64,000 nucleotides of DNA, from assembly GCA_023898465.1 (NCBI GenBank), contig CP060223.1, positions 832,001 through 896,000 on the forward strand, written 5' to 3'. The position numbers were made by a program, and so were the translations under genes. Below, one piece after another: positions 1 through 64,000 of this stretch (positions within the stretch are counted from its first letter, which is position 1; each line of letters opens with the position of its first letter). The notes beneath the pieces are model-generated. The model made no database searches and was not told the origin of the DNA. It saw nothing but the letters and a program-made list of their open reading frames with translations. The stretch comes from Candidatus Nomurabacteria bacterium. GTDB lineage: Bacteria; Patescibacteriota; Patescibacteriia; HK-STAS-PATE-3.

Positions 1-2112
1 GACGCCCAGCGCAATCGCCGGTAAGCCATCGGTGAGCAAATTAATCCAGAGAATGTGCACTGGTAGAAGAATCGGCTCAGAAAAAGGCAAAGCAACTGCA
101 GCGATAAAGAGTACGGCGATCTCTGCCACGTTTGAGGTAAGGAGATAATTAATAAACTTCTGGATGTTTTCAAAAATGCGGCGACCTTCTCGTACGGCTG
201 ATTGAATCGTAACAAAGTTGTCATCTAGTAATATAATATCGCTTGCCTCACGTGCCACTGCAGTTCCGCTTTTACCCATTGCAATACCTACGTCAGCTCT
301 TTTCAACGCCAGGGCATCATTTACTCCATCGCCAGTCATGGCCACATTGCCATCCTTTTGAAGCGCTTCCATAATGCGAATTTTTTGCAACGGCGAGGTA
401 CGGGCAAAAATGTTTACCCCACCTTGCAGTGCCCTACGAAGCTGAGCATCGGACATGCTGTCCAGTTGCGCACCCTCAATAGCTCCATTACTAGTGAGTT
501 GTACTCTCTGGGCAATTGCCTGAGCAGTCAAGGCGCTATCTCCGGTAATCATCACCACGCGAATTCCCGCCTGTCTACATTGTGCAACTGCATCCTTCAC
601 CTCTTCTCGCGGAGGATCAATGACCGCCACTAGTCCCACCCAAGTCATATTCTTCTCTTCAGCTTTGTTCGCATCCTTTGCACTAGCTCGCGCAAAGCCC
701 AACATGCGTAAACCTTGACTGGAAAGTTGCGTAATCTGCTGGGTAATTATTTTACGCTGGGCAGCGCTAATTTTTTGCACTTTATCTCCAAGCAAAACTT
801 GAGTGCAGCGCTGTAAGATTTGTTCGGGAGCGCCTTTGGTATATACGAGAAGCTGCTTATCTTGCTTCGCGCGCGCAATAATACTCATCATCATTCGATC
901 TGAGGTGAAAGGAATCTCATGTACTCGCTTCAAGGATTTTTGAATGCGCTCGCGAGATGCCGGAAAACGCTCAGCGAATTTGAGTAGCGCTATTTCAATT
1001 TGATCACCGAGGTAAGCTTCTTGACCGTCTCGATTCTTCCCTTTTCGTGCGTTGTTATTTATCAGCATGCCAGTAAGTAGCTCGGGAATATTTTTTTGAT
1101 CTGCTGCGTCGGCATCAAAAATTCCATGCACCGTTGCAAGCGCAGTTACTGACATTTCATTCTTTGTCAGTGTGCCTGTTTTATCCGTACCTATGACCGA
1201 AACAGCCCCAATTGATTCAACAGCTGATAAACGACGAATGAGCGCCTTATGCTGTGCCATATCACGAGCACCCATAGTCATCACTAAGGTGAGCACTGCG
1301 GGTAAACCCTCCGGTATTGCCGCTACTGCTAAGGAGATAGCAATGAAGATAGCATCAAGTACGTCATATTTTAATAAGCTTATGAGTGCAAAAAGCACTA
1401 GGAGGATAAGCACGAAGCGGACGGCCCGTCGGGAGAATTGATCAATCTCTTGATGGAAAGGTGAATTACCATCCTCCAGCACATTCAATCGCTCAGCAAT
1501 TTCACCCATCCGAGTTTTCATACCAATTCGCTCTACTCGACCAATAGCGTTACCAGATGTCACAAAAGTACCCATAGCGACTTCATGCTGCTGATAACGA
1601 GCCACTGCGGCCGATTCGCCGGTCAGCATGGATTCATTTACCATGAGCTCCTGACTTTTTAGCAGCGTCATGTCAGCCGGAACATTATCACCCTCCTGGA
1701 GTACCACGATATCGCCGGGCACGATTCGATCTGCGCTAATAACTCGCTCCACTCCATCTCGGATAACGCGAGCCTCAGGTGCGGCAATTTTTCGTAGCGC
1801 TTGAACTGATTGCTCTGACTTATACTCCTGAATAAAACCAGCCACGCCGGAAATAATTACGATAATAACGATGAGAATAGCATCAAGTCGTATATCGCTA
1901 TGACCAGGAGAGAAAGATAGGGCCCCTGAAATAAGTGCAGCAATCAAAAGCACGACCACCAGTGGTGAAGTAAACTGGCGGAAAAAAATTTGCACAGGGC
2001 TCACCCGTTTACCGACTGCCAGCGTATTCTCACCATAACGAGCACGCTGCGCCCGAACTTGCTGTGAACTCAGGCCTTTTGTTTCGTCTATTTTGTCTTG
2101 AGTTGATTTCGC
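1..2112 (-). CDS. P-type cation-transporting ATPase (P2-type, Ca2+/Mg2+-like); C-terminus runs off the left window edge. Absent from the ORF track because it is partial.
   Basis: Reverse-strand translation reads MAKSTQDKIDETKGL... from 2112. The DKTGTLT phosphorylation motif is encoded near 1165-1185 and GDGVNDAPAL-like GDGVNDALALK near 300-340. TGES is also present. The frame stays open to position 1. Confidence 0.85.
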
Positions 2113-3254
2113 CATCGTGCAGAAAGCTGCGCAAAAAGAAATGGAATAAGCAAAGTGAAACAAATAGTCGAAGCTATAATCACCGAATAAAGTCCAACAT
2201 CAATCAGGCCGTTATCAAAGAGTAGCTTCACAATAATAATGCTGGTGCTGAAACGAACAGATAGTCCTATACCGAGTAAAATAGCCCCCCGTCCACCAAA
2301 CTCCTTCTTGCCCATAACAATACTCGCCAGGAGCTTAGCCAGACCAGCCACTACTATAAGCGCAGCAATTTGCCAGAGATGTCCACCAACGTATTGCAAA
2401 TCTAGAGATGCGCCAACCCACACAAAAAAGATTGGAGCAAAGAAGCCATAGGCGATGGTGCGCAAATCAGTTTCAATAAACTTCAAGCGTGCAGTTGGGA
2501 TAAAATTACGTAGGGCCACACCGGCCAGCAAAGCACCTAGCGCAGTCGCCTCGGCAAAAGAACCAACTGCCAAGAAAAGGAAAAGACCAAACATGGTCAT
2601 GAGAAAAAGGGTTTCCACCTGAGAAAACGCGAACCGCTGGCGCTCTGCTCGCAAGTAAGAAAAAAGTGCGGTCAATCCAAATAAACCTAGGAGACCAAGG
2701 AAAACAACAGCAACGTGGACGGAGATATTTACCGCACTCGTACCAAGTAATAAAGATACGAAAATGAGACTGATAATTTCAACGATGTCATCTAGGGTTC
2801 CTATACCAATAATCGCCTGCCCGACTGGCGTACGAATAAGCTTAGAGGCATCAAGTATTGGCACTAGGATTGCCTCGCCGACTGTGGCAAAAGACAGACC
2901 AACCAAGATAGCGATATCCCATGAAACCTGAAAAAGGGTATGCACTAATATGCTGCCCAATAATGCCTCAAAGAGAATAATGACAAAAGCCGAGCTTGCT
3001 AAAAACGCTCCTTTCTTCCGCATGTCTTGTACATCCACCTCAAAACCAATGATGAAGAGTAGGAGGTACATACCTAATTGAGCCAGGAAGGAAAAAGTTT
3101 CTCCGTTGGTAATAGTGGAAAAAGGATTTCCTATGGCGAGTATTGTTCCAAGTATCAGCGCGGCAAAGACCCACGGCACTTTCACTCGCTCAATCAACCT
3201 CCCTACCAGGAGAGTGAACAAAAAGACGACGCTTAAAAAGAGATAAATACTCAT
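2088..3254 (-). CDS. Cation:proton antiporter (CPA2 / Kef-NapA-like Na+(K+)/H+ exchanger family) membrane protein
   Basis: 388 aa with about 12 hydrophobic segments and a typical CPA layout (FIIGFEVD, GLSVRFS-like loops). Its last ~25 nt overlap the ATPase start. Confidence 0.65.
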   Translation of the reverse strand: MSIYLFLSVVFLFTLLVGRLIERVKVPWVFAALILGTILAIGNPFSTITNGETFSFLAQLGMYLLLFIIGFEVDVQDMRKKGAFLASSAFVIILFEALLGSILVHTLFQVSWDIAILVGLSFATVGEAILVPILDASKLIRTPVGQAIIGIGTLDDIVEIISLIFVSLLLGTSAVNISVHVAVVFLGLLGLFGLTALFSYLRAERQRFAFSQVETLFLMTMFGLFLFLAVGSFAEATALGALLAGVALRNFIPTARLKFIETDLRTIAYGFFAPIFFVWVGASLDLQYVGGHLWQIAALIVVAGLAKLLASIVMGKKEFGGRGAILLGIGLSVRFSTSIIIVKLLFDNGLIDVGLYSVIIASTICFTLLIPFLFAQLSARWRNQLKTK

Positions 3255-3309
3255 TACTCTGTAGTATTGCGCGATTTATGCTTCAACGCAAACGGTATCT
3301 AGTCTCTTT

Positions 3310-3344
3310 ACAAATTTTCCAGACTAGGTTACGATGCGATGCCG
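3310..3344 (+). promoter_or_regulatory. sigma70-like promoter TTTACA-17-TACGAT with a 7-bp inverted repeat (ctagtct/agactag) across the spacer
   Basis: Hexamers and spacing read directly; an SD (aagaggag) follows before the ATG at 3371. Confidence 0.4.
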
Positions 3345-3370
3345 TTCTTTCCACCAAAGAGGAGATTCGC

Positions 3371-3613
3371 ATGATTATCAATGCACCGCTCCGCAACAAG
3401 ATTGGCCATGATGTGGCCAGACGAGCTGAGGATCGCTTCGAGGATCCTGCATGCCACGTGCACAAGGATCGCTGTCCTGACTGCGACGAAAACACCTTGG
3501 AGCTGCATCGACTCGACAAGGGCGACATCGTTGCCCACTGCCCTTGCGGTTTCCGCGAGCAAGGCACCTGGTCACGCCGCTCCGCAACCCAAAGCACCCC
3601 CAAATCTCCCTAG
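3371..3613 (+). CDS. Small Cys-rich hypothetical protein (80 aa, zinc-ribbon-like CxxxxxxCPDC...HCPCG); high-GC gene
   Basis: Strong SD aagaggag 7 nt upstream of the ATG at 3371. Local GC is clearly above the flanks. The longer 3278 start lacks an SD. Confidence 0.5.
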   Translation: MIINAPLRNKIGHDVARRAEDRFEDPACHVHKDRCPDCDENTLELHRLDKGDIVAHCPCGFREQGTWSRRSATQSTPKSP

Positions 3614-3628
3614 GGGGTGTTTTTTCTT
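3595..3628 (+). terminator. Rho-independent terminator (caccccc-N11-gggggtg then T6), stop codon in the loop
   Basis: 7-bp GC stem followed by tttttt, read directly. Confidence 0.7.
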
Positions 3629-3636
3629 TCCTCGAA

Positions 3637-4920
3637 CTACTGTGGGGCTCTTTTTATATAGCAATATTCACCAAACACTAATAATGTCCAAAATAAAATG
3701 GCCAAATCGTTTTTAAAATACGGCACATCAACCAGGCCATGACCTAGTAAAGCAGTCATGGCAAGAAGCAAGGCAAGGGCAAAAGCTTTTTCCTGACCCT
3801 GGGCAACGCGATAGGCAGTAATGACATTGCGATAGTAGCGAAGGATGAGAAGAAGAAAAAGCAACAAACCAAGCGCGCCCATTTCAGACCAGAAGTTCAA
3901 CACCACATTATGCGGATACTGCAGCAACTCCACGTGTGCAGCGTCCCGATACACATCGTAGAGAGCCGGGAATCCAGCCATGCCTGCACCGGTAATTGGA
4001 TTTGCCCGGAGCATGTCCCAAGTGCCTTGCCATAAACGCAAACGCACATCGTCTGAGGTATCACTAAAGGTTAAACGGCTTATGGCGTAATCGCGGGTTT
4101 GCGGTATCGCAAAGATGAGGGCGAGGAGAATCAGGCCAACAGCTACCCACTTCTTCCTCTGCTTGCTCAAGAGGGCCCATAAGACCAGCGCCATGGCAAT
4201 TCCCAACAAGGCACCTTCGGATACTGCTAATGTAATAGCGATGAGTCCGAAAAAAAGTACGGCCCAACGGAAATAGCGTTCATGGCGCGCTAGACTGCCG
4301 AGCTGGGCAAGTAAACCAAAGTACAGGGCAACGATCGGAGCGACAAGTAAACCAACCGCATTTGGGAAATCAAATACTGATGAGAAACGCGGCGGGATTT
4401 CTTGACTCCAGGGCAATGGGGAAGGAATAAGTGTGGCGAGTTGAAAGATACTTACCAGACCAATAAGTATTACACCAATACCAAGCACGCGAATTGACCA
4501 GAGCTTCAAGCCCGGTTCCTGACCTAGAGTAAAGTAAAAAACAATCGCAAAAAGCACTGGCTCAAGAATATATGCGCGCCATAACCCTAAACCGGCAATT
4601 GAATCGGCTGACCAAAACGTGGCAAGGAGGCCGGCAATTATCCAAAAAAGCGCCAAGCCAAAAAAATTACCAGGTAGGCCTTTTCGTATCGCTCTATAGA
4701 CTTTCCATATGCTTCGTTCCCGTCGTAACATTTCCCAGCCCCAGGCAATGAAGAGGATGACGAGGAAAAATTCTAACAAGGTAGTTGGTACGCCCACCAG
4801 CGAAAAACGAATAAGGTAAGACGGCAGAAACATCAGAATGAAAATAACCCCCCAGGAGCGTTTGTAAAATACTGCAGTGGTATAGAGGATTAAACTTGTC
4901 GCAACAAGGACGGGGGTCAT
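3637..4920 (-). CDS. O-antigen ligase / Wzy-like polymerase family membrane protein (paralog 1)
   Basis: 427 aa polytopic protein with a Wzy_C-like central block (LSEGALLGIAMALVLWALL) and a large loop between TM helices. 4-nt overlap with the upstream gene. Confidence 0.55.
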   Translation of the reverse strand: MTPVLVATSLILYTTAVFYKRSWGVIFILMFLPSYLIRFSLVGVPTTLLEFFLVILFIAWGWEMLRRERSIWKVYRAIRKGLPGNFFGLALFWIIAGLLATFWSADSIAGLGLWRAYILEPVLFAIVFYFTLGQEPGLKLWSIRVLGIGVILIGLVSIFQLATLIPSPLPWSQEIPPRFSSVFDFPNAVGLLVAPIVALYFGLLAQLGSLARHERYFRWAVLFFGLIAITLAVSEGALLGIAMALVLWALLSKQRKKWVAVGLILLALIFAIPQTRDYAISRLTFSDTSDDVRLRLWQGTWDMLRANPITGAGMAGFPALYDVYRDAAHVELLQYPHNVVLNFWSEMGALGLLLFLLLILRYYRNVITAYRVAQGQEKAFALALLLAMTALLGHGLVDVPYFKNDLAILFWTLLVFGEYCYIKRAPQ

Positions 4921-6335
4921 GACTGTTTTTGTAGGCTAATATTCTGCACCGCTACCATCAAACCAAAGAGGAACCAGATATGCATGATGAAGAGAATGGA
5001 GAAAGTGTTGTACTGAATAAGTATACCAATAAAAGCAAGAAGGAGAGCAAACATCACCGCACGCAGATATGGATCGCGACTATATCGAATCGCTTTGATT
5101 GATCGCCAGAACAGCACAACCAACAAGGAGAGATAGGCAAAGAAGCCAAGGAGGCCCGTCTCAGCCAAAAGCTCCAGAAACTCATTATTCACAATCAACC
5201 AACCATTGGGCGGCTGGACCAGTGCAATATCAGCCACAGCTGGGCCAAAGTTACCAACTCCTACGCCAAGATAAGGATGGGCCTGGAACAAATCCCACGC
5301 TTGGGTAAAGGTCTCGGCACGATCAAAGTAAGAAGCGCCACTAAAAATATCCGTCGCCTGTTTAGTAAAGGTATCAACCGACTCCTGAGTATCACCGCTG
5401 AGACCGAGGAACTGCACTGCTCCCCATCCAACAATCAAAGCAACAACTACCCCGAGCACAATCCAATGCGGAGTAAATACCTTTTTCCAATACACTAAAG
5501 CTAAAATCATGAGCATGACCGCAAAGGAGATGTAGGCGCCACGAGAAAGAGTCAGCACAAAGTTCACACCCAGTAACAGTATAAAGGCGACCAGGAAGAG
5601 ACGCGATTGCTTGCCCTTACCTGAAAGCACAAAAACTAGCGCAAGACTCAATGGGATCAACAAAAAGTTTGCGTAGTAAAGTGGCTCGAGAAAAGTCGAT
5701 TGAATGCGTGGGAAACCAAATACGTCGCTGGTGTAGAGATCACGTAAGCCGGTCAGAGAAGGAGGTAGGCCAACTAAATCTCCCATGAACTGATAAAGCC
5801 CAAATACACCGATGATGCTAGTGCTCACGAAAAGGATAGTAATGAGCTTATCCAAATCATTGCGTCCCCGGATAAGCTGCGGTACTAACCAACTCACAAT
5901 AACAGTAAAGGCAACAAAGACCCAAACCGTTGTTGCTCGGAAAGCATTCTCTGCCTGACTAATCGACACCAGCGCAATGAGTAAGAAGAGGACTCCTAAC
6001 CAAAAAGTTGGATTAGGTCGGAAACTCCATCGCTTACGTGTAAGAAGGAGGAGCAACCAAGCTACTAAAGTTAGCCCTCCAAATACCTGACTGGAACGTA
6101 GGGTAAATCCAGCAATATCAACTGACCCTACCCGCTCAAAAGGCAGGAGAAAAACCACCGCCAACAAACCAAAGCGCGGTGAACGCACCGTTAGGTACAC
6201 TAGCACTAAAAAGATACATAAGCCGATAATGCTGCTAAAGCCGAGTATGCCAAATTTTGCGACAGCAGCAGCGCCAAATAGGGTCAGAATACTACCGAGC
6301 AGCCAACTAGGCCATGTGGTGGGGAGGATTTTCAT
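4917..6335 (-). CDS. O-antigen ligase / Wzy-like family membrane protein (paralog 2)
   Basis: 472 aa polytopic protein with a LSRGAYISFAVML-like Wzy_C block. Overlaps the GT2 gene end. Confidence 0.55.
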   Translation of the reverse strand: MKILPTTWPSWLLGSILTLFGAAAVAKFGILGFSSIIGLCIFLVLVYLTVRSPRFGLLAVVFLLPFERVGSVDIAGFTLRSSQVFGGLTLVAWLLLLLTRKRWSFRPNPTFWLGVLFLLIALVSISQAENAFRATTVWVFVAFTVIVSWLVPQLIRGRNDLDKLITILFVSTSIIGVFGLYQFMGDLVGLPPSLTGLRDLYTSDVFGFPRIQSTFLEPLYYANFLLIPLSLALVFVLSGKGKQSRLFLVAFILLLGVNFVLTLSRGAYISFAVMLMILALVYWKKVFTPHWIVLGVVVALIVGWGAVQFLGLSGDTQESVDTFTKQATDIFSGASYFDRAETFTQAWDLFQAHPYLGVGVGNFGPAVADIALVQPPNGWLIVNNEFLELLAETGLLGFFAYLSLLVVLFWRSIKAIRYSRDPYLRAVMFALLLAFIGILIQYNTFSILFIMHIWFLFGLMVAVQNISLQKQS

Positions 6336-7227
6336 GCTTATGCTTTAGCATACCATATCGACGGAGGCCAGCCCGAAATCCCCAATACGGCGTCAGTAAC
6401 CAGTCAGGATGCCCTTTTCCATAGTAAAACATGCAAGAAAGGATTGCCCGTAGCTTACGCAAGAAAAAATGTGGGAGCTGCCAGCGAGAAAAATGCTTCA
6501 GCATGAAATAAAATTCGTTGGCAAAAAAATCTTCATACCATTGTCGGCGCTGGGCATTGCGACTGCCACCACTATGATAGGCCAGGTGCACCACAGTCAC
6601 GGTCGGATCAAAGACAAGCTTCCAGCCAGCCTTCACCACGCGGAGAGAAAAATCCGTCTCTTCCCGCATTGCATTCCCTACAAACTGCGTATCAAAACCA
6701 CCGGCCTGATGTACCGCCTCAGCCCGAAAAGACATGTGCCCACCACGAGGCGCGTTAATTTCCACCCGTTCATGTCCTGTTGCATTTGCGTATACCCGAC
6801 CGGTCTCATCGACCCAACACGCTCGACCGCTTTGCTCTTTATTCAGCTGAGTATTTCTATCTTCGACTCGACCGCCAACTCCACCTATCTCTGGATCAGC
6901 ATAATTTACCACGTGCTTCTGGAGCAGGAGCGGGTCACGAACCTCAGTATCATCATCGAGGAAAAGAAAAATCGAACCGTTTGCATGCTCTACTCCAACA
7001 TTCCGTGAGTGACAAGTCCCTTTTGCTTCAACGTGATGATACTGTACTTTCTTTGGATGTTCAGCCACCATCGACTGTAGGGCTGTATTTACCACTGCGC
7101 TTGAATCAACTACCACAATTTCATAATCCGGATAATCCTCTTGTAAGAGATCCTTTACCAAGGCAAGGACGATTTCTGGACGATTCAAGGTTGGAATGAT
7201 AACTGAGACCTTTGGCGTGTTAGACAT
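6307..7227 (-). CDS. Family 2 glycosyltransferase (GT2)
   Basis: VSVIIPTLNRPE...VVDSS...DDD(TE) motifs of GT-A fold GT2. Start chosen at MSNTPKV (7227) because the longer ORF start overlaps the flippase. Confidence 0.8.
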   Translation of the reverse strand: MSNTPKVSVIIPTLNRPEIVLALVKDLLQEDYPDYEIVVVDSSAVVNTALQSMVAEHPKKVQYHHVEAKGTCHSRNVGVEHANGSIFLFLDDDTEVRDPLLLQKHVVNYADPEIGGVGGRVEDRNTQLNKEQSGRACWVDETGRVYANATGHERVEINAPRGGHMSFRAEAVHQAGGFDTQFVGNAMREETDFSLRVVKAGWKLVFDPTVTVVHLAYHSGGSRNAQRRQWYEDFFANEFYFMLKHFSRWQLPHFFLRKLRAILSCMFYYGKGHPDWLLTPYWGFRAGLRRYGMLKHKHENPPHHMA

Positions 7228-8671
7228 CGGGCCCTCCACTCTCTGATCCACCGAAGCGACTAGGCAGTAACTCGCGAATCAATTGCGCATCAAAGCCCTT
7301 CACTAAATAGAGGGCTGCGGCGTACACACCAAACGCAAAAGCCACCTGCACCAAAACGTGCATGCTCGAAGTTAACCAAATCACTGCGGCCATAGGTATA
7401 CTCGCCGCCAGGGCACGTAACGCGTACTTGAAATGAAGCTGGAAACCAACTCGACGACGAATCAACCAGTAACCAACAAACATGATAGTGAATTCGGTTA
7501 ACACGGTTCCCACTGCCGCACCATAATATGAAAAAGGAGGAATGAGCACAACGTAACTGATTAGCCCAAGGGCTGCCACCACGAGATACGCCCAAACCAT
7601 TTTACGCTGGGCATTAATTGCCACGATAGTGTGTCCAGATAAACTACCAAGGAAGAGGAAACCAACAGCAAAAATAAGCACCTGGAAGATTGGGCCGGCC
7701 GCGGCGTACTCCTCACTGCCACTGATGAAAGCAATGAGAGGCCCGGCAATTAAAAAGCCGCCGATGATTAGAGGAATCGTTGCCATGAGTAGTGCATCAA
7801 AAGAACGCTGGAACACATGAATGAAGCGTTCGCGTTGCACAAAAGCTGTCGCAGTTAACACTGGTAGGAGTAAGCCAACAAACATGTTGGGGAAGGTGAT
7901 GAGAATTTCCAGCACCTTATAGGCTGCTCCGTATAAGCCCACATCTTCAGCCGGCTTCATGAGCGAAAGGAAAATGGTATCGAGCCGGAAGTATAAAAGG
8001 TTTAATACTACCGAGAGTGCTAAGGGAGCCGTCTCTTTCAATATGTAGCCCCAGTACGGCCAATCAAAACGGAGTCGAATTGGCTCATACTTTAATGCTG
8101 CGGCAAAAGAGATAAAGAAATTTGTGGCACTACCCAATACCACCGCAGCAATGATGGCCAACAGACCCATCTGCAATGCAATGACTCCCATAACTCCACC
8201 CAGTAATACGACGCGGCCGGCCACCTCCCCTAAGACCACCCAGCGCATGGCCAGATGCTTTTGAAAAATGCCAACCAGCAACTGATTCATGGCAATGAAG
8301 AAAAAGGAAAATACTCCGACCACCATACCTTGGCGAACCAGTGGACCATAAGGAAGGAGGAAGGCGATAAGTAGGCCAATGCCTAACAAAAGCACTGCTG
8401 CAAAAATTCGGACACCGAGAATATTCCCTATCGCGTGCTCAGCATTTGCCTCTGGCTTAGAAATCTCTCTCACCAAAATTAAGTACAAGCCAAGGTCCGC
8501 TACAACGGAGAAAAAGCCAAGATAGGCAATTACTGTCGTGTAATATCCATACTCACCAGGACTGAGGTAACGCAGCATAAGAACCACGGTAATGAAACCG
8601 AGGGCAGTGCCAATCACCTTGCCAATAAACTGCAAAATCGTATTGCGTCCAACTTGTCCAGCTAAACTCAT
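7220..8671 (-). CDS. Polysaccharide biosynthesis flippase (Wzx-type, MOP superfamily)
   Basis: 483 aa with about 12-14 TM segments. The N-terminal LQFIGKVIGTALGFITVVLMLRYLSPGEYGYY region is typical of Wzx/RfbX proteins. Confidence 0.75.
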   Translation of the reverse strand: MSLAGQVGRNTILQFIGKVIGTALGFITVVLMLRYLSPGEYGYYTTVIAYLGFFSVVADLGLYLILVREISKPEANAEHAIGNILGVRIFAAVLLLGIGLLIAFLLPYGPLVRQGMVVGVFSFFFIAMNQLLVGIFQKHLAMRWVVLGEVAGRVVLLGGVMGVIALQMGLLAIIAAVVLGSATNFFISFAAALKYEPIRLRFDWPYWGYILKETAPLALSVVLNLLYFRLDTIFLSLMKPAEDVGLYGAAYKVLEILITFPNMFVGLLLPVLTATAFVQRERFIHVFQRSFDALLMATIPLIIGGFLIAGPLIAFISGSEEYAAAGPIFQVLIFAVGFLFLGSLSGHTIVAINAQRKMVWAYLVVAALGLISYVVLIPPFSYYGAAVGTVLTEFTIMFVGYWLIRRRVGFQLHFKYALRALAASIPMAAVIWLTSSMHVLVQVAFAFGVYAAALYLVKGFDAQLIRELLPSRFGGSESGGPDV

Positions 8672-8811
8672 AGGCGCTCCTTATGCGTACTCAGGGTATC
8701 TGGAAATAGCCTTCTGGTCAATTATTCCAATACATAATTGACTTTCAGCGCACGTGTGGTAAAACAAAATCCCCTTTGCTCTTTTCTATCCCGCCTCTCG
8801 AAGGAGTCACT

Positions 8812-9585
8812 ATGGCACGCACGTCCTTTGCTGCTGGTACCATGCCTTCCCTGAAGGGCGAAGAAGAGTACTTCGGTACACAAGATCGGCTTTCAGCGAT
8901 TCTCAACTCACATGGACAAACCCAGGTCCCTGGAGGACCGGAGCTATACCTGCCCCGCTCAGTTGCGGAAGATCGGCAAGTGCCTGTCCGCGGAAATCCA
9001 CCGAATCTGCCACGCGAGCTGGATCACGTCAAAGGCATCATGCCGATTCCGGAAGATGTCCCGGCTGGCGCATATCAGATCTACCTGGTCTATGTCGATC
9101 CCGGATATAGCTACCAGGCAATACAGCGAGTTCTCGCTAGAGACACCGTCCGGCATCCGGCCTTGGTCATTGCCTGCAATGAACTTGATATCCTGGTAGC
9201 GTCGGACGAGCTGTCTCCGTACTGGATCTGGCTTGCCTTTGGCACCACGTCTGCGGGAGTGAGTCCGGCCGACGTTCTGCACACGCTACCACGGGGCGCT
9301 GTTCCTCTCACGATTGTGGAGTGCATGCATCTCCTGGTCCAATACGATTGTCGTGAACTTCTTTCAGACGGCGCTATTCTCTGCGCCGGATCGAGAAGTA
9401 CCAACGGCACACTACCGCTACTGCACTTCCACTCCGCCTTTCCGTTCCGATGGGTGCGCCGTGATCAACCGATCAAGCATCATCCAAACTCGACGCTTCG
9501 GGCAACTACCCTCAACTTCTTCACGCCTTTCCGTCTTCCCCTCAATGACTACAAAGGGAAGCCGGGTAGCGCCGCGAATAACTGA
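8812..9585 (+). CDS. Hypothetical protein (high-GC), no recognisable domain
   Basis: SD gaaggag 7 nt before ATG at 8812 (MARTSF...). Elevated GC. Followed by a hairpin terminator. Confidence 0.45.
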   Translation: MARTSFAAGTMPSLKGEEEYFGTQDRLSAILNSHGQTQVPGGPELYLPRSVAEDRQVPVRGNPPNLPRELDHVKGIMPIPEDVPAGAYQIYLVYVDPGYSYQAIQRVLARDTVRHPALVIACNELDILVASDELSPYWIWLAFGTTSAGVSPADVLHTLPRGAVPLTIVECMHLLVQYDCRELLSDGAILCAGSRSTNGTLPLLHFHSAFPFRWVRRDQPIKHHPNSTLRATTLNFFTPFRLPLNDYKGKPGSAANN

Positions 9586-9593
9586 GCTCCAAC

Positions 9594-9640
9594 GCCTGAT
9601 ACTTACTAGTGTCAGGCGTTTTCCTTTTTCATAAGATTGC
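9594..9640 (+). terminator. Rho-independent terminator (aacgcctga ... tcaggcgtt then ttcctttttc)
   Basis: 9-bp stem plus a T-rich tail, read directly. Confidence 0.65.
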
Positions 9641-9662
9641 CAGTGTCTAGCGAAGGACAGGG

Positions 9663-9692
9663 TTGACAAAAAGGCCTCTTTCATGTATGCTC
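9663..9692 (+). promoter_or_regulatory. Consensus-like sigma70 promoter TTGACA-17-TATGCT
   Basis: ttgacaaaaaggcctctttcatgtatgct read directly. The nearest ATG (9705) is about 7-8 nt downstream of the predicted transcription start, so short-leader or leaderless. Confidence 0.6.
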
Positions 9693-9704
9693 GTCTGTTT
9701 TATG

Positions 9705-11249
9705 GAAACCATATTTCCTCGTCTACAACACTGGATCAATACCCAACCCAAGACGCTTTTTATCAGCATCGCCACGCTTGGTGGATTGGGCATACTCCTG
9801 AGCGCTGCCAGCGCAAACGGACTGGCCTTTGCTTTGCTGCTTGGTGGCATTGCTTTCTGGCTTGCCTTATTCCGACCACATTGGCTGGTCTTTCTTTTAG
9901 CTGCCTATATTCCTTTTGAACCTTTTGTACTCAAGTACGTTTCTGATGACCTGTATGTGTACATCCGGTACGCATCCGAATTACTCATCTACCTCCTGGT
10001 TTTTGCCGCGCTTGTCTATCGTCTGCGCTCCCGTACTCACTTCTCGCTAGGTCCAAACTCTTGGTGGCTAGTCTTTTTCTTCGGCAGCATCATCATAAGT
10101 ATTTTTATGAACTCCGTTCCTGTAGCCACGGCTATTTTAGGAACCCGTCAGATTATCCGCTTCATGCTACTTGGCTTAGCTGTAGTGAATCTACCTCTTT
10201 CCAAGCGCTTTGCAAAAACTATTCTCTGGATGATAATCGGTATCGCCGCACTGCAATCACTTATTGGATTAGGTCAATCACTCATCGGCGCCCCAGCTGA
10301 TAATATACTTATCCCAAGCGAAGAACGACTCTTTGGCTCAATTTTACTTACCCCAGGAACTGATCAATATTGGGAAGGTGGACAGCGTATTACTGCCACC
10401 ATGGGACGCTATGACCAACTAGGCACTTTTCTCTCTTTTGTACTCCTCTTAGTAGTTGGCTTATTGTACGAGCATCCCAAACTGCAAACTAAGCGTAAGT
10501 TGTTAGCCATACTCATGCTTGGAATTGCCGCACTCGCCTTAACATATTCACGTGCCTCCTGGTTTGGTTTTGCTCTGGGTTTTGGGGTGATAAGTGTCTT
10601 TTTGAAACGCGACAAACGAGTCATGATTGCGGGATTTTTACTCATCGCTTTTGTTGCACTCTACCCATTCTTTACCTCGCTAGTTGTTGACGACCTAATT
10701 GACCAACCGAACATGCCGATTGTTGATCGCTTGTATGAGGCTTTTTCCTATGAACGCTGGCGCAGTGAATACTATGGTCAGGGACGCGTCTTCTTTATTA
10801 TTGAAACTGCTACAAAGGTGTTCCCAGCTGCCCCGGTCTTTGGCTTTGGGCCTGGTCAATACGGAGGTGGAGCGGCTGCTGCACTTGCTAACACTACCGT
10901 CTACGATCAACTAGGTATCCCTTTTGGTATCTATGGCTATACCGGACAAATTGATAACAACTGGCTGGCCTTACTCGGTGAAACAGGCGCAGTCGGCGTC
11001 CTCCTTTATATGGCGCTCTTCCTCAGCATCATTCGCTATTCCTGGCGCGTCTATCGACAAAGTGAAGATAAGATGATTGCCGGATTTGCGCTTGGCTTGA
11101 TTGGTGCAATCTTGGCTGCTGCTTTTGAGGGCGCACTTGGTACTCACTTTGAAGTACGTACCCTGGGTGTCTATCTCTGGCTTTTCCCGGCTTTGCTTTT
11201 TGTCCTGCACGAAAAAACCTCCGACTATGAAAATCGTCCAAGTCAATAA
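9705..11249 (+). CDS. O-antigen ligase / Wzy-like family membrane protein (paralog 3); start uncertain (9663 or 9705)
   Basis: Polytopic protein with a YSRASWFGFALGFG Wzy_C-like block and a large extracytoplasmic loop. Confidence 0.55.
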   Translation, partial: ETIFPRLQHWINTQPKTLFISIATLGGLGILLSAASANGLAFALLLGGIAFWLALFRPHWLVFLLAAYIPFEPFVLKYVSDDLYVYIRYASELLIYLLVFAALVYRLRSRTHFSLGPNSWWLVFFFGSIIISIFMNSVPVATAILGTRQIIRFMLLGLAVVNLPLSKRFAKTILWMIIGIAALQSLIGLGQSLIGAPADNILIPSEERLFGSILLTPGTDQYWEGGQRITATMGRYDQLGTFLSFVLLLVVGLLYEHPKLQTKRKLLAILMLGIAALALTYSRASWFGFALGFGVISVFLKRDKRVMIAGFLLIAFVALYPFFTSLVVDDLIDQPNMPIVDRLYEAFSYERWRSEYYGQGRVFFIIETATKVFPAAPVFGFGPGQYGGGAAAALANTTVYDQLGIPFGIYGYTGQIDNNWLALLGETGAVGVLLYMALFLSIIRYSWRVYRQSEDKMIAGFALGLIGAILAAAFEGALGTHFEVRTLGVYLWLFPALLFVLHEKTSDYENRPSQ

Positions 11250-12468
11250 ATTCGCTTATCCCCGCGGTGGGGCTGAGCGACATATGCTCGACCTGATTAA
11301 AGTGCTGCAAGCCCATGGCCATGAGGTGTCGGTCTTTGCTATGCGTCATCCTGAGAATCTGCTCTGGCCTGATAGCGACCTCTTTGTCTCACAGGTCAAC
11401 TTTGAGCATCCACGTAGCTTTAGTGAAAAGTTGCGAGCTGCCGGACGAATGTTGTGGTCATTTGAGGCAGCGCGTAAATTCGGTGAACTGCTTGATCGAC
11501 GTCAACCTGATCTTGTGCACGTACACAATATCTATCATCAAATCTCGCCTTCAATATTACGTGAAGCAAAGAAGCGCGGCATACCGGTCGTCATGACTTT
11601 GCATGACTTCAAATTCATTGCGCCAAACTACTTACTATATGCCGATGGTAAAGTGAGTGAAGCTACTAAACCGAATAAATATTGGAAGCTCATCCCACAT
11701 CGGGAAATTAAACACTCCTTTGCTGCCTCATTACTTTGCGCTTTAGAAATGTATCTCCACAAAACGCTGCGGGTGTATGAAAAGTATGTTGATGTGTTTA
11801 TCGCACCAAGCCAATTCATGGCTGACAAAGTGCGTGAGTATGGCGTGCAAGCTAAAAGAGTTGAAGTGCTAGCAAACTTTATGCCTCAGCGCGACTTGCC
11901 AAGCTCGCAAGAGAAAGGCTATGCGCTTTTCTTCGGCCGCTTAGCAAAAGAAAAAGGTGTAGATGTGCTCATCGACGCCTGGCGCGAACTCAAAGACATC
12001 CCCCTGAAGATTGCCGGTACCGGACCGGAGGAATTAAAGCTGCGCCAACAAGCTGCTAGTGTTGCTGGTCATCAGATTAGCTTTGTTGGACATCAGAATG
12101 GTAAAGCTCTAGACAAATTAATTGCCGGCGCCCGTCTCATTGTGTTCCCTTCTCGTTGGTATGAAAACCAGCCCATGAGTTTAATTGAAGCATTTCGATT
12201 TCAGAAGCCGGTCATTGCCTCACGCCTAGGCGCCATCCCTGAACTCGTGCATAAAAACGACGGTGGGCGCTTAGTACCACCGAATGATTCCGGCTCTATT
12301 ACCGAAGCAGTCCGCGAGCTTTGGAATAATGCCGAGCTTCAACGCATGGGTGAATACAATTACCAGCGTAGTTTACTTTTTTCCAGCGAAGGGTATTATG
12401 AAAAATACCTATCGCTCTTTGATGAGATTAGTGACAAGTCTCAGTCTCGCACTGAAACTGCTCAGTAG
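11227..12468 (+). CDS. Family 4 glycosyltransferase (GT4, GT-B fold)
   Basis: MKIVQVNKFAYPRGGAERH N-terminal motif and C-terminal EAFRFQKPVIASRLGAIPELV (the E-x7-E region). Start at 11227 overlaps the upstream gene by 23 nt. The ORF-track start at 11101 lies inside the upstream gene. Confidence 0.85.
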   Translation: MKIVQVNKFAYPRGGAERHMLDLIKVLQAHGHEVSVFAMRHPENLLWPDSDLFVSQVNFEHPRSFSEKLRAAGRMLWSFEAARKFGELLDRRQPDLVHVHNIYHQISPSILREAKKRGIPVVMTLHDFKFIAPNYLLYADGKVSEATKPNKYWKLIPHREIKHSFAASLLCALEMYLHKTLRVYEKYVDVFIAPSQFMADKVREYGVQAKRVEVLANFMPQRDLPSSQEKGYALFFGRLAKEKGVDVLIDAWRELKDIPLKIAGTGPEELKLRQQAASVAGHQISFVGHQNGKALDKLIAGARLIVFPSRWYENQPMSLIEAFRFQKPVIASRLGAIPELVHKNDGGRLVPPNDSGSITEAVRELWNNAELQRMGEYNYQRSLLFSSEGYYEKYLSLFDEISDKSQSRTETAQ

Positions 12469-12513
12469 TCTTGTCTTTCCGCACCTTACAGCACTCGCAA
12501 CCTTGGAGGGAGT

Positions 12514-12909
12514 ATGCGACGTTTCTTTTTGGCACTAGGCTTTTTGAGTGGCTTGGGACTCGTGCTCGGCGCTTTCTGTTTCTTCGTCCACATTACCGTG
12601 GACTGGCATGAGAGTCGAAATGAGGTACATCGCATCGGCAACATCGCCAGTCATATCATCAAAGTGAAGGAGGCAACGGGCGAATGGCCGAGCAGGATCG
12701 AAGGCGATGAAACCGACTTCTGGGGCCAACACTATCAAGTGATTCGCGAAACAGCAAGCGTCTGCGCCCTTGTCTCAAAAGGGCCAAACGAACGACTGGA
12801 CACAAACGGTCGCTCGCTGATCAACAGGAAGAAAAATGGAGATGACATCGTCATCTTGATCGAGTCTCAAACGGAGGGACAGGGATTTGTCCAACAAGTG
12901 CTACGCTAG
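12514..12909 (+). CDS. Hypothetical membrane-anchored protein (131 aa), high-GC
   Basis: SD ggaggga before the ATG. N-terminal TM helix. No known motif. Confidence 0.45.
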   Translation: MRRFFLALGFLSGLGLVLGAFCFFVHITVDWHESRNEVHRIGNIASHIIKVKEATGEWPSRIEGDETDFWGQHYQVIRETASVCALVSKGPNERLDTNGRSLINRKKNGDDIVILIESQTEGQGFVQQVLR

Positions 12910-12940
12910 GAGATGAGGCAGTATTGTAGGGATACAGTAC

Positions 12941-13026
12941 TGCTTTTTCTTTTACCACGGCGAGGCAGAGAAGTCCCACCTATGTGTTTATTATTACCCA
13001 ATAGCCAAGGCGTCCCGGCCTTGGCA
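12941..13026. repeat. REP-like structured repeat, copy A (core acggcgaggcagagaagtccc...cccaatagccaaggcgtcccggccttggc)
   Basis: 85-90% identical to the copies at 13882-13966 and 16604-16686. Contains the imperfect palindrome gccaaggc-gtc(c/t)cg-gccttggc and terminal 8-bp inverted repeats (gagacgcc/ggcgtctc in copies B and C). Sits immediately after a terminator T-run. Confidence 0.7.
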
Positions 13027-13052
13027 GTTTTTTTCTTTTACCTTACGCATTG

Positions 13053-13082
13053 ACAATTTTCGTATTTTAGGGTAGAATGCTC
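13053..13082 (+). promoter_or_regulatory. Consensus-like sigma70 promoter TTGACA-17-TAGAAT
   Basis: ttgacaattttcgtattttagggtagaat read directly. Confidence 0.65.
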
Positions 13083-13167
13083 AGTCATAATCTGACACCG
13101 TTTTTTGACACCGTTGACGGAAAGTCGTCAACAAGAACTCACGCAACCCTATCAGAGGAGGGGCGTC

Positions 13168-13803
13168 ATGTGCGACTTGATCCGGGTATACTTCGACTGT
13201 ATGCGACACGGGGAGAGGGAGGGAGATCAACTCACCGCCCTCGGAACCAGGCAGGTCTCTGCCTCGGCTGAGGCCAACCTGGCTGGAACGCGCTATCTCT
13301 TGGCCTTCCACACAGGGATGACCCGCACTTACCAGACCGCCGAGACTATCCTTTCTACCCTGGAGGGGGCCGGCTCCTTGACCCCTCGAGCAGAAGAGGG
13401 CTTCGGCGTGGTTTGGGCACTGAATCAAAAGTGGCCTATCCAGACCGCCCAAGACCAGATCAAGAGTCTCGTAGCCAGCGGCGCTGCTGAGACTGCCGCT
13501 CTTTGGACCTCCTCCTGGCCACCCGCCCTCGCCATCCTTGGACGCTTCCTTGGCACGCTGGAGAAGTGGACAACCTATGCAGCCATGCGTGCTGCTGAAG
13601 ACGGATCACCGGTCGGTGATGGAGTCCGGTTCTTAGTGGCCAGCCACAGCCCCTGCGCTGAACTCGCCGCCCTCGATCCTTCCGCCACTCCGCGTCTCGG
13701 CCCGGCTGACGGTATCACCTACGAAATCGAGGTGGACATCAGAAACCTCGGGATAGTGATCACCTCCTCCGAGGTCTGGCGCTGCCCCGAAGGAGTCGAG
13801 TAG
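13168..13803 (+). CDS. Histidine phosphatase superfamily protein (phosphoglycerate-mutase-like branch)
   Basis: Perfect SD gaggagg before ATG at 13168 (MCDLIRVYFDCMRHGEREG...). The RHGE catalytic motif sits near the N-terminus and a later ASHSP His motif follows. High-GC. Confidence 0.55.
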   Translation: MCDLIRVYFDCMRHGEREGDQLTALGTRQVSASAEANLAGTRYLLAFHTGMTRTYQTAETILSTLEGAGSLTPRAEEGFGVVWALNQKWPIQTAQDQIKSLVASGAAETAALWTSSWPPALAILGRFLGTLEKWTTYAAMRAAEDGSPVGDGVRFLVASHSPCAELAALDPSATPRLGPADGITYEIEVDIRNLGIVITSSEVWRCPEGVE

Positions 13804-13857
13804 CTTTCCCGCTCTTTCGCCCTGAGACGCTCAGCGTCTTCACCCGGGCACCCGAAG

Positions 13858-13888
13858 CCGTAGACTTCTCCAGTCTGCGGCTTTTTTC
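13858..13888 (+). terminator. Rho-independent terminator (ccgtagac-ttctcca-gtctgcgg then cttttttc)
   Basis: 8-bp stem with one mismatch plus a T-run, read directly. Confidence 0.6.
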
Positions 13889-13966
13889 TTTTACCACGGC
13901 GGGACAGAGACGCCCCTCCTATGTGCTTATTATTACCCCATAGCCAAGGCGTCTCGGCCTTGGCGG
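13882..13966. repeat. REP-like structured repeat, copy B
   Basis: See copy A. Core acggcgggacagagacgcccctcctatgtgcttattattaccccatagccaaggcgtctcggccttggcgg. Confidence 0.7.
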
Positions 13967-13987
13967 AGCTTATGAAGACTTGAAAAA

Positions 13988-14016
13988 AACACATGTTCGT
14001 GTATGATGGCCTCGAT
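13988..14016 (+). promoter_or_regulatory. sigma70-like promoter TTGAAA-16-TATGAT
   Basis: Read directly upstream of the 14059 gene. Confidence 0.5.
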
Positions 14017-14058
14017 CACATAATGTACCTTGCAGATAACAAGTAGGAGGTATCAGAC

Positions 14059-14391
14059 ATGTCTGGCTTCGGAATTTCCCTCACTGAATATGAGATAGGA
14101 TTCAGCTCTCAGGATCCTTGGAGTTTTACTGACAGACTCTCCCGATTGGGAGTCATGACCACCCATGGCCTGATCGTCGGGGAACTGTCATCAGGACAGG
14201 GTGACGCGATTCTCTGGATCGATGAAGCATCTCTCTCATCAGTCCCGATCCAATGGGTCGTTCCAAAATCAGCCCACACACTTCATGGAGTCACCACACA
14301 CATTGTGGAAATTCCTGAAGATGAAATCATTTGCTTCGCCGATCCTCCCAAGCCGATCCGTGCCTATGGCATAGACCCCGGACTTCTATGA
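14059..14391 (+). CDS. Hypothetical protein (110 aa), high-GC
   Basis: SD aggagg 7 nt before the ATG. No known motif. Confidence 0.45.
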   Translation: MSGFGISLTEYEIGFSSQDPWSFTDRLSRLGVMTTHGLIVGELSSGQGDAILWIDEASLSSVPIQWVVPKSAHTLHGVTTHIVEIPEDEIICFADPPKPIRAYGIDPGLL

Positions 14392-14411
14392 CTGTCCACT
14401 ACGACACCCAT

Positions 14412-14445
14412 CACTTCCTGATAGGGTGTCTTTCTTTTACATTGA
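14412..14445 (+). terminator. Rho-independent terminator (gacaccc ... gggtgtc then tttctttt)
   Basis: 7-bp stem plus a T-run, read directly. Confidence 0.55.
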
Positions 14446-14448
14446 CCC

Positions 14449-14478
14449 AATACCTCATTCTTGCTAATCTGGGCCCGC
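14449..14478 (+). promoter_or_regulatory. sigma70-like promoter TTGACC-17-TAATCT
   Basis: Read directly upstream of the 14540 gene. Confidence 0.5.
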
Positions 14479-14539
14479 TACTGCTAGCACTTGAGAGTCT
14501 AGCTCATTGGAAATTGAATCCAACCAGTGAGGGAAACAC

Positions 14540-15028
14540 ATGCGACTCCAAATCACCGTGACGAATGATGTCGACGTCGACGTCATTCATCGAGTTCTCA
14601 AATCCCCTGCGTTCGCCAACAAGCTCTTCCATGAGATCGTCGGCACGCTCTTTCCTGAACAGACGGTGGGGCCAGCCGAGTTCATGATCGAGGAGCCGGT
14701 ACGAGCACTGGGCTGTGTCCCTGAGACGCCTCTCGGGATCCGACTCACCCTACTCGAAGTAAGGCAGGATAGGATCCCGGTCAAGACCTTCCACCAACTG
14801 GTGGCAAAGATGACTGAGCTACTCGGAACCGCCTTGACTGCCTACCTTGGACCCAGGGCGGGTCATGTTCAGACCTGCAGCTTCCTGATGCTCGACCGCG
14901 CCATCGAAACGACGCCTGGTAGCGGGATACTGAGCACGGTCATCAACTCGGAACCTCGCTGGGTCGACCTGAGGACCTACCCCGGAGTCACCGAGTCCGC
15001 TACGACGCCGGTCGGAGCCTGCGGCTAG
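14540..15028 (+). CDS. Hypothetical protein (162 aa), high-GC
   Basis: SD gagggaa before the ATG. No known motif. Confidence 0.45.
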   Translation: MRLQITVTNDVDVDVIHRVLKSPAFANKLFHEIVGTLFPEQTVGPAEFMIEEPVRALGCVPETPLGIRLTLLEVRQDRIPVKTFHQLVAKMTELLGTALTAYLGPRAGHVQTCSFLMLDRAIETTPGSGILSTVINSEPRWVDLRTYPGVTESATTPVGACG

Positions 15029-15041
15029 CCGCGACCACAAA

Positions 15042-15080
15042 ACACCCGATTGCTTTACGTAATCGGGTGTCTTCCTTTTC
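15042..15080. terminator. Bidirectional hairpin terminator (acacccgatt-N9-aatcgggtgt) with T-runs on both strands
   Basis: 10-bp stem. cttccttttc follows on the plus strand and tttt on the minus strand (complement of caaaa at 15038-15041). Lies between convergent genes. Confidence 0.6.
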
Positions 15081-16043
15081 TTAAGATCCAAATACATTCT
15101 CAAATAAAACGCCAAGCGGATTACTGAGAATCCAAAGTAAGTACGCGTAGCCAAATAATTGTAGCGCCACAAGCACCAACACAAGTGACCAAATACTCGC
15201 CGCAATCCATAGCTCAACCTTCCCCATCTTCCAGCGCTCACGTTTCAAAATGTGTCCCATAACTAACTGAACACCCCAGATCAATATAGTAATAACGATA
15301 CCAACCACGGTAATACCGCTACCAACTTTGGCAACTAAGAGTATGTTCTTAAACTGTTGGAATTTTTTTGCTGCTAAGGCCCCAACTGCAGCTGCATCAG
15401 CAGCGCCTCGGACACCTTCTCCTCGTAGGAGAGCCTCGGCACCACTGGCCACTCCACGGGCTCGGGCTTGACCGAGCCCACGCTTCAAGGCTCTTTGTTC
15501 TGCTACCTTACCTAAGCGAGTGGTTGGTTGGGAAGCCTTTTCCTGTTGGGTAATTTCATCGCCTAGTTTACCTCCAACTTTATCTACTAGTCTCTGGCCT
15601 ATAGAAGGATCTTTTGTCGTTGTTCTAGGCTGCGCTGCTTTATTCGCGACCTCTCCGTTCCTTGCTCGTTTTAGTGCCGCCTGATTATATTGCTGAGGCC
15701 TCTGTTTACTTGAAACAGAATTGGCAGGCTGCGCACTAGTTTGTGTTGCATCTTGCCCTGCAAAAGCTTGAGAGGGTGAGTTTACTTGTGCCTCGTCTTG
15801 TGATTCCTGTACATCAGCCTGAGCATGACCAAGACTATCTGCAGCAATCGCTGTGCCTAGATTAGCCGCATCATTAAAAGGCGTCCCGGTTGCTAAAATA
15901 GGTCGTATGTTTTGCGGATTGGCTTTTTTTTGACGCGCCCGACGTCGTAAACGACTCAACAAACGTTGCTGCACCTCTGGATTTCGAGGCTCAGTCGCTT
16001 GTGTGCCAGTCCCTCGCGATTGTGTTTGTTGCTCCATGCTCAC
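15081..16043 (-). CDS. Hypothetical membrane protein: long Q/A/S-rich low-complexity N-terminal region plus 3-4 C-terminal TM helices
   Basis: 320 aa. Compositionally biased N-terminal two-thirds. Hydrophobic C-terminus (ILLVAKVGSGITVVGIVITILIW...). Confidence 0.45.
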   Translation of the reverse strand: MSMEQQTQSRGTGTQATEPRNPEVQQRLLSRLRRRARQKKANPQNIRPILATGTPFNDAANLGTAIAADSLGHAQADVQESQDEAQVNSPSQAFAGQDATQTSAQPANSVSSKQRPQQYNQAALKRARNGEVANKAAQPRTTTKDPSIGQRLVDKVGGKLGDEITQQEKASQPTTRLGKVAEQRALKRGLGQARARGVASGAEALLRGEGVRGAADAAAVGALAAKKFQQFKNILLVAKVGSGITVVGIVITILIWGVQLVMGHILKRERWKMGKVELWIAASIWSLVLVLVALQLFGYAYLLWILSNPLGVLFENVFGS

Positions 16044-16173
16044 TAAACTGTACGAAAAAAAAGACTTTCGAGCAAGTTCAAGATAAAATCACTTGCTGAT
16101 CAAATAAACATAGAGTAGTATGCATTTGTCGGGGTTCTACCGACTTTGCACCTTCGCATCGAAGGAGGTCTCC

Positions 16174-16380
16174 ATGCATTCATTGCTCACTTTCAGCGTT
16201 TCAGTCGCTGCATACATCGTCTTTGTGATCCTATCGGCCCGCTTCTGTGGAATGAACGATCGGGCTATGCGGCTCGCCGGTTTGATTGATCGGGTTTCTT
16301 ACCCGTCCAAGATCGAGCCCGAAGACAAATCGGCGTGGCCCCGCGCTCGCACCAAGGAGGAAGTGCCATTAGCGAGTTGA
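16174..16380 (+). CDS. Small membrane protein (68 aa)
   Basis: SD gaaggagg before ATG at 16174 (MHSLLTFSVSVAAYIVFVIL...). A hairpin terminator follows. Confidence 0.4.
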   Translation: MHSLLTFSVSVAAYIVFVILSARFCGMNDRAMRLAGLIDRVSYPSKIEPEDKSAWPRARTKEEVPLAS

Positions 16381-16394
16381 TCTCAGAACCGGTC

Positions 16395-16432
16395 TGACGC
16401 CGTACCTAGCAAGGTGCGGCGTCTTCTTTATG
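16395..16432 (+). terminator. Rho-independent terminator (gacgccg ... cggcgtc then ttctttatg)
   Basis: 7-bp stem plus a T-rich tail, read directly. Confidence 0.5.
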
Positions 16433-16994
16433 TAAAACCTTTTTCCTCATATGCGTGATAAGAAGACCAATTCCAATCCTTTGGATCTTTTACCAAGCTA
16501 GCACGTACTGGATTGTAGTGGATATAATGAATGAGATGGTGGAGATATTGGTCAGTATCTACTACGCGGTCATAAAAAGAATCTTGCCATATCTTTTTCA
16601 TGCGACGGCGGGACAGAGACGCCCCGCCTATATGTTTATTATTACCCATAGCCAAGGCGTCTCGGCCTTGGCGGGGTATATCGGCGTCTCGGCCTTGGCG
16701 AGACTTATACATTTGTTGAGTCGTATAACTTTTAATACTATGCATCACCTCCGACACATTCTTCTTCCCTATTATCTCAAACAACACATGGATGTGATCT
16801 GGCATCACCACGTAGGCTAGCAGCCGTATCCAATGTTTCTTATGCAAGAAGAACAGAGTCTCAACGACAATCCTGGAGAGTTCTTTATTCAAGAATAGCT
16901 TTTTCCGTCGGTGGGTATTTGCGGTGACAAAATACACCCTTGTTTCAGCGTTGTAGGTACGACGAAGACGAGACATGAGGACACCTCGTGCCAC
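16428..16994 (-). mobile_element. REP-associated tyrosine transposase (RAYT / TnpA_REP, IS200-IS605 Y1 HUH family) carrying an in-frame REP-like insertion of about 33 codons between the HuH and catalytic-Tyr regions
   Basis: Co-linear with E. coli RayT motifs: VYFVTANTHRRKKLF, AYVVMPDHIHVLF (HuH), IWQDSFYDRVV and DTDQYLHHLIHYIHYNPVRASLV...DWNWSSY. The segment SRQGRDADIPRQGRDALAMGNNKHIGGASLSRRR is encoded by repeat copy C. Confidence 0.75.
16604..16710. repeat. REP-like structured repeat, copy C (core plus a partial tandem 3-prime hairpin) inside the RAYT coding sequence
   Basis: acggcgggacagagacgccccgcctatatgtttattattacccatagccaaggcgtctcggccttggcgggg followed by tatatcggcgtctcggccttggcgagac. 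Confidence 0.7.
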
Positions 16995-17039
16995 CGTTTG
17001 TCTATCTTCACACTAAACTAATCCTTTTACCTTGGCAAA

Positions 17040-17624
17040 CTACCCATACTTCGCCAGAAGTAATCGGGCTGCCTCGCGAATATCTTCCACCCGGTAAAAG
17101 ATAAACTTACCTTGCGTGCTAATGCCCCATTCTAGTATTAATCCCTTCTTCGGCATACGGCACGCCAAGAGAATACGTTGTTTTTCAGCAGGGCTAAGAA
17201 ATTTTTTTAACCCAATGCTTTGGGTGAGTTTACCTTTTTGATAGGTGTAACTAGCTGTCACTTTCCCATAGCGCATGAGGTTCACAATTGGGCCACGAGT
17301 TGCTTCAATAACTACGCGATCACGCTCCAGTAAAATTGTGCCGCCTTTTTTCCATTTCCATGAAGGGTAGACAACAAACAAGGCGCGATGAGGGTGCTCG
17401 CGCTGCAGACGATCAACAGTGGCGGCAACTTTACTTGGTGCCACCCAATTCGCATACAAGTTTTTCCACGGACCACCGCGTACTTCCACAGTGCGAATTG
17501 TCCAGCCACGATATGCATCAATGTTTTGAATACCACGCAGCTCTTTTGAAGAACGCACAAATTGCCACTCAGGATGAGGTAGACCAGCTGCGTCTATTTT
17601 CTTTAGCCCTTGTAGGATGGTCAT
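17040..17624 (-). CDS. Truncated ATP-grasp-like protein related to the PEP-synthase/PPDK N-terminal nucleotide-binding domain (lacks the Gly-rich loop)
   Basis: AAGLPHPEWQFV resembles the aGlPVPpGFvi segment. VVIEATRGPIVNLMRYGKVTASYTY aligns with LIIEAGFGLGEAVVSGQITPDSYVV of the gene at 33780-34745. 4-nt overlap with the upstream gene. Confidence 0.4.
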   Translation of the reverse strand: MTILQGLKKIDAAGLPHPEWQFVRSSKELRGIQNIDAYRGWTIRTVEVRGGPWKNLYANWVAPSKVAATVDRLQREHPHRALFVVYPSWKWKKGGTILLERDRVVIEATRGPIVNLMRYGKVTASYTYQKGKLTQSIGLKKFLSPAEKQRILLACRMPKKGLILEWGISTQGKFIFYRVEDIREAARLLLAKYG

Positions 17625-19231
17625 AACTTACGGACAATTCCTTTCGTTGCATCGACCTCCACTTGGTCACCGTCTTTCAATACTTTGGTAGCAATCTTTG
17701 TGCCAATGACGCAGGGGATTTTTAGCTCCCGAGAAACAATGGCTGCATGCGAAGTTACGCCACCCTGCTCGGTCACAATCGCTGCAGCTTTTTTCATCGC
17801 TGCTACAATGTCCGGGTCAGTAGCAATCGAAACAAGAATATCACCGCGTTGCATTTTTGCCATATCCTTTGGACGAATAATAATCTTAACTCGTCCAGTC
17901 GCTTTTCCTACACAACCTGTCTGACCATGAAGCTCTTCACTTGATTCGTGCTTCATAGACTGCAACTGCTTCTTCATTCTCTTTGCTGCAGCGCCTACGA
18001 GAATAGTATCCCTATTCTTTTCACTGATGTAGACGCATTCTTTCACTCGTTGTTTCAGCATCGATCGAGATAAATGACCACGAGTTAAGGCGGCATGAAC
18101 TTCTTTAGGCAACATGAAGCGCATTTCTTTGAGTGAAATGTGGAGACGCCGGGCAATTTCTTTTTGCAAAAATTCCATTTTATAAAGTGCATATATCTGC
18201 GCAAAGCGACGATAAATTTTTGTTACCATGAAATCACCAAAGGCTAAGAAAAGCGTTTTCCATTTTCCGCTAATTCGGTATTGTCGCAGGTAGCGTTCAC
18301 GCAAACTATTTGCAGTCTGTAATTTCTTCTTTTCCTCTTTGAGCAACGCGGCGATGTCAGACTTCTGACCAATAAGTTTCACCAGCTCTTTTAGGTAGTA
18401 CGTAAAATGCGCAGTTTCACCAATCCACATCCTCGGTACATAGAAGTAGCTCGCATAATGCTTTTGTATACGTTTCAGTATTTCCGGACTTATCGCATCT
18501 ATCAATTGGTCAGCTCGCTGCTCTAGACCATGCTCAAATTCTTCGGTATGCGTTTGCCAGCCATAGGGTCCTGCTTCTTTATTTAAGAAAGTAGAATATA
18601 TATCAGCGAATAATTTTTTCTGTTTGGCATTTTTTTGTATGGCAAAAGCAATGTGCAAAAAATCTTCACGTTCTTTCTGAATCAGTGAAATGCTTCGTGG
18701 ATGAGTGAGCGCGACAAACACCTCATTTACTTTTGCTTCAGGTACTCCTTGCGTTGCTAAATACTGCTTCATCCGATCAGTGAGGTTGTTGTGAAACATA
18801 TCTGCAGCAACCGGTATCCAACACCACTGATAGTACTCCGTGTGCAAACGATCATGCTCAGTATATAATTGCCACAACTTAGTATTACTCTGCTTCTCTA
18901 AGCCCGTCTCGGGTAGCTTTTCAGTAAAGCGTCGTAAGCGATCTGCTTGATGCAGTATCTCTTTATTTACTTGTGTGGCAAAGGCAGGCTCTTGAATAAA
19001 ACGATTAACAATGTGATCGCCCTCGGTCTTCGCATCATCGTGATCATAATAAAACCAGAGATGGTAGCCCTGGTAATAAGTAGCCACTCGTTGATACGCT
19101 CGTCCATTCGGTTTTGCAAACTCATTAGTAAAACATGACAACCAGATTTGCGAAAAAGCAAAATCAATATCTGGAATATCCTCAGCTAGCATCCAATTGA
19201 TACTTTGCTTTTGTATTTTAGGAGAGCTCAT
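17621..19231 (-). CDS. PEP-utilising-enzyme mobile (phosphohistidine swivel) domain protein, paralog C: novel ~440-aa helical N-domain plus C-terminal His domain
   Basis: C-terminus GGVTSHAAIVSRELKIPCVIGTK matches the PpsA/PPDK/RPH phosphohistidine domain. No ATP-grasp or PEP-binding TIM-barrel motifs. Confidence 0.7.
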   Translation of the reverse strand: MSSPKIQKQSINWMLAEDIPDIDFAFSQIWLSCFTNEFAKPNGRAYQRVATYYQGYHLWFYYDHDDAKTEGDHIVNRFIQEPAFATQVNKEILHQADRLRRFTEKLPETGLEKQSNTKLWQLYTEHDRLHTEYYQWCWIPVAADMFHNNLTDRMKQYLATQGVPEAKVNEVFVALTHPRSISLIQKEREDFLHIAFAIQKNAKQKKLFADIYSTFLNKEAGPYGWQTHTEEFEHGLEQRADQLIDAISPEILKRIQKHYASYFYVPRMWIGETAHFTYYLKELVKLIGQKSDIAALLKEEKKKLQTANSLRERYLRQYRISGKWKTLFLAFGDFMVTKIYRRFAQIYALYKMEFLQKEIARRLHISLKEMRFMLPKEVHAALTRGHLSRSMLKQRVKECVYISEKNRDTILVGAAAKRMKKQLQSMKHESSEELHGQTGCVGKATGRVKIIIRPKDMAKMQRGDILVSIATDPDIVAAMKKAAAIVTEQGGVTSHAAIVSRELKIPCVIGTKIATKVLKDGDQVEVDATKGIVRKL

Positions 19232-20331
19232 GCTCCTAATCTTCGCACAATTCCCTGGTTCGCGTCTACTTCTACGAGATCGCCGCTTTGTAGACTACTG
19301 GTAGCAAATTTTGTACCAATAACGCAAGGAACTTTCAACTCCCGGGCTACGATTGAAGCGTGACTAGTCACTCCACCTTCATCAGTAACAATCGCCCCAG
19401 CTCGCTTCATGGCTGGTATATAACGCGGATCAGTCATTGAGGTTACTAAAATTTCGCCCTGGCGTAGTTTTGTAGCATCGGCGATTTTTTGAATTAAACG
19501 CACTTTGCCTTTTACCTTGCCAGGGAAAGCCACGTTGCCCTTGAGTAGCCCCTTCGTTGCTTTCGGTAATGACAAACCAAAGCGTTTCAATGCGCTAGCT
19601 GAATTTGAGTACGCATATACGTTTTTGCCTTGCTTCAACACAAAACGTTTTCTTCGATTACGTAGCCTTTTTATCGACGGGAGTTTTCCAGAATTTAAGT
19701 ACTCAGTAAATTCACTAAGTAGCAAATACTCCAAAACCTCTATTGCGAGCTTTTCAGACTTTTCAATTTGACGCAGTAATCTTTTCTGCAAATCAATACC
19801 TACCCGGTAAAAGTCAGCTCCTTGTGCACGGCCTTGTAAGAAGAGTTTCAGGACTGCGGGAGTAACTTGATCTGAAACAAACTCTGGCACTTCGATACAA
19901 GCAACTAAGAACGGTAGAGCATCGTGAAAATATTCATGCAATTGAAGTATCGCCGCTTTCGGATCAGCGTGCTCCTGTTGTACAAATATATTATACGAGC
20001 GAAGTAAGGCATCGTGCTGCTTTTTTTGCTGCTTCAGTTTTGCCAGCGTACCATGTGTTTTTACCCAACCTTGCGCTGCGCCTTGTAAATCTTCATCCGC
20101 CATAAAGTGCCATAAAACACCATTCTCAACATACACATGGATTGGGCGAATCTGATGCGAAAAAAAATCTCGTGAAGCTTTATTAAGAAATGCTTCAATA
20201 ACTACTGAGGTTGCTAATACAGTATAATCTCTTTGATGTGGGGTATAGTGAAGCTTCATAGCTTTTACTCTAGCACATAATTCAGCACTCTTATCAAGAA
20301 AGAGGCGGCAGTTCATATTGACTGCCGCCAT
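19228..20331 (-). CDS. PEP-utilising-enzyme mobile domain protein, paralog B (shorter N-domain, 367 aa)
   Basis: C-terminus GGVTSHASIVARELKVPCVIGTK. 4-nt overlap with paralog C. Confidence 0.7.
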   Translation of the reverse strand: MAAVNMNCRLFLDKSAELCARVKAMKLHYTPHQRDYTVLATSVVIEAFLNKASRDFFSHQIRPIHVYVENGVLWHFMADEDLQGAAQGWVKTHGTLAKLKQQKKQHDALLRSYNIFVQQEHADPKAAILQLHEYFHDALPFLVACIEVPEFVSDQVTPAVLKLFLQGRAQGADFYRVGIDLQKRLLRQIEKSEKLAIEVLEYLLLSEFTEYLNSGKLPSIKRLRNRRKRFVLKQGKNVYAYSNSASALKRFGLSLPKATKGLLKGNVAFPGKVKGKVRLIQKIADATKLRQGEILVTSMTDPRYIPAMKRAGAIVTDEGGVTSHASIVARELKVPCVIGTKFATSSLQSGDLVEVDANQGIVRRLGA

Positions 20332-20610
20332 GTAGACGCGAGCCCCACAGAGCTCTTTCCCTAGGTCTGTCTACCTGACCGAGTTCGCCCAAAGACGATC
20401 TCCTGCTGTTTACCTCTTTCGAGGTGGCTTGGACTTGCTCCGCATGAGGGGACAGCAGTTATTCCTCGCAACGGGGTCCCACACCCGAGACTTCCGGTTG
20501 GCCGTATCCGTTGCAGCTTCTTGAAGAACAATGCGGAGTCACCGCGAAGTCTCGATTAGGACAATGCCACCCGCTTCTTCATGAGAGAAACCTCCCTTCC
20601 ATCAAAAAGC
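20332..20610 (-). promoter_or_regulatory. Internal promoter (extended -10 TGgTATTAT) plus a ~270-nt GC-rich structured leader with a tiny SD-preceded ORF (MKKRVALS)
   Basis: Minus-strand reading: ttgctc-N18-tggtattat, then gggagg-N9-atgaagaagcgggtggcattgtcctaa. Downstream lie a 9-bp long-range stem (cgagacttc/gaagtctcg), a GNRA hairpin (cctc-gaaa-gagg) and a palindrome (agagctct). GC is far above the flanks. Confidence 0.35.
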
Positions 20611-20661
20611 CATGGCATTAAAAATAATACCACGCTGTACTTATACTGGCGAGCAATTTTT

Positions 20662-22227
20662 TTACAACTTTCTGACTAAACCCTTGGTAGCATCCACTTC
20701 CACCTTGTCACCATCCTTCAAAATCTTATTCGCTACCTTCGTCCCTACTACGCAGGGCACACCAAGCTCGCGCGAGACAATAGCCGCATGTGAAGTCAAA
20801 CCTCCGGCGTTGGTCACGATTGCAGCGGCTAGCTTCATTGCTGGTACCAGACTGGGATAGGTTGTCTCAGAAACCAAAATATCACCTTTTTTCATTTTTG
20901 GAATATCCGCCGGCACCTCAATAATTTTTACCGTACCAGAAGCAGCTCCCGGAGAAGCGCATGAACCCGTTAGCTCACTTGCCTCGGTGGTAATCAAGGT
21001 ATCCTCTTTAGGAATTTCTTTCATGAACTTCTTTGCCTTCTGACCAGTCAAAACGATATATTGCTTCTTATCGCAATACGCCACTGTCTCCCGAGTTCGC
21101 GCCAGCAGCTCTTTCATAGTCGGGATCGACTTCCCTTGGAGCAAATCCTCAATCTCCCATGAGTTCAGGGCTCGCACAGTTTCCAAAGTCAGCTTATGTC
21201 GCTGAGCAATTTCACGGAAGAATGGTTCATAGCAGTACATACCATGATAGAGTGCGCCTTTTCGAAATTCCTTTATGTACACTATTTCTTGTCCCATGCG
21301 GATGAGCTGCCATATATTGCCTTGGAGGTGTAGAGATTTTTTTAATCGAGCCTGTTTTTGCTTCAGGAGCCTTTCCTTCACCTTCATATCAGCCAAAATC
21401 TGTTTGGGTGACTCACCGCTCTTTAGTAATTCCCTCCAACGAGTGAGGAAGTAGCGAAAGGAATAAGCTGGCCCCTTATACGCGTAGGGAATCCATCGCC
21501 ATTTCTCATAGTGCGCTCGCAGTAAAGCAGCTACTTTTTGATCCACTTCTGCTAATCCCTTTTCGGCCTTTGCGATGGGCGAACGAAGTAGGTGATTTCG
21601 CACCTTAGCAGAGCGCCGAAGCTGATCAGTAATCTGCAAAAACTCTCTTTCCTCCTGCGCAGCAAAACTCAAGCGGGGTGGGCTAGTAAGTAAACTAAAT
21701 ATTTCCGGCAAGGTTGCTGAGTCACCATAACAATCAATTTGTTTCTTGAGCGCTGCTTCTATACCTGTTGACACGCGGGCCTGATCAGCATCAGCCAACC
21801 AAGTGACCGCCGCACCGACCCCGTGGGAAAGTACATGCCAGCGTAAGACCTTACGAAACTCTCGAAGTAACTGTACATCAGTCATCTCACGGATTGGCAG
21901 TGCATATAAATTCCGAGAAGCCTGCATGAAGTTGATTGACCAATCCTCAACCTGCTTCAAGGTCTTTAATCCCCATTGTGGCTTTTGCAACATCTTCTGC
22001 GATAAGCCATCGGCCTGGGTATCAAATTCAGATCGCCGAAACCACATCTGAGAAAAGTCACCTTTGTAGTAGGTAAAGTACTCACTCAGGTGTCCGCCGA
22101 GTCCCATTCGCTTCCATTCCAAAAGAAAAAAGCGAATCGGCGTCCCCATCATAAAAATAGTATTTTCAGTTATTTCAGCTGGGACAAACCACTTGTCACT
22201 TTGCTTTTTTATGGCCTTTTTACCCAT
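20662..22227 (-). CDS. PEP-utilising-enzyme mobile domain protein, paralog A (521 aa)
   Basis: C-terminus GGLTSHAAIVSRELGVPCVVGTK. Overall collinear with paralog C. Confidence 0.7.
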   Translation of the reverse strand: MGKKAIKKQSDKWFVPAEITENTIFMMGTPIRFFLLEWKRMGLGGHLSEYFTYYKGDFSQMWFRRSEFDTQADGLSQKMLQKPQWGLKTLKQVEDWSINFMQASRNLYALPIREMTDVQLLREFRKVLRWHVLSHGVGAAVTWLADADQARVSTGIEAALKKQIDCYGDSATLPEIFSLLTSPPRLSFAAQEEREFLQITDQLRRSAKVRNHLLRSPIAKAEKGLAEVDQKVAALLRAHYEKWRWIPYAYKGPAYSFRYFLTRWRELLKSGESPKQILADMKVKERLLKQKQARLKKSLHLQGNIWQLIRMGQEIVYIKEFRKGALYHGMYCYEPFFREIAQRHKLTLETVRALNSWEIEDLLQGKSIPTMKELLARTRETVAYCDKKQYIVLTGQKAKKFMKEIPKEDTLITTEASELTGSCASPGAASGTVKIIEVPADIPKMKKGDILVSETTYPSLVPAMKLAAAIVTNAGGLTSHAAIVSRELGVPCVVGTKVANKILKDGDKVEVDATKGLVRKL

Positions 22228-22248
22228 ATATATGCATTATACCATTGA

Positions 22249-22277
22249 CAAAAAGCTCTACCTATGCTATCCTCTCG
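22249..22277 (+). promoter_or_regulatory. Consensus-like sigma70 promoter TTGACA-17-TATCCT
   Basis: ccattgacaaaaagctctacctatgctatcct read directly. The complementary strand carries an extended -10 (aTGgTATAAT) reading toward the 22227 gene. Confidence 0.55.
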
Positions 22278-22284
22278 CGTAGTT

Positions 22285-22640
22285 TGCAGAGCAGTTGTTC
22301 TTTCGCAAACTCAAAAGAGTCGAACGCTTGGGCCCGTCAGGGTTAAGCGTGAGACTCAGAGGGACATCCTTTCGAAAGCCGAAGTGGACTGGTGAATACC
22401 AGAACACGTAGGCAGGAGAAAGAGATGGCCCGAGAAGATGAGGCGTTTGACTCGTTTACCGAATTGAGGACGCTTTCCGCCCACGGGCGGATAAGTGAAC
22501 GAGAAGCCAAGTAGCGTAACCGGCATCAGTAGTGTTTTTGTAGAATTACCGGACAACGTACTTGCGACCCAAAAGGAATATGGGTCACCAAACGCCTCCC
22601 AACAGATGGGAGTTCTTTTCATCTAAGGGAGGAAAAAGAG
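22285..22640 (+). promoter_or_regulatory. ~350-nt 5-prime leader with several hairpins and an SD-preceded 29-codon uORF (22415-22504); candidate cis-regulatory RNA
   Basis: Hairpins gtttgc...gcaaac and ccgcccacgggcgg. uORF MAREDEAFDSFTELRTLSAHGRISEREAK with aggag 7 nt upstream. No match to riboswitch consensus sequences I can recall. Confidence 0.3.
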
Positions 22641-23321
22641 ATGGCGAATATCGTCGTCTTTGATCCGATCCGTGAACATTTCAGTGACTACATGATTGGG
22701 CTAGCCAGTCATCAGGTTATCGTGAGAAATACGGTCGAGGACGTCAATGGGACGCTCCGATCCTTCTCACCCGACCTGATCCTGGTAGCTGAATCAGAGC
22801 AGTCAGCTGCCGTGATCGCGGCCGTGCAACGGAGTGATCGACGCATACAAGCGCCAACACTCCTTATCCCTGCATCACTCGAAGGACCTGATGACCAGCG
22901 ATGGCAACAGAGCCGTCAGCTCGGCGTCGCGGGATGGATCCCTCGACCTCAGCAACGAGGCTTCAAGTCACTCCTGGCTGAAGACTGGCGACGTAATATC
23001 GTCAGTCTCATGCTCTGGCTATGCAATCAGTTGCACCGAGAGCAACCACTGAGTGTGTGGTTCCGAGAACATCAAAGCGTCGTGGCTATGGTGGGCCAAG
23101 AAACCTATCATCGCCTCATCACCGGCTCATCCATCCAGTATGCACCCGAAGAATATCGTCGACTCCAGAGGACACTGGCAATCTGGGGAGTACGCTATCC
23201 GCTGGATCGCTATCTCCAGGCTGTCGCTCTTGCAGGACGCAAGGCAGAGGCACAGAGACTCTCAGATCGCGTGCTTACAAACATGGCGAGGCGCATGCTT
23301 TCGTCTGAAGCACAAGGCTGA
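22641..23321 (+). CDS. Receiver-like (pseudo-REC / CheY-like fold) domain protein, high-GC
   Basis: SD agggagg. N-terminus MANIVVFDPIREHF...SPDLILVAESE follows the REC pattern (hhhDD...PDhhhhD) but with D-P instead of DD. Confidence 0.4.
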   Translation: MANIVVFDPIREHFSDYMIGLASHQVIVRNTVEDVNGTLRSFSPDLILVAESEQSAAVIAAVQRSDRRIQAPTLLIPASLEGPDDQRWQQSRQLGVAGWIPRPQQRGFKSLLAEDWRRNIVSLMLWLCNQLHREQPLSVWFREHQSVVAMVGQETYHRLITGSSIQYAPEEYRRLQRTLAIWGVRYPLDRYLQAVALAGRKAEAQRLSDRVLTNMARRMLSSEAQG

Positions 23322-23352
23322 CTTCTACCATTCCTGCAAGGGAGGTTCTGAA

Positions 23353-24072
23353 ATGTCGCACATCGTGATCCTCGACCAAGACCCGATCCGACAGCTGTGG
23401 TATCAATCCGCGCTGCCGGGTCACGTCATCTCCTTCGTGGAGACCGCCCTCGGAGCGATTCGATTGGTGCAGCAGGTTCCCACCGCTGCCATCATTGCCG
23501 AGTACTTCGATGGGTCTGGCACTCGGCTCCTGGAGGAGCTCGATCGCCTGGTCCGGAACTGTCGCTTCGCCGCCCCGCCAGTCTACCTGACCGGCACCAT
23601 CACTATGCTGGACAACACGATGGAGAAGGCCGTGCAGCTCGCGCAGAATCGTGGAGCTCAGGACTTCATCCCGCATCCGATCAGTCGTGAGCGCTTCCGG
23701 GAACGGCTGGCCGACGTGCTCGAACAAGACAGAGGAGGTCGTGTCGTCGGACACATCACCTTTTGTGAGGCACCGCCGGTCACGACCTCGGAACTCGTCG
23801 ACCTGACCTATGAAATCCCGGAGGCGCGCGACCTGATCAACGCAACGATCGGGATGCGCACCTTCTCCAGCATGCTGAATCGAGCTCTGGCTGTGGAAGG
23901 ACACGGACCCGCCCAGATCGTCTGTGCGGAAATCGGTGTCTGGGCTACGGAAGGAATTCCCACGCTCACCGCTGCTGAGTTCTCGGCTGAGCTCGGCGAT
24001 AAGGAGAGAACGGCCTGTCAGGATATTCTCTTCGAGATCGCCCACTCCCTGCTCTTTGACCGCGCTGCCTAG
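23353..24072 (+). CDS. Second receiver-like domain protein with an unknown C-terminal domain, high-GC
   Basis: SD agggagg before ATG at 23353 (MSHIVILDQDPIRQ...AAIIAEYFDG). The 23053 extension is in a frame overlapping the previous gene and lacks an SD. Confidence 0.4.
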   Translation: MSHIVILDQDPIRQLWYQSALPGHVISFVETALGAIRLVQQVPTAAIIAEYFDGSGTRLLEELDRLVRNCRFAAPPVYLTGTITMLDNTMEKAVQLAQNRGAQDFIPHPISRERFRERLADVLEQDRGGRVVGHITFCEAPPVTTSELVDLTYEIPEARDLINATIGMRTFSSMLNRALAVEGHGPAQIVCAEIGVWATEGIPTLTAAEFSAELGDKERTACQDILFEIAHSLLFDRAA

Positions 24073-24183
24073 CGCAACCCGAGGCGTCTACTTTCCCCAA
24101 GTAGGCGCCTTTCTTCTTGACTTTTTTATCTAAGTGGATAAACATGCCCACGGACACTGTTCGACAAACCATAGGAGGCGCAC

Positions 24184-24432
24184 ATGCCGGAAATCGCACT
24201 GGAACAGAAGTTCATCGACATCGTAGCTGAGCAACTTGGCGTCGACAAGAGACGGGTCACCCCTAACCAGAGCGCCAAGGGCGACCTCGGTGCGGACTCG
24301 CTCGATCTCGTCGAGCTCATCATGGCCCTGGAAGAGGGTTACGAAATCAAGATCGACGACGGAGAGCCGGACAACCTGGAAAACCTGGGTGAACTCCAGG
24401 CGCTCATTCTGTCCAAGGTCGCCGCCAAGTAG
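24184..24432 (+). CDS. Acyl carrier protein
   Basis: SD ataggagg. 82 aa, acidic, with the DLGADSLDLVELIMALEE phosphopantetheine-attachment (DSL) motif. Confidence 0.85.
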   Translation: MPEIALEQKFIDIVAEQLGVDKRRVTPNQSAKGDLGADSLDLVELIMALEEGYEIKIDDGEPDNLENLGELQALILSKVAAK

Positions 24433-24462
24433 TCCAAGACAACCCGTTCCTTCCCTAGCAAC

Positions 24463-24500
24463 CAAAAAGCAGTTCCTGCACGGAGCTGCTTTTTCTCTTG
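24463..24500 (+). terminator. Rho-independent terminator (gcagttcc-tgcac-ggagctgc then tttttctc)
   Basis: 8-bp stem with one mismatch plus a T-run. Confidence 0.55.
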
Positions 24501-24530
24501 ACGATAATGTAAAAATTAGTTAGAGTCCTA
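24501..24530 (+). promoter_or_regulatory. sigma70-like promoter TTGACG-17-TAGAGT upstream of the tRNA
   Basis: ttgacgataatgtaaaaattagttagagt read directly. Confidence 0.5.
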
Positions 24531-24542
24531 ACGTTTTACCGG

Positions 24543-24619
24543 GCCGCCATCGTCTAGTCTGGTCAGGACGCCAGGTTTTCATCCTGGTAACAGGGGTTCG
24601 AATCCCCTTGGCGGTACCA
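24543..24619 (+). tRNA. tRNA-Glu (anticodon UUC), CCA encoded
   Basis: Cloverleaf by eye: acceptor GCCGCCA/UGGCGGU (G1-U72 wobble), anticodon stem CCAGG/CCUGG with loop UUUUCAU, T-arm GGGGUUCGAAUCCCC. Body nearly identical to E. coli tRNA-Glu. Confidence 0.85.
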
Positions 24620-24633
24620 ACGATTCCTAAACA

Positions 24634-24672
24634 TGCAGCTTCTGAAGAAGCTGTTGTTTCGCAATTAATACC
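24634..24672 (+). terminator. Hairpin terminator after the tRNA (cagcttc-tga-gaagctg then ttgtttcg)
   Basis: 7-bp stem, weak T-tail. Confidence 0.4.
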
Positions 24673-24695
24673 CTGGGTATGTACTAGCTTATATA

Positions 24696-25496
24696 CTACC
24701 TCTTCAAGAGCAATAAGCGTACAACGAAAAAACTTAATGCGCCCACGAGAACAATGGTAGCCCCAGAAGGTAAATCCAGAACATAAGATAATATAAGGCC
24801 AACCACAACAATCAAAACACTCGCAACAATCGAAATCCATTGAAATGCAATAAAGGACTTAGCGAAACTTTTACTTATCGCACTCGGAATAACTAAAAGC
24901 GCGCTTACTAATACAATACCAACTACTTTAATACTCAATACAACAGTCAGGGCGGTTAATATATAAAGCAGAAGCTCAAAAAAATTACGATTCACTCCGG
25001 CTAATTGCGCCCCTTCAGCGTCCACCGTAATAAAGGTTAGCTGTTTCCGATATACAAAAAGTAAAGCACCAATGCAAGCACCTAAGATTAAAACAATACT
25101 AAGATCAATAGTACGAATAGCGAGAATATTGCCAAATAAAAAGCTGATTAGCTCCGGAACATAGCCTTGATGAAATTGAAGCAATATTATTCCTAGAGCC
25201 ATGCCGACCACGAAAAGAATACCAATGGCCGTATCCCGAGAAATATTTGTCTTCTTCTCCATTAAGAACAAAATCACCGCCAAAACAATACTAAATACCA
25301 GCGCAACAGGGAGAGGCGCCCAACCAAGTAAGACGGCTACGGCAATAGCTGCTAAAGATGCGTGCGCAATTCCATCACCAATAAAACTTAAATGACGACT
25401 AATCACATACACGCCCATCCATCCCAATAGCGCAGCTGAGGTAACCCCAACCACAAGGGCGCGTTGCATAAATGGAAAAGTGAATATTTCAAACAT
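24696..25496 (-). CDS. znuB: Zinc/manganese ABC transporter permease (ABC-3 family, ZnuB-like)
   Basis: 266 aa, about 8 TM helices, typical ABC-3 signature region. Operon context with znuC, znuA and zur. Confidence 0.75.
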   Translation of the reverse strand: MFEIFTFPFMQRALVVGVTSAALLGWMGVYVISRHLSFIGDGIAHASLAAIAVAVLLGWAPLPVALVFSIVLAVILFLMEKKTNISRDTAIGILFVVGMALGIILLQFHQGYVPELISFLFGNILAIRTIDLSIVLILGACIGALLFVYRKQLTFITVDAEGAQLAGVNRNFFELLLYILTALTVVLSIKVVGIVLVSALLVIPSAISKSFAKSFIAFQWISIVASVLIVVVGLILSYVLDLPSGATIVLVGALSFFVVRLLLLKR

Positions 25497-25498
25497 AT

Positions 25499-26254
25499 CT
25501 AGTTGGCGAACTTTGCGGCTTCATGAATAACGTGTTGACCATATAAACGTTGCAATACATCTGAAGAAAGAGCCTCACGAGGAGGTGCAAAACAAATCAT
25601 TTTCCGATCGAGGCATAAAACTTTACTAGAGAAACGTAACACAAAATCGAGTTCGTGCGAGATAACAATAATTGTCGCCTTTCTTTCTTGATTAATCTTT
25701 TTCAGCATTAGAAAAAGAGCTTCTTGGCCTTGTACATCAATACTACTCGAAGGCTCATCAAGAATAAGAATATCTCGTTCATGAAGCAAAGCTCGAGCAA
25801 TCAGAACTCGTTGCAGTTGACCGCCAGATAACTGGCCAAGAATTTTCTTCCGCTGCTCGTGCATACCTACCTCTTGCAAGATATCGTGTATCCGGACTGA
25901 TTCTTGATGAGGTGGAACGTCGCACGGAACTAAGGCGAGAAATTCTTCCACAGTTATTGGTAAGCTCCGGTCAAGCGCAAAATATTGTGGCACAAAACCA
26001 ATTCGTTTTACTGCCTGCTTTGGCGTCTTTCCTTCAATCCGAATCTTTCCTTGGGTCGCCTCATCAAGTCCAATAAGGATCCGAGCCAGAGTTGATTTCC
26101 CCGACCCGTTCGGCCCAATAATCGCGAGCATCTCACCTTTTTCAACCTCAAAGCTAACTTGATCTAAGGCGACAAAATCACCAAACTTCTTTTGTAGCGA
26201 TTCAACTTGTAAGAGAGGATGCCCAGTCATACCGATCAGAAGTATAGCACGCAA
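25499..26254 (-). CDS. znuC: Zinc ABC transporter ATP-binding protein (ZnuC-like); alternative ATG start at 26230
   Basis: Walker A GPNGSGKST, signature LSGGQLQRVLIARAL, Walker B ILILDEP. The ORF-track start at 26254 is TTG. Confidence 0.8.
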   Translation of the reverse strand: MRAILLIGMTGHPLLQVESLQKKFGDFVALDQVSFEVEKGEMLAIIGPNGSGKSTLARILIGLDEATQGKIRIEGKTPKQAVKRIGFVPQYFALDRSLPITVEEFLALVPCDVPPHQESVRIHDILQEVGMHEQRKKILGQLSGGQLQRVLIARALLHERDILILDEPSSSIDVQGQEALFLMLKKINQERKATIIVISHELDFVLRFSSKVLCLDRKMICFAPPREALSSDVLQRLYGQHVIHEAAKFAN

Positions 26255-27214
26255 CTACTCGGACTGCAGCGTCTCAAGAATGCTTTGGATATTAAAGGTA
26301 ATCAGATCGCTATAGCTTTGGCGCCCGGCAACACCGCCCAGTGGATCAAGTACTCCGACGTGAATCCCGGTATCATCAGCAAAAGATCGAATCCCTTCGG
26401 TATTCAATTGCGGTTCTAGAAAAACTGCGCCAACGCCCTCTTCCTCAATCTCGGACTGGAGGTCAGCCAAATACTGTGGGGTTGGCTCCTGACCAGGAAA
26501 AGGCTCAATACTCCCAGCGACTTGCAAACCAAAGTGATCTGCAAAATATCCAAAGGCGTCGTGCAGGGTGATAAAGGGAATATCCCGAACTACTGCTAAC
26601 TGCTCTTGCCATAAGACATCTTGAGATACGAGAGATGATTGAAACAAGGCGGCCCGTGCTTGATAGTCTTCACTGTGTTCTGGATCGATTTCAGATAAAT
26701 GCATAGCTACTGTTTGCGCAATCTGTGCAGCATTATTCGGATCAAGCCAATAGTGTGGATCAAACGCGCCGTGGTCGTGATCATGACCCTCTTCTTCATG
26801 CTCGTGCTCTTCATGGGCCTCATCTTCATGCTCGTGCTCTTCTGTTTCTTGTAATGTAATGCTTTCAGTTACTTCGACAACAGCAGCCTGTCCAGCAGCA
26901 TCAGCAATGTCTTCAACCCATTCATCCAAACCCGCTCCAATAGCAAACACTATTTCTGTTTTTGCTAAACGTTCCATAACTGAAGGACTGGGCTCATAGG
27001 TATGGACGCTGGCGCCTGGTGAAACAATGCTAAACACGACAATGTCATCTCCCGCTACGCTCTGAACAATATCGTAAAGCGGGTAGATAGTTGCGCCAAC
27101 TTGGAGACCGGTTTCTTCACTATCTGAATTTGTATTTGTATACCATGCTGCGGCCCCGATGCCGAGAATCGCAACACTAACAATCGTGATAAGAACTTTC
27201 ATACGTTTCCTCAT
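26255..27214 (-). CDS. znuA: Zinc ABC transporter substrate-binding lipoprotein (ZnuA/TroA family) with a His/Glu-rich loop
   Basis: N-terminal signal/lipobox-like region, metal-binding His residues, and an EEHEHEDEAHEEHEHEEEGHDHDHG loop typical of ZnuA. Confidence 0.75.
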   Translation of the reverse strand: MRKRMKVLITIVSVAILGIGAAAWYTNTNSDSEETGLQVGATIYPLYDIVQSVAGDDIVVFSIVSPGASVHTYEPSPSVMERLAKTEIVFAIGAGLDEWVEDIADAAGQAAVVEVTESITLQETEEHEHEDEAHEEHEHEEEGHDHDHGAFDPHYWLDPNNAAQIAQTVAMHLSEIDPEHSEDYQARAALFQSSLVSQDVLWQEQLAVVRDIPFITLHDAFGYFADHFGLQVAGSIEPFPGQEPTPQYLADLQSEIEEEGVGAVFLEPQLNTEGIRSFADDTGIHVGVLDPLGGVAGRQSYSDLITFNIQSILETLQSE

Positions 27215-27217
27215 TAA

Positions 27218-27631
27218 TTACTTACATTTTGCGCACAACCCAAAAAATTCTAAACTGTGTTGTTGAATATGAATACGATGTTTCTTTGCTAAGCGCTCTT
27301 CTTCTTTGTGCAGGTCTACTTTTGGCAGCACATCAATTACCTTACCGCACTGCGTGCAAATGAAATGATGATGATGTTCTTGCTTTAACTCATAGCGCTT
27401 TTGATCTTCGCCAAACTGCAACTCAAGCACCAAATCATTTTTCTTATACACCTCGAGCTCTCGATAAATGGTAGTTTTATTTACTGGCAAGTCCTTTTTT
27501 GCAAATACCTGAAGTAATTCAGGGACTGATAAAGGCTGCTTTGCCTGCTCTAAGACGGCATGGAGAGCATGACGCACCCGAGTACGCCGTAATCCCTGCT
27601 GGCTGAGTTTTTCACATATATCGCTACTCAT
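27218..27631 (-). CDS. zur: Fur-family zinc uptake regulator (Zur)
   Basis: HHHHFICTQCGKV...CAKCK Fur-family metal-site motifs. Start set at MSSDICEK (27631) because the promoter -10 lies inside the longer ORF. Confidence 0.75.
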   Translation of the reverse strand: MSSDICEKLSQQGLRRTRVRHALHAVLEQAKQPLSVPELLQVFAKKDLPVNKTTIYRELEVYKKNDLVLELQFGEDQKRYELKQEHHHHFICTQCGKVIDVLPKVDLHKEEERLAKKHRIHIQQHSLEFFGLCAKCK

Positions 27632-27637
27632 ACGAAC

Positions 27638-27668
27638 ATAATAACGCAACTGAGTTGCATGTGTCAAG
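27638..27668 (-). promoter_or_regulatory. zur promoter TTGACA-17-TTATTA (leaderless) with a 7-1-7 palindrome TGCAACTcAGTTGCa in the spacer, candidate Zur box
   Basis: Minus-strand reading ttgacacatgcaactcagttgcgttattatgttcgtATG. Palindrome read directly. Confidence 0.5.
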
Positions 27669-27705
27669 TCCTCTCTATTCTCGGGAAAATGAAAGGCGCT
27701 CTAGA

Positions 27706-28116
27706 CTAGCTAGAGCGACCTTTTTTGAGTAAGAGCTTGAGCAGCTCTCTACCGTCCTTGCCAGAAGCGATGATAGTGCACGAATGTCGATCCCGCGACA
27801 CCACATAATAGCAAGCACCAGGATCGCGATCATGGGGTGGCTCACCGTCCAGCACAGCCTCCTCACCACCAAAAGCGTTTTGGAATTGTCTCCCCATCTG
27901 GGTAGTCGTGTGCGGATAGAGCCCTTCATTCTCACGAGCAAATGTACCTGCCCACGTGGCGACCATCTGCGCAGTCTGTATTGTTGCAGCCTCCTTCTTC
28001 CTCACGTCATTTGGGATATACGCTATGGCGCAAATGATCGCAAAAACTCCAACAAGACCGAGTACCAGCAAGGCTTCGCTAAGCACACTTGATTTCGGTT
28101 TTTGTTCCGGCATCCT
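27706..28116 (-). CDS. Type IV pilin-like (prepilin-type N-terminal) protein
   Basis: SD ggaggg. N-terminus MPEQKPKSSVLSEALLVLGLVGVFAIICAIAYIP has a short charged leader, Glu at +5 and a hydrophobic helix, but Ser rather than Gly at -1. Confidence 0.45.
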   Translation of the reverse strand, partial: RMPEQKPKSSVLSEALLVLGLVGVFAIICAIAYIPNDVRKKEAATIQTAQMVATWAGTFARENEGLYPHTTTQMGRQFQNAFGGEEAVLDGEPPHDRDPGACYYVVSRDRHSCTIIASGKDGRELLKLLLKKGRSS

Positions 28117-28241
28117 GCCCTCCCCCGGCGCTACCTTCACAAGCGAATTCCAATGAACAACGATACTAAAAATATCGCGGGTACTATTCTGTGTCAATAC
28201 AAAACGACTTCATTTTTCAGAAGCCGCTTTGTATTTTTTTA

Positions 28242-31200
28242 CTAGACGAGTTCAGTTGCTTTTGGCTTTGGTTCTCGCTTGAATACTCGATAGAGTACTG
28301 GAATCACTATCAAGGTTCCAATAGTCGAGAAAATCAATCCGGAAATAATAGCCGTCCCTAAGCCTTGCCAGAAAGGATCAACCAAAGTTAATGGAATGAT
28401 ACCACCAATAGTCGTAATTGAGGTGGAGAAAATCGGCTTGAAACGACTATAGCCAGTGTGCACCAATACATCCACCCAAGTCGCTTCCGGCATAGCTTTC
28501 CGATGTCGATTCATAGCGTCGATAAATACAATTGCATCATTCACCACCACACCCACTAAAGCGATAACACCGAGTCCAGAAATCATATTCAAGCTACTTC
28601 CAACAATATGCAATCCAGGGAAAACACCAATCATGGCTAAAGGCACGGTGAAGAGAATAAGCAATGGCTGCATAAAGGAGTTAAACTGATTCACCAATAC
28701 GAGATAGACAAAGATCATCGCTAGGATAAATACAATCTGAAGATTTGAGTAGTCTTCTTGGAAGGTAGCGAGAGCGCCACCATAGATAACCCCATCAGAA
28801 GCTAGACCTAGTTCATCAAGCTTTTCAGTTGAAAGGTAATCCTTTACAGCTTGATCAAGTTCAGCTTGTGCCGTGTCCGGAGCATCCTCAGTTAATTTTA
28901 CGTTAATGGTTGCGACTCGCTCACCGTCTACTCGGGAGATCTGTACGGGTGCAGTAACCTCTTCAATGGTCGCCACATCTTGGAGTTGAACGATCCGTCC
29001 GCTCAGGGTAGGAAGAGCTAAGGCTTTCAAGTCATCAACTGAATCAGTGGAGGCATCAGAGAAGCGAAGATATAAATCATCAGACACGCCATCATTTCGA
29101 ACCACAAAGCTTCCAATCTTCTGCTCAGTAAACACTGCGTTAATTGCGCCAGCTGCCACCAAAGGATTTACACCTTGGGCTTGCAGCCTATTTTCATCGA
29201 GCGCCACGCGGACTGATGGCTGCGATAACTCTTCAAGTCCATTTTCTACTTCGGCGACATGCTCTTGATCTTGAATAAACCCAACAAGATCATTCGCTGC
29301 GTTGGTTAGTACTCCTGAATCAGTACTTAATAATTCAACAACCAAATCAAAGGTTGGCTCTGGAGGTCCATACGAAGCGTCATTCGCTTCAATTTGAATT
29401 TCCGGATCGATTTCAGCTCGAACTGCATCCAATCGTTCGTTATAAACATCAACAATTTCGTGAATAGTCATCCCGTCAGTCCGATCAACCGGTTCGGTAA
29501 AGGTCATGTATAAGGTTGTGCCAAAACTGTAGAAGTTTTCGAAGTAGGGCAGCTCAATTGCAACATCTTGTGATCGAACAATCACGTCCTTTTGTTCTTC
29601 AAAAGGCGTTCCGGTTGGGAATTCAAACTCAGTCAAAATCACATTCCCGTCATTTGATGGGAATTGCTCAAACTTCAACATTGGTGCAAAAACACCAAAG
29701 CTAACAACGAGTAATACTGTGGTGACGCCAATCACTGCCCATCGCTTCCATGTGCTTGGTAACACCGCGCGCATAAAGTTCGCGTACTTGGCCCGAATCA
29801 AATCAAGGAAACGCTGGCCGTAAAATACAACCGCTGGGAACACTGTTGCCTTTTCCCACGACTTCAACTTTCGGCCCATTTTTTCTTCTTTGGTTTCCTT
29901 TTTCAAGAAAGCCCGGCCGAGTACTGGAGTGACTGAAATGGCCAGCAAGTAAGAAACGAGCAGAGTGATAATGATCGTGAACGGGATAAACTTCAGGAAT
30001 GCACCAATAATTCCGCCAAGCATAGCAAAAGGAATAAACACAATAACTGTAGTGATTGTGGCTGCAGTGACTGCTGGACCAAATTTGTGGATAGCAGTGA
30101 GCGCAGCTTCCCCTTTACTCGCGCCGTGATCAATTTCGTGCACAATCCCTTCAGCAATCACAATCGCGTTATCAACCAAAATACCGAGAGTCAAAATCAA
30201 CGCGAACAGCGTCAGAATATTGAAGCTGAAGCCGATCATGTTCAAGATAAAGAAGGTGGTCAAGAAGGCCAGCGGAATAATTAAAGCGACGACAAAAGCA
30301 GTCCGGAGGTTGATAAAGAAAAGCAGCACTAAGAGAATAAGCACTAAACCAAGGTAGCCATTATTCACTAAGCTCGAAATCTGATCTTCAATAAATGGAG
30401 CAGTATCATAGAGCGTGACTACTTCAACACCTTCCGGCAAAACTTGATCATTCTTGATTTCCTGAATTGCTGCGGAGGTCGCATCTTTAATTCGAATAAT
30501 ATCGCCGTCAGCTTTTTTGTAGACTAATAAGTAGACCGACTCCCGGGAGTAGGCTTGGCCATCCTTTTTATATCCGCCAAAGTGAATTGATTCATTATCT
30601 TTTGGTTGGCGAGTAATTTCAGCAATATCACCAAGACTGACTCGGCCAAATGAAATTTTAGCCAAGGCATCTAAAGAAGTGACTGGTGCGACTACATTAA
30701 TTGCTTGTCGTCGACCATCCTCAGTTTCAACTCGTCCACCAGGGAGCGAGGTAATAAATGCCTGGACAGTTTGTTGAATTTGATCTGCGCTTAATCCAGC
30801 AGCGGCTACTGCTGAACCGTCTAAGGTAATTTGAACTTGATATTCATTCTCCGGAACAACATCGATTCGATCAATTTCGCTACTGGCATTTTCTAAGCGA
30901 GGCTGTACTGTATCAACAAAAGCAAGCAAGTCGTTGGTTGATTCACCATTACTCCCAACAATACCATAGGCAATTGCCGGCCCAGTCACATCAAGCATCT
31001 CTGTATTTACTTCCACATTCTCCGGTAGGCTCAGGCTATTTAATTCTTCGTTGATTGTAGCTGCAGCTGCCTCGGTCTTTGGAACCGACTCCATCTCGAT
31101 TGTCAGAAAGCCAAAGTTGTTTGAAGCATTCGATCGAATACTTCCGACGCCATCAACTTGTTCAACAACTTGTTCAATTGGGATAACTACTTCGCGCTCA

Positions 31201-31397
31201 ACATCGGCCGAAGAAGCACCAGGATATACCGCTTGTACAAAAATATAATTCGTTGGGATTTGCGGGAAATCCTGACGTTGGTTATTGCTCAATCCCCAAA
31301 AACCACCTAAGAGGATGGCAATTAAAAGAAGGATGGTCACCCGATAGCGGGTCAGGAAGAAATTTGACCACCGAACAAGAAAAGATTGTTTATCCAT
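28242..31397 (-). CDS. RND superfamily efflux transporter permease (AcrB/HAE-like), 1051 aa
   Basis: 12-TM topology with two large extracytoplasmic loops. Conserved TM4-like segments (ALIIPLAFLTTFFILNMIGFSFNILTL, GILVDNAIV). Confidence 0.7.
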   Translation of the reverse strand: MDKQSFLVRWSNFFLTRYRVTILLLIAILLGGFWGLSNNQRQDFPQIPTNYIFVQAVYPGASSADVEREVVIPIEQVVEQVDGVGSIRSNASNNFGFLTIEMESVPKTEAAAATINEELNSLSLPENVEVNTEMLDVTGPAIAYGIVGSNGESTNDLLAFVDTVQPRLENASSEIDRIDVVPENEYQVQITLDGSAVAAAGLSADQIQQTVQAFITSLPGGRVETEDGRRQAINVVAPVTSLDALAKISFGRVSLGDIAEITRQPKDNESIHFGGYKKDGQAYSRESVYLLVYKKADGDIIRIKDATSAAIQEIKNDQVLPEGVEVVTLYDTAPFIEDQISSLVNNGYLGLVLILLVLLFFINLRTAFVVALIIPLAFLTTFFILNMIGFSFNILTLFALILTLGILVDNAIVIAEGIVHEIDHGASKGEAALTAIHKFGPAVTAATITTVIVFIPFAMLGGIIGAFLKFIPFTIIITLLVSYLLAISVTPVLGRAFLKKETKEEKMGRKLKSWEKATVFPAVVFYGQRFLDLIRAKYANFMRAVLPSTWKRWAVIGVTTVLLVVSFGVFAPMLKFEQFPSNDGNVILTEFEFPTGTPFEEQKDVIVRSQDVAIELPYFENFYSFGTTLYMTFTEPVDRTDGMTIHEIVDVYNERLDAVRAEIDPEIQIEANDASYGPPEPTFDLVVELLSTDSGVLTNAANDLVGFIQDQEHVAEVENGLEELSQPSVRVALDENRLQAQGVNPLVAAGAINAVFTEQKIGSFVVRNDGVSDDLYLRFSDASTDSVDDLKALALPTLSGRIVQLQDVATIEEVTAPVQISRVDGERVATINVKLTEDAPDTAQAELDQAVKDYLSTEKLDELGLASDGVIYGGALATFQEDYSNLQIVFILAMIFVYLVLVNQFNSFMQPLLILFTVPLAMIGVFPGLHIVGSSLNMISGLGVIALVGVVVNDAIVFIDAMNRHRKAMPEATWVDVLVHTGYSRFKPIFSTSITTIGGIIPLTLVDPFWQGLGTAIISGLIFSTIGTLIVIPVLYRVFKREPKPKATELV

Positions 31398-31477
31398 TTT
31401 TTCTTAAAAACCTTTGTTTAAAATTGAAAATCCCTAAATAGGGCCGGCTACAGTATGCGCTAAGCCAGTATTTTTGT

Positions 31478-31516
31478 AAAGAAAAAGCCCGCCTCTGTAT
31501 ACCACAGGGCGGGCCA
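31478..31516 (-). terminator. Rho-independent terminator for the 31548-33704 gene (minus-strand gcccgcc-N12-ggcgggc then ttttt)
   Basis: Plus strand reads aaaaagcccgcctctgtataccacagggcgggc. Confidence 0.65.
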
Positions 31517-31547
31517 TATATGACTTTCTTTGTACATCTCCCTCCAC

Positions 31548-33704
31548 TTAGCTAGCGGACTGCTCAATTGGCAGACTGAGCAACAGTCTCCCCTCAGCAA
31601 CCGTCACCCGCACTCCAGACTCCTCCAGGGTCCCCAGGGCGGCGTGCAACTCCCGCATATCAGCCAAGGACAAGGCTGCATCACCGTTGCTTACCCTGAG
31701 TCCTAGCGCCTCGACTTTTGCCACCGCATCAATTGCTTCGCGCAATTTCTCCGGCCCAGTCCCGTTTCCAAGAATGTGCGCGTGTATGCGGACAATTTCT
31801 ACTGCGTTGGAGAATGTAGTAGCAGGCAAGGTAGGTTCGAGAACCTTCTTCAATGATGTGGCTACCTCATTCCCAGGCACTACCTCGGCAGCGGTCGAAC
31901 TTGTTGCGTCGTCTTCCTCCACCTCAGGCGTATCCTTGTCATCACCCAGTGGAGGAACAGGATCGGTCGCTTCTCCCACTTCTGCTGTTGGAGAAACATC
32001 CGGCTGCACTACTCCTGACTCATCTCCCTTTTCAGGCGCCGACGAAGCTTCCTGGGGCGCCTCTCCTTGTTGCTCGAAGAAGCGTTCACCTTTCTCCGTC
32101 AGCTCAAAGTGCGGACCGCATGAGATGGTATCGTTCTCATCCACTGCGACCCAAGCGTGCTCAACTAGGCAGTCGAACACATGAGCTCCGGCCGGATCAC
32201 CGAGATGGTCATTCAGCGCTCCGCGACCATCGTAAGGCTCAGTCTCCCGAACCTTCGCTAGATGCAGGAAGCACTCCAGATACTCGCCAGTCAACTCAGT
32301 CGCACTGATCTGACCTTCGATCTCAGGAGCAACTTCTCCACCAGGCGCGCCTTGATCTGGCTGAACGTCTCCTTGGTGATCTCGCAACCACCTGAGAGCT
32401 GCTTCAGCCTTCTCGGTGAGAAAAAAGCGAGGAGCCGATGAGTTTGGACTCCTGTCCTCGCGATCGTACCTGACGTAATGATGCAGCTGCGTCAACCACT
32501 GTTGCGGCCCAGTCCCTCCTCCTTGCTGTGCCGACTTAACTATCCCAATAGCACCATAGCGTTCTGACTCAGGAACAAGCGCCATAGCAACGAGACCGCG
32601 CAGTCGGTCGCCTACTAAGCCAGGATGACCAGGCACTTCCCTGTCGTAGTCGACCCTGCGTGGATCAAGTCCAGGCTCAGTTGCCGCTCCAGAAGCCTCC
32701 TTCTCTAAGTCCTTCAACCCAGCGCACTGCAGGCTGAGTAGAAGGTCGTTGATCTGTGCACACAGCTCGTCTTCCTTCACGCCAGACTCGATATCCAGCT
32801 CGATAGACCAAACCAGTGCATCACGGTACACCCGCAACACCCAAGTGTCACCTTGCCGGCGAGCCAACTGCGAAGCAATCTCCGGCGTGAACTTTTCATC
32901 ACGCAGCGTATTGCCTGTACTCGCCTCCCGCACTTGAAACAGATTCCCTACACGAGTGCAGAGATCTGCCAGAGTCAGTGCAGGGACTCCATCATGCTCT
33001 TCTCTTTTTCCACCTGGCACCATCTCCTCCTCTCCGGGTGTGTAGACGAATTCCCTGACGCTCTTTTGCAACTGCCGTTGCAGATCAACAGGACGCGAGG
33101 GCCGAGCTGCCTTCACCTGCATCGTCATGACAAAGCCGACGCCTTCTCGGACTACCCGAACGCCATGCTTTGTTTGCTGGAAGGTAGCCGGACTAGCTAC
33201 GGCTTTCAGACTAATCTCAGCAATTGGGTCGGCAGTAACCTTCTCTACCCCGGCCTGACGCTCCAACCACGCAGCGAAGGCGCGTGATTCGGCCTCCATC
33301 TGTTTGAGCGACGGCACCTCAGGCACCTCGACTGAAACGATGCCCTTCTTTGAGCGAGGCGGCCCTCCACGTGCGTGCTTCATCTTCGGACTCCTTTCCT
33401 CTTTGAGCGTTTGTGCAAAAGCTCTGATGGATTCGGAGCCCTGAAGCTCCTCGTAGTAACTCTGCCACATGAAACCATAGTCTCGTGCATACACCTCAAA
33501 ATCGATCGCCCAACCAGCCACATGCAAAGTGACGCACATCCTTGGGTATTTGGTTTCTAGATACAAACCATTCACCCTATCGCTTTTGAATGCATGCCAA
33601 TCCGTCGGTTGCACCCAGCCAACCCAAGGAAAAAGCCAGAGTAATTGATGCAATAACTCTGCATTTTCAATCATTTGAAGCGGGCATGACTCCGGAAATC
33701 GCAT
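31548..33704 (-). CDS. Large hypothetical protein (718 aa), strongly high-GC relative to its flanks; acidic C-terminal half
   Basis: Long ORF with coding periodicity and its own terminator. No recognisable domain. Confidence 0.5.
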   Translation of the reverse strand: MRFPESCPLQMIENAELLHQLLWLFPWVGWVQPTDWHAFKSDRVNGLYLETKYPRMCVTLHVAGWAIDFEVYARDYGFMWQSYYEELQGSESIRAFAQTLKEERSPKMKHARGGPPRSKKGIVSVEVPEVPSLKQMEAESRAFAAWLERQAGVEKVTADPIAEISLKAVASPATFQQTKHGVRVVREGVGFVMTMQVKAARPSRPVDLQRQLQKSVREFVYTPGEEEMVPGGKREEHDGVPALTLADLCTRVGNLFQVREASTGNTLRDEKFTPEIASQLARRQGDTWVLRVYRDALVWSIELDIESGVKEDELCAQINDLLLSLQCAGLKDLEKEASGAATEPGLDPRRVDYDREVPGHPGLVGDRLRGLVAMALVPESERYGAIGIVKSAQQGGGTGPQQWLTQLHHYVRYDREDRSPNSSAPRFFLTEKAEAALRWLRDHQGDVQPDQGAPGGEVAPEIEGQISATELTGEYLECFLHLAKVRETEPYDGRGALNDHLGDPAGAHVFDCLVEHAWVAVDENDTISCGPHFELTEKGERFFEQQGEAPQEASSAPEKGDESGVVQPDVSPTAEVGEATDPVPPLGDDKDTPEVEEDDATSSTAAEVVPGNEVATSLKKVLEPTLPATTFSNAVEIVRIHAHILGNGTGPEKLREAIDAVAKVEALGLRVSNGDAALSLADMRELHAALGTLEESGVRVTVAEGRLLLSLPIEQSAS

Positions 33705-33779
33705 ACCAGCCTCCTTGAATTGTAAAGGTGCCTAAAACCTGAGCTTACCCTAATAAGGAAAGTTCACTTCGTCAATATA

Positions 33780-34745
33780 TTATACAGCAAGCGTCGTAAT
33801 CGGGCGGCTTTGCGTCACATAAAATTTCTTCTTTTCCTTGGCCCACTCGACATCCACCGGGAAACCATAATGCCGCTCTATCAATACAATCAATTTCGCC
33901 AGGGAGATAATTTCTGCTTTTGTTAAGCACTGCTTCCCGCCCTTTGCTGCGCTGAGAGATTTCCAAGAATTTCCACCCTTACTTGAACGGGCCAGCATCT
34001 TTTCCTGCTCCACAACATTCACGTCCAACAGTTTGAAACCGCGCTTATCAACCACATAACTGTCCGGCGTAATCTGACCCGAAACAACTGCCTCGCCCAG
34101 TCCAAAGCCAGCTTCAATGATAAGCTGGTTCTTATCTTGCGTCACCGGATGTACGGAAAAAGCAGTGCCCGATACTTCGCTCTGTACCATCTTCTGCACG
34201 ACAACTGCAACGGAAATCTTTTTCTTATGCAACTTTTGCTCGAATCGATAAAAAATTGCCCTTGGGGTAAAAAGAGAAGCCCAGCAACGCTGTACGTTTT
34301 TGAGAAGCTGCGCTTTCGTCGTATTTAAATAAGTATCAAGCTGCCCTGCCCAGGCAGCCGACGCGCTGTCCTCAGCCGTCGCACTTGAACGCACGGCCAC
34401 ATAGGACGCCTGAAGACGTGCATGTGCCGCGCTAATTTCCCTAGCAATATCTTTTGGCATCTTTGCCTTGAGGATCAAGCCTTGAATAATTTCACTCGCC
34501 AAATCAATAGTGTGCATTTCCCTCTTATCAACCTTAGCGAGTTGTGCTTGAATCTCCACCCCTAAATCTGTCTCAGCTAAAAAGCGCTCAAAAGCCTCAG
34601 CTGCAATAACAAAACCTGGCGGGACTGGAATTCCTGCCTGTGTCATCTCACCTAAACTAGCCCCTTTACCACCTGCTAAGCCCGCATCTTTTTTACCAAT
34701 CTGCTTGAAAAAATGTATGCATTCCATAGAGAAAGTATAGCACAA
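33780..34745 (-). CDS. Standalone PEP-synthase/PPDK N-terminal ATP-grasp nucleotide-binding domain protein (PPDK_N), 315-321 aa
   Basis: KKDAGLAGGKGASLGEMTQAGIPVPPGFVI Gly-rich loop. VAVRSSATAEDSASAAWAGQLDTYLN and IIEAGFGLGEAVVSGQITPDSYVVDK hallmark segments. No His or PEP-binding domain. Confidence 0.8.
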   Translation of the reverse strand: MCYTFSMECIHFFKQIGKKDAGLAGGKGASLGEMTQAGIPVPPGFVIAAEAFERFLAETDLGVEIQAQLAKVDKREMHTIDLASEIIQGLILKAKMPKDIAREISAAHARLQASYVAVRSSATAEDSASAAWAGQLDTYLNTTKAQLLKNVQRCWASLFTPRAIFYRFEQKLHKKKISVAVVVQKMVQSEVSGTAFSVHPVTQDKNQLIIEAGFGLGEAVVSGQITPDSYVVDKRGFKLLDVNVVEQEKMLARSSKGGNSWKSLSAAKGGKQCLTKAEIISLAKLIVLIERHYGFPVDVEWAKEKKKFYVTQSRPITTLAV

Positions 34746-34782
34746 TGGAGTATGGGCGCTCTTTTTGGTAAACTACTAGCAT

Positions 34783-36885
34783 ATGATTATACGACGTGAA
34801 ACCTTAGTCACCCTGGCAGTCTCTTTTGGTATTATTATCCTCCTAAGTATTGGTGTGTACTACATTGGCACCTCGATCACACCTCAGAGCAGCAACACGA
34901 ATACGACAACGAATAGCAATCAGAATGTGGCTCCCGGACTGAAGCGTTTTGTGTCAGCTGAGGATTTCTCCCAATATCTGACAAGCGCAAGTCGACTCAA
35001 TACCCAGTATGGACTCCGTGATTCAGTTCTCAATGTAGTTACTCCTACTGCTTTTGAGCTAGAGTCAAGCGGTACTAAGAGCACAGCTGATCGCGTCTCA
35101 CAAACCAACGTGCAGGTAATGGGTATTGATGAGCCGGATATTGCCAAAACAGATGGGCAGCGTATCTACTACAGCCAAGATACCTACTACGGAGCATTGG
35201 AGTATCGAGGTATCAGCGATGAGTTATTAAAAACCTCACCTGCCTATACGCAGACTTCAAGCATTCTCAATGCCATACCAGCAAACGCACTCGCTGTCGC
35301 TGGCACATTACCCACTAGCGGACAGCTGCTCCTGACGGACAACGAAGTGCTTGTCCTGGGCTATGACGGCGTACATGCTTATCCGGCAAATACGAGCACG
35401 GTAAGTGAGGCGACTTGGGAGATGTCCTACGGAGATGCCACTTCATTAGTCACTGCGCGTTTACGAGAAGACACACTCTATCTTGTCACCAGCACCTCAC
35501 TGAATACCACCCAGCCATGCCCGATCACGCCACTACGAATTGCTGAAGGAGATGTGAGCATTGCCTGTACTGATATCTTCCACCCAGTGAATCCAACGCC
35601 AATCGATGTTGTCTACACTGTCTTTGCCATCGACCCAAGCAGTGGTGAAATAAAACAGGAATTAACCCTCAGTGGCCTCTCAGGACAATCTGTTGTCTAT
35701 GTTTCGCCCGAGACCCTCTACCTCACCTATACCTACACGAGTGATTGGGTCAATTCATTCCTAGATATTCTCATCACTGATACTGCTGATATTTTACCTA
35801 GTGAATTAATTGCAAAATTACAAAGACTCCGCACCTATGACTTGAGCGCTGAGGCACGCTTAACCGAGCTCGCCACCTTGCTTGGTGAATATGACGCAAG
35901 CATTTCAAATGAGGAGAAAGAAAACTTCCAAGAACAACTCACCACTGCAGTTGAACAAGGTGTGAAAGAGCGGCTGCGACAATGGGAACGAACTGGGATT
36001 ATTGCGGTTGATCTTGATCGACTGCAAGTGGCAGCGACCGGTGAAGTGCCTGGTCATCCCCTGAATCAATTTTCACTTGATGCTTATGCCGAGACCCTCC
36101 GTATTGCTACCTCCAGCGATGCTCGTTTTGTTGCCTCTTTCTCCGCCACCAGTCAAACAAATAATGACCTCTATATTCTCGACAAAGACTTGAAGCCCTT
36201 AGGCTCTATTCTCAATCTCGGGGAAGCAGGGGAAACTATCTATGGAGTACGCTTTGTCGAAGATACGGGCTACCTTGTTACCTTCCGTCAAACCGATCCC
36301 TTCTACGTCTTAGACCTGAGTGATCCGAAGAAGCCTATAGCTAGCGGCGAGTTAAAAATTCCTGGGTACTCTTCTTACCTGCATCCTATTGCGACGGATC
36401 GCATCCTCGGAGTAGGGCAGGATAATTTTCGTGTGAAGGTTTCTCTCTTTGATGTGAGCGATAAAAATGCGCCAAAGGAACTATCCACGCTTACATTAGA
36501 AAATGAGTACTGGTCTGACGTGCTTAATACTCATCACGCTTTTCTCCAAGATGCTGATCACTCCATCGTCTTTATCCCAGGATCGCAGGGAGGACATGTT
36601 ATCTCCTATACGAATGGAACTTTAAGCGAGGTGAAAAAGATTGAAGGCTTCGCTGTGCAGCGGGCACTCTACATTGATAATACGCTCTATGTCCTGGGCA
36701 GTAGTGAGGTGAGTGCAGTCGATGAAACGAGCTGGGAAACCATAAGCAGCGTAAGTCTCAACCAAAATAGGACAGGGGTTGAAGAGCCACAAAGCACGGA
36801 ACCAAGCGTTCCGATAGAGGACCTGCCAACTACTGAAGCAAATACTGGCGAAGGCACTAGTGCTACAGGCGATTCGACGGAATAG
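34783..36885 (+). CDS. Secreted/membrane-anchored beta-propeller domain protein (Beta_propel/COG4880-like)
   Basis: N-terminal TM anchor. C-terminal region with YVLDLSDPKKPIASGELKIPGYSSYLHPI...ILGVGQD typical of that family. S/T-rich tail. Confidence 0.5.
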   Translation: MIIRRETLVTLAVSFGIIILLSIGVYYIGTSITPQSSNTNTTTNSNQNVAPGLKRFVSAEDFSQYLTSASRLNTQYGLRDSVLNVVTPTAFELESSGTKSTADRVSQTNVQVMGIDEPDIAKTDGQRIYYSQDTYYGALEYRGISDELLKTSPAYTQTSSILNAIPANALAVAGTLPTSGQLLLTDNEVLVLGYDGVHAYPANTSTVSEATWEMSYGDATSLVTARLREDTLYLVTSTSLNTTQPCPITPLRIAEGDVSIACTDIFHPVNPTPIDVVYTVFAIDPSSGEIKQELTLSGLSGQSVVYVSPETLYLTYTYTSDWVNSFLDILITDTADILPSELIAKLQRLRTYDLSAEARLTELATLLGEYDASISNEEKENFQEQLTTAVEQGVKERLRQWERTGIIAVDLDRLQVAATGEVPGHPLNQFSLDAYAETLRIATSSDARFVASFSATSQTNNDLYILDKDLKPLGSILNLGEAGETIYGVRFVEDTGYLVTFRQTDPFYVLDLSDPKKPIASGELKIPGYSSYLHPIATDRILGVGQDNFRVKVSLFDVSDKNAPKELSTLTLENEYWSDVLNTHHAFLQDADHSIVFIPGSQGGHVISYTNGTLSEVKKIEGFAVQRALYIDNTLYVLGSSEVSAVDETSWETISSVSLNQNRTGVEEPQSTEPSVPIEDLPTTEANTGEGTSATGDSTE

Positions 36886-38188
36886 TCTTTGCGCTCACTG
36901 AAGCCTTGTCCTCAGTGCAGCATTTTTTGCTGCAACCGTTTTGACAACAGCAGCAATCACACTTCCGCCGCCAAAACATAAGCAGAAGTATAAGCAGTAG
37001 CACCAGCAGGCCAAGCACTAGGATGCCAATGGCAATCCAGGAATAAAGCCAGAAGATTCCCGCAAACCAGAAACCACTCTCGGGTGCATATTTCACAACC
37101 TCAACACTGACGGAACTGCTCCGAATATTACCCGCATTGTCGATCGCTAATATGGTTATGGTGTGTGTTCCGTAGCTTAATTCCGGTAAGAGAAAAGGCT
37201 CCGTTGCTCCAGGTAGAGCAATAATGCGCTGCACATCATCAATCAATACTTCGTAGCGATCTATGCCTGACAGGGCGTCCTCAGTGCTGAAATCGATATT
37301 GGGTCGTAGATTGGTTGTTGGTTGATCACCCTCAACTCGGACTGAAAAAGGAAGTGGTGGGGTAGTATCAATCCGAACACGGAAATGGGTAGCCTCACTC
37401 CAGCCCGCTTCGTTTTTCGCTTTAATGTGGAAGTACCAAATACCATCTTCCTTGTCCTGATATTGGACGCTTAGCTCAGTGCCCTGCCCATCATCATTAG
37501 GAATCGTACCGGCACTTTGATCTAGGAGGTAACTAAAATCCTGCGCCTCACCATCAACACTCCAGGAAAGTAGTGGGTCAGCGTTGGCGTACCAAGAGTC
37601 CTGATTCGTGTGCGTATCAGACCAGACTGTTGGAGCAGGTAGTGGCTGCGGCTGAGGTGGTTCTTCTTCCGGTTGTTCTGGCTCAGTGCTTGGCCGTGAT
37701 GGTGGAGGAGCACTAATAACAAGAATGGCCGTGCCAGTTGATCCGAGTGCATCTGTGCCATAACCGTCGTTAAGCAAAACCCGAGCTCCCTCCATACTAA
37801 TAACTGCGGTTCCAGGCTGCTTGGCTTTAAACACTGCACGGAGAATAGTACCAGCCGGACCTGCATAGCCAGGCGTAGGTAAGCCCCCGGTGAAATCAAT
37901 CGTTCCACTGCCATTGTCATACACCGGGCCAATTGGCCAAAGTGTAAATAAGGAACCTCGATCAACTGATTCGAGTGTAACGAGGTCTTTAGGGAAATCA
38001 ATTCTGGCCTCCGCTGAGTTAACCGCCTCACCGCCCGAATTTACAACCAAAGTAACAGTCACTCGTTGTCCAACTGTTACATTTGAGCGAGCCGGGGAAA
38101 AGAATAAGGTTGCTTTAGCAAAAACAAAACTCGGCACCAAAAGTGCAAGTAATGTGAGTCCACTAATGCGAGCTAATCTCTTTTGCAT
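36863..38188 (-). CDS. Cohesin-like domain surface protein with a conserved middle domain, C-terminal TM helix and Cys-rich tail
   Basis: Signal peptide. VGQRVTVTLVVNSGGEAVNSAEARIDFPKDLVTLESVD...GTIDFTGG...AVFKAKQPGTAVISM follows the cohesin beta-sandwich pattern. Paralog of the next gene. Confidence 0.5.
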   Translation of the reverse strand: MQKRLARISGLTLLALLVPSFVFAKATLFFSPARSNVTVGQRVTVTLVVNSGGEAVNSAEARIDFPKDLVTLESVDRGSLFTLWPIGPVYDNGSGTIDFTGGLPTPGYAGPAGTILRAVFKAKQPGTAVISMEGARVLLNDGYGTDALGSTGTAILVISAPPPSRPSTEPEQPEEEPPQPQPLPAPTVWSDTHTNQDSWYANADPLLSWSVDGEAQDFSYLLDQSAGTIPNDDGQGTELSVQYQDKEDGIWYFHIKAKNEAGWSEATHFRVRIDTTPPLPFSVRVEGDQPTTNLRPNIDFSTEDALSGIDRYEVLIDDVQRIIALPGATEPFLLPELSYGTHTITILAIDNAGNIRSSSVSVEVVKYAPESGFWFAGIFWLYSWIAIGILVLGLLVLLLILLLMFWRRKCDCCCCQNGCSKKCCTEDKASVSAKTIPSNRL

Positions 38189-39308
38189 GTTTTTGCTTTC
38201 TGCGTAAACGATAGTGCCATAACAACAGTATAGCAACCAAGAGCAAAAGTACCCAGAAGTACCATGGCAGGACTTGATACCAGGCCTGCGGTAATGCGGC
38301 GAGCTCAGCGGTCTGAATATTACCAGCTAAATCATAGGCCTCGACCCGCACGACATCACTACGCTCCTGATCAACCAGCAAATATGGACTCCGCACATTG
38401 ATAGAACGCTGCCCGCCCTCTATCACGTCATAGCGATCTATACCTGAGGTCCGATCAATACTCTGGAATGAAATAACTGCTTTGCCAGAAAACTCATCTG
38501 CTTCCTTTGTGGAAATTATTTCAAAAGGTTCAGGTGGGGTAGCATCAATCTGCACCCGGTAACGAGCCACCTGACGCCAATCATCACCAGAAGTTCTTTC
38601 AAGGAGTGTAAAATAATAAATACCATCCTCTTGATTATCATACTCAACAAAACCACTCGCATCATCTGGTAATTCATCAGGCTGCTTTTCCGCATTTTGG
38701 GAAAAACTATAACTATATAACGCATTTGCTCGCGGCTCCCAAGTAAGCACCACATCACGTTCAGTGTACCAGGTATCTTGATCTGGATGCGTTGGCGAAT
38801 AAACAGTCACTTGATAGGCTGGCGACTGAATAACATTGATATCGAGTGCCTGCGTTGTTAAAGGAAGACGACTTCCCTCACCATTATGCATATACACTGC
38901 TGCTAGCTCCTTCGGTACAGTAAATCTAGCCTCACCGACTTTTATTGCTCGCAAAGTCATCTGCAATACTGTGGCATGAAAAGCATAGGTGCCGCCTGGA
39001 ATACCGCCAACAAAATGCACAGTGTGGGTTGCTGGCTGGTGAAGAGGAGGCTCAGGCCAAAGCTGTAAAAATGATTGCCCAATGCTAATATCCTCTAAGA
39101 CAAAAAGATCCCCGGGATAATGCACATCCGCTTCGATCGCGTTCATGGGTAAATGGTCACTATCAACCACTACGCTTACCAAAACGGTATCGCCTAAGCT
39201 AATGTTCTCCTGTGGTGCTTGAAGAGAAACTTGAGCAGCCTGAACTGCCTGGGCAAAGAAAATGCCGATACCAAAAAGGCTAAAAAATAGAAGTGAACGC
39301 TTCATCAT
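38163..39308 (-). CDS. Cohesin-like domain surface protein (paralog) with a C-terminal TM anchor
   Basis: Same architecture. Shares the DTWY...EYDNQEDGIYYF...DTTPP.PF...SGIDRY block with the previous gene. Confidence 0.5.
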   Translation of the reverse strand: MMKRSLLFFSLFGIGIFFAQAVQAAQVSLQAPQENISLGDTVLVSVVVDSDHLPMNAIEADVHYPGDLFVLEDISIGQSFLQLWPEPPLHQPATHTVHFVGGIPGGTYAFHATVLQMTLRAIKVGEARFTVPKELAAVYMHNGEGSRLPLTTQALDINVIQSPAYQVTVYSPTHPDQDTWYTERDVVLTWEPRANALYSYSFSQNAEKQPDELPDDASGFVEYDNQEDGIYYFTLLERTSGDDWRQVARYRVQIDATPPEPFEIISTKEADEFSGKAVISFQSIDRTSGIDRYDVIEGGQRSINVRSPYLLVDQERSDVVRVEAYDLAGNIQTAELAALPQAWYQVLPWYFWVLLLLVAILLLWHYRLRRKQKHAKEISSH

Positions 39309-39309
39309 A

Positions 39310-40185
39310 TTAGCCAGTCCAATGGAACATCATAATGCTAAAATCAACCACATCAACTAAGCCACTCTTATCAATATCAGCCCTAGTGTTGGCCGGGTGT
39401 GTATCAAGCCAGTAATAAAGCAAAATACTGAAGTCGACTAAATCAACTGAGCCGTCACAGTTTAAATCAGCAATGTTTGCGTAGCTGCAAGGATCTGGTT
39501 CAGTTGCCTCACTTACTACAAAGGTGAGTGTAGAGCTGTATTCAGAAATGCTGCTATCTGTTGCAACTGCACGAGCTCGAATACTATAGGTTCCAATACT
39601 GCTCAGCTCTTGCCCGCCCTGTAACGTATAAGACCATCGTCCGTCGGTATGAGCCGTTGCAGAAAAACTTTGATCACCATCTGGACCCGAGAGATAAAGT
39701 GTAAGCTGACTATTTGGCGCGGTATAACCTTGAATTTGGACACCTTCATCTAATCGAATACTGCTTGCACTGCCTTGTATGGTGGGGCCGAGAAAAATAC
39801 CACTCGCGCTTACCGTGGTGCCCTCTGCTATAGTAACCGACAAGGATAAACTAGGACCAAGCACGCCGTCTATATCAGTTCCCTGAATAGTGAAAGTGTA
39901 GGTGCCGGCTAAAATTTCGCTCTGAGTAGCAAAAGCAGCTGTACTAGTTGCAGTCGTACTCAACCAGGTACTTCCATTTTTCAATATTTGAATACTTGCT
40001 GAGGGGTAGGCGAGGCCCTGAAACTGTACAATGGTTTTTGGTTCTTCAGGCGGAGGCGGCGCTTCAACCACCGCACTCACCGAGAGTGTGTGCTGATCTG
40101 TCACTGTAGCGGCAAAGGCGCTAAGCAAAAAAAGCGGCAGAATGCTTAGCATGCTGACGACGGCAACGATGCTCCGTGTCTTCAC
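39310..40185 (-). CDS. Secreted protein with C-terminal double dockerin repeat
   Basis: Signal peptide. C-terminus DLNCDGSVDLVDFSILLYYW...DIDKSGLVDVVDFSIMMFHW gives two Ca-binding dockerin repeats. Confidence 0.65.
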   Translation of the reverse strand: MKTRSIVAVVSMLSILPLFLLSAFAATVTDQHTLSVSAVVEAPPPPEEPKTIVQFQGLAYPSASIQILKNGSTWLSTTATSTAAFATQSEILAGTYTFTIQGTDIDGVLGPSLSLSVTIAEGTTVSASGIFLGPTIQGSASSIRLDEGVQIQGYTAPNSQLTLYLSGPDGDQSFSATAHTDGRWSYTLQGGQELSSIGTYSIRARAVATDSSISEYSSTLTFVVSEATEPDPCSYANIADLNCDGSVDLVDFSILLYYWLDTHPANTRADIDKSGLVDVVDFSIMMFHWTG

Positions 40186-40202
40186 AGGTACTCCTATCTT
40201 AC

Positions 40203-41237
40203 TTATTGCTGGTTGGCGCGAGTAAGGATCCAGTGGTTATAGCGCTTGATGCCAAAGATGACTGCAAGCACTACTACAACCAAGATGAGGAACATGAGCG
40301 TTAAGACGCGCCATGGCCACACCCAGAAGGTTAAGGTTGCGCTATCTTTTACCAAATCACCAGTACCAGCTGTCAGACTCACGCTGGCTTGATAGCGACC
40401 AAGCGCAAAGTTGTTCCATTCGTTACGGAATTCGGCCCAAAAGTTACCCCAGATATTACCTGGCGTTTCTTCTACTGTTGATTTTTCCCAGGTCGTTTCA
40501 TAGCGACGGATCGAGTCTGGTAAGGTTGCTCCGCCATTCTGATTCATGACAAGCTCAGCGCTAGTGCTGCCAAATAGATTTTTCACTACAACGCTTCCGG
40601 TTGGACGAAGGTGAATATTTCCCTCGTTTTGGAAACGAGTTGCAAAAGTCGCTGGTAAACGATTTAGACTCGAACCTTCATCTACAGTAAATTCAACGAT
40701 GCTGCCCTTTTCCTCTACGTCACCAAAAACACGGAGTAAGAAAAGCGAGCCAAGTTTGGTGCCAAGTGACACGCTGCCGGGCTCGGAATTTTCTGGTGGC
40801 TCAGTTGAGAAGAAGACAGTAGCATAATGACCACCTGGCTCGGCATCATTTGGTGGGGTGATGGTAATCGGTACCACGCGACGTTCGCCAGCTTCTAGGT
40901 GGACTGAACCATTTGGCAAAGAAAACCAAGAGGCAATATCAGGTACCTCACCGCTGAAATCATAGGTTGGAGTACCATCTTCACCAGAAGCAGTAAAGGT
41001 AGTTACCTCAGGGTAGAGGTCTACTGCGCTCTGTGTTTCATTAAATAGCTTAATTTGCGTATCAAACGGCACACCTGGATCAACCGAGGCCTCAAAAGAA
41101 GGAGGAATAAGGGTTAAGGCTTGCGCATTTGGAGTTTGCACAAAGGCAAAGCTAAAAGCAGCAACGAGCACAAATAGGCCCAGGATCGCTGTTTTTTGCA
41201 AAATGTTACTTTGTTTTCCCCCTTGATTCATCTTCAA
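40203..41237 (-). CDS. DUF916-like (CscA-like) cell-surface protein: signal peptide, beta-rich ectodomain, C-terminal TM anchor
   Basis: LTLIPPSFEASVDPGVPFDTQIKLFNETQSAVDLYPEV pattern and C-terminal hydrophobic helix plus basic tail. Confidence 0.4.
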   Translation of the reverse strand: MKMNQGGKQSNILQKTAILGLFVLVAAFSFAFVQTPNAQALTLIPPSFEASVDPGVPFDTQIKLFNETQSAVDLYPEVTTFTASGEDGTPTYDFSGEVPDIASWFSLPNGSVHLEAGERRVVPITITPPNDAEPGGHYATVFFSTEPPENSEPGSVSLGTKLGSLFLLRVFGDVEEKGSIVEFTVDEGSSLNRLPATFATRFQNEGNIHLRPTGSVVVKNLFGSTSAELVMNQNGGATLPDSIRRYETTWEKSTVEETPGNIWGNFWAEFRNEWNNFALGRYQASVSLTAGTGDLVKDSATLTFWVWPWRVLTLMFLILVVVVLAVIFGIKRYNHWILTRANQQ

Positions 41238-41272
41238 TAAAAATTCAACAATACCTGTGGATTACTTTACCA

Positions 41273-42343
41273 CTAAAATGTTGCAGTGGCAATATAGGTA
41301 ATGTCAGTGGTATAAAGTCCAGCTTCTGTATTGGCCGCAATGTTTGCAATATAGAAAGCGCTAATGTTTTCTGTTGCCGTTGGGCCAGTCTCCGAGGCAA
41401 AAGTTGTGGTCGTACTTGCCACAAAGGCCCAGTCTCGGTTACCCGGAGTTGCATTATGATCATATCCTGATGCGATGGTGGCATCACCGTCAGTTGAGTA
41501 ACTTACTCCAAACTCTTCAGTTCCAGGGGTGCCGTCAGCATCATTTGTTATTGAAGCTACATTGATGGTATCACCGCCGCTTGTTAGGGTTGCGCCGTTA
41601 TAGGTAACGATGTAGCCATCAGTAGCATTTGTACCAACGCTAATGGTATGAGCAGCAGCTGAATCGCTTGCTGAACCGTTTGTATCACCTGTTGCCCAGC
41701 GTGCATTTGAGGCACTCAAGGTACCGAAGCCAATAGTCGTGTCGGAGAGAGAAAAAGTAATAGATGCATCAACTGTGGCAGTAACATTCACACTGTCATC
41801 AGTAACGAAATCAAGTGCAAATTTACCAGAATCACCAAAGTTACCAGCTAATTCAATCACATGTGTGCTCGTATCATTTGGGCTAGTAAGCTGAGCATTT
41901 CCGCTCGCAGCGTTATTACCGATCTGCACCTGCACACAGCGATCTGCGGTAATTTCTCCGCTCGTAGCATCTGTCGGAGGAGTCAAGGTAAGCACGCTCG
42001 AGGCAAATGCAGCACCCCAAGTGCCCGCAGATGCAGTAGCCGCTAGGGTTTTATCTGAGAAAGTGCCATCACAAGCGTTATCATCATCAACCGCCAAGTC
42101 GATATCCGTGAAATCAACCGAACCTACCGTGAAATCAGTAAAGTCGATAGTAATGGTATCGGTTGAAGCGTCAACTCCGGTAGGAGTCACAAAAAGAATG
42201 GTGTGATCAGCTCCAACATTTTGCGTTAACGTATCTAAAGTATCAGAAACACTGGTTAAACCAGCAGCTTTCACCTCATACACTGGCAGTGAAAAGGCGG
42301 AGATAATGACGAGGATGAGAGCGAAAATTCCGTACTTTTGCAT
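41273..42343 (-). CDS. Secreted surface protein with a divergent WxL-like C-terminal domain (paralog 1)
   Basis: Signal peptide. C-terminal ~170 aa ...SITFSLSDTTIGFGTLS...AHTISVGTNATDGYIVTYNGATLTSG...YTTDITYIATATF follows the WxL-domain consensus with Y replacing W in both WxL motifs. Confidence 0.5.
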   Translation of the reverse strand: MQKYGIFALILVIISAFSLPVYEVKAAGLTSVSDTLDTLTQNVGADHTILFVTPTGVDASTDTITIDFTDFTVGSVDFTDIDLAVDDDNACDGTFSDKTLAATASAGTWGAAFASSVLTLTPPTDATSGEITADRCVQVQIGNNAASGNAQLTSPNDTSTHVIELAGNFGDSGKFALDFVTDDSVNVTATVDASITFSLSDTTIGFGTLSASNARWATGDTNGSASDSAAAHTISVGTNATDGYIVTYNGATLTSGGDTINVASITNDADGTPGTEEFGVSYSTDGDATIASGYDHNATPGNRDWAFVASTTTTFASETGPTATENISAFYIANIAANTEAGLYTTDITYIATATF

Positions 42344-42353
42344 AGTCTATTGA

Positions 42354-43424
42354 TTAAAAAGTCGCGGTGGCAATATATGTTATGTCGGTCGTGTACAAAC
42401 CCGCTTCAGTAATCGCGGCAATATTTGCGAGATATCGTACACCAATAGTTTCGGTGTTGGTCGGCACAGTTTCAGAAATAATTGTTGTCGTGGTGCTAGC
42501 TACAAAGGTCCAATCAGGATCACCGTGAGCATAGCCCGTGGCAATGGTTGCATCTCCGTCGGTAGTAATGCTCAATCCAAACTCTTCTGAGCCTGGTGTA
42601 CCATTCGCGTCATTATTAATTGAAGCCACGCTTATGGTATCAGAACCACTCGTTAACGTCGCACCATTATAGGTAATTGCCCAGCCATCAGTCGCGTTGG
42701 TGCTAACTGCTAGCGTATGAGCATCGGCTGAATCAGATGAAGAACCATTAGTATCGCCGGTCGCATACGTTGCTGCGCTTGAACTCAAAGTACCAAATCC
42801 TACCGTGGTGTCAGAAATAGCAAAGGTAATGGAAGGATCAACAGTCGCGGTTACGTTAACACTGTCATCGCCAACAAAATCAAGTGCAAACTTACCAGAA
42901 TCACCAAAGTTACCAGCGATTTCTACTACATGAGTACTGGTATCGTTTGGGTTATTGATCTGGTTAGAGCCACCTGAGGCGTTGCTACCAATCTGAATCT
43001 GCACACAACGTCCAGCAGTAATTTCTCCTGAGCTTGCATCAGTAGGAGGGGTCAGCGTTAACACATCAGAGGCAATCGCTGCGCCCCAAGTACCAGCCGC
43101 CGCTGAAGCCGCTAATGTCTTATCACTCCAAGATCCATCACAAGCAGCATCATCATCAACAGCAAGGTCAATATCACCAAAGGCAACGCTCGTGGTAGTA
43201 AAGTCTGTGAAGTCGATGGTAATGGTATCAGTTGAAGCGTCGACACCAGTAGGAGTTACAAAGTAAATCTCATGGTTTGCGTCAACAGCTTGAGTTAAAG
43301 TATTCAGCGTGTCAGAAATACTCGTCAAATTGGCAGCAAAAACCGGTCGAGCTGGGAAGCTCAACACCGTTACAAAAACTGCTATGAGAATGGCTATTTG
43401 TATTTTTTGTAGCTTTCCGTACAT
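42354..43424 (-). CDS. Secreted surface protein with a divergent WxL-like C-terminal domain (paralog 2)
   Basis: About 75% identical to paralog 1. Same C-terminal ending YTTDITYIATATF. Confidence 0.5.
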   Translation of the reverse strand: MYGKLQKIQIAILIAVFVTVLSFPARPVFAANLTSISDTLNTLTQAVDANHEIYFVTPTGVDASTDTITIDFTDFTTTSVAFGDIDLAVDDDAACDGSWSDKTLAASAAAGTWGAAIASDVLTLTPPTDASSGEITAGRCVQIQIGSNASGGSNQINNPNDTSTHVVEIAGNFGDSGKFALDFVGDDSVNVTATVDPSITFAISDTTVGFGTLSSSAATYATGDTNGSSSDSADAHTLAVSTNATDGWAITYNGATLTSGSDTISVASINNDANGTPGSEEFGLSITTDGDATIATGYAHGDPDWTFVASTTTTIISETVPTNTETIGVRYLANIAAITEAGLYTTDITYIATATF

Positions 43425-43505
43425 TCTGAAAGTAATATAGAGGCTAAAACTCTACAAAACAAGCTTTCTAGGTATTAGAATAGCATAAAATTGAGTTCTC
43501 GTCAA

Positions 43506-44609
43506 TTAGAAAACCGCAGTGGCAATATAAGTAATGTCGGTTTGATAAAGACCCGCTTCAGTTATAGATGCGATATTCGCAATATAATGCACAAAAATCG
43601 ATTCTGCATTAGTTGGCCCAGTTTCGCTTACAAATTCAGTTACCGTGCTCGCAACAAAATTCCAATCTGATAAACTCGGCAAAGTGCTGTTCCATTGATA
43701 GCCGGATGTGATAACTGCGTCGTCCGACTTATCTGCCGACAAAGCGAACTGCTCTGTTCCTGGTGTACCATTGCCATCATTACTAATAGTTGCAGGACTA
43801 ATGGTATCTGATCCACTTGTTAAAGTTGCTCCATAATATGTGATGGCATATCCGCTGGTAGCATTTGTGCTTACTGTTAAATTATGTGCCGGTGAACTAT
43901 TCGTCCCTGTACCGTTGCCATCACTAGTAGCATAACGAGCCGCGCTTGAACTCAAGGTGCCAAATCCTACCGTGGTGTCAGAAATAGCAAAGGTAATGGA
44001 AGGATCAACCGTTGCAGTTACGTTGACGCTATCGTCAGCAACAAAATCAAGTGCAAATTTGCCGAAGTCATCAATTGCTCCCAAATTTCCAAAAATATCA
44101 ACTACATGGGTATTGGTATCATTCGGGTTAACTAATTGAGCATTCCCTCCTGATGCATTTGTACCAATCTGAATTTGCACACATCGTCCTGCTGGAATTT
44201 CTCCACTTGTGGCATCTGTTGGCGCATCAAATATTATATATTCAGAGGAAAGCTGGTTCACCGAAACTCCCCATACACCTGCAGCATCTGAACTCGCTAG
44301 TGTTTTTTCTGTCCAAGACCCATCACATCCCCCATCATCATCAACGGCTAAATCAATGTCGGTATAATCAAGAGTTGAAAAACCAAAATTAGCGAAATCA
44401 AACCGATAATAGTCTGCGTCAGCATCTACACCAACTGAAGTAATAAAATAAATCTCATGATTTGCAGCAGTATTTTGAGTAAGCGAGCTTAACGTATCAG
44501 AAATACTCGTCAAATTGGCAGCAAAAACCGGTCGAGCTGGGAAACTCAACACCGTTACAAAAACTGCTATGAGAATGGCTATTTGTATTTTTTGTAGCTT
44601 TCCGTACAT
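43506..44609 (-). CDS. Secreted surface protein with a divergent WxL-like C-terminal domain (paralog 3); start set at MYGKL by homology
   Basis: First ~40 codons are DNA-identical to paralog 2. Ends YQTDITYIATAVF. Confidence 0.5.
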   Translation of the reverse strand: MYGKLQKIQIAILIAVFVTVLSFPARPVFAANLTSISDTLSSLTQNTAANHEIYFITSVGVDADADYYRFDFANFGFSTLDYTDIDLAVDDDGGCDGSWTEKTLASSDAAGVWGVSVNQLSSEYIIFDAPTDATSGEIPAGRCVQIQIGTNASGGNAQLVNPNDTNTHVVDIFGNLGAIDDFGKFALDFVADDSVNVTATVDPSITFAISDTTVGFGTLSSSAARYATSDGNGTGTNSSPAHNLTVSTNATSGYAITYYGATLTSGSDTISPATISNDGNGTPGTEQFALSADKSDDAVITSGYQWNSTLPSLSDWNFVASTVTEFVSETGPTNAESIFVHYIANIASITEAGLYQTDITYIATAVF

Positions 44610-44668
44610 TCTAGAAATCGAAAACATCCTAATGAATAAAACACTATAGAACTTAAGACGTCAACTGA

Positions 44669-47600
44669 CTAGAATTTGCCAGTTACCACGTAAGTGATAT
44701 CGGTTGAGTAACTTCCAGCTGGGGTCGTACCAGCCGCATTAGCAATGTAATATATGCTGAAATTCTCAGTGGCCGTGCTACCAGCTTCTGAGGCAATGGT
44801 TGTGGTGGTATTTGCTACAAAGGAATAATCAGCTGGCGAAGTAGCATCATAACCAGAGGCGATGGTTGCGTCACCGTCTGTGGTACACGCAATGCCAAAC
44901 TGCTCACTCCCAGGTGCGCCATCATCATCATTGGAAATAGTGGCCGCATTAATATCATCAGACCCACTGGTAAGTAATGGTCCATAATAGGTAAGCGCAT
45001 ATCCATCATCCGCTGAGGTACGGACTGAAATAGTATGCGCCGAGGTTTTTGTACCCGTGCCTGATGCATCGCCGGTCGCGTATCTGGCGCCAGAGGTACT
45101 TAGAGGACCAAAGCCAACGCTGGTGTCAGAAATACTGAATTGCACTGCGTCAAAATCCCAGTTAGTTGTGTTTTGGCAATCAATATTTGAAACATGACTT
45201 GAATCAATCAAGTCACCGCCAGAAGCATCAGACCGACCCACATTTACAAACTTCACTGTTTGCGCGCCACTCACGTCAAGCAACCAGGTACCTGAACCCA
45301 AGCTAGAATTACGGAAAATTATTTCACTGCCATATGTCTGCCCATCCCAGTTAATATCATTCATGGTATAGGTTGAGCCAGAGTTATACTCTACTTTTAC
45401 ATCACTCGTAGTAATAGTGTATTCACCTGCTGTAGTTGCTGCCGCCGCAAAATCAACTCCAGGGGTAAAGGAAGCTGAACAACCAGAATACGACCCACTA
45501 CTGTTTTCAATTGCTAAGTCATAAAATGACGAAGCGCTTGTCATTGTTCCGGATAACGTTTGTAGCGAGGAACCATCTAAAACAACTCGGCTATTACCAT
45601 GAGTAAAGGTGTCACTATTTGCCCAATCACCGGCCAAAGTCAGCTCAGGTGAAAAGGCTGTAGAATTTACTTTTTGCTTTGTGCCACCTTCGTTTACACG
45701 TAAGGCAACCTGAGTTGGACTTGATCCTCCGCAAGAAGGAATAGCCAACCATATGGCAAACTCTACATAAAGCACTTGATTAGTAAGCGTTTCTTCTGGG
45801 ATGCCAGTAATAAAAATGGCATAGTCATTCGTTCCTGTGCTTATATTCACATTTTTCCATCCTGAGATTGCAACCGGATTTGCTAAGTCAGCATCAGCCT
45901 TCCATAATCTTGCGTTCACTTGACGTCGTCCGTATGAGCACGATCCGGCAGTATAGACCGTTGTGATATCTACCGACCAGGTACCAGCAGCGAAGGTTCC
46001 AGTAATTGGCTGACCATTGTTAAGCATCCATCCGGTATTAGTGATAGCACTCGGAATGCTTCCATCCCATGTGGTACTTGTATTCCCTGGCACAAAAGTA
46101 CAATATCCACTTTGACCTGTGCCGGTATCGTCGCATTTCGTCGTATCATTCGATGAGCCACTCGGGTCAACCGGCTTCATGCGCCAGCTCGAACCATAAC
46201 CACTCGTGTCACTGGTCAAATACCACGCTGTAGGACCACTCAGATCAAAGGTTCCGCCAGTAATGTTTACATCTCCGTTTATATCAAGAGGATAAATGGT
46301 TTTATAGGTAGCGCTCCCCCCAGCATCGTTAAGCTCAAGGTTATTTAAATTAGTTGCCGCTAGAGATGACGCTTCACTAGTGTCGATATATTGCGTGCCG
46401 CTTGTAGCATTCAATACTAAGTTACCAGTCGACTCAATAATAGTATCATTGTTGGTAAAGTTGCCAGCAACATACAAAGTATTTGCTCCATTAAAATCAA
46501 AGGTGCCGCCATAAATAGTGAGGTATCCATTGACATCCATGTCAGTCAGGAGATTCCACTCAGCCCCACCGCCGCTATCATTAAACTCAACATTATTAAA
46601 GAAGTCACTCCCTGTTCCATCTGCATCTATATCATAGGTACCGCTGCCCGCCTGGAAAAGCACATAGCCCGATGTATGAGAGAATGTACCATCGTTGTTC
46701 CAACCTCCACCTAATATCACAAATGATGACCCCACACTCAGGGTACTATTATCAATATGTACATCAGCTGCCTGAGTGGTAATGTTGCCGGCTGGCGCAT
46801 AGGTATCACCATTCCAAATATGCAGCTCAAAACCCGAATCAAAGGTTGCCGCTGATCCTGAAACACTATATTTAATATCATCGTCACCACTATCGCCGGT
46901 ATTTAGATTGGCGTTACTGATTGATCCAGTATCAGCTCGAACAATGACTGTATTCTGATACAGATCTATATCTGTCTTTGCCACACCATCAGACACAAGC
47001 ACAGTTGTTGCCTCCTCTGTTTCGTCATCGAGATATACAGTGACAATGTCGGTTGAGTTTGCTGGCACGCTTGTAATAGACCAAGCGCCGCTGCTGTCGG
47101 TAATTTCATCAGTGTAACTACCACTACCATTCACTTTCAGTGTGACCGTTTTGTTTACACCGCTCCCATCAAGTGGTGTAGTCCCTTCATTAGTATAGGC
47201 AATACCCGAAAGGTTAATGCCAGCCGCAAAAAGCCAGTTGGTGTTGTTTAGACAGTCAGTGTTTGTACCATCAGAAGCATCAATCTGATCACCACTAGAA
47301 GCGTCAGATCGGCCAACATTCACATAGGAAACTGCAGTTTGAGTACCCGAAACATCCAGCAGCCAAGTACCTGAACTTAAATTAGAGTTTCGGAAGATAA
47401 TATCATTACCAGTAGAAGCGCTCCAGTTAATATTTGTAATTGTATAAGTGGATCCGGAATTATATTCCACCTTCACGTTATTAGTCGTGATGGTGTAGTT
47501 ATTGCTTACTGTTGCGCTGTCAGCAAAATCAATACCGGGAGTGAAAGAGGTTGAACAACCTGAGTAGCTACCTGAACTGTTGGTAATGCTAAGATTATAG

Positions 47601-50600
47601 AAAGATTCTCCATCAGAGGTTATTGTTTGCGTCGAGGACCCATCAAGAATAACAGTTGACTGATCCGCGGTGAAAGTAGCGCTCCCACCAAAAATCATGC
47701 TCCCAGCTACATTAATTGTTGTTTCATCAGTCTCAACATCATCAGTGGCATCAAGTGTCCCATTAATAGTGAAAGTACTGTTAATATCCATTTCATATCC
47801 ATTAGTGTATAGGGTATCACCGGCGGCGATCGTTAAACTCAAGTAAGTCATATCAGTACCTAAGTTCAAACTGTCAGGAGAGGTACCAACCTGGACATTA
47901 CCTTGATTCTGCTTTGTCGCATTATTATCGTAAGCAAAAACATCTGCATCAAAAATCATTGTTCCACTACCAGTCGGACCGGTAAAAAGACCTCCGCTCG
48001 CCAAAGTGAAATCGCCAGCGATATTCATATTGACATTAGCATCGGCAGTGAAGCTCCCTGCGCTAACATCAAAAGTGCCATTCACATCCATGGCATCGGT
48101 ATTACTAATACTGCCACCAGTCACATCAAAATTTTGCAGGGCGGTAGTCGCCGATGTGAGCGTCTTTGACGTGCCATCCATCTCAAGGATGTTACCTGTA
48201 GAAATAGTAGTGGTCCCATCACTTAAATCAATATTTCCCGAGACGGACCAAGTGCCTGCTCCAGTAACTATCTGACCGTTACTCGAACCAAGCTTCACAT
48301 AAGAGACATCACCTGTAATTGAAACATCAGGGTCATTGTTATCACCGGTTAATGCAACAACTTGATTGTCTTCAACGGTTACTATTAAGGATCCGCTAAT
48401 AGTATGCGTACCAGCGCCCATATCGACCAACACACTAGTGAAGGAGGTGCCATTTGTATACACTTCTACATCATTACCGTAGGTACGAGCCGGCATGGTC
48501 ATATTACCTCCAGCACCAGCATCAAAACGAACAACTGAGGAGAGGGTGCCGCCTGTTGGAATTGTTGTCGTTGTTGCTACGGTTAAGCGTCCCGCTCCAG
48601 TAATTGAACCTGATAAAGTAAAACTTGACCCGGACCAGGTAACGGTACGACCTGATGAAATGCTTAAGGTGTCACTACTAGAAACAACTAAACTATTCGT
48701 AATCTCCACATCGCTTGTCTGCACGGTGATCGTGCCTGTTGAGCTAGGATCAACTGTAAAATTATACAGACTGTTTCCACCACCGCTGAACGTTTCTGCT
48801 GTTCCAGTCATTTTTAAATCCGCTGTAGAAACGACACTATAGGTGCCGTCCTGAAAATCAATACTACCCGCCACACTCCATGCGCCAGTGCCTGGCTCAA
48901 GGTCCTCGGTGCCTGTACCAACACCTGTGAAATCAATATCTCCTCCAATAGTAACAGTTGGGTTATTTGTTGAACCGTAAAAGTGAATATCACTACCATT
49001 TGCCGCGTTTAGAGTGAAATTATCTGATACAATAATACTGCCGGATCCACCAGTCACACTCGTCGTGCCGCCAAAAGGAGCGTTATTGTAAAGTTCCACA
49101 TAGCCTCCGTAGGTCCTCGCTGACATTGTCTGGTTATTACTCGTGGCATCAAAGCGTAGATTTGCTGAAAAGGTTCCAGTCGTGGGGAAGGCGGTAGTAG
49201 ATGTATAGATAAGTAAGCCAGCTCCTGAAATAATGCCTGATAAGGTTAAGGTGGATCCGCTATGTGTTAAGGTACGGCCGGTATCAATAACGAGTTGATC
49301 ATTTGATCCGACATCTAAAGTGCCACTCACTGTCAGGTCCGAAGTTTGCAAAGTGGTGGCTCCGCCAAATAGTGCATCAATGGTGAGATTATAAAGAGTG
49401 TTTCCGCCTCCAACTATAGTCACAGCGGTGCCGCTCATAACAACGGTTGAAGTTCCAGCTGTTACTGTTCCACCAGCCATATTAAGGTTGCCAGTTATGT
49501 TGTGACTTTCACTAGAAAGAGTAACAGTGCCTGAGAGCGTGAGATTTTTATATATGTTTCCTGCAATTGTTAGCGTCCCACTCCCATCCATCACTAGTGT
49601 ATTTGTACCTTCAATGGTATAGGTGCCGTTCGTAAAGTCAGCGCTACCTGAAACAGTCCAGGTCCCGGCCCCTGAGGTAATTGTTTCAGTTCCAGCCCCT
49701 GCTCCAGTGATAAAGTCTAGATCGCCTCCGATATTTACATCAGGATCATTGGTAGCCGCATCAACCGTAACAGAACAGTTACTGTATCCTTCGATTTCAA
49801 GATTTCCATCAATCGTAATGGTCTGACTACCCGCAGATCCAAAATTAACTTCTCGAGAACTCAGACCGCAGTCAGCCTGAATATAGATACTACCCCCAAA
49901 GGTTCTGCCTGGAATAGTATGGTCAGCGGTTGTTGGGTAAAAGAAAACATTCGCGTCCATGGTCCCGGTGGACGGAAAAGTTGCTGGGGTATAGTAATAG
50001 ACATACGCATTACCGCTGATGGTTCCGTTCAACACGAGTGAGGTGCCGGTATCATTATATAAATCAAAGTAAGACCCTGACTGAAGTGCTGCTTCATCAT
50101 TCGCGGCAACGGTTAAGGTATTATCAACAGCCACGCCATCATTAATAGTGATCGTCCCTGCCGAGCTGGGATCAATCTCTAAATCATAGAATGTGGCGCC
50201 ATTTGCCCAAATATTTCCACTAGTGCCAGTCATGACAAAGGTATGCCCAGTGGCAATATTTGTTGCCCCAGGGTCACGGAGATCAAGATTACCGCCGATC
50301 GACCAGGTACCACTACCGGTCGTAATATGTTCAAAAGAGCCTGGTCCATCTTCACGATCTAAATCGCCACCAATAACCAGATCGGGATTCCAAACCGAAC
50401 CATCTATAGTTGCCGATGAACTCTGCGCATAAATTAAAAAGCTTCCGTTAATAGTAATGGTTTGTGAGGCAGCACTCCCTAATATCAACTTATAAGAAGA
50501 AAGACCTCCTTGATAGTATTCCACATCACCCTGGTAGGTACGTGCAGTCATGGTTCGATCAGCAGATCCAGAATAGTACTGCAGTAACGCGCTAATAACT

Positions 50601-53600
50601 CCCGTTGTAGGGAAGAGTTCGCTTGTCTTATAAATAACTTTTCCAGATCCTGAAATTGTACCGTCGAGAGAGATCGCCGTTCCTGTTGTCCTAATTAAAT
50701 TAACAGTCCGGCCACTATCAATTACTAATTCACCATTACTCGAGACAGTTAATACCTCTGAGATTGAAAAATCAGAAGTCTGCATAGTAATTGTTCCTGC
50801 AGAGCTTGGACTAATACTAAGATTACGTAGGGTGCGATTATCTGCCACAATGGTATTACTCGTACCCGTCATAACAAAGAGATTTCCAGATGATGAGCTT
50901 AAATTACCATTGGAGAAATCAATATCCCCTCCAACAGTCCAAGTGCCACTGCCTGTTAAAATATATTCCTGCCCGGACCCAACCCCAATATACAAAAGAT
51001 CACCGCCTATGTTTACGGTAGGATTATAGGTGGTGCCATAAATATATTGGTAATTGGTACCTGCAGCATTTATCCATAAATCACCGTCGATGGTTACTGT
51101 TTGACCTGACGAACTGCCCATATACATCACACGAGCAGTGCTTCCACTGTTGTACGCTTCCACACTACCTCCATAGGTACGACCACTTAAACGAGGATTT
51201 CCGTTAGTTGTATCCATGCGAAGATTCACGCTGATAGTGCCTGTAGTAGGAAAGTTAGTTGTCGACGCATAGCTCACCCATCCACTACCACTTAAAATCC
51301 CGTTGAGCGTAAGCACGGTGCCTGTTGTCTTTGAGAGCGTTATAAATACAGCGCTATCTAAACTAAATGTGTCGCTGGTTTGGACGGTCAAAGCGTTGCT
51401 AATGGTGAAGTCATTAGTGTTCGCAGTGATAGTTCCAGTTGAGCTTGGATTAATAACCACATTATAGTGTTGCTGATCGGTATTGAAGGTATTGCTGGTG
51501 CCGGTCATTGTGAGCGTACTAGTATTACTCGTCAGCCCTCCACTGCTTGTCATGGTGTAATTTCCTCCTACGGAAATACTGGCCGAACCAGCATATACAA
51601 CCGCGCCGCTTGAAGTATGAGAGAAATTTCCACTGATTGTTACAGGTGTTTTAGTAATCGTGAGACTGCCGGACATGCTCGTCACTGAAATGCTTGCCAC
51701 GGTTGCAACCGCACTAGTATCCCAGTCCGAGTTATCATTACTGGTACCGTCAAAAATTATATCGTCACTGGTGCCTGGACATGTATCGTTATTCCAGTTT
51801 GCACATTCAGACCAGCTGGCAGTTGTTCCATCACCATCCCATGTCTTGGTTGCGTCAGCCGCGATCTGCCAGAGTCGAGCTTCAGTAAACGCAATGCTCT
51901 CATCTCTACGAGTAAACTGCAGCGGTCCCAACTGATAGAAGAATGGTGAAACATTTGGTGCATCAAAAGTGTAAGCAAGGGTATATTCCTCTCCTGCTAG
52001 CCAATCCACTTCCCATTGAATAATGCGATGTCCATCTTGCGGATCACTTACCGTGCCATCGCCACTGATAGCACTTATCGCAAAGGTATCCGGAACCTCT
52101 TCGGTAACTATTCCCTGAAAACCCTCGCTAGTTTGAACGGTAAACTGTACCGGGTATTGAGCGGGAGGATAAATGCGTGTAGGAAACTCTGTGCGCTGTA
52201 CTGAAAAAGGCACTACATCCGCCAGAGAAAAATGATCTTGAATTTGTCGCGTGCCATCCTTGGTAGTGGCTTGTACATCAACTTGATATTCACCTTCTTG
52301 AGTCCCAGTGTAGAAGAATGAATAATCCGGCTCGTTTGTCACGCTTTTATCTACACAATCAGGGTTCTTTTCAATCGTCGCGTCGCTGGTATGAAATACT
52401 GAGGCACTGCCTGATGGATCAGTTACGGTGACATCAATATTTGCATCGCAAACTGTTCGCCCTAAATCATCCACTACTGCTAAGTGCACTTTTTGTGCCG
52501 TGTTTGTCGGGGCTAAAGACTGTCGTACATTTACTGCTACTACGCCCCAATAAAAAGTTTGTGTAAGCACTTTATCTTCCCCTAAGGCAGTCGTCGCAAT
52601 CTCAACTTCATACTTACCTGGTCGCCCAAAATCAGCTTCACTGAAACGAAGCTCTAGCTCCCCCTCAGCAGTGAGTACTTCACTCGGATCAGATTGAATT
52701 TCTTCACCAACAGGCGTACGCAACTTCACCTCTTTAACTAAAACAGTTGAGACGGGTGATTGCTTTGTTGTCTCAACCGGGTGCATCGCTTTCAGTTTCA
52801 TCACCGGCTCTTCATCAGCTTGAATAACCTGTGTTTCAGTTTCCAAACTTAGATCATCGCTAGAAGGAAGTGGGATAAAGATGGGTGTTTCATTTGTCCT
52901 TTCATCTACGTGTAGCTGCCACGCGTGCTGCTCAGACCAGCTACTTCCATAGGTCTGATTATTTCGAAACTCGGCAAAGCCATCGGCACGAAGCGGACCA
53001 AGAACAAAAGATTGAGGTGTCTGCTCCGGGGCTTTCACGACATAGGAGAGGCTAGCTGATTCACCTTTTTTCCAAACTACAGACCACTGCAACTCATCGC
53101 CAATTTGCTTTCCCCCTTGCCCAACACTACTTATTTTTAAATTGGCAGGTATGGGCTCTACAACGGTGCCAATATAGTCGTCTCCAACCACAAATTCTAA
53201 AAAGACATCGTAACTCTGTTTAGGCACCAAGCGGGTTGGAGCGATTCGCGTCAGCTGCAAATTTGTCTGCTCAACAACCTCTAAAGTGCTTTGCGCTCGA
53301 TATGTGCCAGCGTATGAGGATGCATCTAAGCGTATTCGATACTCGCCAACTTCATCGAGAGGAAAGGAGGCCAAATAATCGGCCACGCTACTCACTACAT
53401 CAGGACTGCAGTCCTCTGAGCGCTGGATACCTTCAGTCAATGCATAGTCATTGTGCACACCTGATGGTGAAATCGTCTCAATATGCACATCCGCATTGCA
53501 AATTGTCCTACCATTATTATCAAGAAATCCTAGGGAAAGTTGCGCAGTATCATTTAATTGATAGACTGATCGAGCGTCGTTCATAATAACCACTCCCCAG

Positions 53601-54697
53601 TCAAAAGCCTTACGAATGGTTTGCACTACGTCATCTTGCTGCAATGTAAAGACGGCAATATAGCGACCGGGTGTATGAAAATTTTCCCTATCAAATGACA
53701 CTAGGGTTTGCTGACCCCCGCTCACTTTTTCTGCAGTAGTATGTACTGCGGGGTGATATTCCTTATCATCAGGATCGATGAGAGAAACGGATTGAATGTT
53801 GCGTTGGAGTGGCTTCACACCCAAGAAGCCAAACGATGAATTTTCTTCAGTTTGGATTTTTACTTGCGGAGTATCGAGTGAGAAAAAGGTTGTCGCGTCC
53901 ATTTGCACATATTCACCTAAGCGCAAGCTTGTCTTTGCTTCTCGTCGATAGGTGAGTTGGAGGCGAGCGCCATCAAAATAGGCTGTAGCTGAGTCAAGCG
54001 GCGGCTCTGGAATATATCGTACGCGCACCATAAAATCCTTCGCTTGGGTAAGTGCATCAATGCCATCGATGTGATAAGTCCAGTATCCACTGTGTCGTGC
54101 ATTACTTTGCTCTTCCAGAAGCGCAAAAGAGTCTAGGGAAATCCAATTAATTCCACCGTCAATTGAATACGCAAAAACTACAATATCCTCGTTATTTGCA
54201 TAAGTATTTGCCGCGAAAGAAAGATCAAGCATGGCATCAATATCAACTGCATCAGCTGGAATAGCATCAGAAAAAGCAAAATCCCCGCAGGTCAACCAAG
54301 CCTCGCCATTCTGTAAGGGCTGCGCATCTATGTTATCAGGACTGTTTTGAAACCAAGCCGCATTCTCACGCGTAAAATCGCCTGCATCAGCAGATCCAGG
54401 CAAATCAAGCTCCTGGGCTCCTTCGGTAAAATTCCATCCTTCGCAAGACCCGGGATTAAGTTGGACTGCACTTTCGCCAGCTACCAACATTTTTTGTCGG
54501 ACGTAGTAGGCGCTCTGAAAATCAACCGGCTGCAATGCGGGCAAAAGAAATAGTCCAGCCACAAGCAGGGTAAAAATACCAAGCAATCCTAGCGCTTGGC
54601 CGGTATGAACTACCTGCGTATGCATCTGCAATTGTGCCTTCGGATTTTTCTTTGTTCTTTGACGTGGTGTCGGCACCGAAGCCCCCTCGAAAAGCAA
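44669..54697 (-). CDS. Giant (3342 aa) surface adhesin-like protein: N-terminal TM/signal, two ~350-aa N-modules, about seven ~135-aa tandem repeats, S/T/G/N-rich filler and the same WxL-like C-terminal domain
   Basis: Single 10-kb ORF. The repeat unit (TMTGTSNTF...GTIT.QTSDF.IS..LTV....L.IDSGRTV...GT...L.G.ISG.G...Y.....FPTTGT) recurs over roughly 48.4-51.7 kb. C-terminus ...SVGFGPLSTSGARYATGD...AHTISVRTSADDGYALTYYGPLLTSG...YSTDITYVVTGKF. Confidence 0.75.
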   Translation of the reverse strand: MLFEGASVPTPRQRTKKNPKAQLQMHTQVVHTGQALGLLGIFTLLVAGLFLLPALQPVDFQSAYYVRQKMLVAGESAVQLNPGSCEGWNFTEGAQELDLPGSADAGDFTRENAAWFQNSPDNIDAQPLQNGEAWLTCGDFAFSDAIPADAVDIDAMLDLSFAANTYANNEDIVVFAYSIDGGINWISLDSFALLEEQSNARHSGYWTYHIDGIDALTQAKDFMVRVRYIPEPPLDSATAYFDGARLQLTYRREAKTSLRLGEYVQMDATTFFSLDTPQVKIQTEENSSFGFLGVKPLQRNIQSVSLIDPDDKEYHPAVHTTAEKVSGGQQTLVSFDRENFHTPGRYIAVFTLQQDDVVQTIRKAFDWGVVIMNDARSVYQLNDTAQLSLGFLDNNGRTICNADVHIETISPSGVHNDYALTEGIQRSEDCSPDVVSSVADYLASFPLDEVGEYRIRLDASSYAGTYRAQSTLEVVEQTNLQLTRIAPTRLVPKQSYDVFLEFVVGDDYIGTVVEPIPANLKISSVGQGGKQIGDELQWSVVWKKGESASLSYVVKAPEQTPQSFVLGPLRADGFAEFRNNQTYGSSWSEQHAWQLHVDERTNETPIFIPLPSSDDLSLETETQVIQADEEPVMKLKAMHPVETTKQSPVSTVLVKEVKLRTPVGEEIQSDPSEVLTAEGELELRFSEADFGRPGKYEVEIATTALGEDKVLTQTFYWGVVAVNVRQSLAPTNTAQKVHLAVVDDLGRTVCDANIDVTVTDPSGSASVFHTSDATIEKNPDCVDKSVTNEPDYSFFYTGTQEGEYQVDVQATTKDGTRQIQDHFSLADVVPFSVQRTEFPTRIYPPAQYPVQFTVQTSEGFQGIVTEEVPDTFAISAISGDGTVSDPQDGHRIIQWEVDWLAGEEYTLAYTFDAPNVSPFFYQLGPLQFTRRDESIAFTEARLWQIAADATKTWDGDGTTASWSECANWNNDTCPGTSDDIIFDGTSNDNSDWDTSAVATVASISVTSMSGSLTITKTPVTISGNFSHTSSGAVVYAGSASISVGGNYTMTSSGGLTSNTSTLTMTGTSNTFNTDQQHYNVVINPSSTGTITANTNDFTISNALTVQTSDTFSLDSAVFITLSKTTGTVLTLNGILSGSGWVSYASTTNFPTTGTISVNLRMDTTNGNPRLSGRTYGGSVEAYNSGSTARVMYMGSSSGQTVTIDGDLWINAAGTNYQYIYGTTYNPTVNIGGDLLYIGVGSGQEYILTGSGTWTVGGDIDFSNGNLSSSSGNLFVMTGTSNTIVADNRTLRNLSISPSSAGTITMQTSDFSISEVLTVSSNGELVIDSGRTVNLIRTTGTAISLDGTISGSGKVIYKTSELFPTTGVISALLQYYSGSADRTMTARTYQGDVEYYQGGLSSYKLILGSAASQTITINGSFLIYAQSSSATIDGSVWNPDLVIGGDLDREDGPGSFEHITTGSGTWSIGGNLDLRDPGATNIATGHTFVMTGTSGNIWANGATFYDLEIDPSSAGTITINDGVAVDNTLTVAANDEAALQSGSYFDLYNDTGTSLVLNGTISGNAYVYYYTPATFPSTGTMDANVFFYPTTADHTIPGRTFGGSIYIQADCGLSSREVNFGSAGSQTITIDGNLEIEGYSNCSVTVDAATNDPDVNIGGDLDFITGAGAGTETITSGAGTWTVSGSADFTNGTYTIEGTNTLVMDGSGTLTIAGNIYKNLTLSGTVTLSSESHNITGNLNMAGGTVTAGTSTVVMSGTAVTIVGGGNTLYNLTIDALFGGATTLQTSDLTVSGTLDVGSNDQLVIDTGRTLTHSGSTLTLSGIISGAGLLIYTSTTAFPTTGTFSANLRFDATSNNQTMSARTYGGYVELYNNAPFGGTTSVTGGSGSIIVSDNFTLNAANGSDIHFYGSTNNPTVTIGGDIDFTGVGTGTEDLEPGTGAWSVAGSIDFQDGTYSVVSTADLKMTGTAETFSGGGNSLYNFTVDPSSTGTITVQTSDVEITNSLVVSSSDTLSISSGRTVTWSGSSFTLSGSITGAGRLTVATTTTIPTGGTLSSVVRFDAGAGGNMTMPARTYGNDVEVYTNGTSFTSVLVDMGAGTHTISGSLIVTVEDNQVVALTGDNNDPDVSITGDVSYVKLGSSNGQIVTGAGTWSVSGNIDLSDGTTTISTGNILEMDGTSKTLTSATTALQNFDVTGGSISNTDAMDVNGTFDVSAGSFTADANVNMNIAGDFTLASGGLFTGPTGSGTMIFDADVFAYDNNATKQNQGNVQVGTSPDSLNLGTDMTYLSLTIAAGDTLYTNGYEMDINSTFTINGTLDATDDVETDETTINVAGSMIFGGSATFTADQSTVILDGSSTQTITSDGESFYNLSITNSSGSYSGCSTSFTPGIDFADSATVSNNYTITTNNVKVEYNSGSTYTITNINWSASTGNDIIFRNSNLSSGTWLLDVSGTQTAVSYVNVGRSDASSGDQIDASDGTNTDCLNNTNWLFAAGINLSGIAYTNEGTTPLDGSGVNKTVTLKVNGSGSYTDEITDSSGAWSITSVPANSTDIVTVYLDDETEEATTVLVSDGVAKTDIDLYQNTVIVRADTGSISNANLNTGDSGDDDIKYSVSGSAATFDSGFELHIWNGDTYAPAGNITTQAADVHIDNSTLSVGSSFVILGGGWNNDGTFSHTSGYVLFQAGSGTYDIDADGTGSDFFNNVEFNDSGGGAEWNLLTDMDVNGYLTIYGGTFDFNGANTLYVAGNFTNNDTIIESTGNLVLNATSGTQYIDTSEASSLAATNLNNLELNDAGGSATYKTIYPLDINGDVNITGGTFDLSGPTAWYLTSDTSGYGSSWRMKPVDPSGSSNDTTKCDDTGTGQSGYCTFVPGNTSTTWDGSIPSAITNTGWMLNNGQPITGTFAAGTWSVDITTVYTAGSCSYGRRQVNARLWKADADLANPVAISGWKNVNISTGTNDYAIFITGIPEETLTNQVLYVEFAIWLAIPSCGGSSPTQVALRVNEGGTKQKVNSTAFSPELTLAGDWANSDTFTHGNSRVVLDGSSLQTLSGTMTSASSFYDLAIENSSGSYSGCSASFTPGVDFAAAATTAGEYTITTSDVKVEYNSGSTYTMNDINWDGQTYGSEIIFRNSSLGSGTWLLDVSGAQTVKFVNVGRSDASGGDLIDSSHVSNIDCQNTTNWDFDAVQFSISDTSVGFGPLSTSGARYATGDASGTGTKTSAHTISVRTSADDGYALTYYGPLLTSGSDDINAATISNDDDGAPGSEQFGIACTTDGDATIASGYDATSPADYSFVANTTTTIASEAGSTATENFSIYYIANAAGTTPAGSYSTDITYVVTGKF

Positions 54698-54825
54698 AAA
54701 AAGTTGTTACATTATACCATTTTTTGCCTGTAACGTCGATTAAAGAAAAAGGGAATATAGCACCGTACTATCACAAGACAGCCATGCGGTCATGGAAGAG
54801 ATAATTTAAACAAAGTTCCTTTGTG

Positions 54826-55218
54826 CTATTTTTTCTCCTGGAAGTCTAGGGCCAGAGAATTAATGCAATAGCGTAAACCGGTTTTATCGCTCGGCCCATC
54901 GTTAAAGACGTGACCAAGGTGTGCACCGCATTGTGCACAAAGCACCTCAGTGCGACGCATACCCATACTCATATCCTCTTCTTCTTTTATCGCACCGGGT
55001 TTAGCCATTTCCCAAAAGCTTGGCCAGCCAGTGCCTGAATCAAACTTGGTGTCCGAGGCAAAAAGCTCATTACCGCATACTGCGCAATGATACATACCGG
55101 CAGACTTATTATGTAAATACTTCCCACTACCAGGTGCTTCTGTTCCTTTTAGGAAGCAAACATTGTACTGCTCGGGTGTAAGTTTTTCCTTTGCTTTTTC
55201 AATCTCTGGCTGATCCAT
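54826..55218 (-). CDS. msrB: Peptide-methionine (R)-S-oxide reductase MsrB
   Basis: CAVCGNELF...GWPSF...[16 protein letters not shown]. Both zinc CxxC pairs and catalytic region are conserved. Confidence 0.9.
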
Positions 55219-55222
55219 AGCT

Positions 55223-55675
55223 TTACTTTACTACAGCGCACCATCTCTGAAAAGTACTGTCTCCACTATGCCAGCGAAGTGAAAAATCACCTAATTTCAT
55301 TACAAATGGTTTACGATAAAGCGGATCAAGAAGAATAATCTCCTGCTGAGTAATTTTTTTTACAATAGCGTAATGACCAACATTATCAACGGGCTCAGTA
55401 AAATTAACAATGACCACGACGTCTTGTCGTAACGCTTTTTGAAGCTGAGGAAGGCTCATGCGTTGCCGCACCCTTGCCTTTGGAAAGTATTTTTTTAGAA
55501 AAGTGCGCATGTCACTCTGTGCGGTTCCGTCTTTCTTGGTGGTATGTACTTGCCTGGCAATTTCGACCTGAGTCATGCCAATACGAAATGCGGCCAAAGT
55601 CATTTGCAAAACAGCTGGTCCACAATAATAGTCATTTGGCTGCAAAAAATGAGGGATTTGTCTGGGCATAGACAC
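55223..55675 (-). CDS. Standalone peptidase C39-like (papain-fold cysteine peptidase) domain protein
   Basis: [12 protein letters not shown] (catalytic Cys context) and VGHYAIV (His) at domain-appropriate spacing. 150 aa. Confidence 0.55.
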
Positions 55676-55708
55676 ACCCTACGGCTTCTCTTGTTTTTTT
55701 GCAACTGG

Positions 55709-56512
55709 CTAAGAAATATCCCGACGACGGAAGCGCCAAACTCCGAGCAAAGCACTGCTGATACTTATTGCACCAAAAAACCAGTACGCCTCTGCAAGGA
55801 TTTGACCCTTCACTAAGGCTAAGTTAGCGTCGAAGTAGTAGAAGAATGAAAAATATTTTACCCAATCAAATGTGTCAGGATTTATCTGCGCAACAATATT
55901 CAACACATACATCCCAACCAGACTCACTCCTAAGAGCATGTACACCCGACTTCGTTCAGAAAACCAAGCAGAAAGGGCAAAGCCGACGCCAAGTGTTGCT
56001 AGCCCAAATAAAAATCCTAGCACGGAAATAAGGATAAGCTTATCCAGTTGATAAGCCACTCCGTGCAACAGCGCAAAAGGAATCACGGTGAAGTTTGAAA
56101 AAATGACAAAGAGAAAGAGAGTAGAAACCGCGGTTAGATAACGCGACCAATAAATTTTTATCCGCGACAAACGACGAGCAAGGAGAATATCGGCCGTGCC
56201 ACGTTCTATTTCCCCAGCTAAGGCAGGGCCAGCCATGGTGGCCATAAGAAACAATACCAGCATCGGCCAGGTGAAAGAGTACTGCTCTGCTGCGAGATAA
56301 TTCTCTAGCTTGCTAAGATTGAGCTCATCAATACCAAAGGCCTGTAAAAACTCTTTTGGATAGCTAGAGAAGGCCTCATTGAGTTGATCGGCTTGCGCCT
56401 CAATCGAGGGATAGAGCGCGACAAACATCCACACAAGCAACGCGGCGGAGACAGAGAACCAGAATATTGTCCGACGTCGATCTTTTAAGGTTTGTAAAAA
56501 GAGAGTCCACAT
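55709..56512 (-). CDS. ABC-2 type exporter permease
   Basis: 267 aa, 6 TM segments. Immediately downstream of an ABC ATPase. Confidence 0.6.
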   Translation of the reverse strand: MWTLFLQTLKDRRRTIFWFSVSAALLVWMFVALYPSIEAQADQLNEAFSSYPKEFLQAFGIDELNLSKLENYLAAEQYSFTWPMLVLFLMATMAGPALAGEIERGTADILLARRLSRIKIYWSRYLTAVSTLFLFVIFSNFTVIPFALLHGVAYQLDKLILISVLGFLFGLATLGVGFALSAWFSERSRVYMLLGVSLVGMYVLNIVAQINPDTFDWVKYFSFFYYFDANLALVKGQILAEAYWFFGAISISSALLGVWRFRRRDIS

Positions 56513-56513
56513 A

Positions 56514-57389
56514 TTACGCCTCGTAATACTTCATAAAAATTTCTTCCAGCGTGGCATGAGAGATAACAATGTCACGTAAAGGCAGCTGCTGCATACGCGC
56601 CAAGAAAGGACGAATATCGCCACTGATATCGACCACATAGCCATGACTCGACTCACTATGCAAAGTTACCCCATCACCAAGCACTGCTGACTTATCCGGC
56701 TTCTCGCTAAACTGCAGTTCAACCTTATAGAGCTGTTTGGCCTTTAAGGCATCAATACGCTCGACGGCCACCATCTTGCCTTTACGGATGATCCCCACAC
56801 GATCGCAAACTCGCTCCACCTCAGCTAAATTATGCGAGGACATAAATATCGTTGCGCCCCGAGCAGAGGCTTCGCGAAGGAGTTCATATACTTCATGTTG
56901 CAGCAGAGGATCAAGCGCATTCGTTGGCTCATCTAGTATGAACAGGTCTGGCTTGCGCATAAAGGCCATAATAATCGCCAGCTTTTGACGATTGCCGGAA
57001 GAAAGCTGCTTTGCTTTGCGTTTCGGATCAAATTGCAAACGTTCACATAGGTCCTTCGCAATATCATGATCTCCATCCATGCGACGAACAAAAGAAAAAT
57101 GCTCTTCGCCTGTCCATCGATCATAGAGCCTGACTGATCCAGAAAGGTAACCAATGCGCTCCTTTAAGGCAACGCTATCCTTAACACTGTGTTTACCTAA
57201 AATGTGAATACTCCCCTCGGTTGGACGCAAAAAGTCCATCATAGTGCGGATAGTGGTAGTTTTTCCGGCGCCATTTGGCCCGAGAAACCCAAATAACTCG
57301 CCCTCCTGAACACTAAAGCTAATACCATCCACTGCTTTTACTGGACCATAGTGCTTTTTGAAATCTGAAAACACGAGTGCTTCTGCCAT
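56514..57389 (-). CDS. ABC transporter ATP-binding protein (ABC-2 subfamily)
   Basis: Walker A GPNGAGKTT, signature LSSGNRQKLAI, Walker B FILDEPTNALD. Confidence 0.85.
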   Translation of the reverse strand: MAEALVFSDFKKHYGPVKAVDGISFSVQEGELFGFLGPNGAGKTTTIRTMMDFLRPTEGSIHILGKHSVKDSVALKERIGYLSGSVRLYDRWTGEEHFSFVRRMDGDHDIAKDLCERLQFDPKRKAKQLSSGNRQKLAIIMAFMRKPDLFILDEPTNALDPLLQHEVYELLREASARGATIFMSSHNLAEVERVCDRVGIIRKGKMVAVERIDALKAKQLYKVELQFSEKPDKSAVLGDGVTLHSESSHGYVVDISGDIRPFLARMQQLPLRDIVISHATLEEIFMKYYEA

Positions 57390-57580
57390 GACTTATACAG
57401 TAGCACTGCGGTAGGCAAAGCTCAATGCTTTGCCTACATAATATACAAAACGTAGCCCAGGAATTCATCCTGGGCGAAATGTGCAAAAAGAAAAGCCGCC
57501 TAGCACAAAAATATCAGGTATTACCCTTAGATCATGATAGCTCCAGTGCCGTCTTTGCATATTGCGAACACGTTGCTTGT

Positions 57581-58120
57581 CTAGTCCTTCAAATACTCCG
57601 CAAATTTCTGTCGTAACTTGGCAATCTTCGGATCAATCACTATTTGGCAATAAGGCTTATTCGGATTGCGGTCGTAAAAATCCTGGTGCTCGGCCTCGGC
57701 CGGATAAAACTTCTGAGCTGGCTCAATCGAAGTAACGATGGGATTCGCAAAAACTTTTTCCTGCTCCAACTTTTGTATCATTCCTTCGGCTGCGGCTTTC
57801 TGTTCTTCACTATGATAAAAAATAACTGAACGATACTCCTCGCCAATATCATTCCCTTGTCGATTCAGTGTAGTGGGGTCATGCGTTGCAAAAAAAACAT
57901 CGAGGAGACGCTCGTAAGGAATAACACTTGGATCAAATTCTACTTGTACTGCTTCAGCATGACCAGTACGCGATTGATGGAGAGCTGCATAATTTGGATG
58001 CTCCGTCGTGCCGCCAGTATAGCCTGATCCCACCTTTAGAACACCGCGCAAACGCTTAAAGACCGCTTCGGTACACCAGAAGCAACCAGAGGCAAATGTA
58101 GCTAATGCAGATGATTTCAT
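57581..58120 (-). CDS. msrA: Peptide-methionine (S)-S-oxide reductase MsrA
   Basis: ATFASGCFWCTEAVF active-site motif. 179 aa. Confidence 0.9.
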   Translation of the reverse strand: MKSSALATFASGCFWCTEAVFKRLRGVLKVGSGYTGGTTEHPNYAALHQSRTGHAEAVQVEFDPSVIPYERLLDVFFATHDPTTLNRQGNDIGEEYRSVIFYHSEEQKAAAEGMIQKLEQEKVFANPIVTSIEPAQKFYPAEAEHQDFYDRNPNKPYCQIVIDPKIAKLRQKFAEYLKD

Positions 58121-58171
58121 ATGTATAGTCTACGACAGCTCGGTTATTCAAACAAGGAAAAGCCGGATTGA

Positions 58172-58312
58172 CTATGCAATCCGGCCTGTAGGTCCGTTTC
58201 CTCCTCCAAAGAAACGTCTGATTTCATCCCACAACTCATAGAGCTGCATCTGGATACGTTCCCAGAGCGTCTCCTGCCTTGGCTCCGATTCAGGAAGATT
58301 ATGCCATCGCAT
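58172..58312 (-). CDS. Small hypothetical protein (46 aa), start at MRWHNL
   Basis: SD ggagggg 6 nt before the ATG at 58312. The longer 79-aa version would overlap the upstream terminator hairpin. Confidence 0.3.
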   Translation of the reverse strand: MRWHNLPESEPRQETLWERIQMQLYELWDEIRRFFGGGNGPTGRIA

Positions 58313-58392
58313 GATTACCCCTCCACAATCCTCGAGGACTCGAAACGCATCTGCACACTGGCATCTTAATTTCTTTTGTGCAAGTCCGGATA

Positions 58393-58435
58393 AAAAGAAA
58401 GAGCGCCCCAACCTGAGTTAGGGCGCTTCGATGCC
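58393..58435 (-). terminator. Rho-independent terminator (minus-strand gcgccc-N12-gggcgc then tctttcttttt)
   Basis: Plus strand reads aaaaagaaagagcgccccaacctgagttagggcgc. Confidence 0.55.
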
Positions 58436-58480
58436 GAAGCTACGAGGTGCTGTCCCTGATCCGGGTCATGTTGACCTCCG

Positions 58481-58600
58481 TCACCGCGTCTGGGCCGTCT
58501 TCACCTTGGCCTTCGTCGACTGGGCCGTCGTCATCCGGGTCGTCGTCCGCGACTTCTTGTTCGACTGCTCGCCGTGCTGGATCTGGGTGGACACACGCAT
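58481..58600 (-). CDS. Unannotated 39-aa highly basic Thr/Gln/Lys-rich small ORF (MRVSTQIQHGEQSNKKSRTTTRMTTAQSTKAKVKTAQTR), high-GC
   Basis: aaggagg 7 nt upstream of the ATG. TGA stop. A terminator follows 45 nt downstream. Below the 60-aa cutoff of the ORF track. Confidence 0.4.
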   Translation of the reverse strand: MRVSTQIQHGEQSNKKSRTTTRMTTAQSTKAKVKTAQTR

Positions 58601-58706
58601 TTTGCGGTACCTCCTTGGACTCCGTCCATATCCCCCTAAACGCCGAGTGCGTCAGTGGGACATAAAAAGCCTAGCACAAGTCTCTTTTACCTGTCTATAT
58701 GGAAGA

Positions 58707-60008
58707 TTAGTAAGAAAACTCTTCGGAATGAATGCGGGAATTCTCAATCCCGAGCGCACGCAACTGTTTTCGTAACGCACGAATCATGGGCGGTGGCGCA
58801 CAAATGAAAATGTCTCTACCCTCTAGAGAACTGAGAAGCTGTTGTATCTGTGCACCAGTGACCAGGCCCTTTTCCTCCGAGCACCACATCTGTACACGCA
58901 ATTGCTCGTGAGTGGATTTGCTTAAACTTTCTAAGTCTTGTGCTAACACCGCATCGGCACTACTGCGCGTGCAATATAATAAATCAATCGAGTAGCCTTG
59001 TTCGTGGACTAAGGCTTGCGCCATGCTCAAGAAAGGGGTAATACCAATCCCACCAGCAATCCATACCTGTTCTTTTGCTTGGGCAAGTTGATGAGAAAAA
59101 GTGCCATAAGGTCCTTCAATCTCTGCAGTCGCTCCTAGGGCCAGTCGATGCAGCCCGTTAGTAAAATCACCCGAACGCTTGATATGCAAACTCAGTTCAC
59201 TTGCTTGTGGATCTGCAGTGATGCTAAAAGGATGCACTTCGCCACTCACCTGTGCGTCTCGAAAACTAATGAAGATAAACTGTCCGGGTAAAAAGTGCAT
59301 TTCTTTTTCCTGAGGACGCAGGACAAGGTGCGTCACCATATCACGCAAATTTTCTACATGCGTTACCACATACGTATAGCGATGAATAAGCCAGCGACCC
59401 AGCAACGTGTGGTAAAGATAAGCGAGTAATCCTAGGCCAGACAGGATCAACATATACCAACGCAAGGGCGCATAGGCAGCTACATCACTTGGAATGAAAT
59501 AGACATGCAAACTTGCTAAGAAAAATGCCAGACCCATAAACCGATGCGTCCATCGCCAAATATGATACTTGGGTCGAAAGTATATAGTGAGAGCAATAAG
59601 AACGACAAAAGTGAGCAAAGCCAACTTGCCCCACAGACGAGAAATAGGCTCAATGGAAAAAATAAAATGCACAATGCTGGAAAAATCCCAGCCAGCATAT
59701 TGTGGTATGAGTAGGATCGGGTGTAAGAGAAGAAGATAAAATCCATAGCGCCCGAGCTTACCGTGTTTTTCATAAAGCACGTGTAGTCCTCGTAGACCAC
59801 GAATGAGGAAAGGAATACGCGCACTCAAGATTAAGTTAATGGCAAACATGCTTGTGCCAATCAAGGCGAGTAGCCGCGAAAGGTCAGTGCTTACTCCCTC
59901 CACCCCGCCACTAAAACGGGGTAGAAAGGTGGGCGCCATAAACCAAAGCACAACAGGTACTAATGTGAGAACAATGATTCCATACCAAACTCTTTGCGCT
60001 TTTCCCAT
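58707..60008 (-). CDS. NADPH-oxidase (NOX)/ferric-reductase family protein: 6-TM ferric-reductase domain plus FAD-binding and NAD(P)-binding dehydrogenase domain
   Basis: TM region with conserved His pairs. HPFSI (FAD-binding HPF[ST]), GPYG and GGIGITPF (NAD-binding). 433 aa, like bacterial NOX homologues. Confidence 0.7.
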   Translation of the reverse strand: MGKAQRVWYGIIVLTLVPVVLWFMAPTFLPRFSGGVEGVSTDLSRLLALIGTSMFAINLILSARIPFLIRGLRGLHVLYEKHGKLGRYGFYLLLLHPILLIPQYAGWDFSSIVHFIFSIEPISRLWGKLALLTFVVLIALTIYFRPKYHIWRWTHRFMGLAFFLASLHVYFIPSDVAAYAPLRWYMLILSGLGLLAYLYHTLLGRWLIHRYTYVVTHVENLRDMVTHLVLRPQEKEMHFLPGQFIFISFRDAQVSGEVHPFSITADPQASELSLHIKRSGDFTNGLHRLALGATAEIEGPYGTFSHQLAQAKEQVWIAGGIGITPFLSMAQALVHEQGYSIDLLYCTRSSADAVLAQDLESLSKSTHEQLRVQMWCSEEKGLVTGAQIQQLLSSLEGRDIFICAPPPMIRALRKQLRALGIENSRIHSEEFSY

Positions 60009-60238
60009 ATCTGTAATACTCCTTTGAAATACTATTACTTCCCTACTAGTATATCACGTAAAGGTAGGCGGGACTCGATTGAATCCCGCCTCACAATCCC
60101 TTGTGTCGATTGAGCGAACTAAGCGACTGCCCTCATCACCCTCCGATCGTTCCGGGTCTGCCATCAATGTATACAATGACTACGACTATCGTAGCCAAAA
60201 ACAGTATAGCAATACTTTATTGATAATAAAAATGAAGC

Positions 60239-60709
60239 TTACTTTTTAAATTTTTTCTTTTTAGCGCGAGACTTTTCGTGCATGTCAATCATCTGCTGCA
60301 CGCTCACTCGGCTAACTGCTTGTCCAATCACCTCAAGTGGCAAATCCTCTAAATGCTTAAAGCGGATACAACTCCCACCCATGTCGAGCTTCTTACCGGC
60401 TTTTCGAAACTCCGCTTCAATCCACTTCTTGCCCTTAGGGTCACCATAGAGTCCCATATGATAGAGTGCCATGTGATTTTTCTGCGAGGCAAGAGAGATA
60501 TATGGCAGTGGAGTTTTTTCATCGTACAGATAACCAGCCGGATAGAGCTTCAGGGGAACGCCGTACGTGATCATCCCGTATTGCATTCCTTCTTGATAGC
60601 CCTTAGGTAAATACTTACGGATGATATTTCGAACAGAGGCAATCGCTGCCCTTCGTTCAGCTGGTAGCTCTTTCAGATATGCATCAACTGTTTTTGCTTG
60701 AGATTGCAT
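60239..60709 (-). CDS. DUF1801 (YdhG-like) domain protein
   Basis: VDAYLKELPAERRAAIASVRNIIRKYLP...YGMITYG pattern of DUF1801. Confidence 0.55.
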   Translation of the reverse strand: MQSQAKTVDAYLKELPAERRAAIASVRNIIRKYLPKGYQEGMQYGMITYGVPLKLYPAGYLYDEKTPLPYISLASQKNHMALYHMGLYGDPKGKKWIEAEFRKAGKKLDMGGSCIRFKHLEDLPLEVIGQAVSRVSVQQMIDMHEKSRAKKKKFKK

Positions 60710-60710
60710 G

Positions 60711-61367
60711 TTAGCAACCGAGGGCCGCTAAACATGAAGTCTTTGCTTCACCTTCTAGGGAATCACAGCTTGAGCACTGTGCTTGCATGGTCTCTTCCAT
60801 AGCATCATGCATTGCTTCCATCTGTGCGGTCAGATCAGTAAATTCTACATTTGAGGGAAGCTCAAATTTTGCGGCATCAACTGTCCACGGATGGCAATCA
60901 AAATCATATTGGTTATCGTAGTTGACCGAAGGAGCGGCATTTGTGTCTGTGGTATCTGTCTCGTTGGTGTCAGCTTCAGTGTCGAAATCTTCTAATTTAA
61001 TTTTTGTGCCTATCTCCTGACCGTCGTACATCCCCCAATTGTAATGATAGGTATCATCTCGGATGATGTGCGATTCAGTTTCTGCGCCATCATTTGCCAC
61101 CATCATAAAATCACCACGAACCATGTTGTTATGCATATACACTACACCTTCTTGTGATCCATACTCGTCGCTGTACGTGTAGTCACAAGTGAGATCATCA
61201 TTCTGCCCAAAGAGACTAGTGAGGGAACTAGACTCCATCATGGTGTGGGAATCGGAATTGCTTGTGGTGTCACTTGTTTCGTCTGAACCACTTTGGGATT
61301 GCCATACAAAATATCCACCGCCCAGGACCAGGACACCTATAATAATAGCTATCAGTGCTTTTGACAT
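60711..61367 (-). CDS. Membrane-anchored highly acidic hypothetical protein (Asp/Glu/Thr-rich ectodomain, C-terminal Cys cluster)
   Basis: N-terminal TM helix, then low-complexity acidic sequence. Confidence 0.4.
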   Translation of the reverse strand: MSKALIAIIIGVLVLGGGYFVWQSQSGSDETSDTTSNSDSHTMMESSSLTSLFGQNDDLTCDYTYSDEYGSQEGVVYMHNNMVRGDFMMVANDGAETESHIIRDDTYHYNWGMYDGQEIGTKIKLEDFDTEADTNETDTTDTNAAPSVNYDNQYDFDCHPWTVDAAKFELPSNVEFTDLTAQMEAMHDAMEETMQAQCSSCDSLEGEAKTSCLAALGC

Positions 61368-61408
61368 AAAGAATAGGTTAAGAAAAAGTATCTATAGTAT
61401 ACCACAGA

Positions 61409-61963
61409 CTAGGCTCGTTTCCGCAGTATCCTTGCCTGATATATTGTGGCGATTGTCTGGATACTCCCCATGACAATGAAGAGTGTTTGGAAAGAATATT
61501 GAGTTACAACAACGCCTCCCAAAATAATTGCTGCGCCGGTGACAATCAAGGCTGTACCCTCGGAAATACCCCACTCATAAGTATCGTGTTTACGATCTTC
61601 ATATTTGGCGTACAGCGCATCCCAAGTTGGTGTCGCAAGTGCCGCGGCAACTCCTAAGCCTGCTTGCACAATGAGGAGATGGAGAGGTGAACTCACAAAG
61701 AGATACCCGAAGGTGAATAGCGCATTCAGCGCGTAGCCAAGCATCATCATTTTTTCCTTTGAGTAGCCTTGGTCAATTATTTTACCAAAGAGGATATGAA
61801 GCACGCCGCCGACAATAAGATAGGTTGCCCAGGCCCAAGTGATCTCTAAAACGTCGCCGCCTACTTGCTCAGCAAAAACAGCGAAGAGTGGCCCAAGCAT
61901 GCCTTCGCCTAAATACCAGATGTTTGAACCGTAGAGTAAAATAGCTCGTTGTTCTTTCCCCAT
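61409..61963 (-). CDS. Small polytopic membrane protein (about 6 TM, MFS-half-like)
   Basis: 184 aa, hydrophobic throughout. No partner half nearby. Confidence 0.35.
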   Translation of the reverse strand: MGKEQRAILLYGSNIWYLGEGMLGPLFAVFAEQVGGDVLEITWAWATYLIVGGVLHILFGKIIDQGYSKEKMMMLGYALNALFTFGYLFVSSPLHLLIVQAGLGVAAALATPTWDALYAKYEDRKHDTYEWGISEGTALIVTGAAIILGGVVVTQYSFQTLFIVMGSIQTIATIYQARILRKRA

Positions 61964-62044
61964 GCCGATAGTATACGGGTTTCTTAGCTATGCGACTAGC
62001 GAATAAGCCCTTTGAAGGACTCAAGTAATCTTGGCGGATATTAT

Positions 62045-62134
62045 AAAACTAAAACTGGCGGTGGGAGAGGGATTTGAACCCCCGATACCCTTTCGGGTAT
62101 ACCGCATTTCGAGTGCGGCCCATTCGACCACTCT
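62045..62134 (-). tRNA. tRNA-Ser (anticodon CGA), type II with long variable arm, CCA encoded
   Basis: Reverse complement GGTGGGATGCCAGAGTGGTCGAATGGGCCGCACTCGAAATGCGGTATACCCGAAAGGGTATCGGGGGTTCAAATCCCTCTCCCACCGCCA. Anticodon stem CCGCA/TGCGG with loop CTCGAAA. Variable-arm hairpin ATACCC-GAAA-GGGTAT. Confidence 0.8.
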
Positions 62135-62153
62135 GGCATCCCACCGTGAATAG

Positions 62154-62405
62154 TTAGCGAATTGTATTTTGGAGTAAAAATTTCAGACGCTCACGTCCCT
62201 TTCCCGTCTTCAAAAATCTTTCCTCAAGTACTGCATCATTTTTGTTTGAGAACACCTCATAGTAAACGAGTGACCAATCTTGCGACCGGGATGTATAGCG
62301 CGATCTGCCGGACTTATGTTCGCTTACCCTCTTTTTTAAATCACTTGTACTGCCGATATACTTCTTTTTTAGATGAATACTATACAATATGTATACATAA
62401 TACAT
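62154..62405 (-). CDS. GIY-YIG nuclease-domain protein (83 aa)
   Basis: SD aaggag 4 nt before ATG. MYYVYILYSIHLKKKYIGSTSDLKKRVSEHKSG matches the GIY-x10-YIG...R...H..G motif. Confidence 0.7.
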   Translation of the reverse strand: MYYVYILYSIHLKKKYIGSTSDLKKRVSEHKSGRSRYTSRSQDWSLVYYEVFSNKNDAVLEERFLKTGKGRERLKFLLQNTIR

Positions 62406-62523
62406 ATTTCTCCTTGTATCGATCACCACCTATCCCGCCCGAGGCGGGTCCGCCTTGGGCGGACGACCACTCTGGCACCTCTCCAAAACGCCGCCTGGAG
62501 TGTAGCGAGATACGCCGACTTAA

Positions 62524-63063
62524 TCAAGCACGATACACCCACAAACTACTATGACCTCGCGGGCGAGGATTTCGTATTTCTTCCGAAGCCTGCCAATCTG
62601 GGAAACGAAATCCATAAGAATAGACTGACGCTCCCTTCTTCAACTGTTTCCGAAGTAGGGTTTCGGTATCTGCCATAACCGCATCAAGTAGGAAACAAAA
62701 AATCAAATCAGCATCATGCAGGTCAGCAGTAAAATAACTTACGTGACGGATTTCTACACCAGTACCGCGCGACCTCCAACGAGCCAAGAGGTAGGGCCAC
62801 CAGGCAATCTCATACCCAATCGCTCGAATGCTTGGATGCGCTTTCTTCAAAGCACGGAGCACTCGGGCATCACCGCAACCAAGATCATACACCACTGCAT
62901 CTTCGATTAAATCTACATGCTTTGCCATCCACTCCACTGCCCAGCGTGAGGTGGGTACATAGGGCACCTTATTTCGAAGAACGCTCCATAGCGCATTCAA
63001 AGCAAAGGCTAAAGCCACCAAGGCTGCTACCAGGATGAGAAGGAGTATACTAATAAGAAGCAT
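62524..63063 (-). CDS. Class I SAM-dependent methyltransferase with N-terminal TM helix
   Basis: VVYDLGCGDARVL (motif I, GxGxG-like) and an acidic post-I residue pattern. 179 aa. Confidence 0.6.
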   Translation of the reverse strand: MLLISILLLILVAALVALAFALNALWSVLRNKVPYVPTSRWAVEWMAKHVDLIEDAVVYDLGCGDARVLRALKKAHPSIRAIGYEIAWWPYLLARWRSRGTGVEIRHVSYFTADLHDADLIFCFLLDAVMADTETLLRKQLKKGASVYSYGFRFPDWQASEEIRNPRPRGHSSLWVYRA

Positions 63064-63069
63064 GGTCGC

Positions 63070-64000
63070 TTAAAAAAGTGATGACTGACTTAAACGCTTC
63101 CGATCACTGTCAGACAAGAGAGTGATATGACCGTACTCGCCGTCGTAGCCTGGCTCTACTTCTACTTTACCTTCGCGTAATCGCTGAATAGCCTCAACTA
63201 TTGGCGCCTCGGTCATTTTTTTCAGCTGCTCAATCGGCACTTCGCTCAACACTTTTAACTCACCGCCACCCTGAGAAACGAGAGGCCAATAAAGCGCTTC
63301 AACTTTTTTTGTGGCGCGCCCGCGCACACCAAGCGCCTGGGCAATTACCTTATCCAGCTCCACGAGCGAGAGGAAGTCAGGCGCGCCTTCTGGTCGTCGT
63401 CCTTCAGCTTCAGTTGTTAACTCTTCTACTCGATTTAATACGCCGATGGTCAGTGGTCGTCCGCACTTTGGACACATGCCTTTTAACTTCCGAGATTCAG
63501 CAGGAGAGAGGCAGACTTTGTGATCCCGATGTCCATCATAATGATAGCGACCCTCGTCTGGAAAAAATTCTAAAGTCTTACGTAGAGTGAGTTTTTCTTT
63601 TATAGGTTTCTTACGCGCCTCGGGCGATGCATTACGAATAGCCGTAAAGATATTGTCATAGCTCAACTCTTCACCTTCAAAAACTGTGGCTTCACGTCCG
63701 AGGTTAGGAAGCGAATGCGCATCAGAGCTAGAAACAAGCGCAACTTTATCCAATCCTTTGACTCGCCAGTTCATTGCCGGATCGGAAGATAAGCCTGTCT
63801 CGATTGCAAAAATTTCCGGCGCCAGCTCCTCGAAACACTCCTCGATTGAATCATAACCTGACTTAGAACCAAAAATAGCAAACCAGGGTGTCCATGCGTG
63901 CGCAGGGATAATATGACAACGAGGATCTACTTTGCGGATAAGCAAGAGTAAATCTTTAGAGGAGATGCCGAGTATTGGTCGACCGTCTCCGCCTAACTTA
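63070..64000 (-). CDS. EndoQ-like PHP-domain nuclease (TIGR00375 family) with CPKCGRP zinc finger; N-terminus beyond the right window edge
   Basis: HIIPAHAWTPWFAIFGSKSGYDSIEECF and SSDAHS PHP-domain motifs, then C-terminal CPKCGRPLTIG. The reading frame stays open upstream of the annotated Met to position 64000. Confidence 0.55.
   Translation of the reverse strand, partial: KLGGDGRPILGISSKDLLLLIRKVDPRCHIIPAHAWTPWFAIFGSKSGYDSIEECFEELAPEIFAIETGLSSDPAMNWRVKGLDKVALVSSSDAHSLPNLGREATVFEGEELSYDNIFTAIRNASPEARKKPIKEKLTLRKTLEFFPDEGRYHYDGHRDHKVCLSPAESRKLKGMCPKCGRPLTIGVLNRVEELTTEAEGRRPEGAPDFLSLVELDKVIAQALGVRGRATKKVEALYWPLVSQGGGELKVLSEVPIEQLKKMTEAPIVEAIQRLREGKVEVEPGYDGEYGHITLLSDSDRKRLSQSSLF

Follow-up and report, generated by a model that had tools for sequence, protein, structure and literature searches.

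Self-contained GC-rich gene cassettes, plausibly of foreign origin, in a Candidatus Nomurabacteria genome

Our analysis of a 64,000-nucleotide stretch (the window) of a 1.08-Mb contig from a Patescibacteria genome, labelled Candidatus Nomurabacteria bacterium at NCBI, confirms that a set of high-GC orphan genes stands apart from the ordinary ones in composition and architecture (Table 1). On balance, we favour the view that these are lineage-restricted, horizontally acquired, moron-like accessory cassettes, some of which are now stably inherited. This reading is built on direct observations of base composition, SD/terminator architecture, orphan status, synteny and turnover in relatives and a GC excess that recurs across the family of one member, g162.

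Table 1. High-GC genes of the window and the features associated with them
Feature	Position	Strand	GC	GC3	SD	Remarks
g80	3371–3613	+	0.584	0.65	AGAGGAG	Cys/His-rich small protein
g257	8812–9585	+	0.565	0.58	GAAGGAG	Orphan
g257 terminator	9591–9620
g131	12514–12909	+	0.515	0.61	TGGAGGGAG	Small protein, N-terminal membrane/signal segment
Terminator-like hairpin and T-tract after g131	12915–12946	+
REP-like repeat copy 1	12944–13029	+				86-bp insertion beside duplicated TTTTTCTTTTACC
Promoter-like TTGACA-17-TAGAAT upstream of g211	13050–13078	+				Best site in 10 kb scanned
g211	13168–13803	+	0.616	0.70	GAGGAGG
Terminator-like hairpin after g211	13854–13884	+
REP-like repeat copy 2	13883–13975	+				Present in L010 too
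Promoter-like TTGAAA-16-TATGAT of g110 slot	13980–14007	+				Kept in L010 with SD and start context
g110	14059–14391	+	0.505	0.49	TAGGAGG	Orphan; absent from L010
Hairpin ACACCC...GGGTGT and CTTTCTTTTAC after g110	14398–14439	+				Read from sequence
g162	14540–15028	+	0.595	0.72		Absent from L010
Hairpin terminator common to g162 (+) and g320 (-)	15042–15070	.				Conserved in L010
g320	15081–16037	-		0.36		Host-type low-complexity membrane protein, 318 aa; interrupts island
g68	16174–16380	+	0.546	0.62	GAAGGAGG	Small membrane protein
Hairpin terminator between g68 and RAYT gene	16396–16423	.
RAYT-type Y1 (HUH) transposase gene	16428–16994	-	0.443			Pfam Y1_Tnp E=1.3e-11; ordinary GC
REP-like repeat copy 3	16592–16712	+				Duplicated hairpin half; in frame inside RAYT, encodes ...RQGRDADIPRQGRDALAMGNNKHIGGASLSRRR...
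g226	22641–23321	+	0.55		GGGAGG	Orphan
g239	23353–24072	+	0.61		GGGAGG	Orphan
Terminator hairpin after g239	24083–24109
g82	24184–24432	+	0.578	0.77	TAGGAGG	ACP-like protein (PP-binding); own terminator
tRNA-Glu after g82	24543–24619
g135	27706–28113	-	0.52		GGGGGAGGG	High-GC member
g718	31548–33704	-	0.553	0.55	AAGGAGG	Large acidic orphan; own terminator
g46	58172–58312	-	0.51		GGAGGGG	46-aa ORF; terminator hairpin
g39	58481–58600	-	0.64	0.95	AAGGAGG	39-aa basic ORF; terminator

The 14 high-GC genes make up 11.8 % of the window, with a GC content of 0.564 compared with 0.458 for the remainder and 0.471 for the window overall, and GC3 within the set reaches 0.95 (g39, overall GC 0.642). Ordinary genes, which are mostly on the minus strand and belong to recognisable families (~46 % GC), range from 0.41 to 0.49 in GC and from about 0.29 to 0.50 in GC3. 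An initial annotation had placed the genes uniformly 10–15 points above their surroundings; GC is indeed elevated, but the measured excess per gene is 4–15 points. GC in 1-kb windows peaks at the listed genes (0.53–0.58 at 12.5–15.5 kb, 0.55–0.59 at 22.5–24.5 kb, 0.56 at 31.5–33.5 kb, 0.53 at 8.5–10 kb and 0.51 at 58–59 kb), and codon use is shifted in nearly every codon family (high-GC vs ordinary: ATC 0.68 vs 0.23, TTC 0.71 vs 0.30, TTA 0.03 vs 0.22). Amino-acid use is altered as well, with E, R and P up and K, N, I, F and Y down, and the plus strand carries 10/12 high-GC genes vs 3/38 ordinary ones. The gene list itself required revision: the stretch 22641–24432 holds three genes (g226, g239 and g82), g135 and g46 were added, and the supposed five-gene island at 12514–16380 is interrupted by the host-type g320, whose C-terminus shares 85 % identity with its counterpart in the relative L010.

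That the set is an artefact, either of chimeric assembly or of non-coding GC-rich DNA with chance ORFs, is hardly conceivable. Long chance ORFs arise in high-GC DNA, antisense ORFs of 100–250 aa overlap g211 and g239, and most members lack comparative support; however, two sequencing runs, assembled independently, gave exactly the same island locus, junctions included, which is therefore not mis-assembled. In addition, every member scored has a lower GC2 than GC1 in its called frame, SD spacing is correct throughout, omega lies between 0.13 and 0.33 across g80, g131 and g211, g162 belongs to a conserved family with a confidently predicted fold and the ACP-like g82 is a clear PP-binding domain.

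The two groups of genes also differ in their apparent mode of translation initiation. At least five of six matches to AGGAGG precede 10/11 high-GC genes vs 6/39 ordinary genes (Fisher p=7e-6), and for an exact GGAGG the counts are 9/12 and 1/38, respectively, so that the perfect GGAGG-type SD proposed earlier is borne out more strongly than it was stated. A -10 box 4–12 nt before the start was detected in 10/39 ordinary genes, 0/14 high-GC genes and 7.5 % of random positions; g320 lacks an SD and has a -10 box 9 nt before its start. Many of the ordinary genes, which are mostly without an SD, thus look to be of leaderless type. Hairpins followed by T-tracts lie downstream of g257, g131, g211, g162 and g68 and were read from the sequence after g110, g239, g82, g718, g39 and g46, confirming the suggestion of an own terminator for most of the set. 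The terminator T-tract motif follows ordinary genes too, and the flanks therefore look host-type rather than imported, which speaks against import. The near-consensus promoters attributed to the island genes were found only for g211 (11/12 matches) and g110 (10/12); promoter-like matches taken together do not exceed chance (11 found vs 9.8±2.9 expected). A TTGACC -35-like box lies directly 3′ of the g110 hairpin.

Searches of PHROGs, PADLOC and NCBIfam and of plasmid and phage sequences returned no match for any high-GC gene, and Pfam signals were confined to g82 and one sub-threshold match in g211, in agreement with the earlier remark that most of the genes have no recognisable domain. g131 matched no family in Pfam, PHROGs, PADLOC or NCBIfam, g718 matched only itself among 5.8e9 proteins with no viral match, and g211 returned two homologues. 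The latter had been described as a histidine phosphatase; the sub-threshold Pfam match (E 0.0055), a weak PDB profile match (E 0.043) and the conservation of RHG and SH motifs hint that it is possibly a divergent protein of the histidine-phosphatase superfamily. No homologue of any orphan was found in a clearly GC-rich genome, plasmid, phage or viral contig, and this failure to find a donor counts against import.

Comparison with relatives revealed both stability and turnover. g131 is in place in relatives L010 (91 % aa identity, omega 0.31) and L011 (44 % aa), the two homologues of g211 (65 % identity) are syntenic in the same genomes and retain high GC, and g80 is conserved in L044 (90 % aa), with dS 0.38 and omega 0.13 compared with 0.42 and 0.10 for a core neighbour. 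As these three genes occupy the same place in relatives, several of the high-GC genes are not recent insertions, and their synteny is a further point against import. g211 has a non-synonymous rate about 8 times that of the flanking glycosyltransferase (93 % aa identity in L010), and its GC3 is 0.66–0.72 in three lineages with synonymous sites near saturation (dS about 1.8), a retention that would not be expected if a recent import were decaying passively. Its substitutions (8 GC-to-AT vs 6 AT-to-GC) reveal no clear net AT drift, although the numbers are small. In L010, an unrelated GC-rich ORF (about 65 aa) replaces g110 and g162 between a conserved promoter, SD and start and a conserved terminator; such a cassette swap was observed only once, which is again little for an import model. 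The proposed pool of horizontally acquired or fast-evolving accessory genes is supported in part, by the orphans, the turnover of g110 and g162 and the rapid evolution of g211, and is qualified by the conservation in place of g80, g131 and g211.

The swap of one slot between conserved flanks is also what might be seen if such slots recombined often between strains and biased repair lifted their GC, and the uneven dS of adjacent genes (0.16, 0.42 and 0.80) and a synteny break in L044 just upstream of the g80 promoter are compatible with this. We nonetheless regard GC-biased gene conversion as improbable: the GC excess is largely limited to coding sequence, with islet spacers, promoters and 5′UTRs near background (0.46 for spacers adjoining high-GC genes vs 0.42 for others), the flanking ordinary genes are not GC-enriched, and the SD dichotomy, amino-acid shift and orphan status would be left unexplained.

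g162 extends the comparison beyond the window. It is predicted with confidence to adopt a tautomerase-like beta-alpha-beta fold and belongs to a rare family whose members are about 150 aa long; 13 distant homologues were found among 1.84e9 representatives. Neither sequence comparison nor Pfam links it to the tautomerase superfamily (4-OT / CHMI / cis-CaaD / MIF), and its family lacks the N-terminal catalytic proline of that superfamily and begins MK(L/F)K... GC exceeded that of the flanks in 24/25 other distinct metagenomic loci (mean +0.116; the sole exception has very short flanks), and that this should hold despite only 30–60 % identity among members is a point against import. Family genes are usually SD-led where their neighbours are not, and no flanking genes are shared among the loci compared. 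Family GC partly follows that of the host, with a slope of 0.59, as it should if arrivals have ameliorated to different degrees. In L014, ribosomal protein genes have a GC3 of 0.34–0.36 vs 0.68 for the g162-family gene; high expression therefore does not explain the excess.

The recurrence of the excess whatever the host GC, its confinement to coding sequence and its persistence in syntenic orthologues whose synonymous divergence has saturated, together with the core-like evolution of g80, would suit a native gene class whose GC is held by selection on mRNA (stability/structure or avoidance of AU-specific nucleases). A strong SD would then be a needed consequence, because SD-independent or leaderless initiation requires an unstructured AU-rich start region, and two modes of translation initiation would operate side by side in the genome. 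The mRNAs of the high-GC genes are indeed more stably folded than versions with shuffled synonymous codons (mean z -2.1 vs -0.09 for ordinary genes, p=0.0014), but the signal is modest outside the window, where the g162 family has z -1.0 (<0, p=0.0004) and differs only marginally from its neighbours (-0.34, p=0.06). Moreover, the accompanying amino-acid shift points less to mRNA selection than to a long history under GC pressure, the orphan genes show presence/absence turnover, the g162 family lies in a different context in each genome, and the set revealed neither a shared function nor a shared regulatory motif; hence, we consider a native class unlikely.

The island had also been described as bounded by REP-like repeats and the RAYT and its genes as mobilised with the repeat family. 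The RAYT does lie at the right edge, but the intergenic repeats flank g211 only. That the repeat is genuinely mobile, and independently so, follows from copy 1 (hairpin GCCAAGGC-N6-GCCTTGGC, then a T run), whose site is empty in L010 (86-bp indel). With two direct copies around g211, a demonstrably mobile repeat and a Y1 transposase at hand, movement of genes as a unit can be envisaged; however, g211 persists with one flanking copy in L010 and none detected in L011, and the gene therefore pre-dates the flanking arrangement. Only three copies occur in 64 kb, and the other ten high-GC genes have none nearby; none was seen adjoining g162-family genes elsewhere, nor was the same gene seen between the same repeats at other loci or in other genomes. 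In composition, the RAYT gene is of host type, and its reading frame contains one of the repeats. Transport of the genes as REP/RAYT cargo is accordingly very improbable, and the claim of joint mobilisation was not upheld.

Among known systems, phage morons are reportedly ORFs or ORF pairs with their own expression signals and a factor-independent terminator, inserted between ordinary genes, unlike these in base composition and often without known function. The cassettes resemble them in organisation and deviant composition but do not lie in a prophage, have no phage genes nearby and no PHROGs, phage or viral relatives, are GC-richer than the host and differ from it even in translation-initiation mode. 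Atypical composition and codon use, orphan status, turnover between close relatives and, for one islet, an adjoining tRNA gene are reminiscent of horizontally acquired genomic islets and lineage-specific ORFans. Genes acquired by bacteria are usually AT-richer than the host, whereas the cassettes are GC-richer; they also lack an integrase, flanking att repeats and an identifiable donor, several keep a stable syntenic position and are under purifying selection, and the g162 family shows its GC excess in many hosts. As in REPtrons, a Y1/HUH transposase homologue (aligning to E. coli TnpA-REP, PDB 4ER8, in two blocks separated by about 34 additional residues) accompanies short intergenic repeats with a GC-rich hairpin, placed just after terminators and polymorphic for insertion; unlike in REPtrons, copies are few, the RAYT is not flanked by inverted repeat pairs, one copy lies in frame within it and nothing connects the system with the GC-rich genes. 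The row of small orphan ORFs in one orientation, with a hairpin-forming element behind each of them, recalls integron cassettes, but there is no IntI integrase and there are no attC-type sites. Integron cassettes are mostly promoterless, while each cassette here has its own SD and most a terminator.

In the horizontal-acquisition scenario that we favour, about 14 self-contained cassettes, each a GC-rich ORF or ORF pair with a strong SD and mostly a hairpin terminator, would have settled amid ordinary genes. The donors were most likely GC-richer, SD-using bacteria, possibly other Patescibacteria, and the cassettes would occupy permissive intergenic slots as moron-like autonomous transcription units that presumably use their promoters, SDs and terminators. 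The REP-like element beside the RAYT is a separate small mobile repeat, inserting at terminator T-tracts without carrying the genes. After arrival, some cassettes are kept by purifying selection and vertical inheritance (g80), others evolve fast (g211), and some slots may be overwritten by recombination through the conserved promoter/5′UTR and terminator (g110 and g162).

The set of high-GC genes proposed in the initial annotation is real, and its signature is stronger than first described. Sliding-window analysis resolved five GC peaks over a background of about 0.45, and the 14 members of the class (listed in the table) add up to 7,554 nt, or 11.8 % of the window, with a GC content of 0.564 versus 0.458 for the remainder. 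The listed high-GC genes have GC contents of 0.505-0.642 and GC at third codon positions (GC3) of up to 0.95, versus 0.41-0.49 and mostly 0.29-0.50, respectively, for ordinary genes; their shift in codon usage affects almost all codon families, and amino-acid use is shifted likewise. A stretch originally treated as one entry (22641-24432) resolves into three genes, g226, g239 and the ACP-like g82, while g135 and g46 were absent from the original list. No similarity was found between g226 and g239, and a paralogous pair was rejected. The proteins of the island were matched exactly on Logan assemblies from two sequencing runs. The most extreme member of the class is g39, which encodes a very basic, Thr/Lys/Arg-rich protein of 39 aa and combines a GC3 of 0.95 with a perfect Shine-Dalgarno-type (SD) site and a terminator.

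Positions of the high-GC genes and of other features in the window; the minus strand is marked (-)
Feature	Position	Remark
g80	3371-3613	high-GC gene
g257	8812-9585	high-GC gene
g131	12514-12909	high-GC gene, island
Repeat copy 1	12944-13029	REP-like
g211	13168-13803	high-GC gene, island
g110	14059-14391	high-GC gene, island
g162	14540-15028	high-GC gene, island
Palindromic run	14560-14591	5' end of g162
g68	16174-16380	high-GC gene, island
RAYT gene	16428-16994(-)	
Repeat copy 3	16592-16712	REP-like
PEP-utilising genes	17621-22227(-)	three adjacent genes
g226	22641-23321	high-GC gene
g239	23353-24072	high-GC gene
'weev_FSE' match	24083-24109	
g82	24184-24432	high-GC gene
tRNA-Glu	24543-24619	
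g135	27706-28113(-)	high-GC gene
g718	31548-33704(-)	high-GC gene
Tandem paralogues	41273-54697(-)	three genes
g46	58172-58312(-)	high-GC gene
g39	58481-58600(-)	high-GC gene

The GC excess is largely limited to coding sequence. Spacers adjoining high-GC genes have a GC content of 0.46 versus 0.42 in other spacers; because the spacers are not enriched, GC-biased conversion, which would raise the GC content of the class, fits poorly.

The strong SD sites first noted for these genes amount to a dichotomy between the two kinds of gene. A match of at least 5/6 to AGGAGG at the right distance precedes 10 of 11 high-GC genes versus 6 of 39 ordinary genes (Fisher P=7e-6), and an exact GGAGG lies ahead of real gene starts in nine high-GC genes and one ordinary gene. 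Many ordinary genes possess a TAnnnT -10 box and no SD site (e.g. those starting at 22227(-), 58120(-), 61963(-) and 55218(-)). In 10/39 ordinary genes, a -10-like hexamer ends 4-12 nt ahead of the start codon, which is the layout of leaderless mRNAs; the corresponding figure is 0/14 for high-GC genes and 7.5 % for random positions. This suggests that leaderless mRNAs are widespread in the source genome. The hairpin terminators also held up as sequence patterns, with a terminator-like hairpin and C-interrupted T-tract after almost every unit (sites after 11 units). The near-consensus promoters ascribed to the island genes were recovered in part: promoter-like sites of this quality occur only at g211 (11/12) and g110 (10/12), those at other units are weaker, and promoter-like matches overall show no excess over chance. 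Ten of 12 high-GC genes lie on the plus strand and 35 of 38 ordinary genes on the minus strand; as the cassettes (high-GC ORFs or ORF pairs) occur in co-oriented clusters, the independent units number fewer than 12.

A rival explanation, in which the high GC of the class is maintained by selection, draws some support from mRNA folding. Native coding sequences of high-GC genes in the window exceed their synonymous-codon shuffles in folding stability (mean z -2.1 vs -0.09 in ordinary genes, P=0.0014), the strongest signals (z -3.1 to -4.3) belonging to g226, g239, 32905-33704(-) and g131. In genes of the g162 family from other genomes, the signal is weaker than in the window (mean z -1.0 vs -0.34 in their neighbours, P=0.06).

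Comparison with relatives gave a mixed answer as to whether these genes are absent from orthologous loci. The gene order glycosyltransferase-g131-g211 is kept on two short contigs with g211 homologues. On one of these, L010, the glycosyltransferase is 93 % identical to that of the window (dS 0.42, omega 0.08) and g131 is 91 % identical, and g211 is 65 % identical (dS 0.80, dN 0.26) with its high GC kept (0.62). The 3' side of g211 on this contig retains the g110 promoter, SD site and start context and the g162 terminator, and the position of g110 and g162 is taken by a GC-rich, unrelated ORF (about 65 aa). This amounts to a swap of coding content within a conserved expression frame; similarity of the small ORF to g110/g162 is not significant, and we rejected the idea of a deletion remnant. 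On L044, a second contig from the same sample, g80 is in place and 90 % identical, and its divergence (dS 0.38, omega 0.13) is indistinguishable from that of the flanking Wzy gene (dS 0.42, omega 0.10), so not all members of the class are recent or fast-evolving. Synteny is lost just upstream of the g80 promoter (L044 1-1914 vs window 2088-3302), and L044 encodes a secreted protein (>591 aa) where the window has a Na+/H+ antiporter gene. Omega values against relatives were 0.31 for g131 and 0.16-0.33 for g211. In sum, g110 and g162 are replaced in one relative, while g80, g131 and g211 are in place in relatives; the proteins that flank the remaining islets fall into 90 %-identity clusters holding this organism only.

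The lack of recognisable domains is confirmed for most of the proteins searched. No homologue at all was found for g718, and ten cassette proteins gave no match to PHROGs, PADLOC or NCBIfam, with Pfam returning solely a sub-threshold signal for g211; the exception is g82, which has a clear PP-binding domain. This ACP-like gene (GC3 0.77) lies directly ahead of the tRNA-Glu gene, with no fatty-acid or polyketide genes nearby. The assignment of g211 as a histidine phosphatase is tentative. Its match to Pfam His_Phos_1 (E value 0.0055, 16.8 bits) falls under the 21.7-bit cut-off, the profile hit in the PDB is weak (Sts-2, E value 0.043) and the AlphaFold model is unusable (pLDDT 48). All three homologues share the motifs MRHGE (residues 12-16) and VASHSP (157-162) without change, and we infer that these represent the catalytic RHG and the downstream His. 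Polarised changes at 4-fold sites in g211 gave small counts only.

The g162 family (about 150 aa) is rare, with 13 distant homologues among 1.84e9 representatives, and is marked by the conserved motifs RPAEYYVQxPD, GVxxRLTGVSR and IMLDxDIETxPGSG. The protein has a beta-alpha-beta repeat fold, as in the tautomerase superfamily; Pro-1, the tautomerase catalytic base, follows the initiator Met in 0/15 aligned family members. The 5' end of g162 itself carries a 32-nt palindromic run of GACGTC/GTCGAC units encoding DVDVDV. A metagenome scan (26 loci), together with two earlier loci and the window, yielded 25 distinct loci, at 24 of which the GC of the family gene exceeds that of its flanks (mean excess +0.116); the one locus without the excess has very short flanks. 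Within a locus, GC usually peaks at the family gene, whose own GC (0.39-0.67) follows that of the host (0.34-0.55) only in part (Spearman 0.58, slope 0.59). This gene is usually SD-led where its neighbours are not. The compared loci have no flanking gene in common. The idea of co-travelling genes was rejected, as no other window orphan lies near the family gene elsewhere. On contig L014, the family gene is a lone GC spike between PHP and GatC; the L31 and S2 genes there have background GC3 (0.34-0.36) versus 0.68 in the nearby family gene, ruling out translational selection for high expression as the cause of the excess. On L031, a contig from Hainich groundwater, small GC-rich ORFs (five; GC 0.63-0.67, GC3 0.77-0.91) and ORFs of lower GC (0.41-0.52) alternate over positions 271-7364, which is the same mosaic as that of the window in an apparently unrelated genome.

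The proposed mobilisation of these genes with the repeat family was not borne out. The REP-like repeat (82-93 nt, with an 8-bp GC-rich hairpin) is present in three copies in the window versus 0 expected. The T-tract of the g131 terminator is the site of copy 1, an 86-bp insertion bordered by duplicated TTTTTCTTTTACC; L010 has the empty site (1469-1479). The RAYT, whose gene is host-type in composition, matches Pfam Y1_Tnp (E value 1.3e-11) and aligns in two blocks to TnpA-REP 4ER8, including a C-terminal block around YIxxNPV. Copy 3 lies in frame within the RAYT ORF, in antisense orientation and with a duplicated hairpin half, between the HUH and tyrosine blocks, where it accounts for about 34 residues without a counterpart in E. 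coli TnpA-REP (4ER8). A RAYT-type Y1 HUH transposase and short palindromic mobile intergenic repeats are shared with known REP/RAYT systems; in a REPtron, however, inverted copies flank the RAYT, whereas here none do and one copy lies inside the ORF. We see no evidence that the repeat mobilises genes, because relatives possess g211 with a single flanking copy or with no copy, and the other islets occur without any.

The class resembles a classical genomic island in that its base composition and its codon usage depart from those of the host, but such islands have an integrase or mobility gene and att repeats, whereas here the Pfam-scanned neighbours include no integrase and the only repeats are the three REP-like copies. 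Integron arrays have IntI and attC; here no integrase was found among the Pfam-scanned genes, and the hairpins are terminators or REP copies without an attC-like consensus. A phage or plasmid origin was rejected: besides the lack of PHROGs and PADLOC matches, no relatives of g162, g718 or g211 were found on viral contigs, and tblastn with 13 concatenated orphans gave no match in 72,556 plasmids and 50,697 phage records. tRNA-targeted integration was likewise rejected, as a tRNA adjoins only islet 2 in the window and 1/24 scanned g162-family loci. Rfam returned two tRNAs and a borderline 'weev_FSE' frameshift element (40.1 bits, threshold 40), which coincides with the g239 terminator hairpin and is almost certainly a false positive.

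The genes around the island encode a flippase, two Wzy-like proteins and glycosyltransferases (cell envelope), and three PEP-utilising paralogues follow it. Patescibacteria/Saccharibacteria MAGs provide the nearest species representatives of the flanking PEP-utilising protein (at most 58 % identity). The three adjacent genes share a PEP-utilising mobile domain, and about seven paralogous matches lie within 21 kb in a Patescibacteria relative (L005), an expansion that is unusual for a reduced genome. Further along the window, three tandem paralogues of 356-373 aa have repeat modules in common, with a period of about 1.07-1.19 kb, and these modules extend into the 3' end of an adjacent, internally repeated ORF of 3,342 aa. 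These genes are probably a family of surface proteins.

With qualifications, the initial reading of the class as a pool of horizontally acquired accessory genes is the best supported. The genes look foreign because of their shifted nucleotide, codon and amino-acid use, their different initiation signal and their orphan status, and likewise because of their near-random orientation, differing contexts between genomes and one swapped slot. The phage moron offers the closest analogy, as it similarly comprises an ORF with a promoter-like site, a terminator-like site and a composition unlike that of its neighbours. Morons lie in a (pro)phage, whereas the Pfam-annotated neighbours here are cell-envelope, transport and PEP-utilising enzyme genes; the class would thus be moron-like foreign DNA without a phage, seated in a permissive chromosome, a reading that we consider somewhat probable. 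It is not settled, since no donor was found in any collection searched, three high-GC genes (g80, g131 and g211) are found in synteny in relatives, with their GC preserved over a synonymous divergence close to saturation, and only a single g162-family locus lacks the excess. It is unlikely, in our estimation, that Patescibacteria instead hold a selection-maintained class of small, GC-rich, strongly SD-dependent genes with unusually structured mRNAs, arranged as standardised promoter-SD...terminator slots whose ORFs strains could swap by recombination, amid a bulk of SD-independent or leaderless genes. If so, two translation regimes would coexist in one cell, and cassettes would be exchanged without a dedicated recombinase.

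Our literature search found no published description of GC-rich, SD-led orphan cassettes. The genomes of Patescibacteria are tiny, and their dependence on host cells is believed to be mediated by lineage-specific genes; little is known about the way in which these bacteria acquire and express new genes. Accessory genes can be recognised here from sequence alone, by a GC excess limited to the ORF, a strong SD site in a largely SD-poor genome and their own terminator, and one gene family (g162) bears this three-part signature in many unrelated genomes. Should this signature mark acquired genes, the flexible gene pool of Patescibacteria could be mapped simply by searching for it; if it is maintained by selection, it would point to a second regime of translation and mRNA stability in these bacteria.

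Follow-up and report, generated by a model that had tools for sequence, protein, structure and literature searches.

The locus described here probably codes for the substrate-side subunits of two-component dikinases of the RPH type, ATP-dependent enzymes that act on small molecules, with a 321-aa PPDK_N protein as their shared ATP-grasp and a small protein, D, perhaps in a specialized or auxiliary role. It lies in a 64-kb stretch of a metagenome-assembled Candidatus Nomurabacteria genome, which is called the window below (Table 1). The domain identities and folds, the conserved residues, and the fusions and clustering of the genes are shown, and it is from them that we infer the phosphotransfer, the assignment of ATP-grasps to subunits and all of the substrates. 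A first-pass annotation had proposed a disassembled RPH-like phosphotransfer system, and this core idea gains support from the complete 321-aa PPDK_N and from natural fusions of D-like proteins with PF00391 and of a C-family protein with PPDK_N. The split is not new, as the two-component RPH homologues HpeHI, CreHI and PpsAB (phenylphosphate synthase) are already published (PMC12167813), and this trans-acting precedent itself favors the two-component dikinase reading.

Table 1. Positions of the locus features and of the separate ATP-grasp gene in the window
Feature	Position	Strand	Description
Gene A	20662..22227	-	521 aa; H-type dikinase subunit (probable), orthogroup g2
A-B spacer	20260..20661	-	~400 nt, GC-rich, terminator-like hairpin 20329-20304
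Gene B	19228..20259	-	Short-type swivel protein, probably 343 aa; maximal ORF to 20331 (367 aa)
Gene C	17621..19231	-	536 aa; H-type dikinase subunit (probable), orthogroup g1
Gene D	17040..17624	-	194 aa; minimal PPDK_N/HpeI-type ATP-grasp without the Gly-rich loop Lys
IS200-like Y1 transposase gene	16428..16994	-	PF01797, E 1e-11; 46 nt downstream of D
Standalone PPDK_N ATP-grasp	33780..34745	-	321 aa; I-type subunit (probable); PF01326, E 8e-97

The coordinates first given for the four open reading frames (521, 367, 536 and 194 aa) hold, but the 367 aa of B is probably 343. The start of B is most likely Met25, at position 20259, because the family consensus begins there and the NCBI annotation likewise has 343 aa. 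We rejected the reading of B as a pseudogene cut short from a long paralogue, because about 40 orthologues (36-45% identity) share its length of roughly 342 aa. Separately, the source-genome annotation of C is only 392 aa long. All four genes had been described as coupled by 4-nt overlaps, which is true of B/C and C/D (ATGA) but not of A, about 400 nt from B. The tight unit is B-C-D only, and A lies upstream of B, beyond a terminator-like hairpin (GGCGGCAGT...ACTGCCGCC, then a T-run, 20329-20304). The spacer gave zero Rfam matches and a fold z-score of only -2.2, and blastn and tblastn found no similarity to it in related loci, leaving a structured RNA or a gene remnant unsupported. The IS200-like transposase beside D is a neighbor that need not play any part in how the system works; its homologues adjoin D or sit one gene off in L003/L004 and L007.

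A, B and C all end in a PEP-utilizers phosphohistidine domain, the swivel, as first annotated. PF00391 matches their C-termini with E of 4e-26 to 1e-25 (Pfam), covering residues 446-516 of A (E 1e-25) and 290-360 of B (E 5e-26), and the catalytic His is in place. Each protein carries the T/S-x-x-G-G-x-x-x-H motif of two-component dikinases, as TNAGGLTSH in A, TDEGGVTSH in B and TEQGGVTSH in C, and the 64-kb window has no such site besides GGLTSHAAIV, GGVTSHASIV and GGVTSHAAIV. The motif His (His495 in C) is invariant in the B and C families, and the conserved His that the first-pass annotation had named as a test of its proposal is present in A, B and C when they are aligned. A PF00391 domain with intact His in all three supports the two-component dikinase reading.

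On the other hand, the swivels of A, B and C are closer to PEP synthase than to RPH or HpeH, which counts against that reading, and they keep the regulatory-type Thr in GGxTSH, the residue being Met in RPH and HpeH. The closest sequence matches of the swivels and of the 321-aa protein are PEP synthases/PPDK (NF005057, E 1e-36 to 1e-98; PDB 8a8e), whose His-swivel mechanism they would share. With the PEPS-type Thr, this could mean that the proteins are diverged PEP synthase/PPDK pieces interconverting pyruvate and PEP in central carbon metabolism, which we regard as highly improbable. None of the five proteins has a Pfam match to the C-terminal PEP/pyruvate TIM barrel, and only PF00391 and PF01326 reach the Pfam cutoff. 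No NCBIfam score comes near its equivalog cutoff; against PEP synthase, A-C score 113-129 bits and the 321-aa protein 318-329 bits (cutoffs 598-740). Furthermore, the N-domain has an RPH-type fold.

C and A have N-domains of the RPH substrate-binding fold, with its phosphotransfer motif conserved; structures were predicted for C and D. These N-domains had been called neither ATP-grasp nor TIM barrel, which is correct, and novel, which is not for C and A. RPH (PDB 5hv1, 5fbs; PMC4844700) is the sole solved structure covering the H-type subunit, both for HpeH and for C. It has the same three modules with the same folds throughout, but in a single chain running from ATP-grasp to RIF-binding domain to His domain, whereas they are split here, and its identity to C is about 15%. 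In the profile alignment, the R666-E667 region of RPH falls on the invariant T337-K338-x-Y340-R341-R342 of C, the RPH apex motif R666-E-Y-x-K being aligned to K338-I-Y-R-R. Mutation of R666 or E667 abolishes the second half-reaction of RPH (PMC4844700). A aligns with C at full length (28% identity, E 7e-61) and has K-E-F-R-K opposite K338-I-Y-R-R. That this region aligns to an invariant motif of C, and that A keeps the motif, argues for the two-component dikinase reading, and the proteins show the H-type order, in which the RPH-like substrate-binding domain comes first and the His swivel second. The N-domain of B, about 160 aa, has no detectable RPH-type homology, which counts against the reading. 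The profile-profile match of B with C is limited to B184-367 / C354-536, and when the profile of the B N-domain was compared with those of the C N-domain, of the D family and of PPDK_N, each probability was below 2%. A likeness to C seen by eye in the N-terminal beta-hairpin region is for this reason not put forward.

The complete standalone PPDK_N of the first-pass annotation was borne out (Table 1). It aligns to RPH residues 8-316 and, with E 9e-53, to HpeI (9goj). Its K27, R119, T138 and the Glu of DVEW correspond to K22, R117, T136 and E297 of RPH, and every RPH nucleotide-binding residue tested by mutation is kept, which again supports the two-component dikinase reading. The window thus holds a separate ATP-grasp as two-component dikinases do, though not an adjacent one: its gene is 11.5 kb from gene A and not co-transcribed, and this counts against the reading.

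D matched nothing in Pfam or NCBIfam even at E up to 1, including the PF01326 profile, and neither D nor its family of ~195 aa has a family assignment in databases. When the D family was broadened with exhaustive-search hits, its profile-profile comparison with PPDK_N (hhalign) reached only E 2.8e-5 and a probability of 74%. The predicted structure of D contains a complete ATP-grasp core and is closest to dikinase ATP-binding domains, the best matches being HpeI and the RPH ATP-grasp, a likeness on which the earlier proposal had staked itself. D is a minimal PPDK_N/HpeI-type ATP-grasp that has the full length of its conserved ~195-aa family; the earlier label of ATP-grasp fragment is right in its first half, given the structure model, but not in its second. 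These matches of the model and the profile also favor the two-component dikinase reading.

Compared with PPDK_N, a deletion makes D about 125 residues shorter. R44 (equivalent to Arg117) and E165 (equivalent to Glu297) are present, and R44, E107 and E165 are 95-98% conserved family-wide. Position 3, equivalent to Lys22, is Lys or Arg in 77/101 family members, but Ile in the window's clade, and the Thr136 equivalent is not reliably placeable in the alignment; the missing Lys22 equivalent and the unplaced Thr136 equivalent count against the two-component dikinase reading. The K22A mutant of RPH is inactive (PMC4844700). Because the Lys22 equivalent is lost in this clade, D may be a specialized or auxiliary partner.

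Two other roles of D were weighed. D could be a dedicated, catalytically active ATP-grasp for the swivels of its own cluster, with another basic residue or the free N-terminus replacing the Lys and the 321-aa PPDK_N having other targets. Its translational coupling to C, its presence in arrays at 10 loci, the direct fusion of D-like domains to swivels, the conservation of R44, E107 and E165 and the modeled complete core would all fit. Such a role is nevertheless unlikely, considering Ile3 and the effect of K22A on RPH, the C-family members that thrive on contigs of DPANN and of other Patescibacteria that show no close D, the fusion of one C-family protein to a full PPDK_N, and the PPDK_N genes that accompany arrays. 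Alternatively, D could be a dead pseudo-ATP-grasp that, by analogy, would serve the swivels as adaptor, regulator or chaperone, all phosphorylation being left to the full-length PPDK_N. Phenylphosphate synthase has a stimulatory third subunit, PpsC, which is a loose analogue of such an adaptor. The specific loss of the Lys22 equivalent in the array-dwelling clade, the deletion of ~125 residues and the complete PPDK_N in the same genome and near arrays speak for a dead D, but the strong conservation of R44 and E165, putative nucleotide/Mg ligands, and the 50-66% identity among D orthologues exceed what a mere scaffold would require, making this role somewhat doubtful.

Fusions and gene clusters in other genomes bring the same parts together. 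In P0315, P0326 and P0389 a D-like protein is joined to a swivel domain (PF00391), and in P0042 a C-family protein is joined to PPDK_N in permuted order, with the ATP-grasp C-terminal, the sole natural fusion of this kind found. At 10 independent loci D stands within a swivel-gene array, and at least five of these have PPDK_N nearby. A PPDK_N gene lies within the array itself in L023, and 4-10 kb away from it in L001, L003, L007 and L010. Both the joining of parts in these fusions and this clustering support the two-component dikinase reading. Against it counts that D is sometimes solitary among housekeeping genes, as in L006 and L009. In nearly all loci, the gene following D is either a singleton or from another group than elsewhere. 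Pairing of D with one specific downstream paralogue was therefore rejected, and because that gene is not a conserved orthogroup, no specific partner of D can be named, which also counts against the reading.

The earlier description of the substrate-binding module as triplicated is true of the window but understates the pattern, since related genomes have 5 to 11 paralogues per cluster, together with HAD phosphatases. Conserved orthogroups are g1 (C), g2 (A) and g3, with A orthologues in L003, L008, L010 and L015, and C is highly conserved across Patescibacteria and DPANN archaea with 52-60% identity between bacteria and archaea. Most array paralogues are singletons, with N-domain identity of 32% even between related genomes and a constant His domain. 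This divergence, the homology of fold and motif to RPH, which inactivates rifampin, the antibiotic-modifying members described in the RPH family and the IS200-like transposases embedded in arrays could mean that the arrays are a battery for detoxification or resistance, in which every fast-diverging paralogue inactivates an antibiotic or toxin of its own by phosphorylation, rather than metabolic or salvage kinases. We find this quite unlikely. The conservation of g1, g2 and g3, and of C between bacteria and archaea, suggests a housekeeping substrate, and the clustered phosphatase genes would undo an inactivating phosphorylation. The NCBIfam RPH models NF041857/NF000283 match the His region only, at 65-66 bits versus 999 and 47-49 versus 1700. 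PADLOC defense models matched none of the five proteins, so nothing there favors a known anti-phage system. The recurrent neighbors are HAD, LMWPc and Metallophos phosphatases, Maf, NUDIX and nucleotide or sugar-nucleotide genes. They give a hint of scavenged metabolites but name no substrate.

According to the two-component dikinase reading, A and C would each combine an RPH-like substrate-binding domain with a C-terminal swivel, and B would probably be built likewise, but with an N-domain that is shorter or of another kind. An ATP-grasp acting in trans would transfer the ATP beta-phosphate onto the swivel His, releasing AMP and Pi. The charged swivel would then return to its own N-domain and pass the phosphate to a hydroxyl of the bound small molecule at the conserved K-x-Y/F-R-R/K apex motif. 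The full-length 321-aa PPDK_N would be the ATP-grasp partner common to all paralogues, and D a stripped-down second ATP-grasp that docks swivels, perhaps as a specialized or auxiliary partner and not the main catalyst.

As in HpeHI, CreHI and PpsAB, the ATP-grasp (I/B) and the substrate-binding domain with His swivel (H/A) are on separate proteins. In contrast to these systems, the full-length ATP-grasp is not adjacent here, a mini ATP-grasp of 194 aa that has no Gly-loop Lys comes in addition, and the hosts are Patescibacteria/DPANN instead of aromatic-compound degraders, with no carboxylase context. Moreover, one or two ATP-grasp genes go with three H-type paralogues here (up to 11 in relatives) rather than forming a 1:1 pair, the H subunits are 340-550 aa as opposed to ~640 aa for HpeH, and the swivel motif has the PEPS-type Thr instead of the Met of HpeH. 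PTS Enzyme I, whose swivel domain is homologous, is a conceptual analogue only, with one phosphoryl donor for many specificity modules; here the one-to-many relation is read from gene counts only, the donor is presumably ATP via ATP-grasp and not PEP, and there are no HPr/EII components.

The full-text literature searched gave no account of such Patescibacteria/DPANN arrays, an absence that is not proof, and the mini ATP-grasp, the one-to-many layout and the arrays in which as many as 11 diverged subunits stand with HAD phosphatases appear to be undescribed. The results correct database annotation for the length of C and the family of D. About the smallest dikinase-type ATP-grasp so far, D is useful for defining minimal fold requirements and for protein engineering. 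The metabolism of Patescibacteria and DPANN is known largely by deduction from gaps. In genomes of ~1 Mb, some of them give 15 kb or more to swivel paralogues, which, with the 52-60% identity of C across two domains of life, argues for an important function. A bolder scenario, to which we give a low probability, is a hub-and-spoke system in which one or two ATP-grasp chargers (PPDK_N and the mini form) would load up to ~11 interchangeable, substrate-specific swivels and, with clustered HAD/LMWPc/Metallophos phosphatases, would form the main route by which these ultra-small cells, poor in biosynthesis, phosphorylate and trap scavenged metabolites, such as nucleosides, sugars or cofactor precursors, replacing conventional kinases. 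If the one-to-many relation of ATP-grasp and swivels is true, the recently recognized subfamily of two-component dikinases would reach beyond aromatic catabolism and include a kinase platform that is modular and expandable.

A and C, two of the four minus-strand genes A to D at 17040-22227, are best read as H-type subunits (substrate-binding domain plus His swivel) of two-component, RPH-like (rifampin phosphotransferase-like) ATP-dependent small-molecule dikinases, and B is probably an H-type subunit as well. We infer the dikinase chemistry, the subunit pairing and the substrates alike: an ATP-grasp protein would charge the conserved His of A and C (and B) in trans, and the charged subunit would then phosphorylate the ligand bound in its own N-domain.

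The first-pass annotation gave A, B and C each a C-terminal phosphohistidine (swivel) domain, and this was borne out. Pfam places PF00391 (PEP-utilizers mobile domain) at the C-terminus of all three (E 4e-26 to 1e-25), and exactly three GGxTSH sites, one in each gene, were found by a six-frame motif scan of the 64-kb window. The catalytic His, His495 in C, is kept in all paralogues checked, including those of orthogroup g3, where the motif is GGPGITSHP rather than GGxT[SC]HA.

The N-domains had been called novel, but those of C and A are of the RPH type, a substrate-binding domain already known, and not a new fold. A and C share homology from end to end (28% identity, E 7e-61). A single-sequence PDB search aligned C 368-534 to RPH 701-864, past the His domain, and the family profile extends the match to C 294-538 against RPH 613-866 (E 1e-19). 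In the profile alignment, RPH R666-E667-Y668-x-K670 falls on C T337-K338-I-Y340-R341-R342, positions that are invariant in the C family, and A has K-E-F-R-K where this motif aligns. RPH mutated at R666 or E667 no longer carries out the second phosphotransfer (PMC4844700). In a published two-component dikinase, the substrate subunit HpeH stands in the same relation to RPH as C does (PMC12167813). By profile-profile comparison, only B184-367 aligns with C (354-536). B belongs to a real family of ~342-aa proteins, and no match links its first ~160 residues to the C N-domain, D or PPDK_N. Function as PEP synthase or PPDK was rejected because a PEP/pyruvate-binding domain is absent and every equivalog score falls well short of its cutoff.

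The standalone PPDK_N (321 aa) is complete, as had been proposed, with a full-length PF01326 match (E 8e-97). It retains K27, R119, T138 and the Glu of DVEW, corresponding to RPH K22, R117, T136 and E297. A 902-aa member of the C family (P0042) carries a full PPDK_N fused at its C-terminus. A general charging subunit is the most plausible role for the full-length PPDK_N. Its gene is flanked by genes for a full-length AcrB-type RND transporter and a Beta_propel protein, the latter also found near the array in locus L023. RND pumps are unexpected in Patescibacteria, which are believed to have no outer membrane.

D has no Pfam match, and its family is without a Pfam or NCBIfam model. All 43 close homologues are ~195 aa and from Patescibacteria, and an exhaustive profile search gave 111 clusters (50% identity), with lengths of 180-215 aa in almost every case. 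Thus, D is not the ATP-grasp fragment it had been taken for. When a broadened D family alignment was compared with a small PPDK_N alignment, hhalign gave a collinear match (E 2.8e-5, probability 74%) with large deletions in D, pairing D R44 with RPH R117, D E165 with RPH E297, and D position 3 with K22 of RPH/PPDK. R44, E107 and E165 hardly vary in the family (95-98% conservation), and position 3 is Lys in 60 of 101 and Arg in 17 of 101, and Ile in the window's clade (N-terminus MTI[LY]QGL). RPH K22A loses all activity (PMC4844700). With Ile at this position, the remark that D is missing its Gly-rich loop is right for this clade. In three family members (P0315, P0326 and P0389; 321-347 aa), a D-like domain is naturally fused to a PF00391 swivel domain, which supports a functional tie between the mini ATP-grasp and swivel domains. 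D is a second, minimal ATP-grasp, which by its sequence may act as a catalyst, a specialised partner or an inactive adaptor. In L015, the D homologue lies in two ORFs (83 and 114 aa) within an otherwise intact array of 7 paralogues, as a frameshift or pseudogene.

The four genes are co-directional. The claimed coupling by 4-nt overlaps holds at the B/C and C/D junctions (ATGA; AGGAG also lies upstream of the C start) but not for A, as ~400 nt separate A and B. This spacer is GC-rich and ends in a strong, terminator-like hairpin with a T-run, and a TGgTATAAT box is read 8 nt upstream of A's ATG. Therefore, the tight transcription unit is B-C-D. For the spacer, neither an ORF nor an Rfam family is supported, the fold z-score reaches only -2.2, and related loci hold nothing similar; it may be a 5′ leader, a small RNA or a decayed gene.

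Exact protein matches (locus tags H6760_04220 to 04230) place the genes on a 1.08-Mb contig of a 'Candidatus Nomurabacteria bacterium' metagenome assembly. B is taken to start at 20259, since Met25 is where the family consensus starts and the NCBI annotation has 343 aa. NCBI calls C (H6760_04225, P0001) as 392 aa from internal Met145, and many family-invariant positions lie within residues 1-144. Judged from the family alignment, the annotated start is wrong and the 392-aa version too short.

Coordinates of features in the window and in related loci
Feature	Locus	Position	Strand	Remark
A	window	20662-22227	-	521-aa ORF
B	window	19228-20331	-	367 aa as maximal ORF
C	window	17621-19231	-	536-aa ORF
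D	window	17040-17624	-	194-aa ORF
A-B spacer	window	20260-20661	-	
Terminator-like hairpin	window	20329-20304		
PPDK_N	window	33780-34745	-	321-aa ORF
RND transporter	window	28242-31397	-	AcrB-type, 1051 aa
Beta_propel protein	window	34783-36885	+	
weev_FSE match	window	24083-24109	-	27 nt
Acyl-carrier-protein-like ORF	window	24184-24432		
Two overlapping candidate ORFs	window	22641-24072	+	226 aa, 339 aa
Giant ORF; surface proteins	window	44669-54697 and 36863-40185	-	3342-aa ORF; cohesin, dockerin, Big_13 domains
Y1 transposase gene	window	16428-16994	-	IS200-like, PF01797
Y1 transposase gene	L003	10182-10721		IS200-like, PF01797
Y1 transposase gene	L007	9419-9982		IS200-like, PF01797
g3	L001	10650-12143		always after HAD gene
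g3	L003	11532-13040		always after HAD gene
g3	L008	16856-18376		always after HAD gene
g3	L010	14256-15776		always after HAD gene
Split D homologue	L015	10001-10587		two ORFs

Elsewhere in the window, Rfam gives a match to weev_FSE, a viral frameshift element (40.1 bits, gathering score 40; E 7e-4). It lies shortly upstream of an acyl-carrier-protein-like ORF and is almost certainly a hairpin formed by chance. The two overlapping candidate ORFs adjoining A lie in a locally GC-rich stretch (54%), and neither has a Pfam match.

Loci around D homologues were analysed with local HMMs. The usual setting of D is a long array of co-directional swivel-domain genes, which number 11 in L007, 10 in L008, 7 in L015, 6 each in L001, L005 and L010, 5 in L003, and 3 in the window. 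The D start is overlapped by a HAD gene in L001, L008 and L010, and a second HAD gene precedes g3. In L001, L003, L007 and L010, a standalone PPDK_N gene is found 4-10 kb downstream of the array; in L023 it is within the array, immediately followed by a 342-aa B-like gene. The linkage of D to arrays is frequent but not universal, as in L006 and L009 D stands by itself amid housekeeping genes, and the archaeal homologues of L018 and L019, which are distant, likewise stand alone. The Y1 transposase gene adjoins the mini ATP-grasp gene or is one gene off in three independent genomes. The element may have been domesticated, or it may drive rearrangement of the arrays. Close D homologues also occur on contigs labelled Rokubacteria (L012, MGBV01000074.1; D alone) and Gammaproteobacteria (L005, CAZQLY010000003.1; in a typical array), which are probably mis-binned rather than real horizontal transfer.

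When N-domains were clustered at 32% identity, most paralogues were singletons and three orthogroups recurred, g1 (C), g2 (A) and g3. The window holds g2, g1, one short-type gene and D, without HAD genes and g3. RPH-style detoxification is possible for the fast-diverging paralogues but less likely for the C group, which is highly conserved. In DPANN archaea and other Patescibacteria, C-family genes, some with N-terminal HTH or DUF2683 domains, lie beside further swivel paralogues and phosphatases (LMWPc, Metallophos, HAD), with NUDIX, HIT, and nucleotide or sugar-nucleotide genes also nearby. The neighbourhoods hint at scavenged phospho-metabolites.

A 'disassembled' RPH-like module stands as the best-supported reading but not as a novelty, because PpsAB, CreHI and HpeHI are already known to divide such an enzyme in the same way, with the ATP-grasp on one subunit and the substrate-binding and swivel domains on the other (PMC12167813). 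A full-text literature search found no description of the one-to-many layout (arrays with as many as 11 diverged H-type subunits, in Patescibacteria and DPANN genomes of ultra-small size), of the ~195-aa mini ATP-grasp family or its swivel-domain fusions, or of HAD phosphatases as recurrent partners. The class of mechanism is familiar, and specialists in dikinases and ultra-small organisms would be interested in the scale, the phylogenetic setting and the minimal ATP-grasp.

Follow-up and report, generated by a model that had tools for sequence, protein, structure and literature searches.

A divergent c-di-GMP-II-class riboswitch likely controls CPR-restricted atypical-receiver paralogues in Candidatus Nomurabacteria

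The c-di-GMP-II riboswitch, represented by Rfam family RF01786 and by the solved structure 3Q3Z, was reportedly described by Lee et al. in 2010. In a solved class II structure, a guanine of the ligand engages an A-U pair in a minor-groove triple (PMC7583470), and the class II members characterized so far are mostly ON switches (PMC9495366, PMC7583470). We found a divergent aptamer of this class (positions 22434–22530, plus strand) in the window, that is, in the whole 64,000-nt stretch of Candidatus Nomurabacteria DNA that was analyzed, where it makes up the 3' half of the leader preceding two adjacent genes, g1 and g2. Like the described class, it runs from P1 through an A, P1b (3 bp), and a UGA-type linker to P2, whose loop pairs with the 3' tail as a pseudoknot, and it is placed in a 5'-UTR together with an expression platform. 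The riboswitch is thus of a known class and represents a divergent subclass with a new gene association. We consider it likely that it controls g1 and g2, which are distant paralogues within a small CPR-restricted atypical-receiver family; the acyl carrier protein (ACP) gene further downstream is probably a separately terminated neighbor.

The consensus promoter TTGACA-17-TATCCT that a first-pass annotation of this DNA had placed ahead of the leader is indeed present: at 22245–22273 (plus strand), a sigma-70-type TTGACA box is followed by a 17-nt spacer and a TG-extended TATCCT, with 10 of 12 matches. By itself, the promoter is not above chance, with three promoter-like sites found versus 1.4 ± 1.1 in shuffled sequences; counterparts with the TTGACA/TGnTAnnnT pattern occupy the equivalent relative position before the riboswitch in other loci, and a 25-nt stretch at the promoter is identical in L001 and L002. 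The leader, approximately 360 nt long, is strongly structured (MFE, −146 kcal/mol vs −108 ± 5.5 kcal/mol in shuffles; z = −7.05). Its length and hairpins had been recognized at first pass, whereas the accompanying view of the leader as an untranslated spacer carrying a short upstream open reading frame (uORF) did not hold, as the c-di-GMP-II-class riboswitch and a second structured element, denoted motif X, occupy the leader.

An Rfam scan of the leader, one of the checks proposed with the first-pass annotation, returned RF01786 below threshold in the window (23.7 bits, compared with the gathering score of 53.5 bits) and above it at the orthologous site in the close relative L001 (64.0 bits), the only one of the 14 loci to pass. 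At further orthologous sites, the scores were 42.8 (L254), 42.1 (L005), 35.5 (L252), and 21.3 bits (L251), and the shortfall of the window copy coincides with an extra hairpin in the P2 loop and a weak P1. In six loci, including the window, RF01786 ranked first among Rfam families at this position, and the rest of its clan scored lower than the canonical RF01786 model throughout. R1, the covariance model that we built for the aptamer, produced a single match in the 64-kb window (98.8 bits) and one match per locus in 12 loci, three of which lay outside the training set (50.1, 36.5, and 27.9 bits). Two additional loci, L028 (81.7 bits) and L182 (81.4 bits), bring the total to 14; these two were the only genuine matches from scanning genome and metagenome contigs (~600 Gb) with 17-mers, in which most matches were due to chance, given 17 nt searched against ~600 Gb. 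All riboswitch copies (14/14) stand upstream of genes for the same receiver-like protein family, which is the only target observed for this riboswitch subclass.

In the window, the aptamer comprises helices P1 (22437–22440/22524–22527), P1b (22442–22444/22506–22508; 3 bp), and P2 (22451–22459/22495–22503), the extra hairpin in the P2 loop (22476–22491), and a pseudoknot in which GGACGC pairs with GCGU-AA-CC (22468–22473 with 22514–22521), all on the plus strand, with the linker GUUUGA occupying the position of the UGA-containing linker in the Rfam model. Comparative pairing reproduces the P1/P1b/linker/P2 secondary structure of RF01786: in an alignment (A6) that is biased in favor of the structure through having been fitted to the model, 92.8% of the cells are paired, compared with 24–39% after sliding the partners. 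Covariation in the leader, also proposed as a check at first pass, was detected in the aptamer helices, where 12 pairs are changed on both sides and none of 500 shuffles reached the observed score. In P2, seven of the eight pairs show both-sided change, with up to six pair types per position; P1b is 100% paired, and the extra hairpin is retained in 10 of 12 loci despite unrelated sequences. P1 is short (3–4 bp) and pairs poorly in four loci. The pseudoknot is 100% paired in all 11 aligned copies, with the AA interruption kept, and, being invariant across the family, displays no internal covariation.

Compared with the described c-di-GMP-II riboswitches, the CPR copies keep the core, GAGGC...UGA...GAGCC-AGUA-G.G.AACCG, and the G-N-G-N-AA-CC form of the 3' tail. 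They differ in the pseudoknot, where two compensatory swaps turn the consensus GG-GCAC/GUGC-AA-CC into GG-ACGC/GCGU-AA-CC, in the very short P1, and in the addition, in most copies, of a 13- to 39-nt hairpin in the P2 loop, with a further hairpin at the linker in the L007 copy. Their hosts are of the CPR/Patescibacteria type, their target is a single protein family, and their ligand is putative. From sequence, the ligand would most likely be c-di-GMP, and the presence of diguanylate cyclases in Patescibacteria MAGs (PMC9938205) was counted toward the plausibility of this assignment. The two pseudoknot pairs that depart from the canonical ones lie by the presumed binding pocket, so that the ligand could differ. 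Under such a scenario, the same architecture would bind another cyclic or linear dinucleotide, the swapped pairs flanking the AA bulge having remodeled the pocket. Consistent with this possibility, ACGC/GCGU is found in all 14 copies where the consensus has the highly conserved GCAC/GUGC, and the sole A-U pair of the canonical pseudoknot, a candidate ligand-contact pair, is G-C here; furthermore, 13 of the 14 copies fall under the gathering score, and the exclusive gene association is unlike that of known c-di-GMP-II targets. Nevertheless, neither the AA bulge nor the CC/GG sub-helix nor the GAGCC-AGUA core has been lost, the canonical model prevails over its clan at every site, and the helix geometry is preserved by the compensatory swaps, and we regard a ligand other than c-di-GMP as unlikely.

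The predicted expression platform lies between the aptamer and g1 (all coordinates on the plus strand). The anti-Shine-Dalgarno (anti-SD) sequence CCUCCC (22595–22600) is complementary to the g1 SD, GGGAGG (22627–22632), whereas the switching sequence CAAACGCCUC (22589–22598, within 22589–22600) can pair with the aptamer 5' strand GAGGCGUUUG (22440–22449). The platform also includes a terminator-like hairpin, CUCCCA/UGGGAG followed by UUCUUUUCAU (22596–22622), an equivalent of which, with a U-rich tail, is found in other loci too. In the MFE structures of the platform, the SD is paired to the anti-SD in 10 of the 11 loci with the SD in the folded segment, L251 being the exception. The competing duplex between the aptamer 5' strand and the switching sequence is predicted in 12/12 loci (9–14 bp; −12.6 to −19.5 kcal/mol) and is cognate-specific in L007 (−17.4 vs −12.2 kcal/mol) and L254 (−15.1 vs −7.4 kcal/mol). 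Free folding of the window sequence yields an MFE of −139.7 kcal/mol with the SD open, whereas enforcing the aptamer yields −127.6 kcal/mol with the SD fully paired. The predicted layout, with the promoter upstream, the anti-SD/SD helix, and a competing helix, is that of a 5'-UTR riboswitch with an expression platform.

Because the anti-SD/SD helix competes with the long-range helix to the aptamer 5' strand, the folding model predicts a translational OFF switch, as opposed to the ON switches usual for the class. In this model, the promoter at 22245 would drive the ~360-nt leader, and the riboswitch would control g1–g2. When ligand is absent, GAGGCGUUUG would pair with CAAACGCCUC some 150 nt downstream, so that the anti-SD would be occupied and the g1 SD free. 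When ligand, most likely c-di-GMP, is present, the aptamer would fold and free the CCUCCC anti-SD, which would then bind the SD or contribute to the small terminator-like hairpin, lowering g1–g2 expression.

Directly 5' of the aptamer, motif X (22316–22438, plus strand; RNAalifold and model R2) comprises a pair of long, irregular hairpins, stem A (~22317–22357) and stem B (~22361–22432), with the 3' strand of the latter bearing the ATG of the presumed uORF. RNAalifold over five copies yielded 40 pairs, 20 of them with compensatory changes. With model R2, L002 had two matches and L007 one, besides the copy in the window itself (139.9 bits), and a new degenerate copy was also reported in L007 (11595–11716, minus strand); the second L007 copy used to train the model was not re-reported. 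An outer helix, CUUGGGCC/GGCCCGAG, was superseded by the two-hairpin structure and may persist as an alternative pairing. Motif X matched no Rfam family, a pattern scan across genome contigs gave 0 matches, and most of the loci have no counterpart. In its spacing of 0–3 nt from the aptamer and its duplication in L002 and L007, motif X is similar to the sensors of tandem riboswitches (PMC9481103), from which it differs in falling outside all Rfam families and in lacking a proposable ligand; it may serve for stabilization or protein binding instead of being an aptamer. The 29-codon SD-preceded uORF of the first-pass annotation (22425–22514, plus strand) overlaps stem B and aptamer positions 1–81. 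In L002, a relative with 87% identity, it stops after 12 codons and has lost its SD; in L007 it stops after 14 codons, and loci without motif X have no ATG at this position. As the frame is not conserved as coding and coincides with covarying helices, we judged that it is not a gene. A more speculative reading, rather improbable in our estimate, is that the subclass, with its swapped pseudoknot pairs and added hairpin, is a CPR-specific sensor of a ligand other than c-di-GMP, with the receiver-like family as a dedicated effector or feedback-controlled enzyme and motif X as a new tandem ligand- or protein-responsive RNA.

The proteins encoded by g1 (226 aa; 22641–23321, plus strand) and g2 (239 aa; 23353–24072, plus strand) belong to a small family, of which a set of 1.8 billion proteins contains about 15 representatives, and in which a REC-like domain is followed by a helical C-terminal domain of ~110 aa without known counterparts. 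The g1 protein is a divergent member, recognized by hhalign against the family alignment A3 (97.5%; E = 7.7e-12; 221 columns); it is strain-restricted, with only self-matches among 5.8 billion proteins, and absent from the orthologous loci in L002 and L001. Judging from these alignments, g1 and g2 are distant paralogues. The family profile showed significant similarity to PDB receivers, including CheY (6er7; E = 1.2e-8; residues 1–120 aligned to 1–119), LuxO, YycF, and PhoB, the E-values down to 1.2e-8 referring to natural proteins and the aligned residues being 1–125; that is, the alignment to these receivers spans the N-terminal ~125 residues from end to end, with whole-domain profile homology to PF00072. 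Individually, 7 of 16 family members match PF00072; neither g1 nor g2 matched Pfam Response_reg even at E ≤ 1, such that the receiver relationship is visible only at the family-profile level. Searches of the two single proteins against Pfam and NCBIfam returned nothing meaningful, and weak matches to KDGP-aldolase and KDO-transferase were dismissed as noise. Single-sequence AF2 models of g1 and g2 were too poor to use (pLDDT of 34.5 and 47.8), and a Foldseek search with the g1 model found nothing at E ≤ 0.001, its top nonsignificant entries, response regulators (PorX), not being meaningful.

The first-pass annotation had described two CheY-like pseudo-receivers with D-P in place of the DD pair; it is supported in that both proteins are receiver-like, as seen with the family profile, and lack canonical phospho-residues. 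The catalytic quintet D12, D13, D57, T87, and K109 is not preserved in the family: g2 has D8, Q9, E50 at the phospho-acceptor position, G81 (with T80 and T82 adjacent), and H108 at the Lys position, whereas in g1 the corresponding residues are D8, P9, and A50/E51, with R in place of the Lys. No family member has an acidic residue equivalent to D13 or a Lys equivalent to K109 (R/H/L/M instead), and the T87 equivalent is not conserved; the β1-terminal Asp is mostly kept, and 14 of 15 members have Asp or Glu at the phospho-acceptor position. The receiver domain is probably non-phosphorylatable, as the first-pass annotation had expected, and no histidine kinase was found among the window ORFs scanned.

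AmiR-type antiterminators also employ pseudo-receivers. Together with the exclusive RNA-protein family pairing (14/14) and the position of the two motif X hairpins directly before the regulated sequence, this parallel would accommodate a leader that is mainly a protein-binding autoregulatory RNA, bound in AmiR/ANTAR style by the C-terminal domain of the receiver-like protein, with the likeness to an aptamer being ancestral. However, the C-terminal domain matches neither ANTAR (PF03861) nor any other RNA-binding domain, and its alignment (A8) found no relatives in Pfam or PDB; this orphan domain and the departures at D13, T87, and K109 set the family apart from AmiR-type and other PF00072 systems. 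Moreover, the full c-di-GMP-II core, the pseudoknot, and the SD-sequestering platform are conserved, as in a working ligand sensor, and most loci are devoid of motif X, all of which makes autoregulatory binding very improbable compared with a ligand-responsive riboswitch.

The third gene (24184–24432, plus strand) encodes, as annotated at first pass, a canonical ACP: the 82-aa product scored above the cut-offs of full-length models (TIGR00517, 71.2 vs 70.45; NF002148, 77.2 vs 71; PF00550, 44.5 vs 20.8, E = 1.9e-11) and has the phosphopantetheine site GADS39LD (D38-S39-L40). In length, HMM match, and DSL serine, it agrees with the type II ACP AcpP (TIGR00517), from which it differs in its GC3, foreign to the genome, and in the absence of FAS, PKS, and AcpS genes from the scanned ORFs. 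The high GC reported earlier is borne out by GC3 values of 0.73 (g2) and 0.77 (ACP), compared with 0.36–0.49 in neighboring genes, which suggests that the ACP gene came in together with g2. All three genes have GGAGG-type SDs, as described before; they are not uniformly tightly spaced, the g2-ACP gap being 111 nt and containing an intrinsic-terminator-like hairpin of 13 bp with a T-rich tail (24081–24111, plus strand), which is kept in L001 and L002 and at which an Rfam match to 'weev_FSE' was a false positive. Sequence inspection identified another hairpin with a U-tract after the ACP gene (24468–24490, plus strand). The ACP gene is thus probably a separate transcription unit, although some read-through of the g2 terminator into it may occur. 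Further downstream, a tRNA-Glu(UUC) gene (24543–24619, plus strand), with its own promoter-like site (24498–24526), lies at the right-hand border of the GC-rich block and at a strain-variable junction.

Examination of the homologous neighborhoods showed that each of the 14 riboswitch copies is followed by a family gene and that an ACP gene next to the family gene is rare, being found in 2 of 14 loci (the window and L002), a count that includes short contigs with little downstream context (L249, L008, L250, L028, and L182). In L001, the place of the ACP gene behind the g2 terminator is taken by a fragment of an IS200-like transposase. As stated at first pass, no FAS or PKS genes were found nearby; these, phosphopantetheinyl-transferase, AcpS, and GGDEF/EAL genes were all absent from the Pfam-scanned ORFs (2–16, 19–44.6, and 55–61 kb of the window, from a 1.08-Mb genome), a scan supplemented by Pfam calls precomputed for L003, a contig of the same strain, covering 12.6–24.6 kb, and excluding the ORFs at 42354–43424, 44669–54697 (a giant one), and 61409–63945. 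A three-gene operon behind a uORF-regulated leader, in which the ACP and two pseudo-receivers would form a signaling or acyl-transfer module, is scarcely credible and already largely refuted by the comparative data: the same-strand adjacency of g2 and ACP in two loci, their common unusual GC3, and a PlsC-type acyltransferase encoded 0.7 kb upstream of the g2 homologue in L001 speak for it, whereas the terminator between g2 and ACP, the 12 of 14 loci without an adjacent ACP gene, the transposase fragment in L001, and an unconserved uORF coincident with covarying RNA helices speak against it.

To our knowledge, regulation in CPR/Patescibacteria is almost unexplored, and our search of the literature returned no account of c-di-GMP riboswitches in these bacteria. 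Given that 13 of the 14 copies score below the Rfam threshold, class II riboswitches may be spread more widely than catalogued. The comparative results remove a tempting but unsupported ACP signaling hypothesis. The exclusive pairing of the riboswitch with the receiver-like family in 14/14 loci points to a direct connection in ultra-small bacteria by which an atypical receiver would be tied to a nucleotide second messenger, and it also provides the first functional handle on this orphan family.

The regulatory unit upstream of the receiver-like genes is real, but it is other than the first-pass annotation proposed: it consists of a divergent c-di-GMP-II-class riboswitch and an upstream RNA domain, predicted to control two paralogous atypical-receiver genes. 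The promoter described there is present (TTGACA-17-TATCCT, 22245-22273), with a TG-extended -10 element, as are the three ORFs with GGAGG-type Shine-Dalgarno (SD) sequences, namely, g1 (22641-23321), g2 (23353-24072), and an acyl carrier protein (ACP) gene (24184-24432). The hairpins of the leader also hold up, its structure being far above that of shuffled controls (z = -7.05). The role given to a 29-codon uORF (22425-22514) does not, since the frame lacks conservation: in the related locus L002 it is cut to 12 codons and its SD is missing, in L007 it is cut to 14 codons, and the ATG is absent from the corresponding place in other loci. The Rfam and covariation analyses lead instead to a c-di-GMP-II-class riboswitch.

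Every gene of the receiver-like family is preceded by a gap of 300-800 nt, and these gaps share the blocks GAGGCG ... GGACGCUUU ... GAGCCAAGUAGCGUAACCGGC ... CGCCUCC ... GGAGG-AUG. The best Rfam family at the aptamer site is c-di-GMP-II (RF01786), which scores 23.7 bits in the window, under the gathering score of 53.5, and 64.0 bits (E = 1.8e-12), above it, on L001, a close relative; elsewhere, the scores are 42.8 (L254), 42.1 (L005), 35.5 (L252), and 21.3 bits (L251). Every model element is present in the L001 alignment, with the loop/tail pseudoknot GG-ACGC / GCGU-AA-CC differing from the consensus GG-GCAC / GUGC-AA-CC by two compensatory swaps. Low RF01786 scores accompany an extra hairpin in the P2 loop, found in 10 of 12 loci with unrelated sequences that fold every time. 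A covariance model built from nine copies yielded exactly one match in each of 12 loci, three of them outside the training set, and a single match in the 64-kb window (22434-22530). Applied to 200 of 240 loci from a pattern scan, it recovered two further real cases (L028 and L182), both equipped with promoter and expression platform and followed by a family gene. On the model alignment, to which the sequences had been fitted, 92.8% of paired cells are complementary, versus 24-39% in slid controls; on the same model-fitted alignment, 12 pairs are altered on both sides, and none of 500 shuffles matched the observed score. The leader holds a divergent riboswitch of the c-di-GMP-II class. At L028 246-360, the riboswitch is complete and accompanied by its family gene, on a 6.4-kb contig binned in an 'uncultured Gammaproteobacteria' MAG; either the binning of this contig is wrong or the system also exists outside CPR.

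In its 5' half (22316-22438), the leader of the window folds into two long hairpins with compensatory changes over five copies. This motif, ~120 nt long and 0-3 nt from the aptamer, recurs in leaders of three related genomes and matches no Rfam family. Its covariance model hits the window once (22316-22438), L002 twice (716-838 and 1041-1156), and L007 (7022-7262, with a degenerate copy at 11595-11716 on the minus strand beside a tRNA-Glu gene). The second L002 copy replaces g1 and lies immediately 5' of the g2 SD.

In most folds of the expression platform, CCUCC(N) is paired with the SD. Just 5' of this anti-SD, and overlapping it, the window carries CAAACGCCUC (22589-22598), complementary to the aptamer 5' strand GAGGCGUUUG (22440-22449); an equivalent duplex of 9-14 bp (-12.6 to -19.5 kcal/mol) is present in all 12 loci, and in the divergent L007 and L254 changes in one strand are matched in the other. 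The unconstrained fold of the transcript (-139.7 kcal/mol) contains this long-range helix, with the SD unpaired, whereas with the aptamer enforced (-127.6 kcal/mol) the SD (22627-22632) pairs with 22595-22600, an energy gap that the pseudoknot and ligand would need to pay. A small hairpin with UUCUUUU (22596-22622) may add transcription attenuation. Taken together, the alternative pairings and platform folds predict an OFF switch, whereas characterised class II riboswitches tend to be ON switches (PMC9495366, PMC7583470). The candidate ligand favoured by the AA bulge and core, both of which are retained, is c-di-GMP; the swapped pseudoknot pairs allow for another specificity. Diguanylate cyclases are encoded by Patescibacteria (PMC9938205). 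In L253 (5890-6000), the stretch that separates the riboswitch platform from the annotated family gene contains another SD and a short ORF (MEYIPIPRYRTSW...); the ORF overlaps the main start region and could be a leader peptide of that lineage.

Protein searches showed g1 and g2 to be identical to H6760_04240 and H6760_04245 of a Candidatus Nomurabacteria MAG (1.08-Mb contig) of the CPR/Patescibacteria lineage. Taken singly, neither matched a Pfam family, and word-indexed searches returned near-identical sequences only. A g2 profile HMM, run exhaustively against 1.84 billion representatives, uncovered a small family (15 matches, mostly ~240 aa), PF00072 being matched by 7 of 16 members. The profile of the family alignment matched solved receiver domains across residues 1-125, including CheY (6er7, 1.2e-8), LuxO, YycF, PhoB, and NtrC. 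Although BLASTP detected no similarity between g1 and g2, g1 aligns to the g2 family over 221 columns (hhalign 97.5%, E = 7.7e-12), and the two are therefore distant paralogues. The equivalent of the D12 aspartate is retained in 12 of 14 members, and that of D13 is acidic in none. The phospho-acceptor position holds Asp (8), Glu (6), or Cys (1), corresponding to E50 in g2 and A50/E51 in g1; the T87 equivalent is not conserved, and that of K109 is R, H, L, or M, never Lys. The pseudo-receiver label is fair. A helical segment of ~110 residues at the C terminus matched nothing in Pfam or the PDB; single-sequence structure predictions of g1 and g2 gave unusable models.

The third gene is a canonical ACP, as annotated (TIGR00517, 71.2 bits; PF00550, 1.9e-11; Ser39 in DSL). 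It is not tightly spaced, however: the 111-nt gap after g2 holds a 13-bp hairpin and T-tract (24081-24111). The only non-tRNA Rfam match above gathering score in the window, the viral frameshift element 'weev_FSE' (24083-24109; 40.1 bits versus 40), is a false positive on this plain terminator hairpin. L002 shares the promoter and leader of the window and lacks g1, the leader being followed by g2 and the ACP gene; in L001, a shorter leader lies immediately 5' of g2, and an IS200-like transposase fragment occupies the place of the ACP gene 3' of the g2 terminator. Distant family members have differing contexts, several between PvlArgDC/unknown genes and dnaG-rpoD; no ACP gene was seen near them, some contigs being too short to show the downstream side. 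FAS, PKS, AcpS, and GGDEF/EAL domains were absent from the ORFs scanned with Pfam (in 2-16, 19-44.6, and 55-61 kb of the window, plus the Pfam calls of the same-strain contig L003 for 12.6-24.6 kb). The ACP gene is a neighbour, not a conserved partner of the receiver-like genes.

Other features of the surroundings deserve mention. In L001 and L007, IS200-like transposase genes come after the family gene. Three tandem paralogues (17621-22227) carry a C-terminal PEP-utilizer mobile (phosphohistidine) domain as their sole domain, and a stand-alone PPDK_N ATP-grasp protein is encoded 12 kb away (33780-34745); the combination resembles a PEP-synthase-like phosphotransfer system split into separate proteins. 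The receiver-like gene of L007, too, has PEP-utilizer genes as neighbours. Between two PEP-utilizer genes of the window, a 330-nt intergenic region (20332-20661, minus strand; moderate structure, z = -2.6) shares 79% identity with L001 1186-1515, which is flanked by a gene for a PlsC-type acyltransferase rather than a PEP-utilizer; the region could be a leader or small RNA. Three copies of a 70-82-nt repeat (12944-13025, 13883-13966, and 16605-16674; 88-94% identity) are located close to an IS200/Y1-type transposase gene (16428-16994) and are possible REP-like or IS-end elements. A giant minus-strand ORF (44669-54697) encodes 3342 aa; several ORFs of ~350 aa without Pfam matches and Big_13 Ig-like proteins follow it, and the whole is probably a cell-surface gene cluster.

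The g1-g2-ACP block looks horizontally acquired: GC content is 59% in 23-24 kb versus 47% in the whole window, and GC3 is 0.55, 0.73, and 0.77 for g1, g2, and ACP versus 0.36-0.49 for flanking genes. A tRNA-Glu gene (24543-24619) marks its right end. GC-rich patches at 13001-15000 and 32001-33000 (0.53-0.58 versus 0.47), whose ORFs have no Pfam matches, may be other acquired segments. L003, a same-strain contig (99.975% identity over 12 kb), departs from the window exactly at the tRNA-Glu 3' end (window 24611, L003 11971). Beyond this point, L003 has a DUF378 gene and the window a Zn/Mn ABC transporter operon; the junction may be the edge of an island that varies between strains, or a join made in assembly.

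The riboswitch class is known; the variant is new, and so is its exclusive association with one gene family, an orphan, CPR-restricted family of receiver-like proteins.
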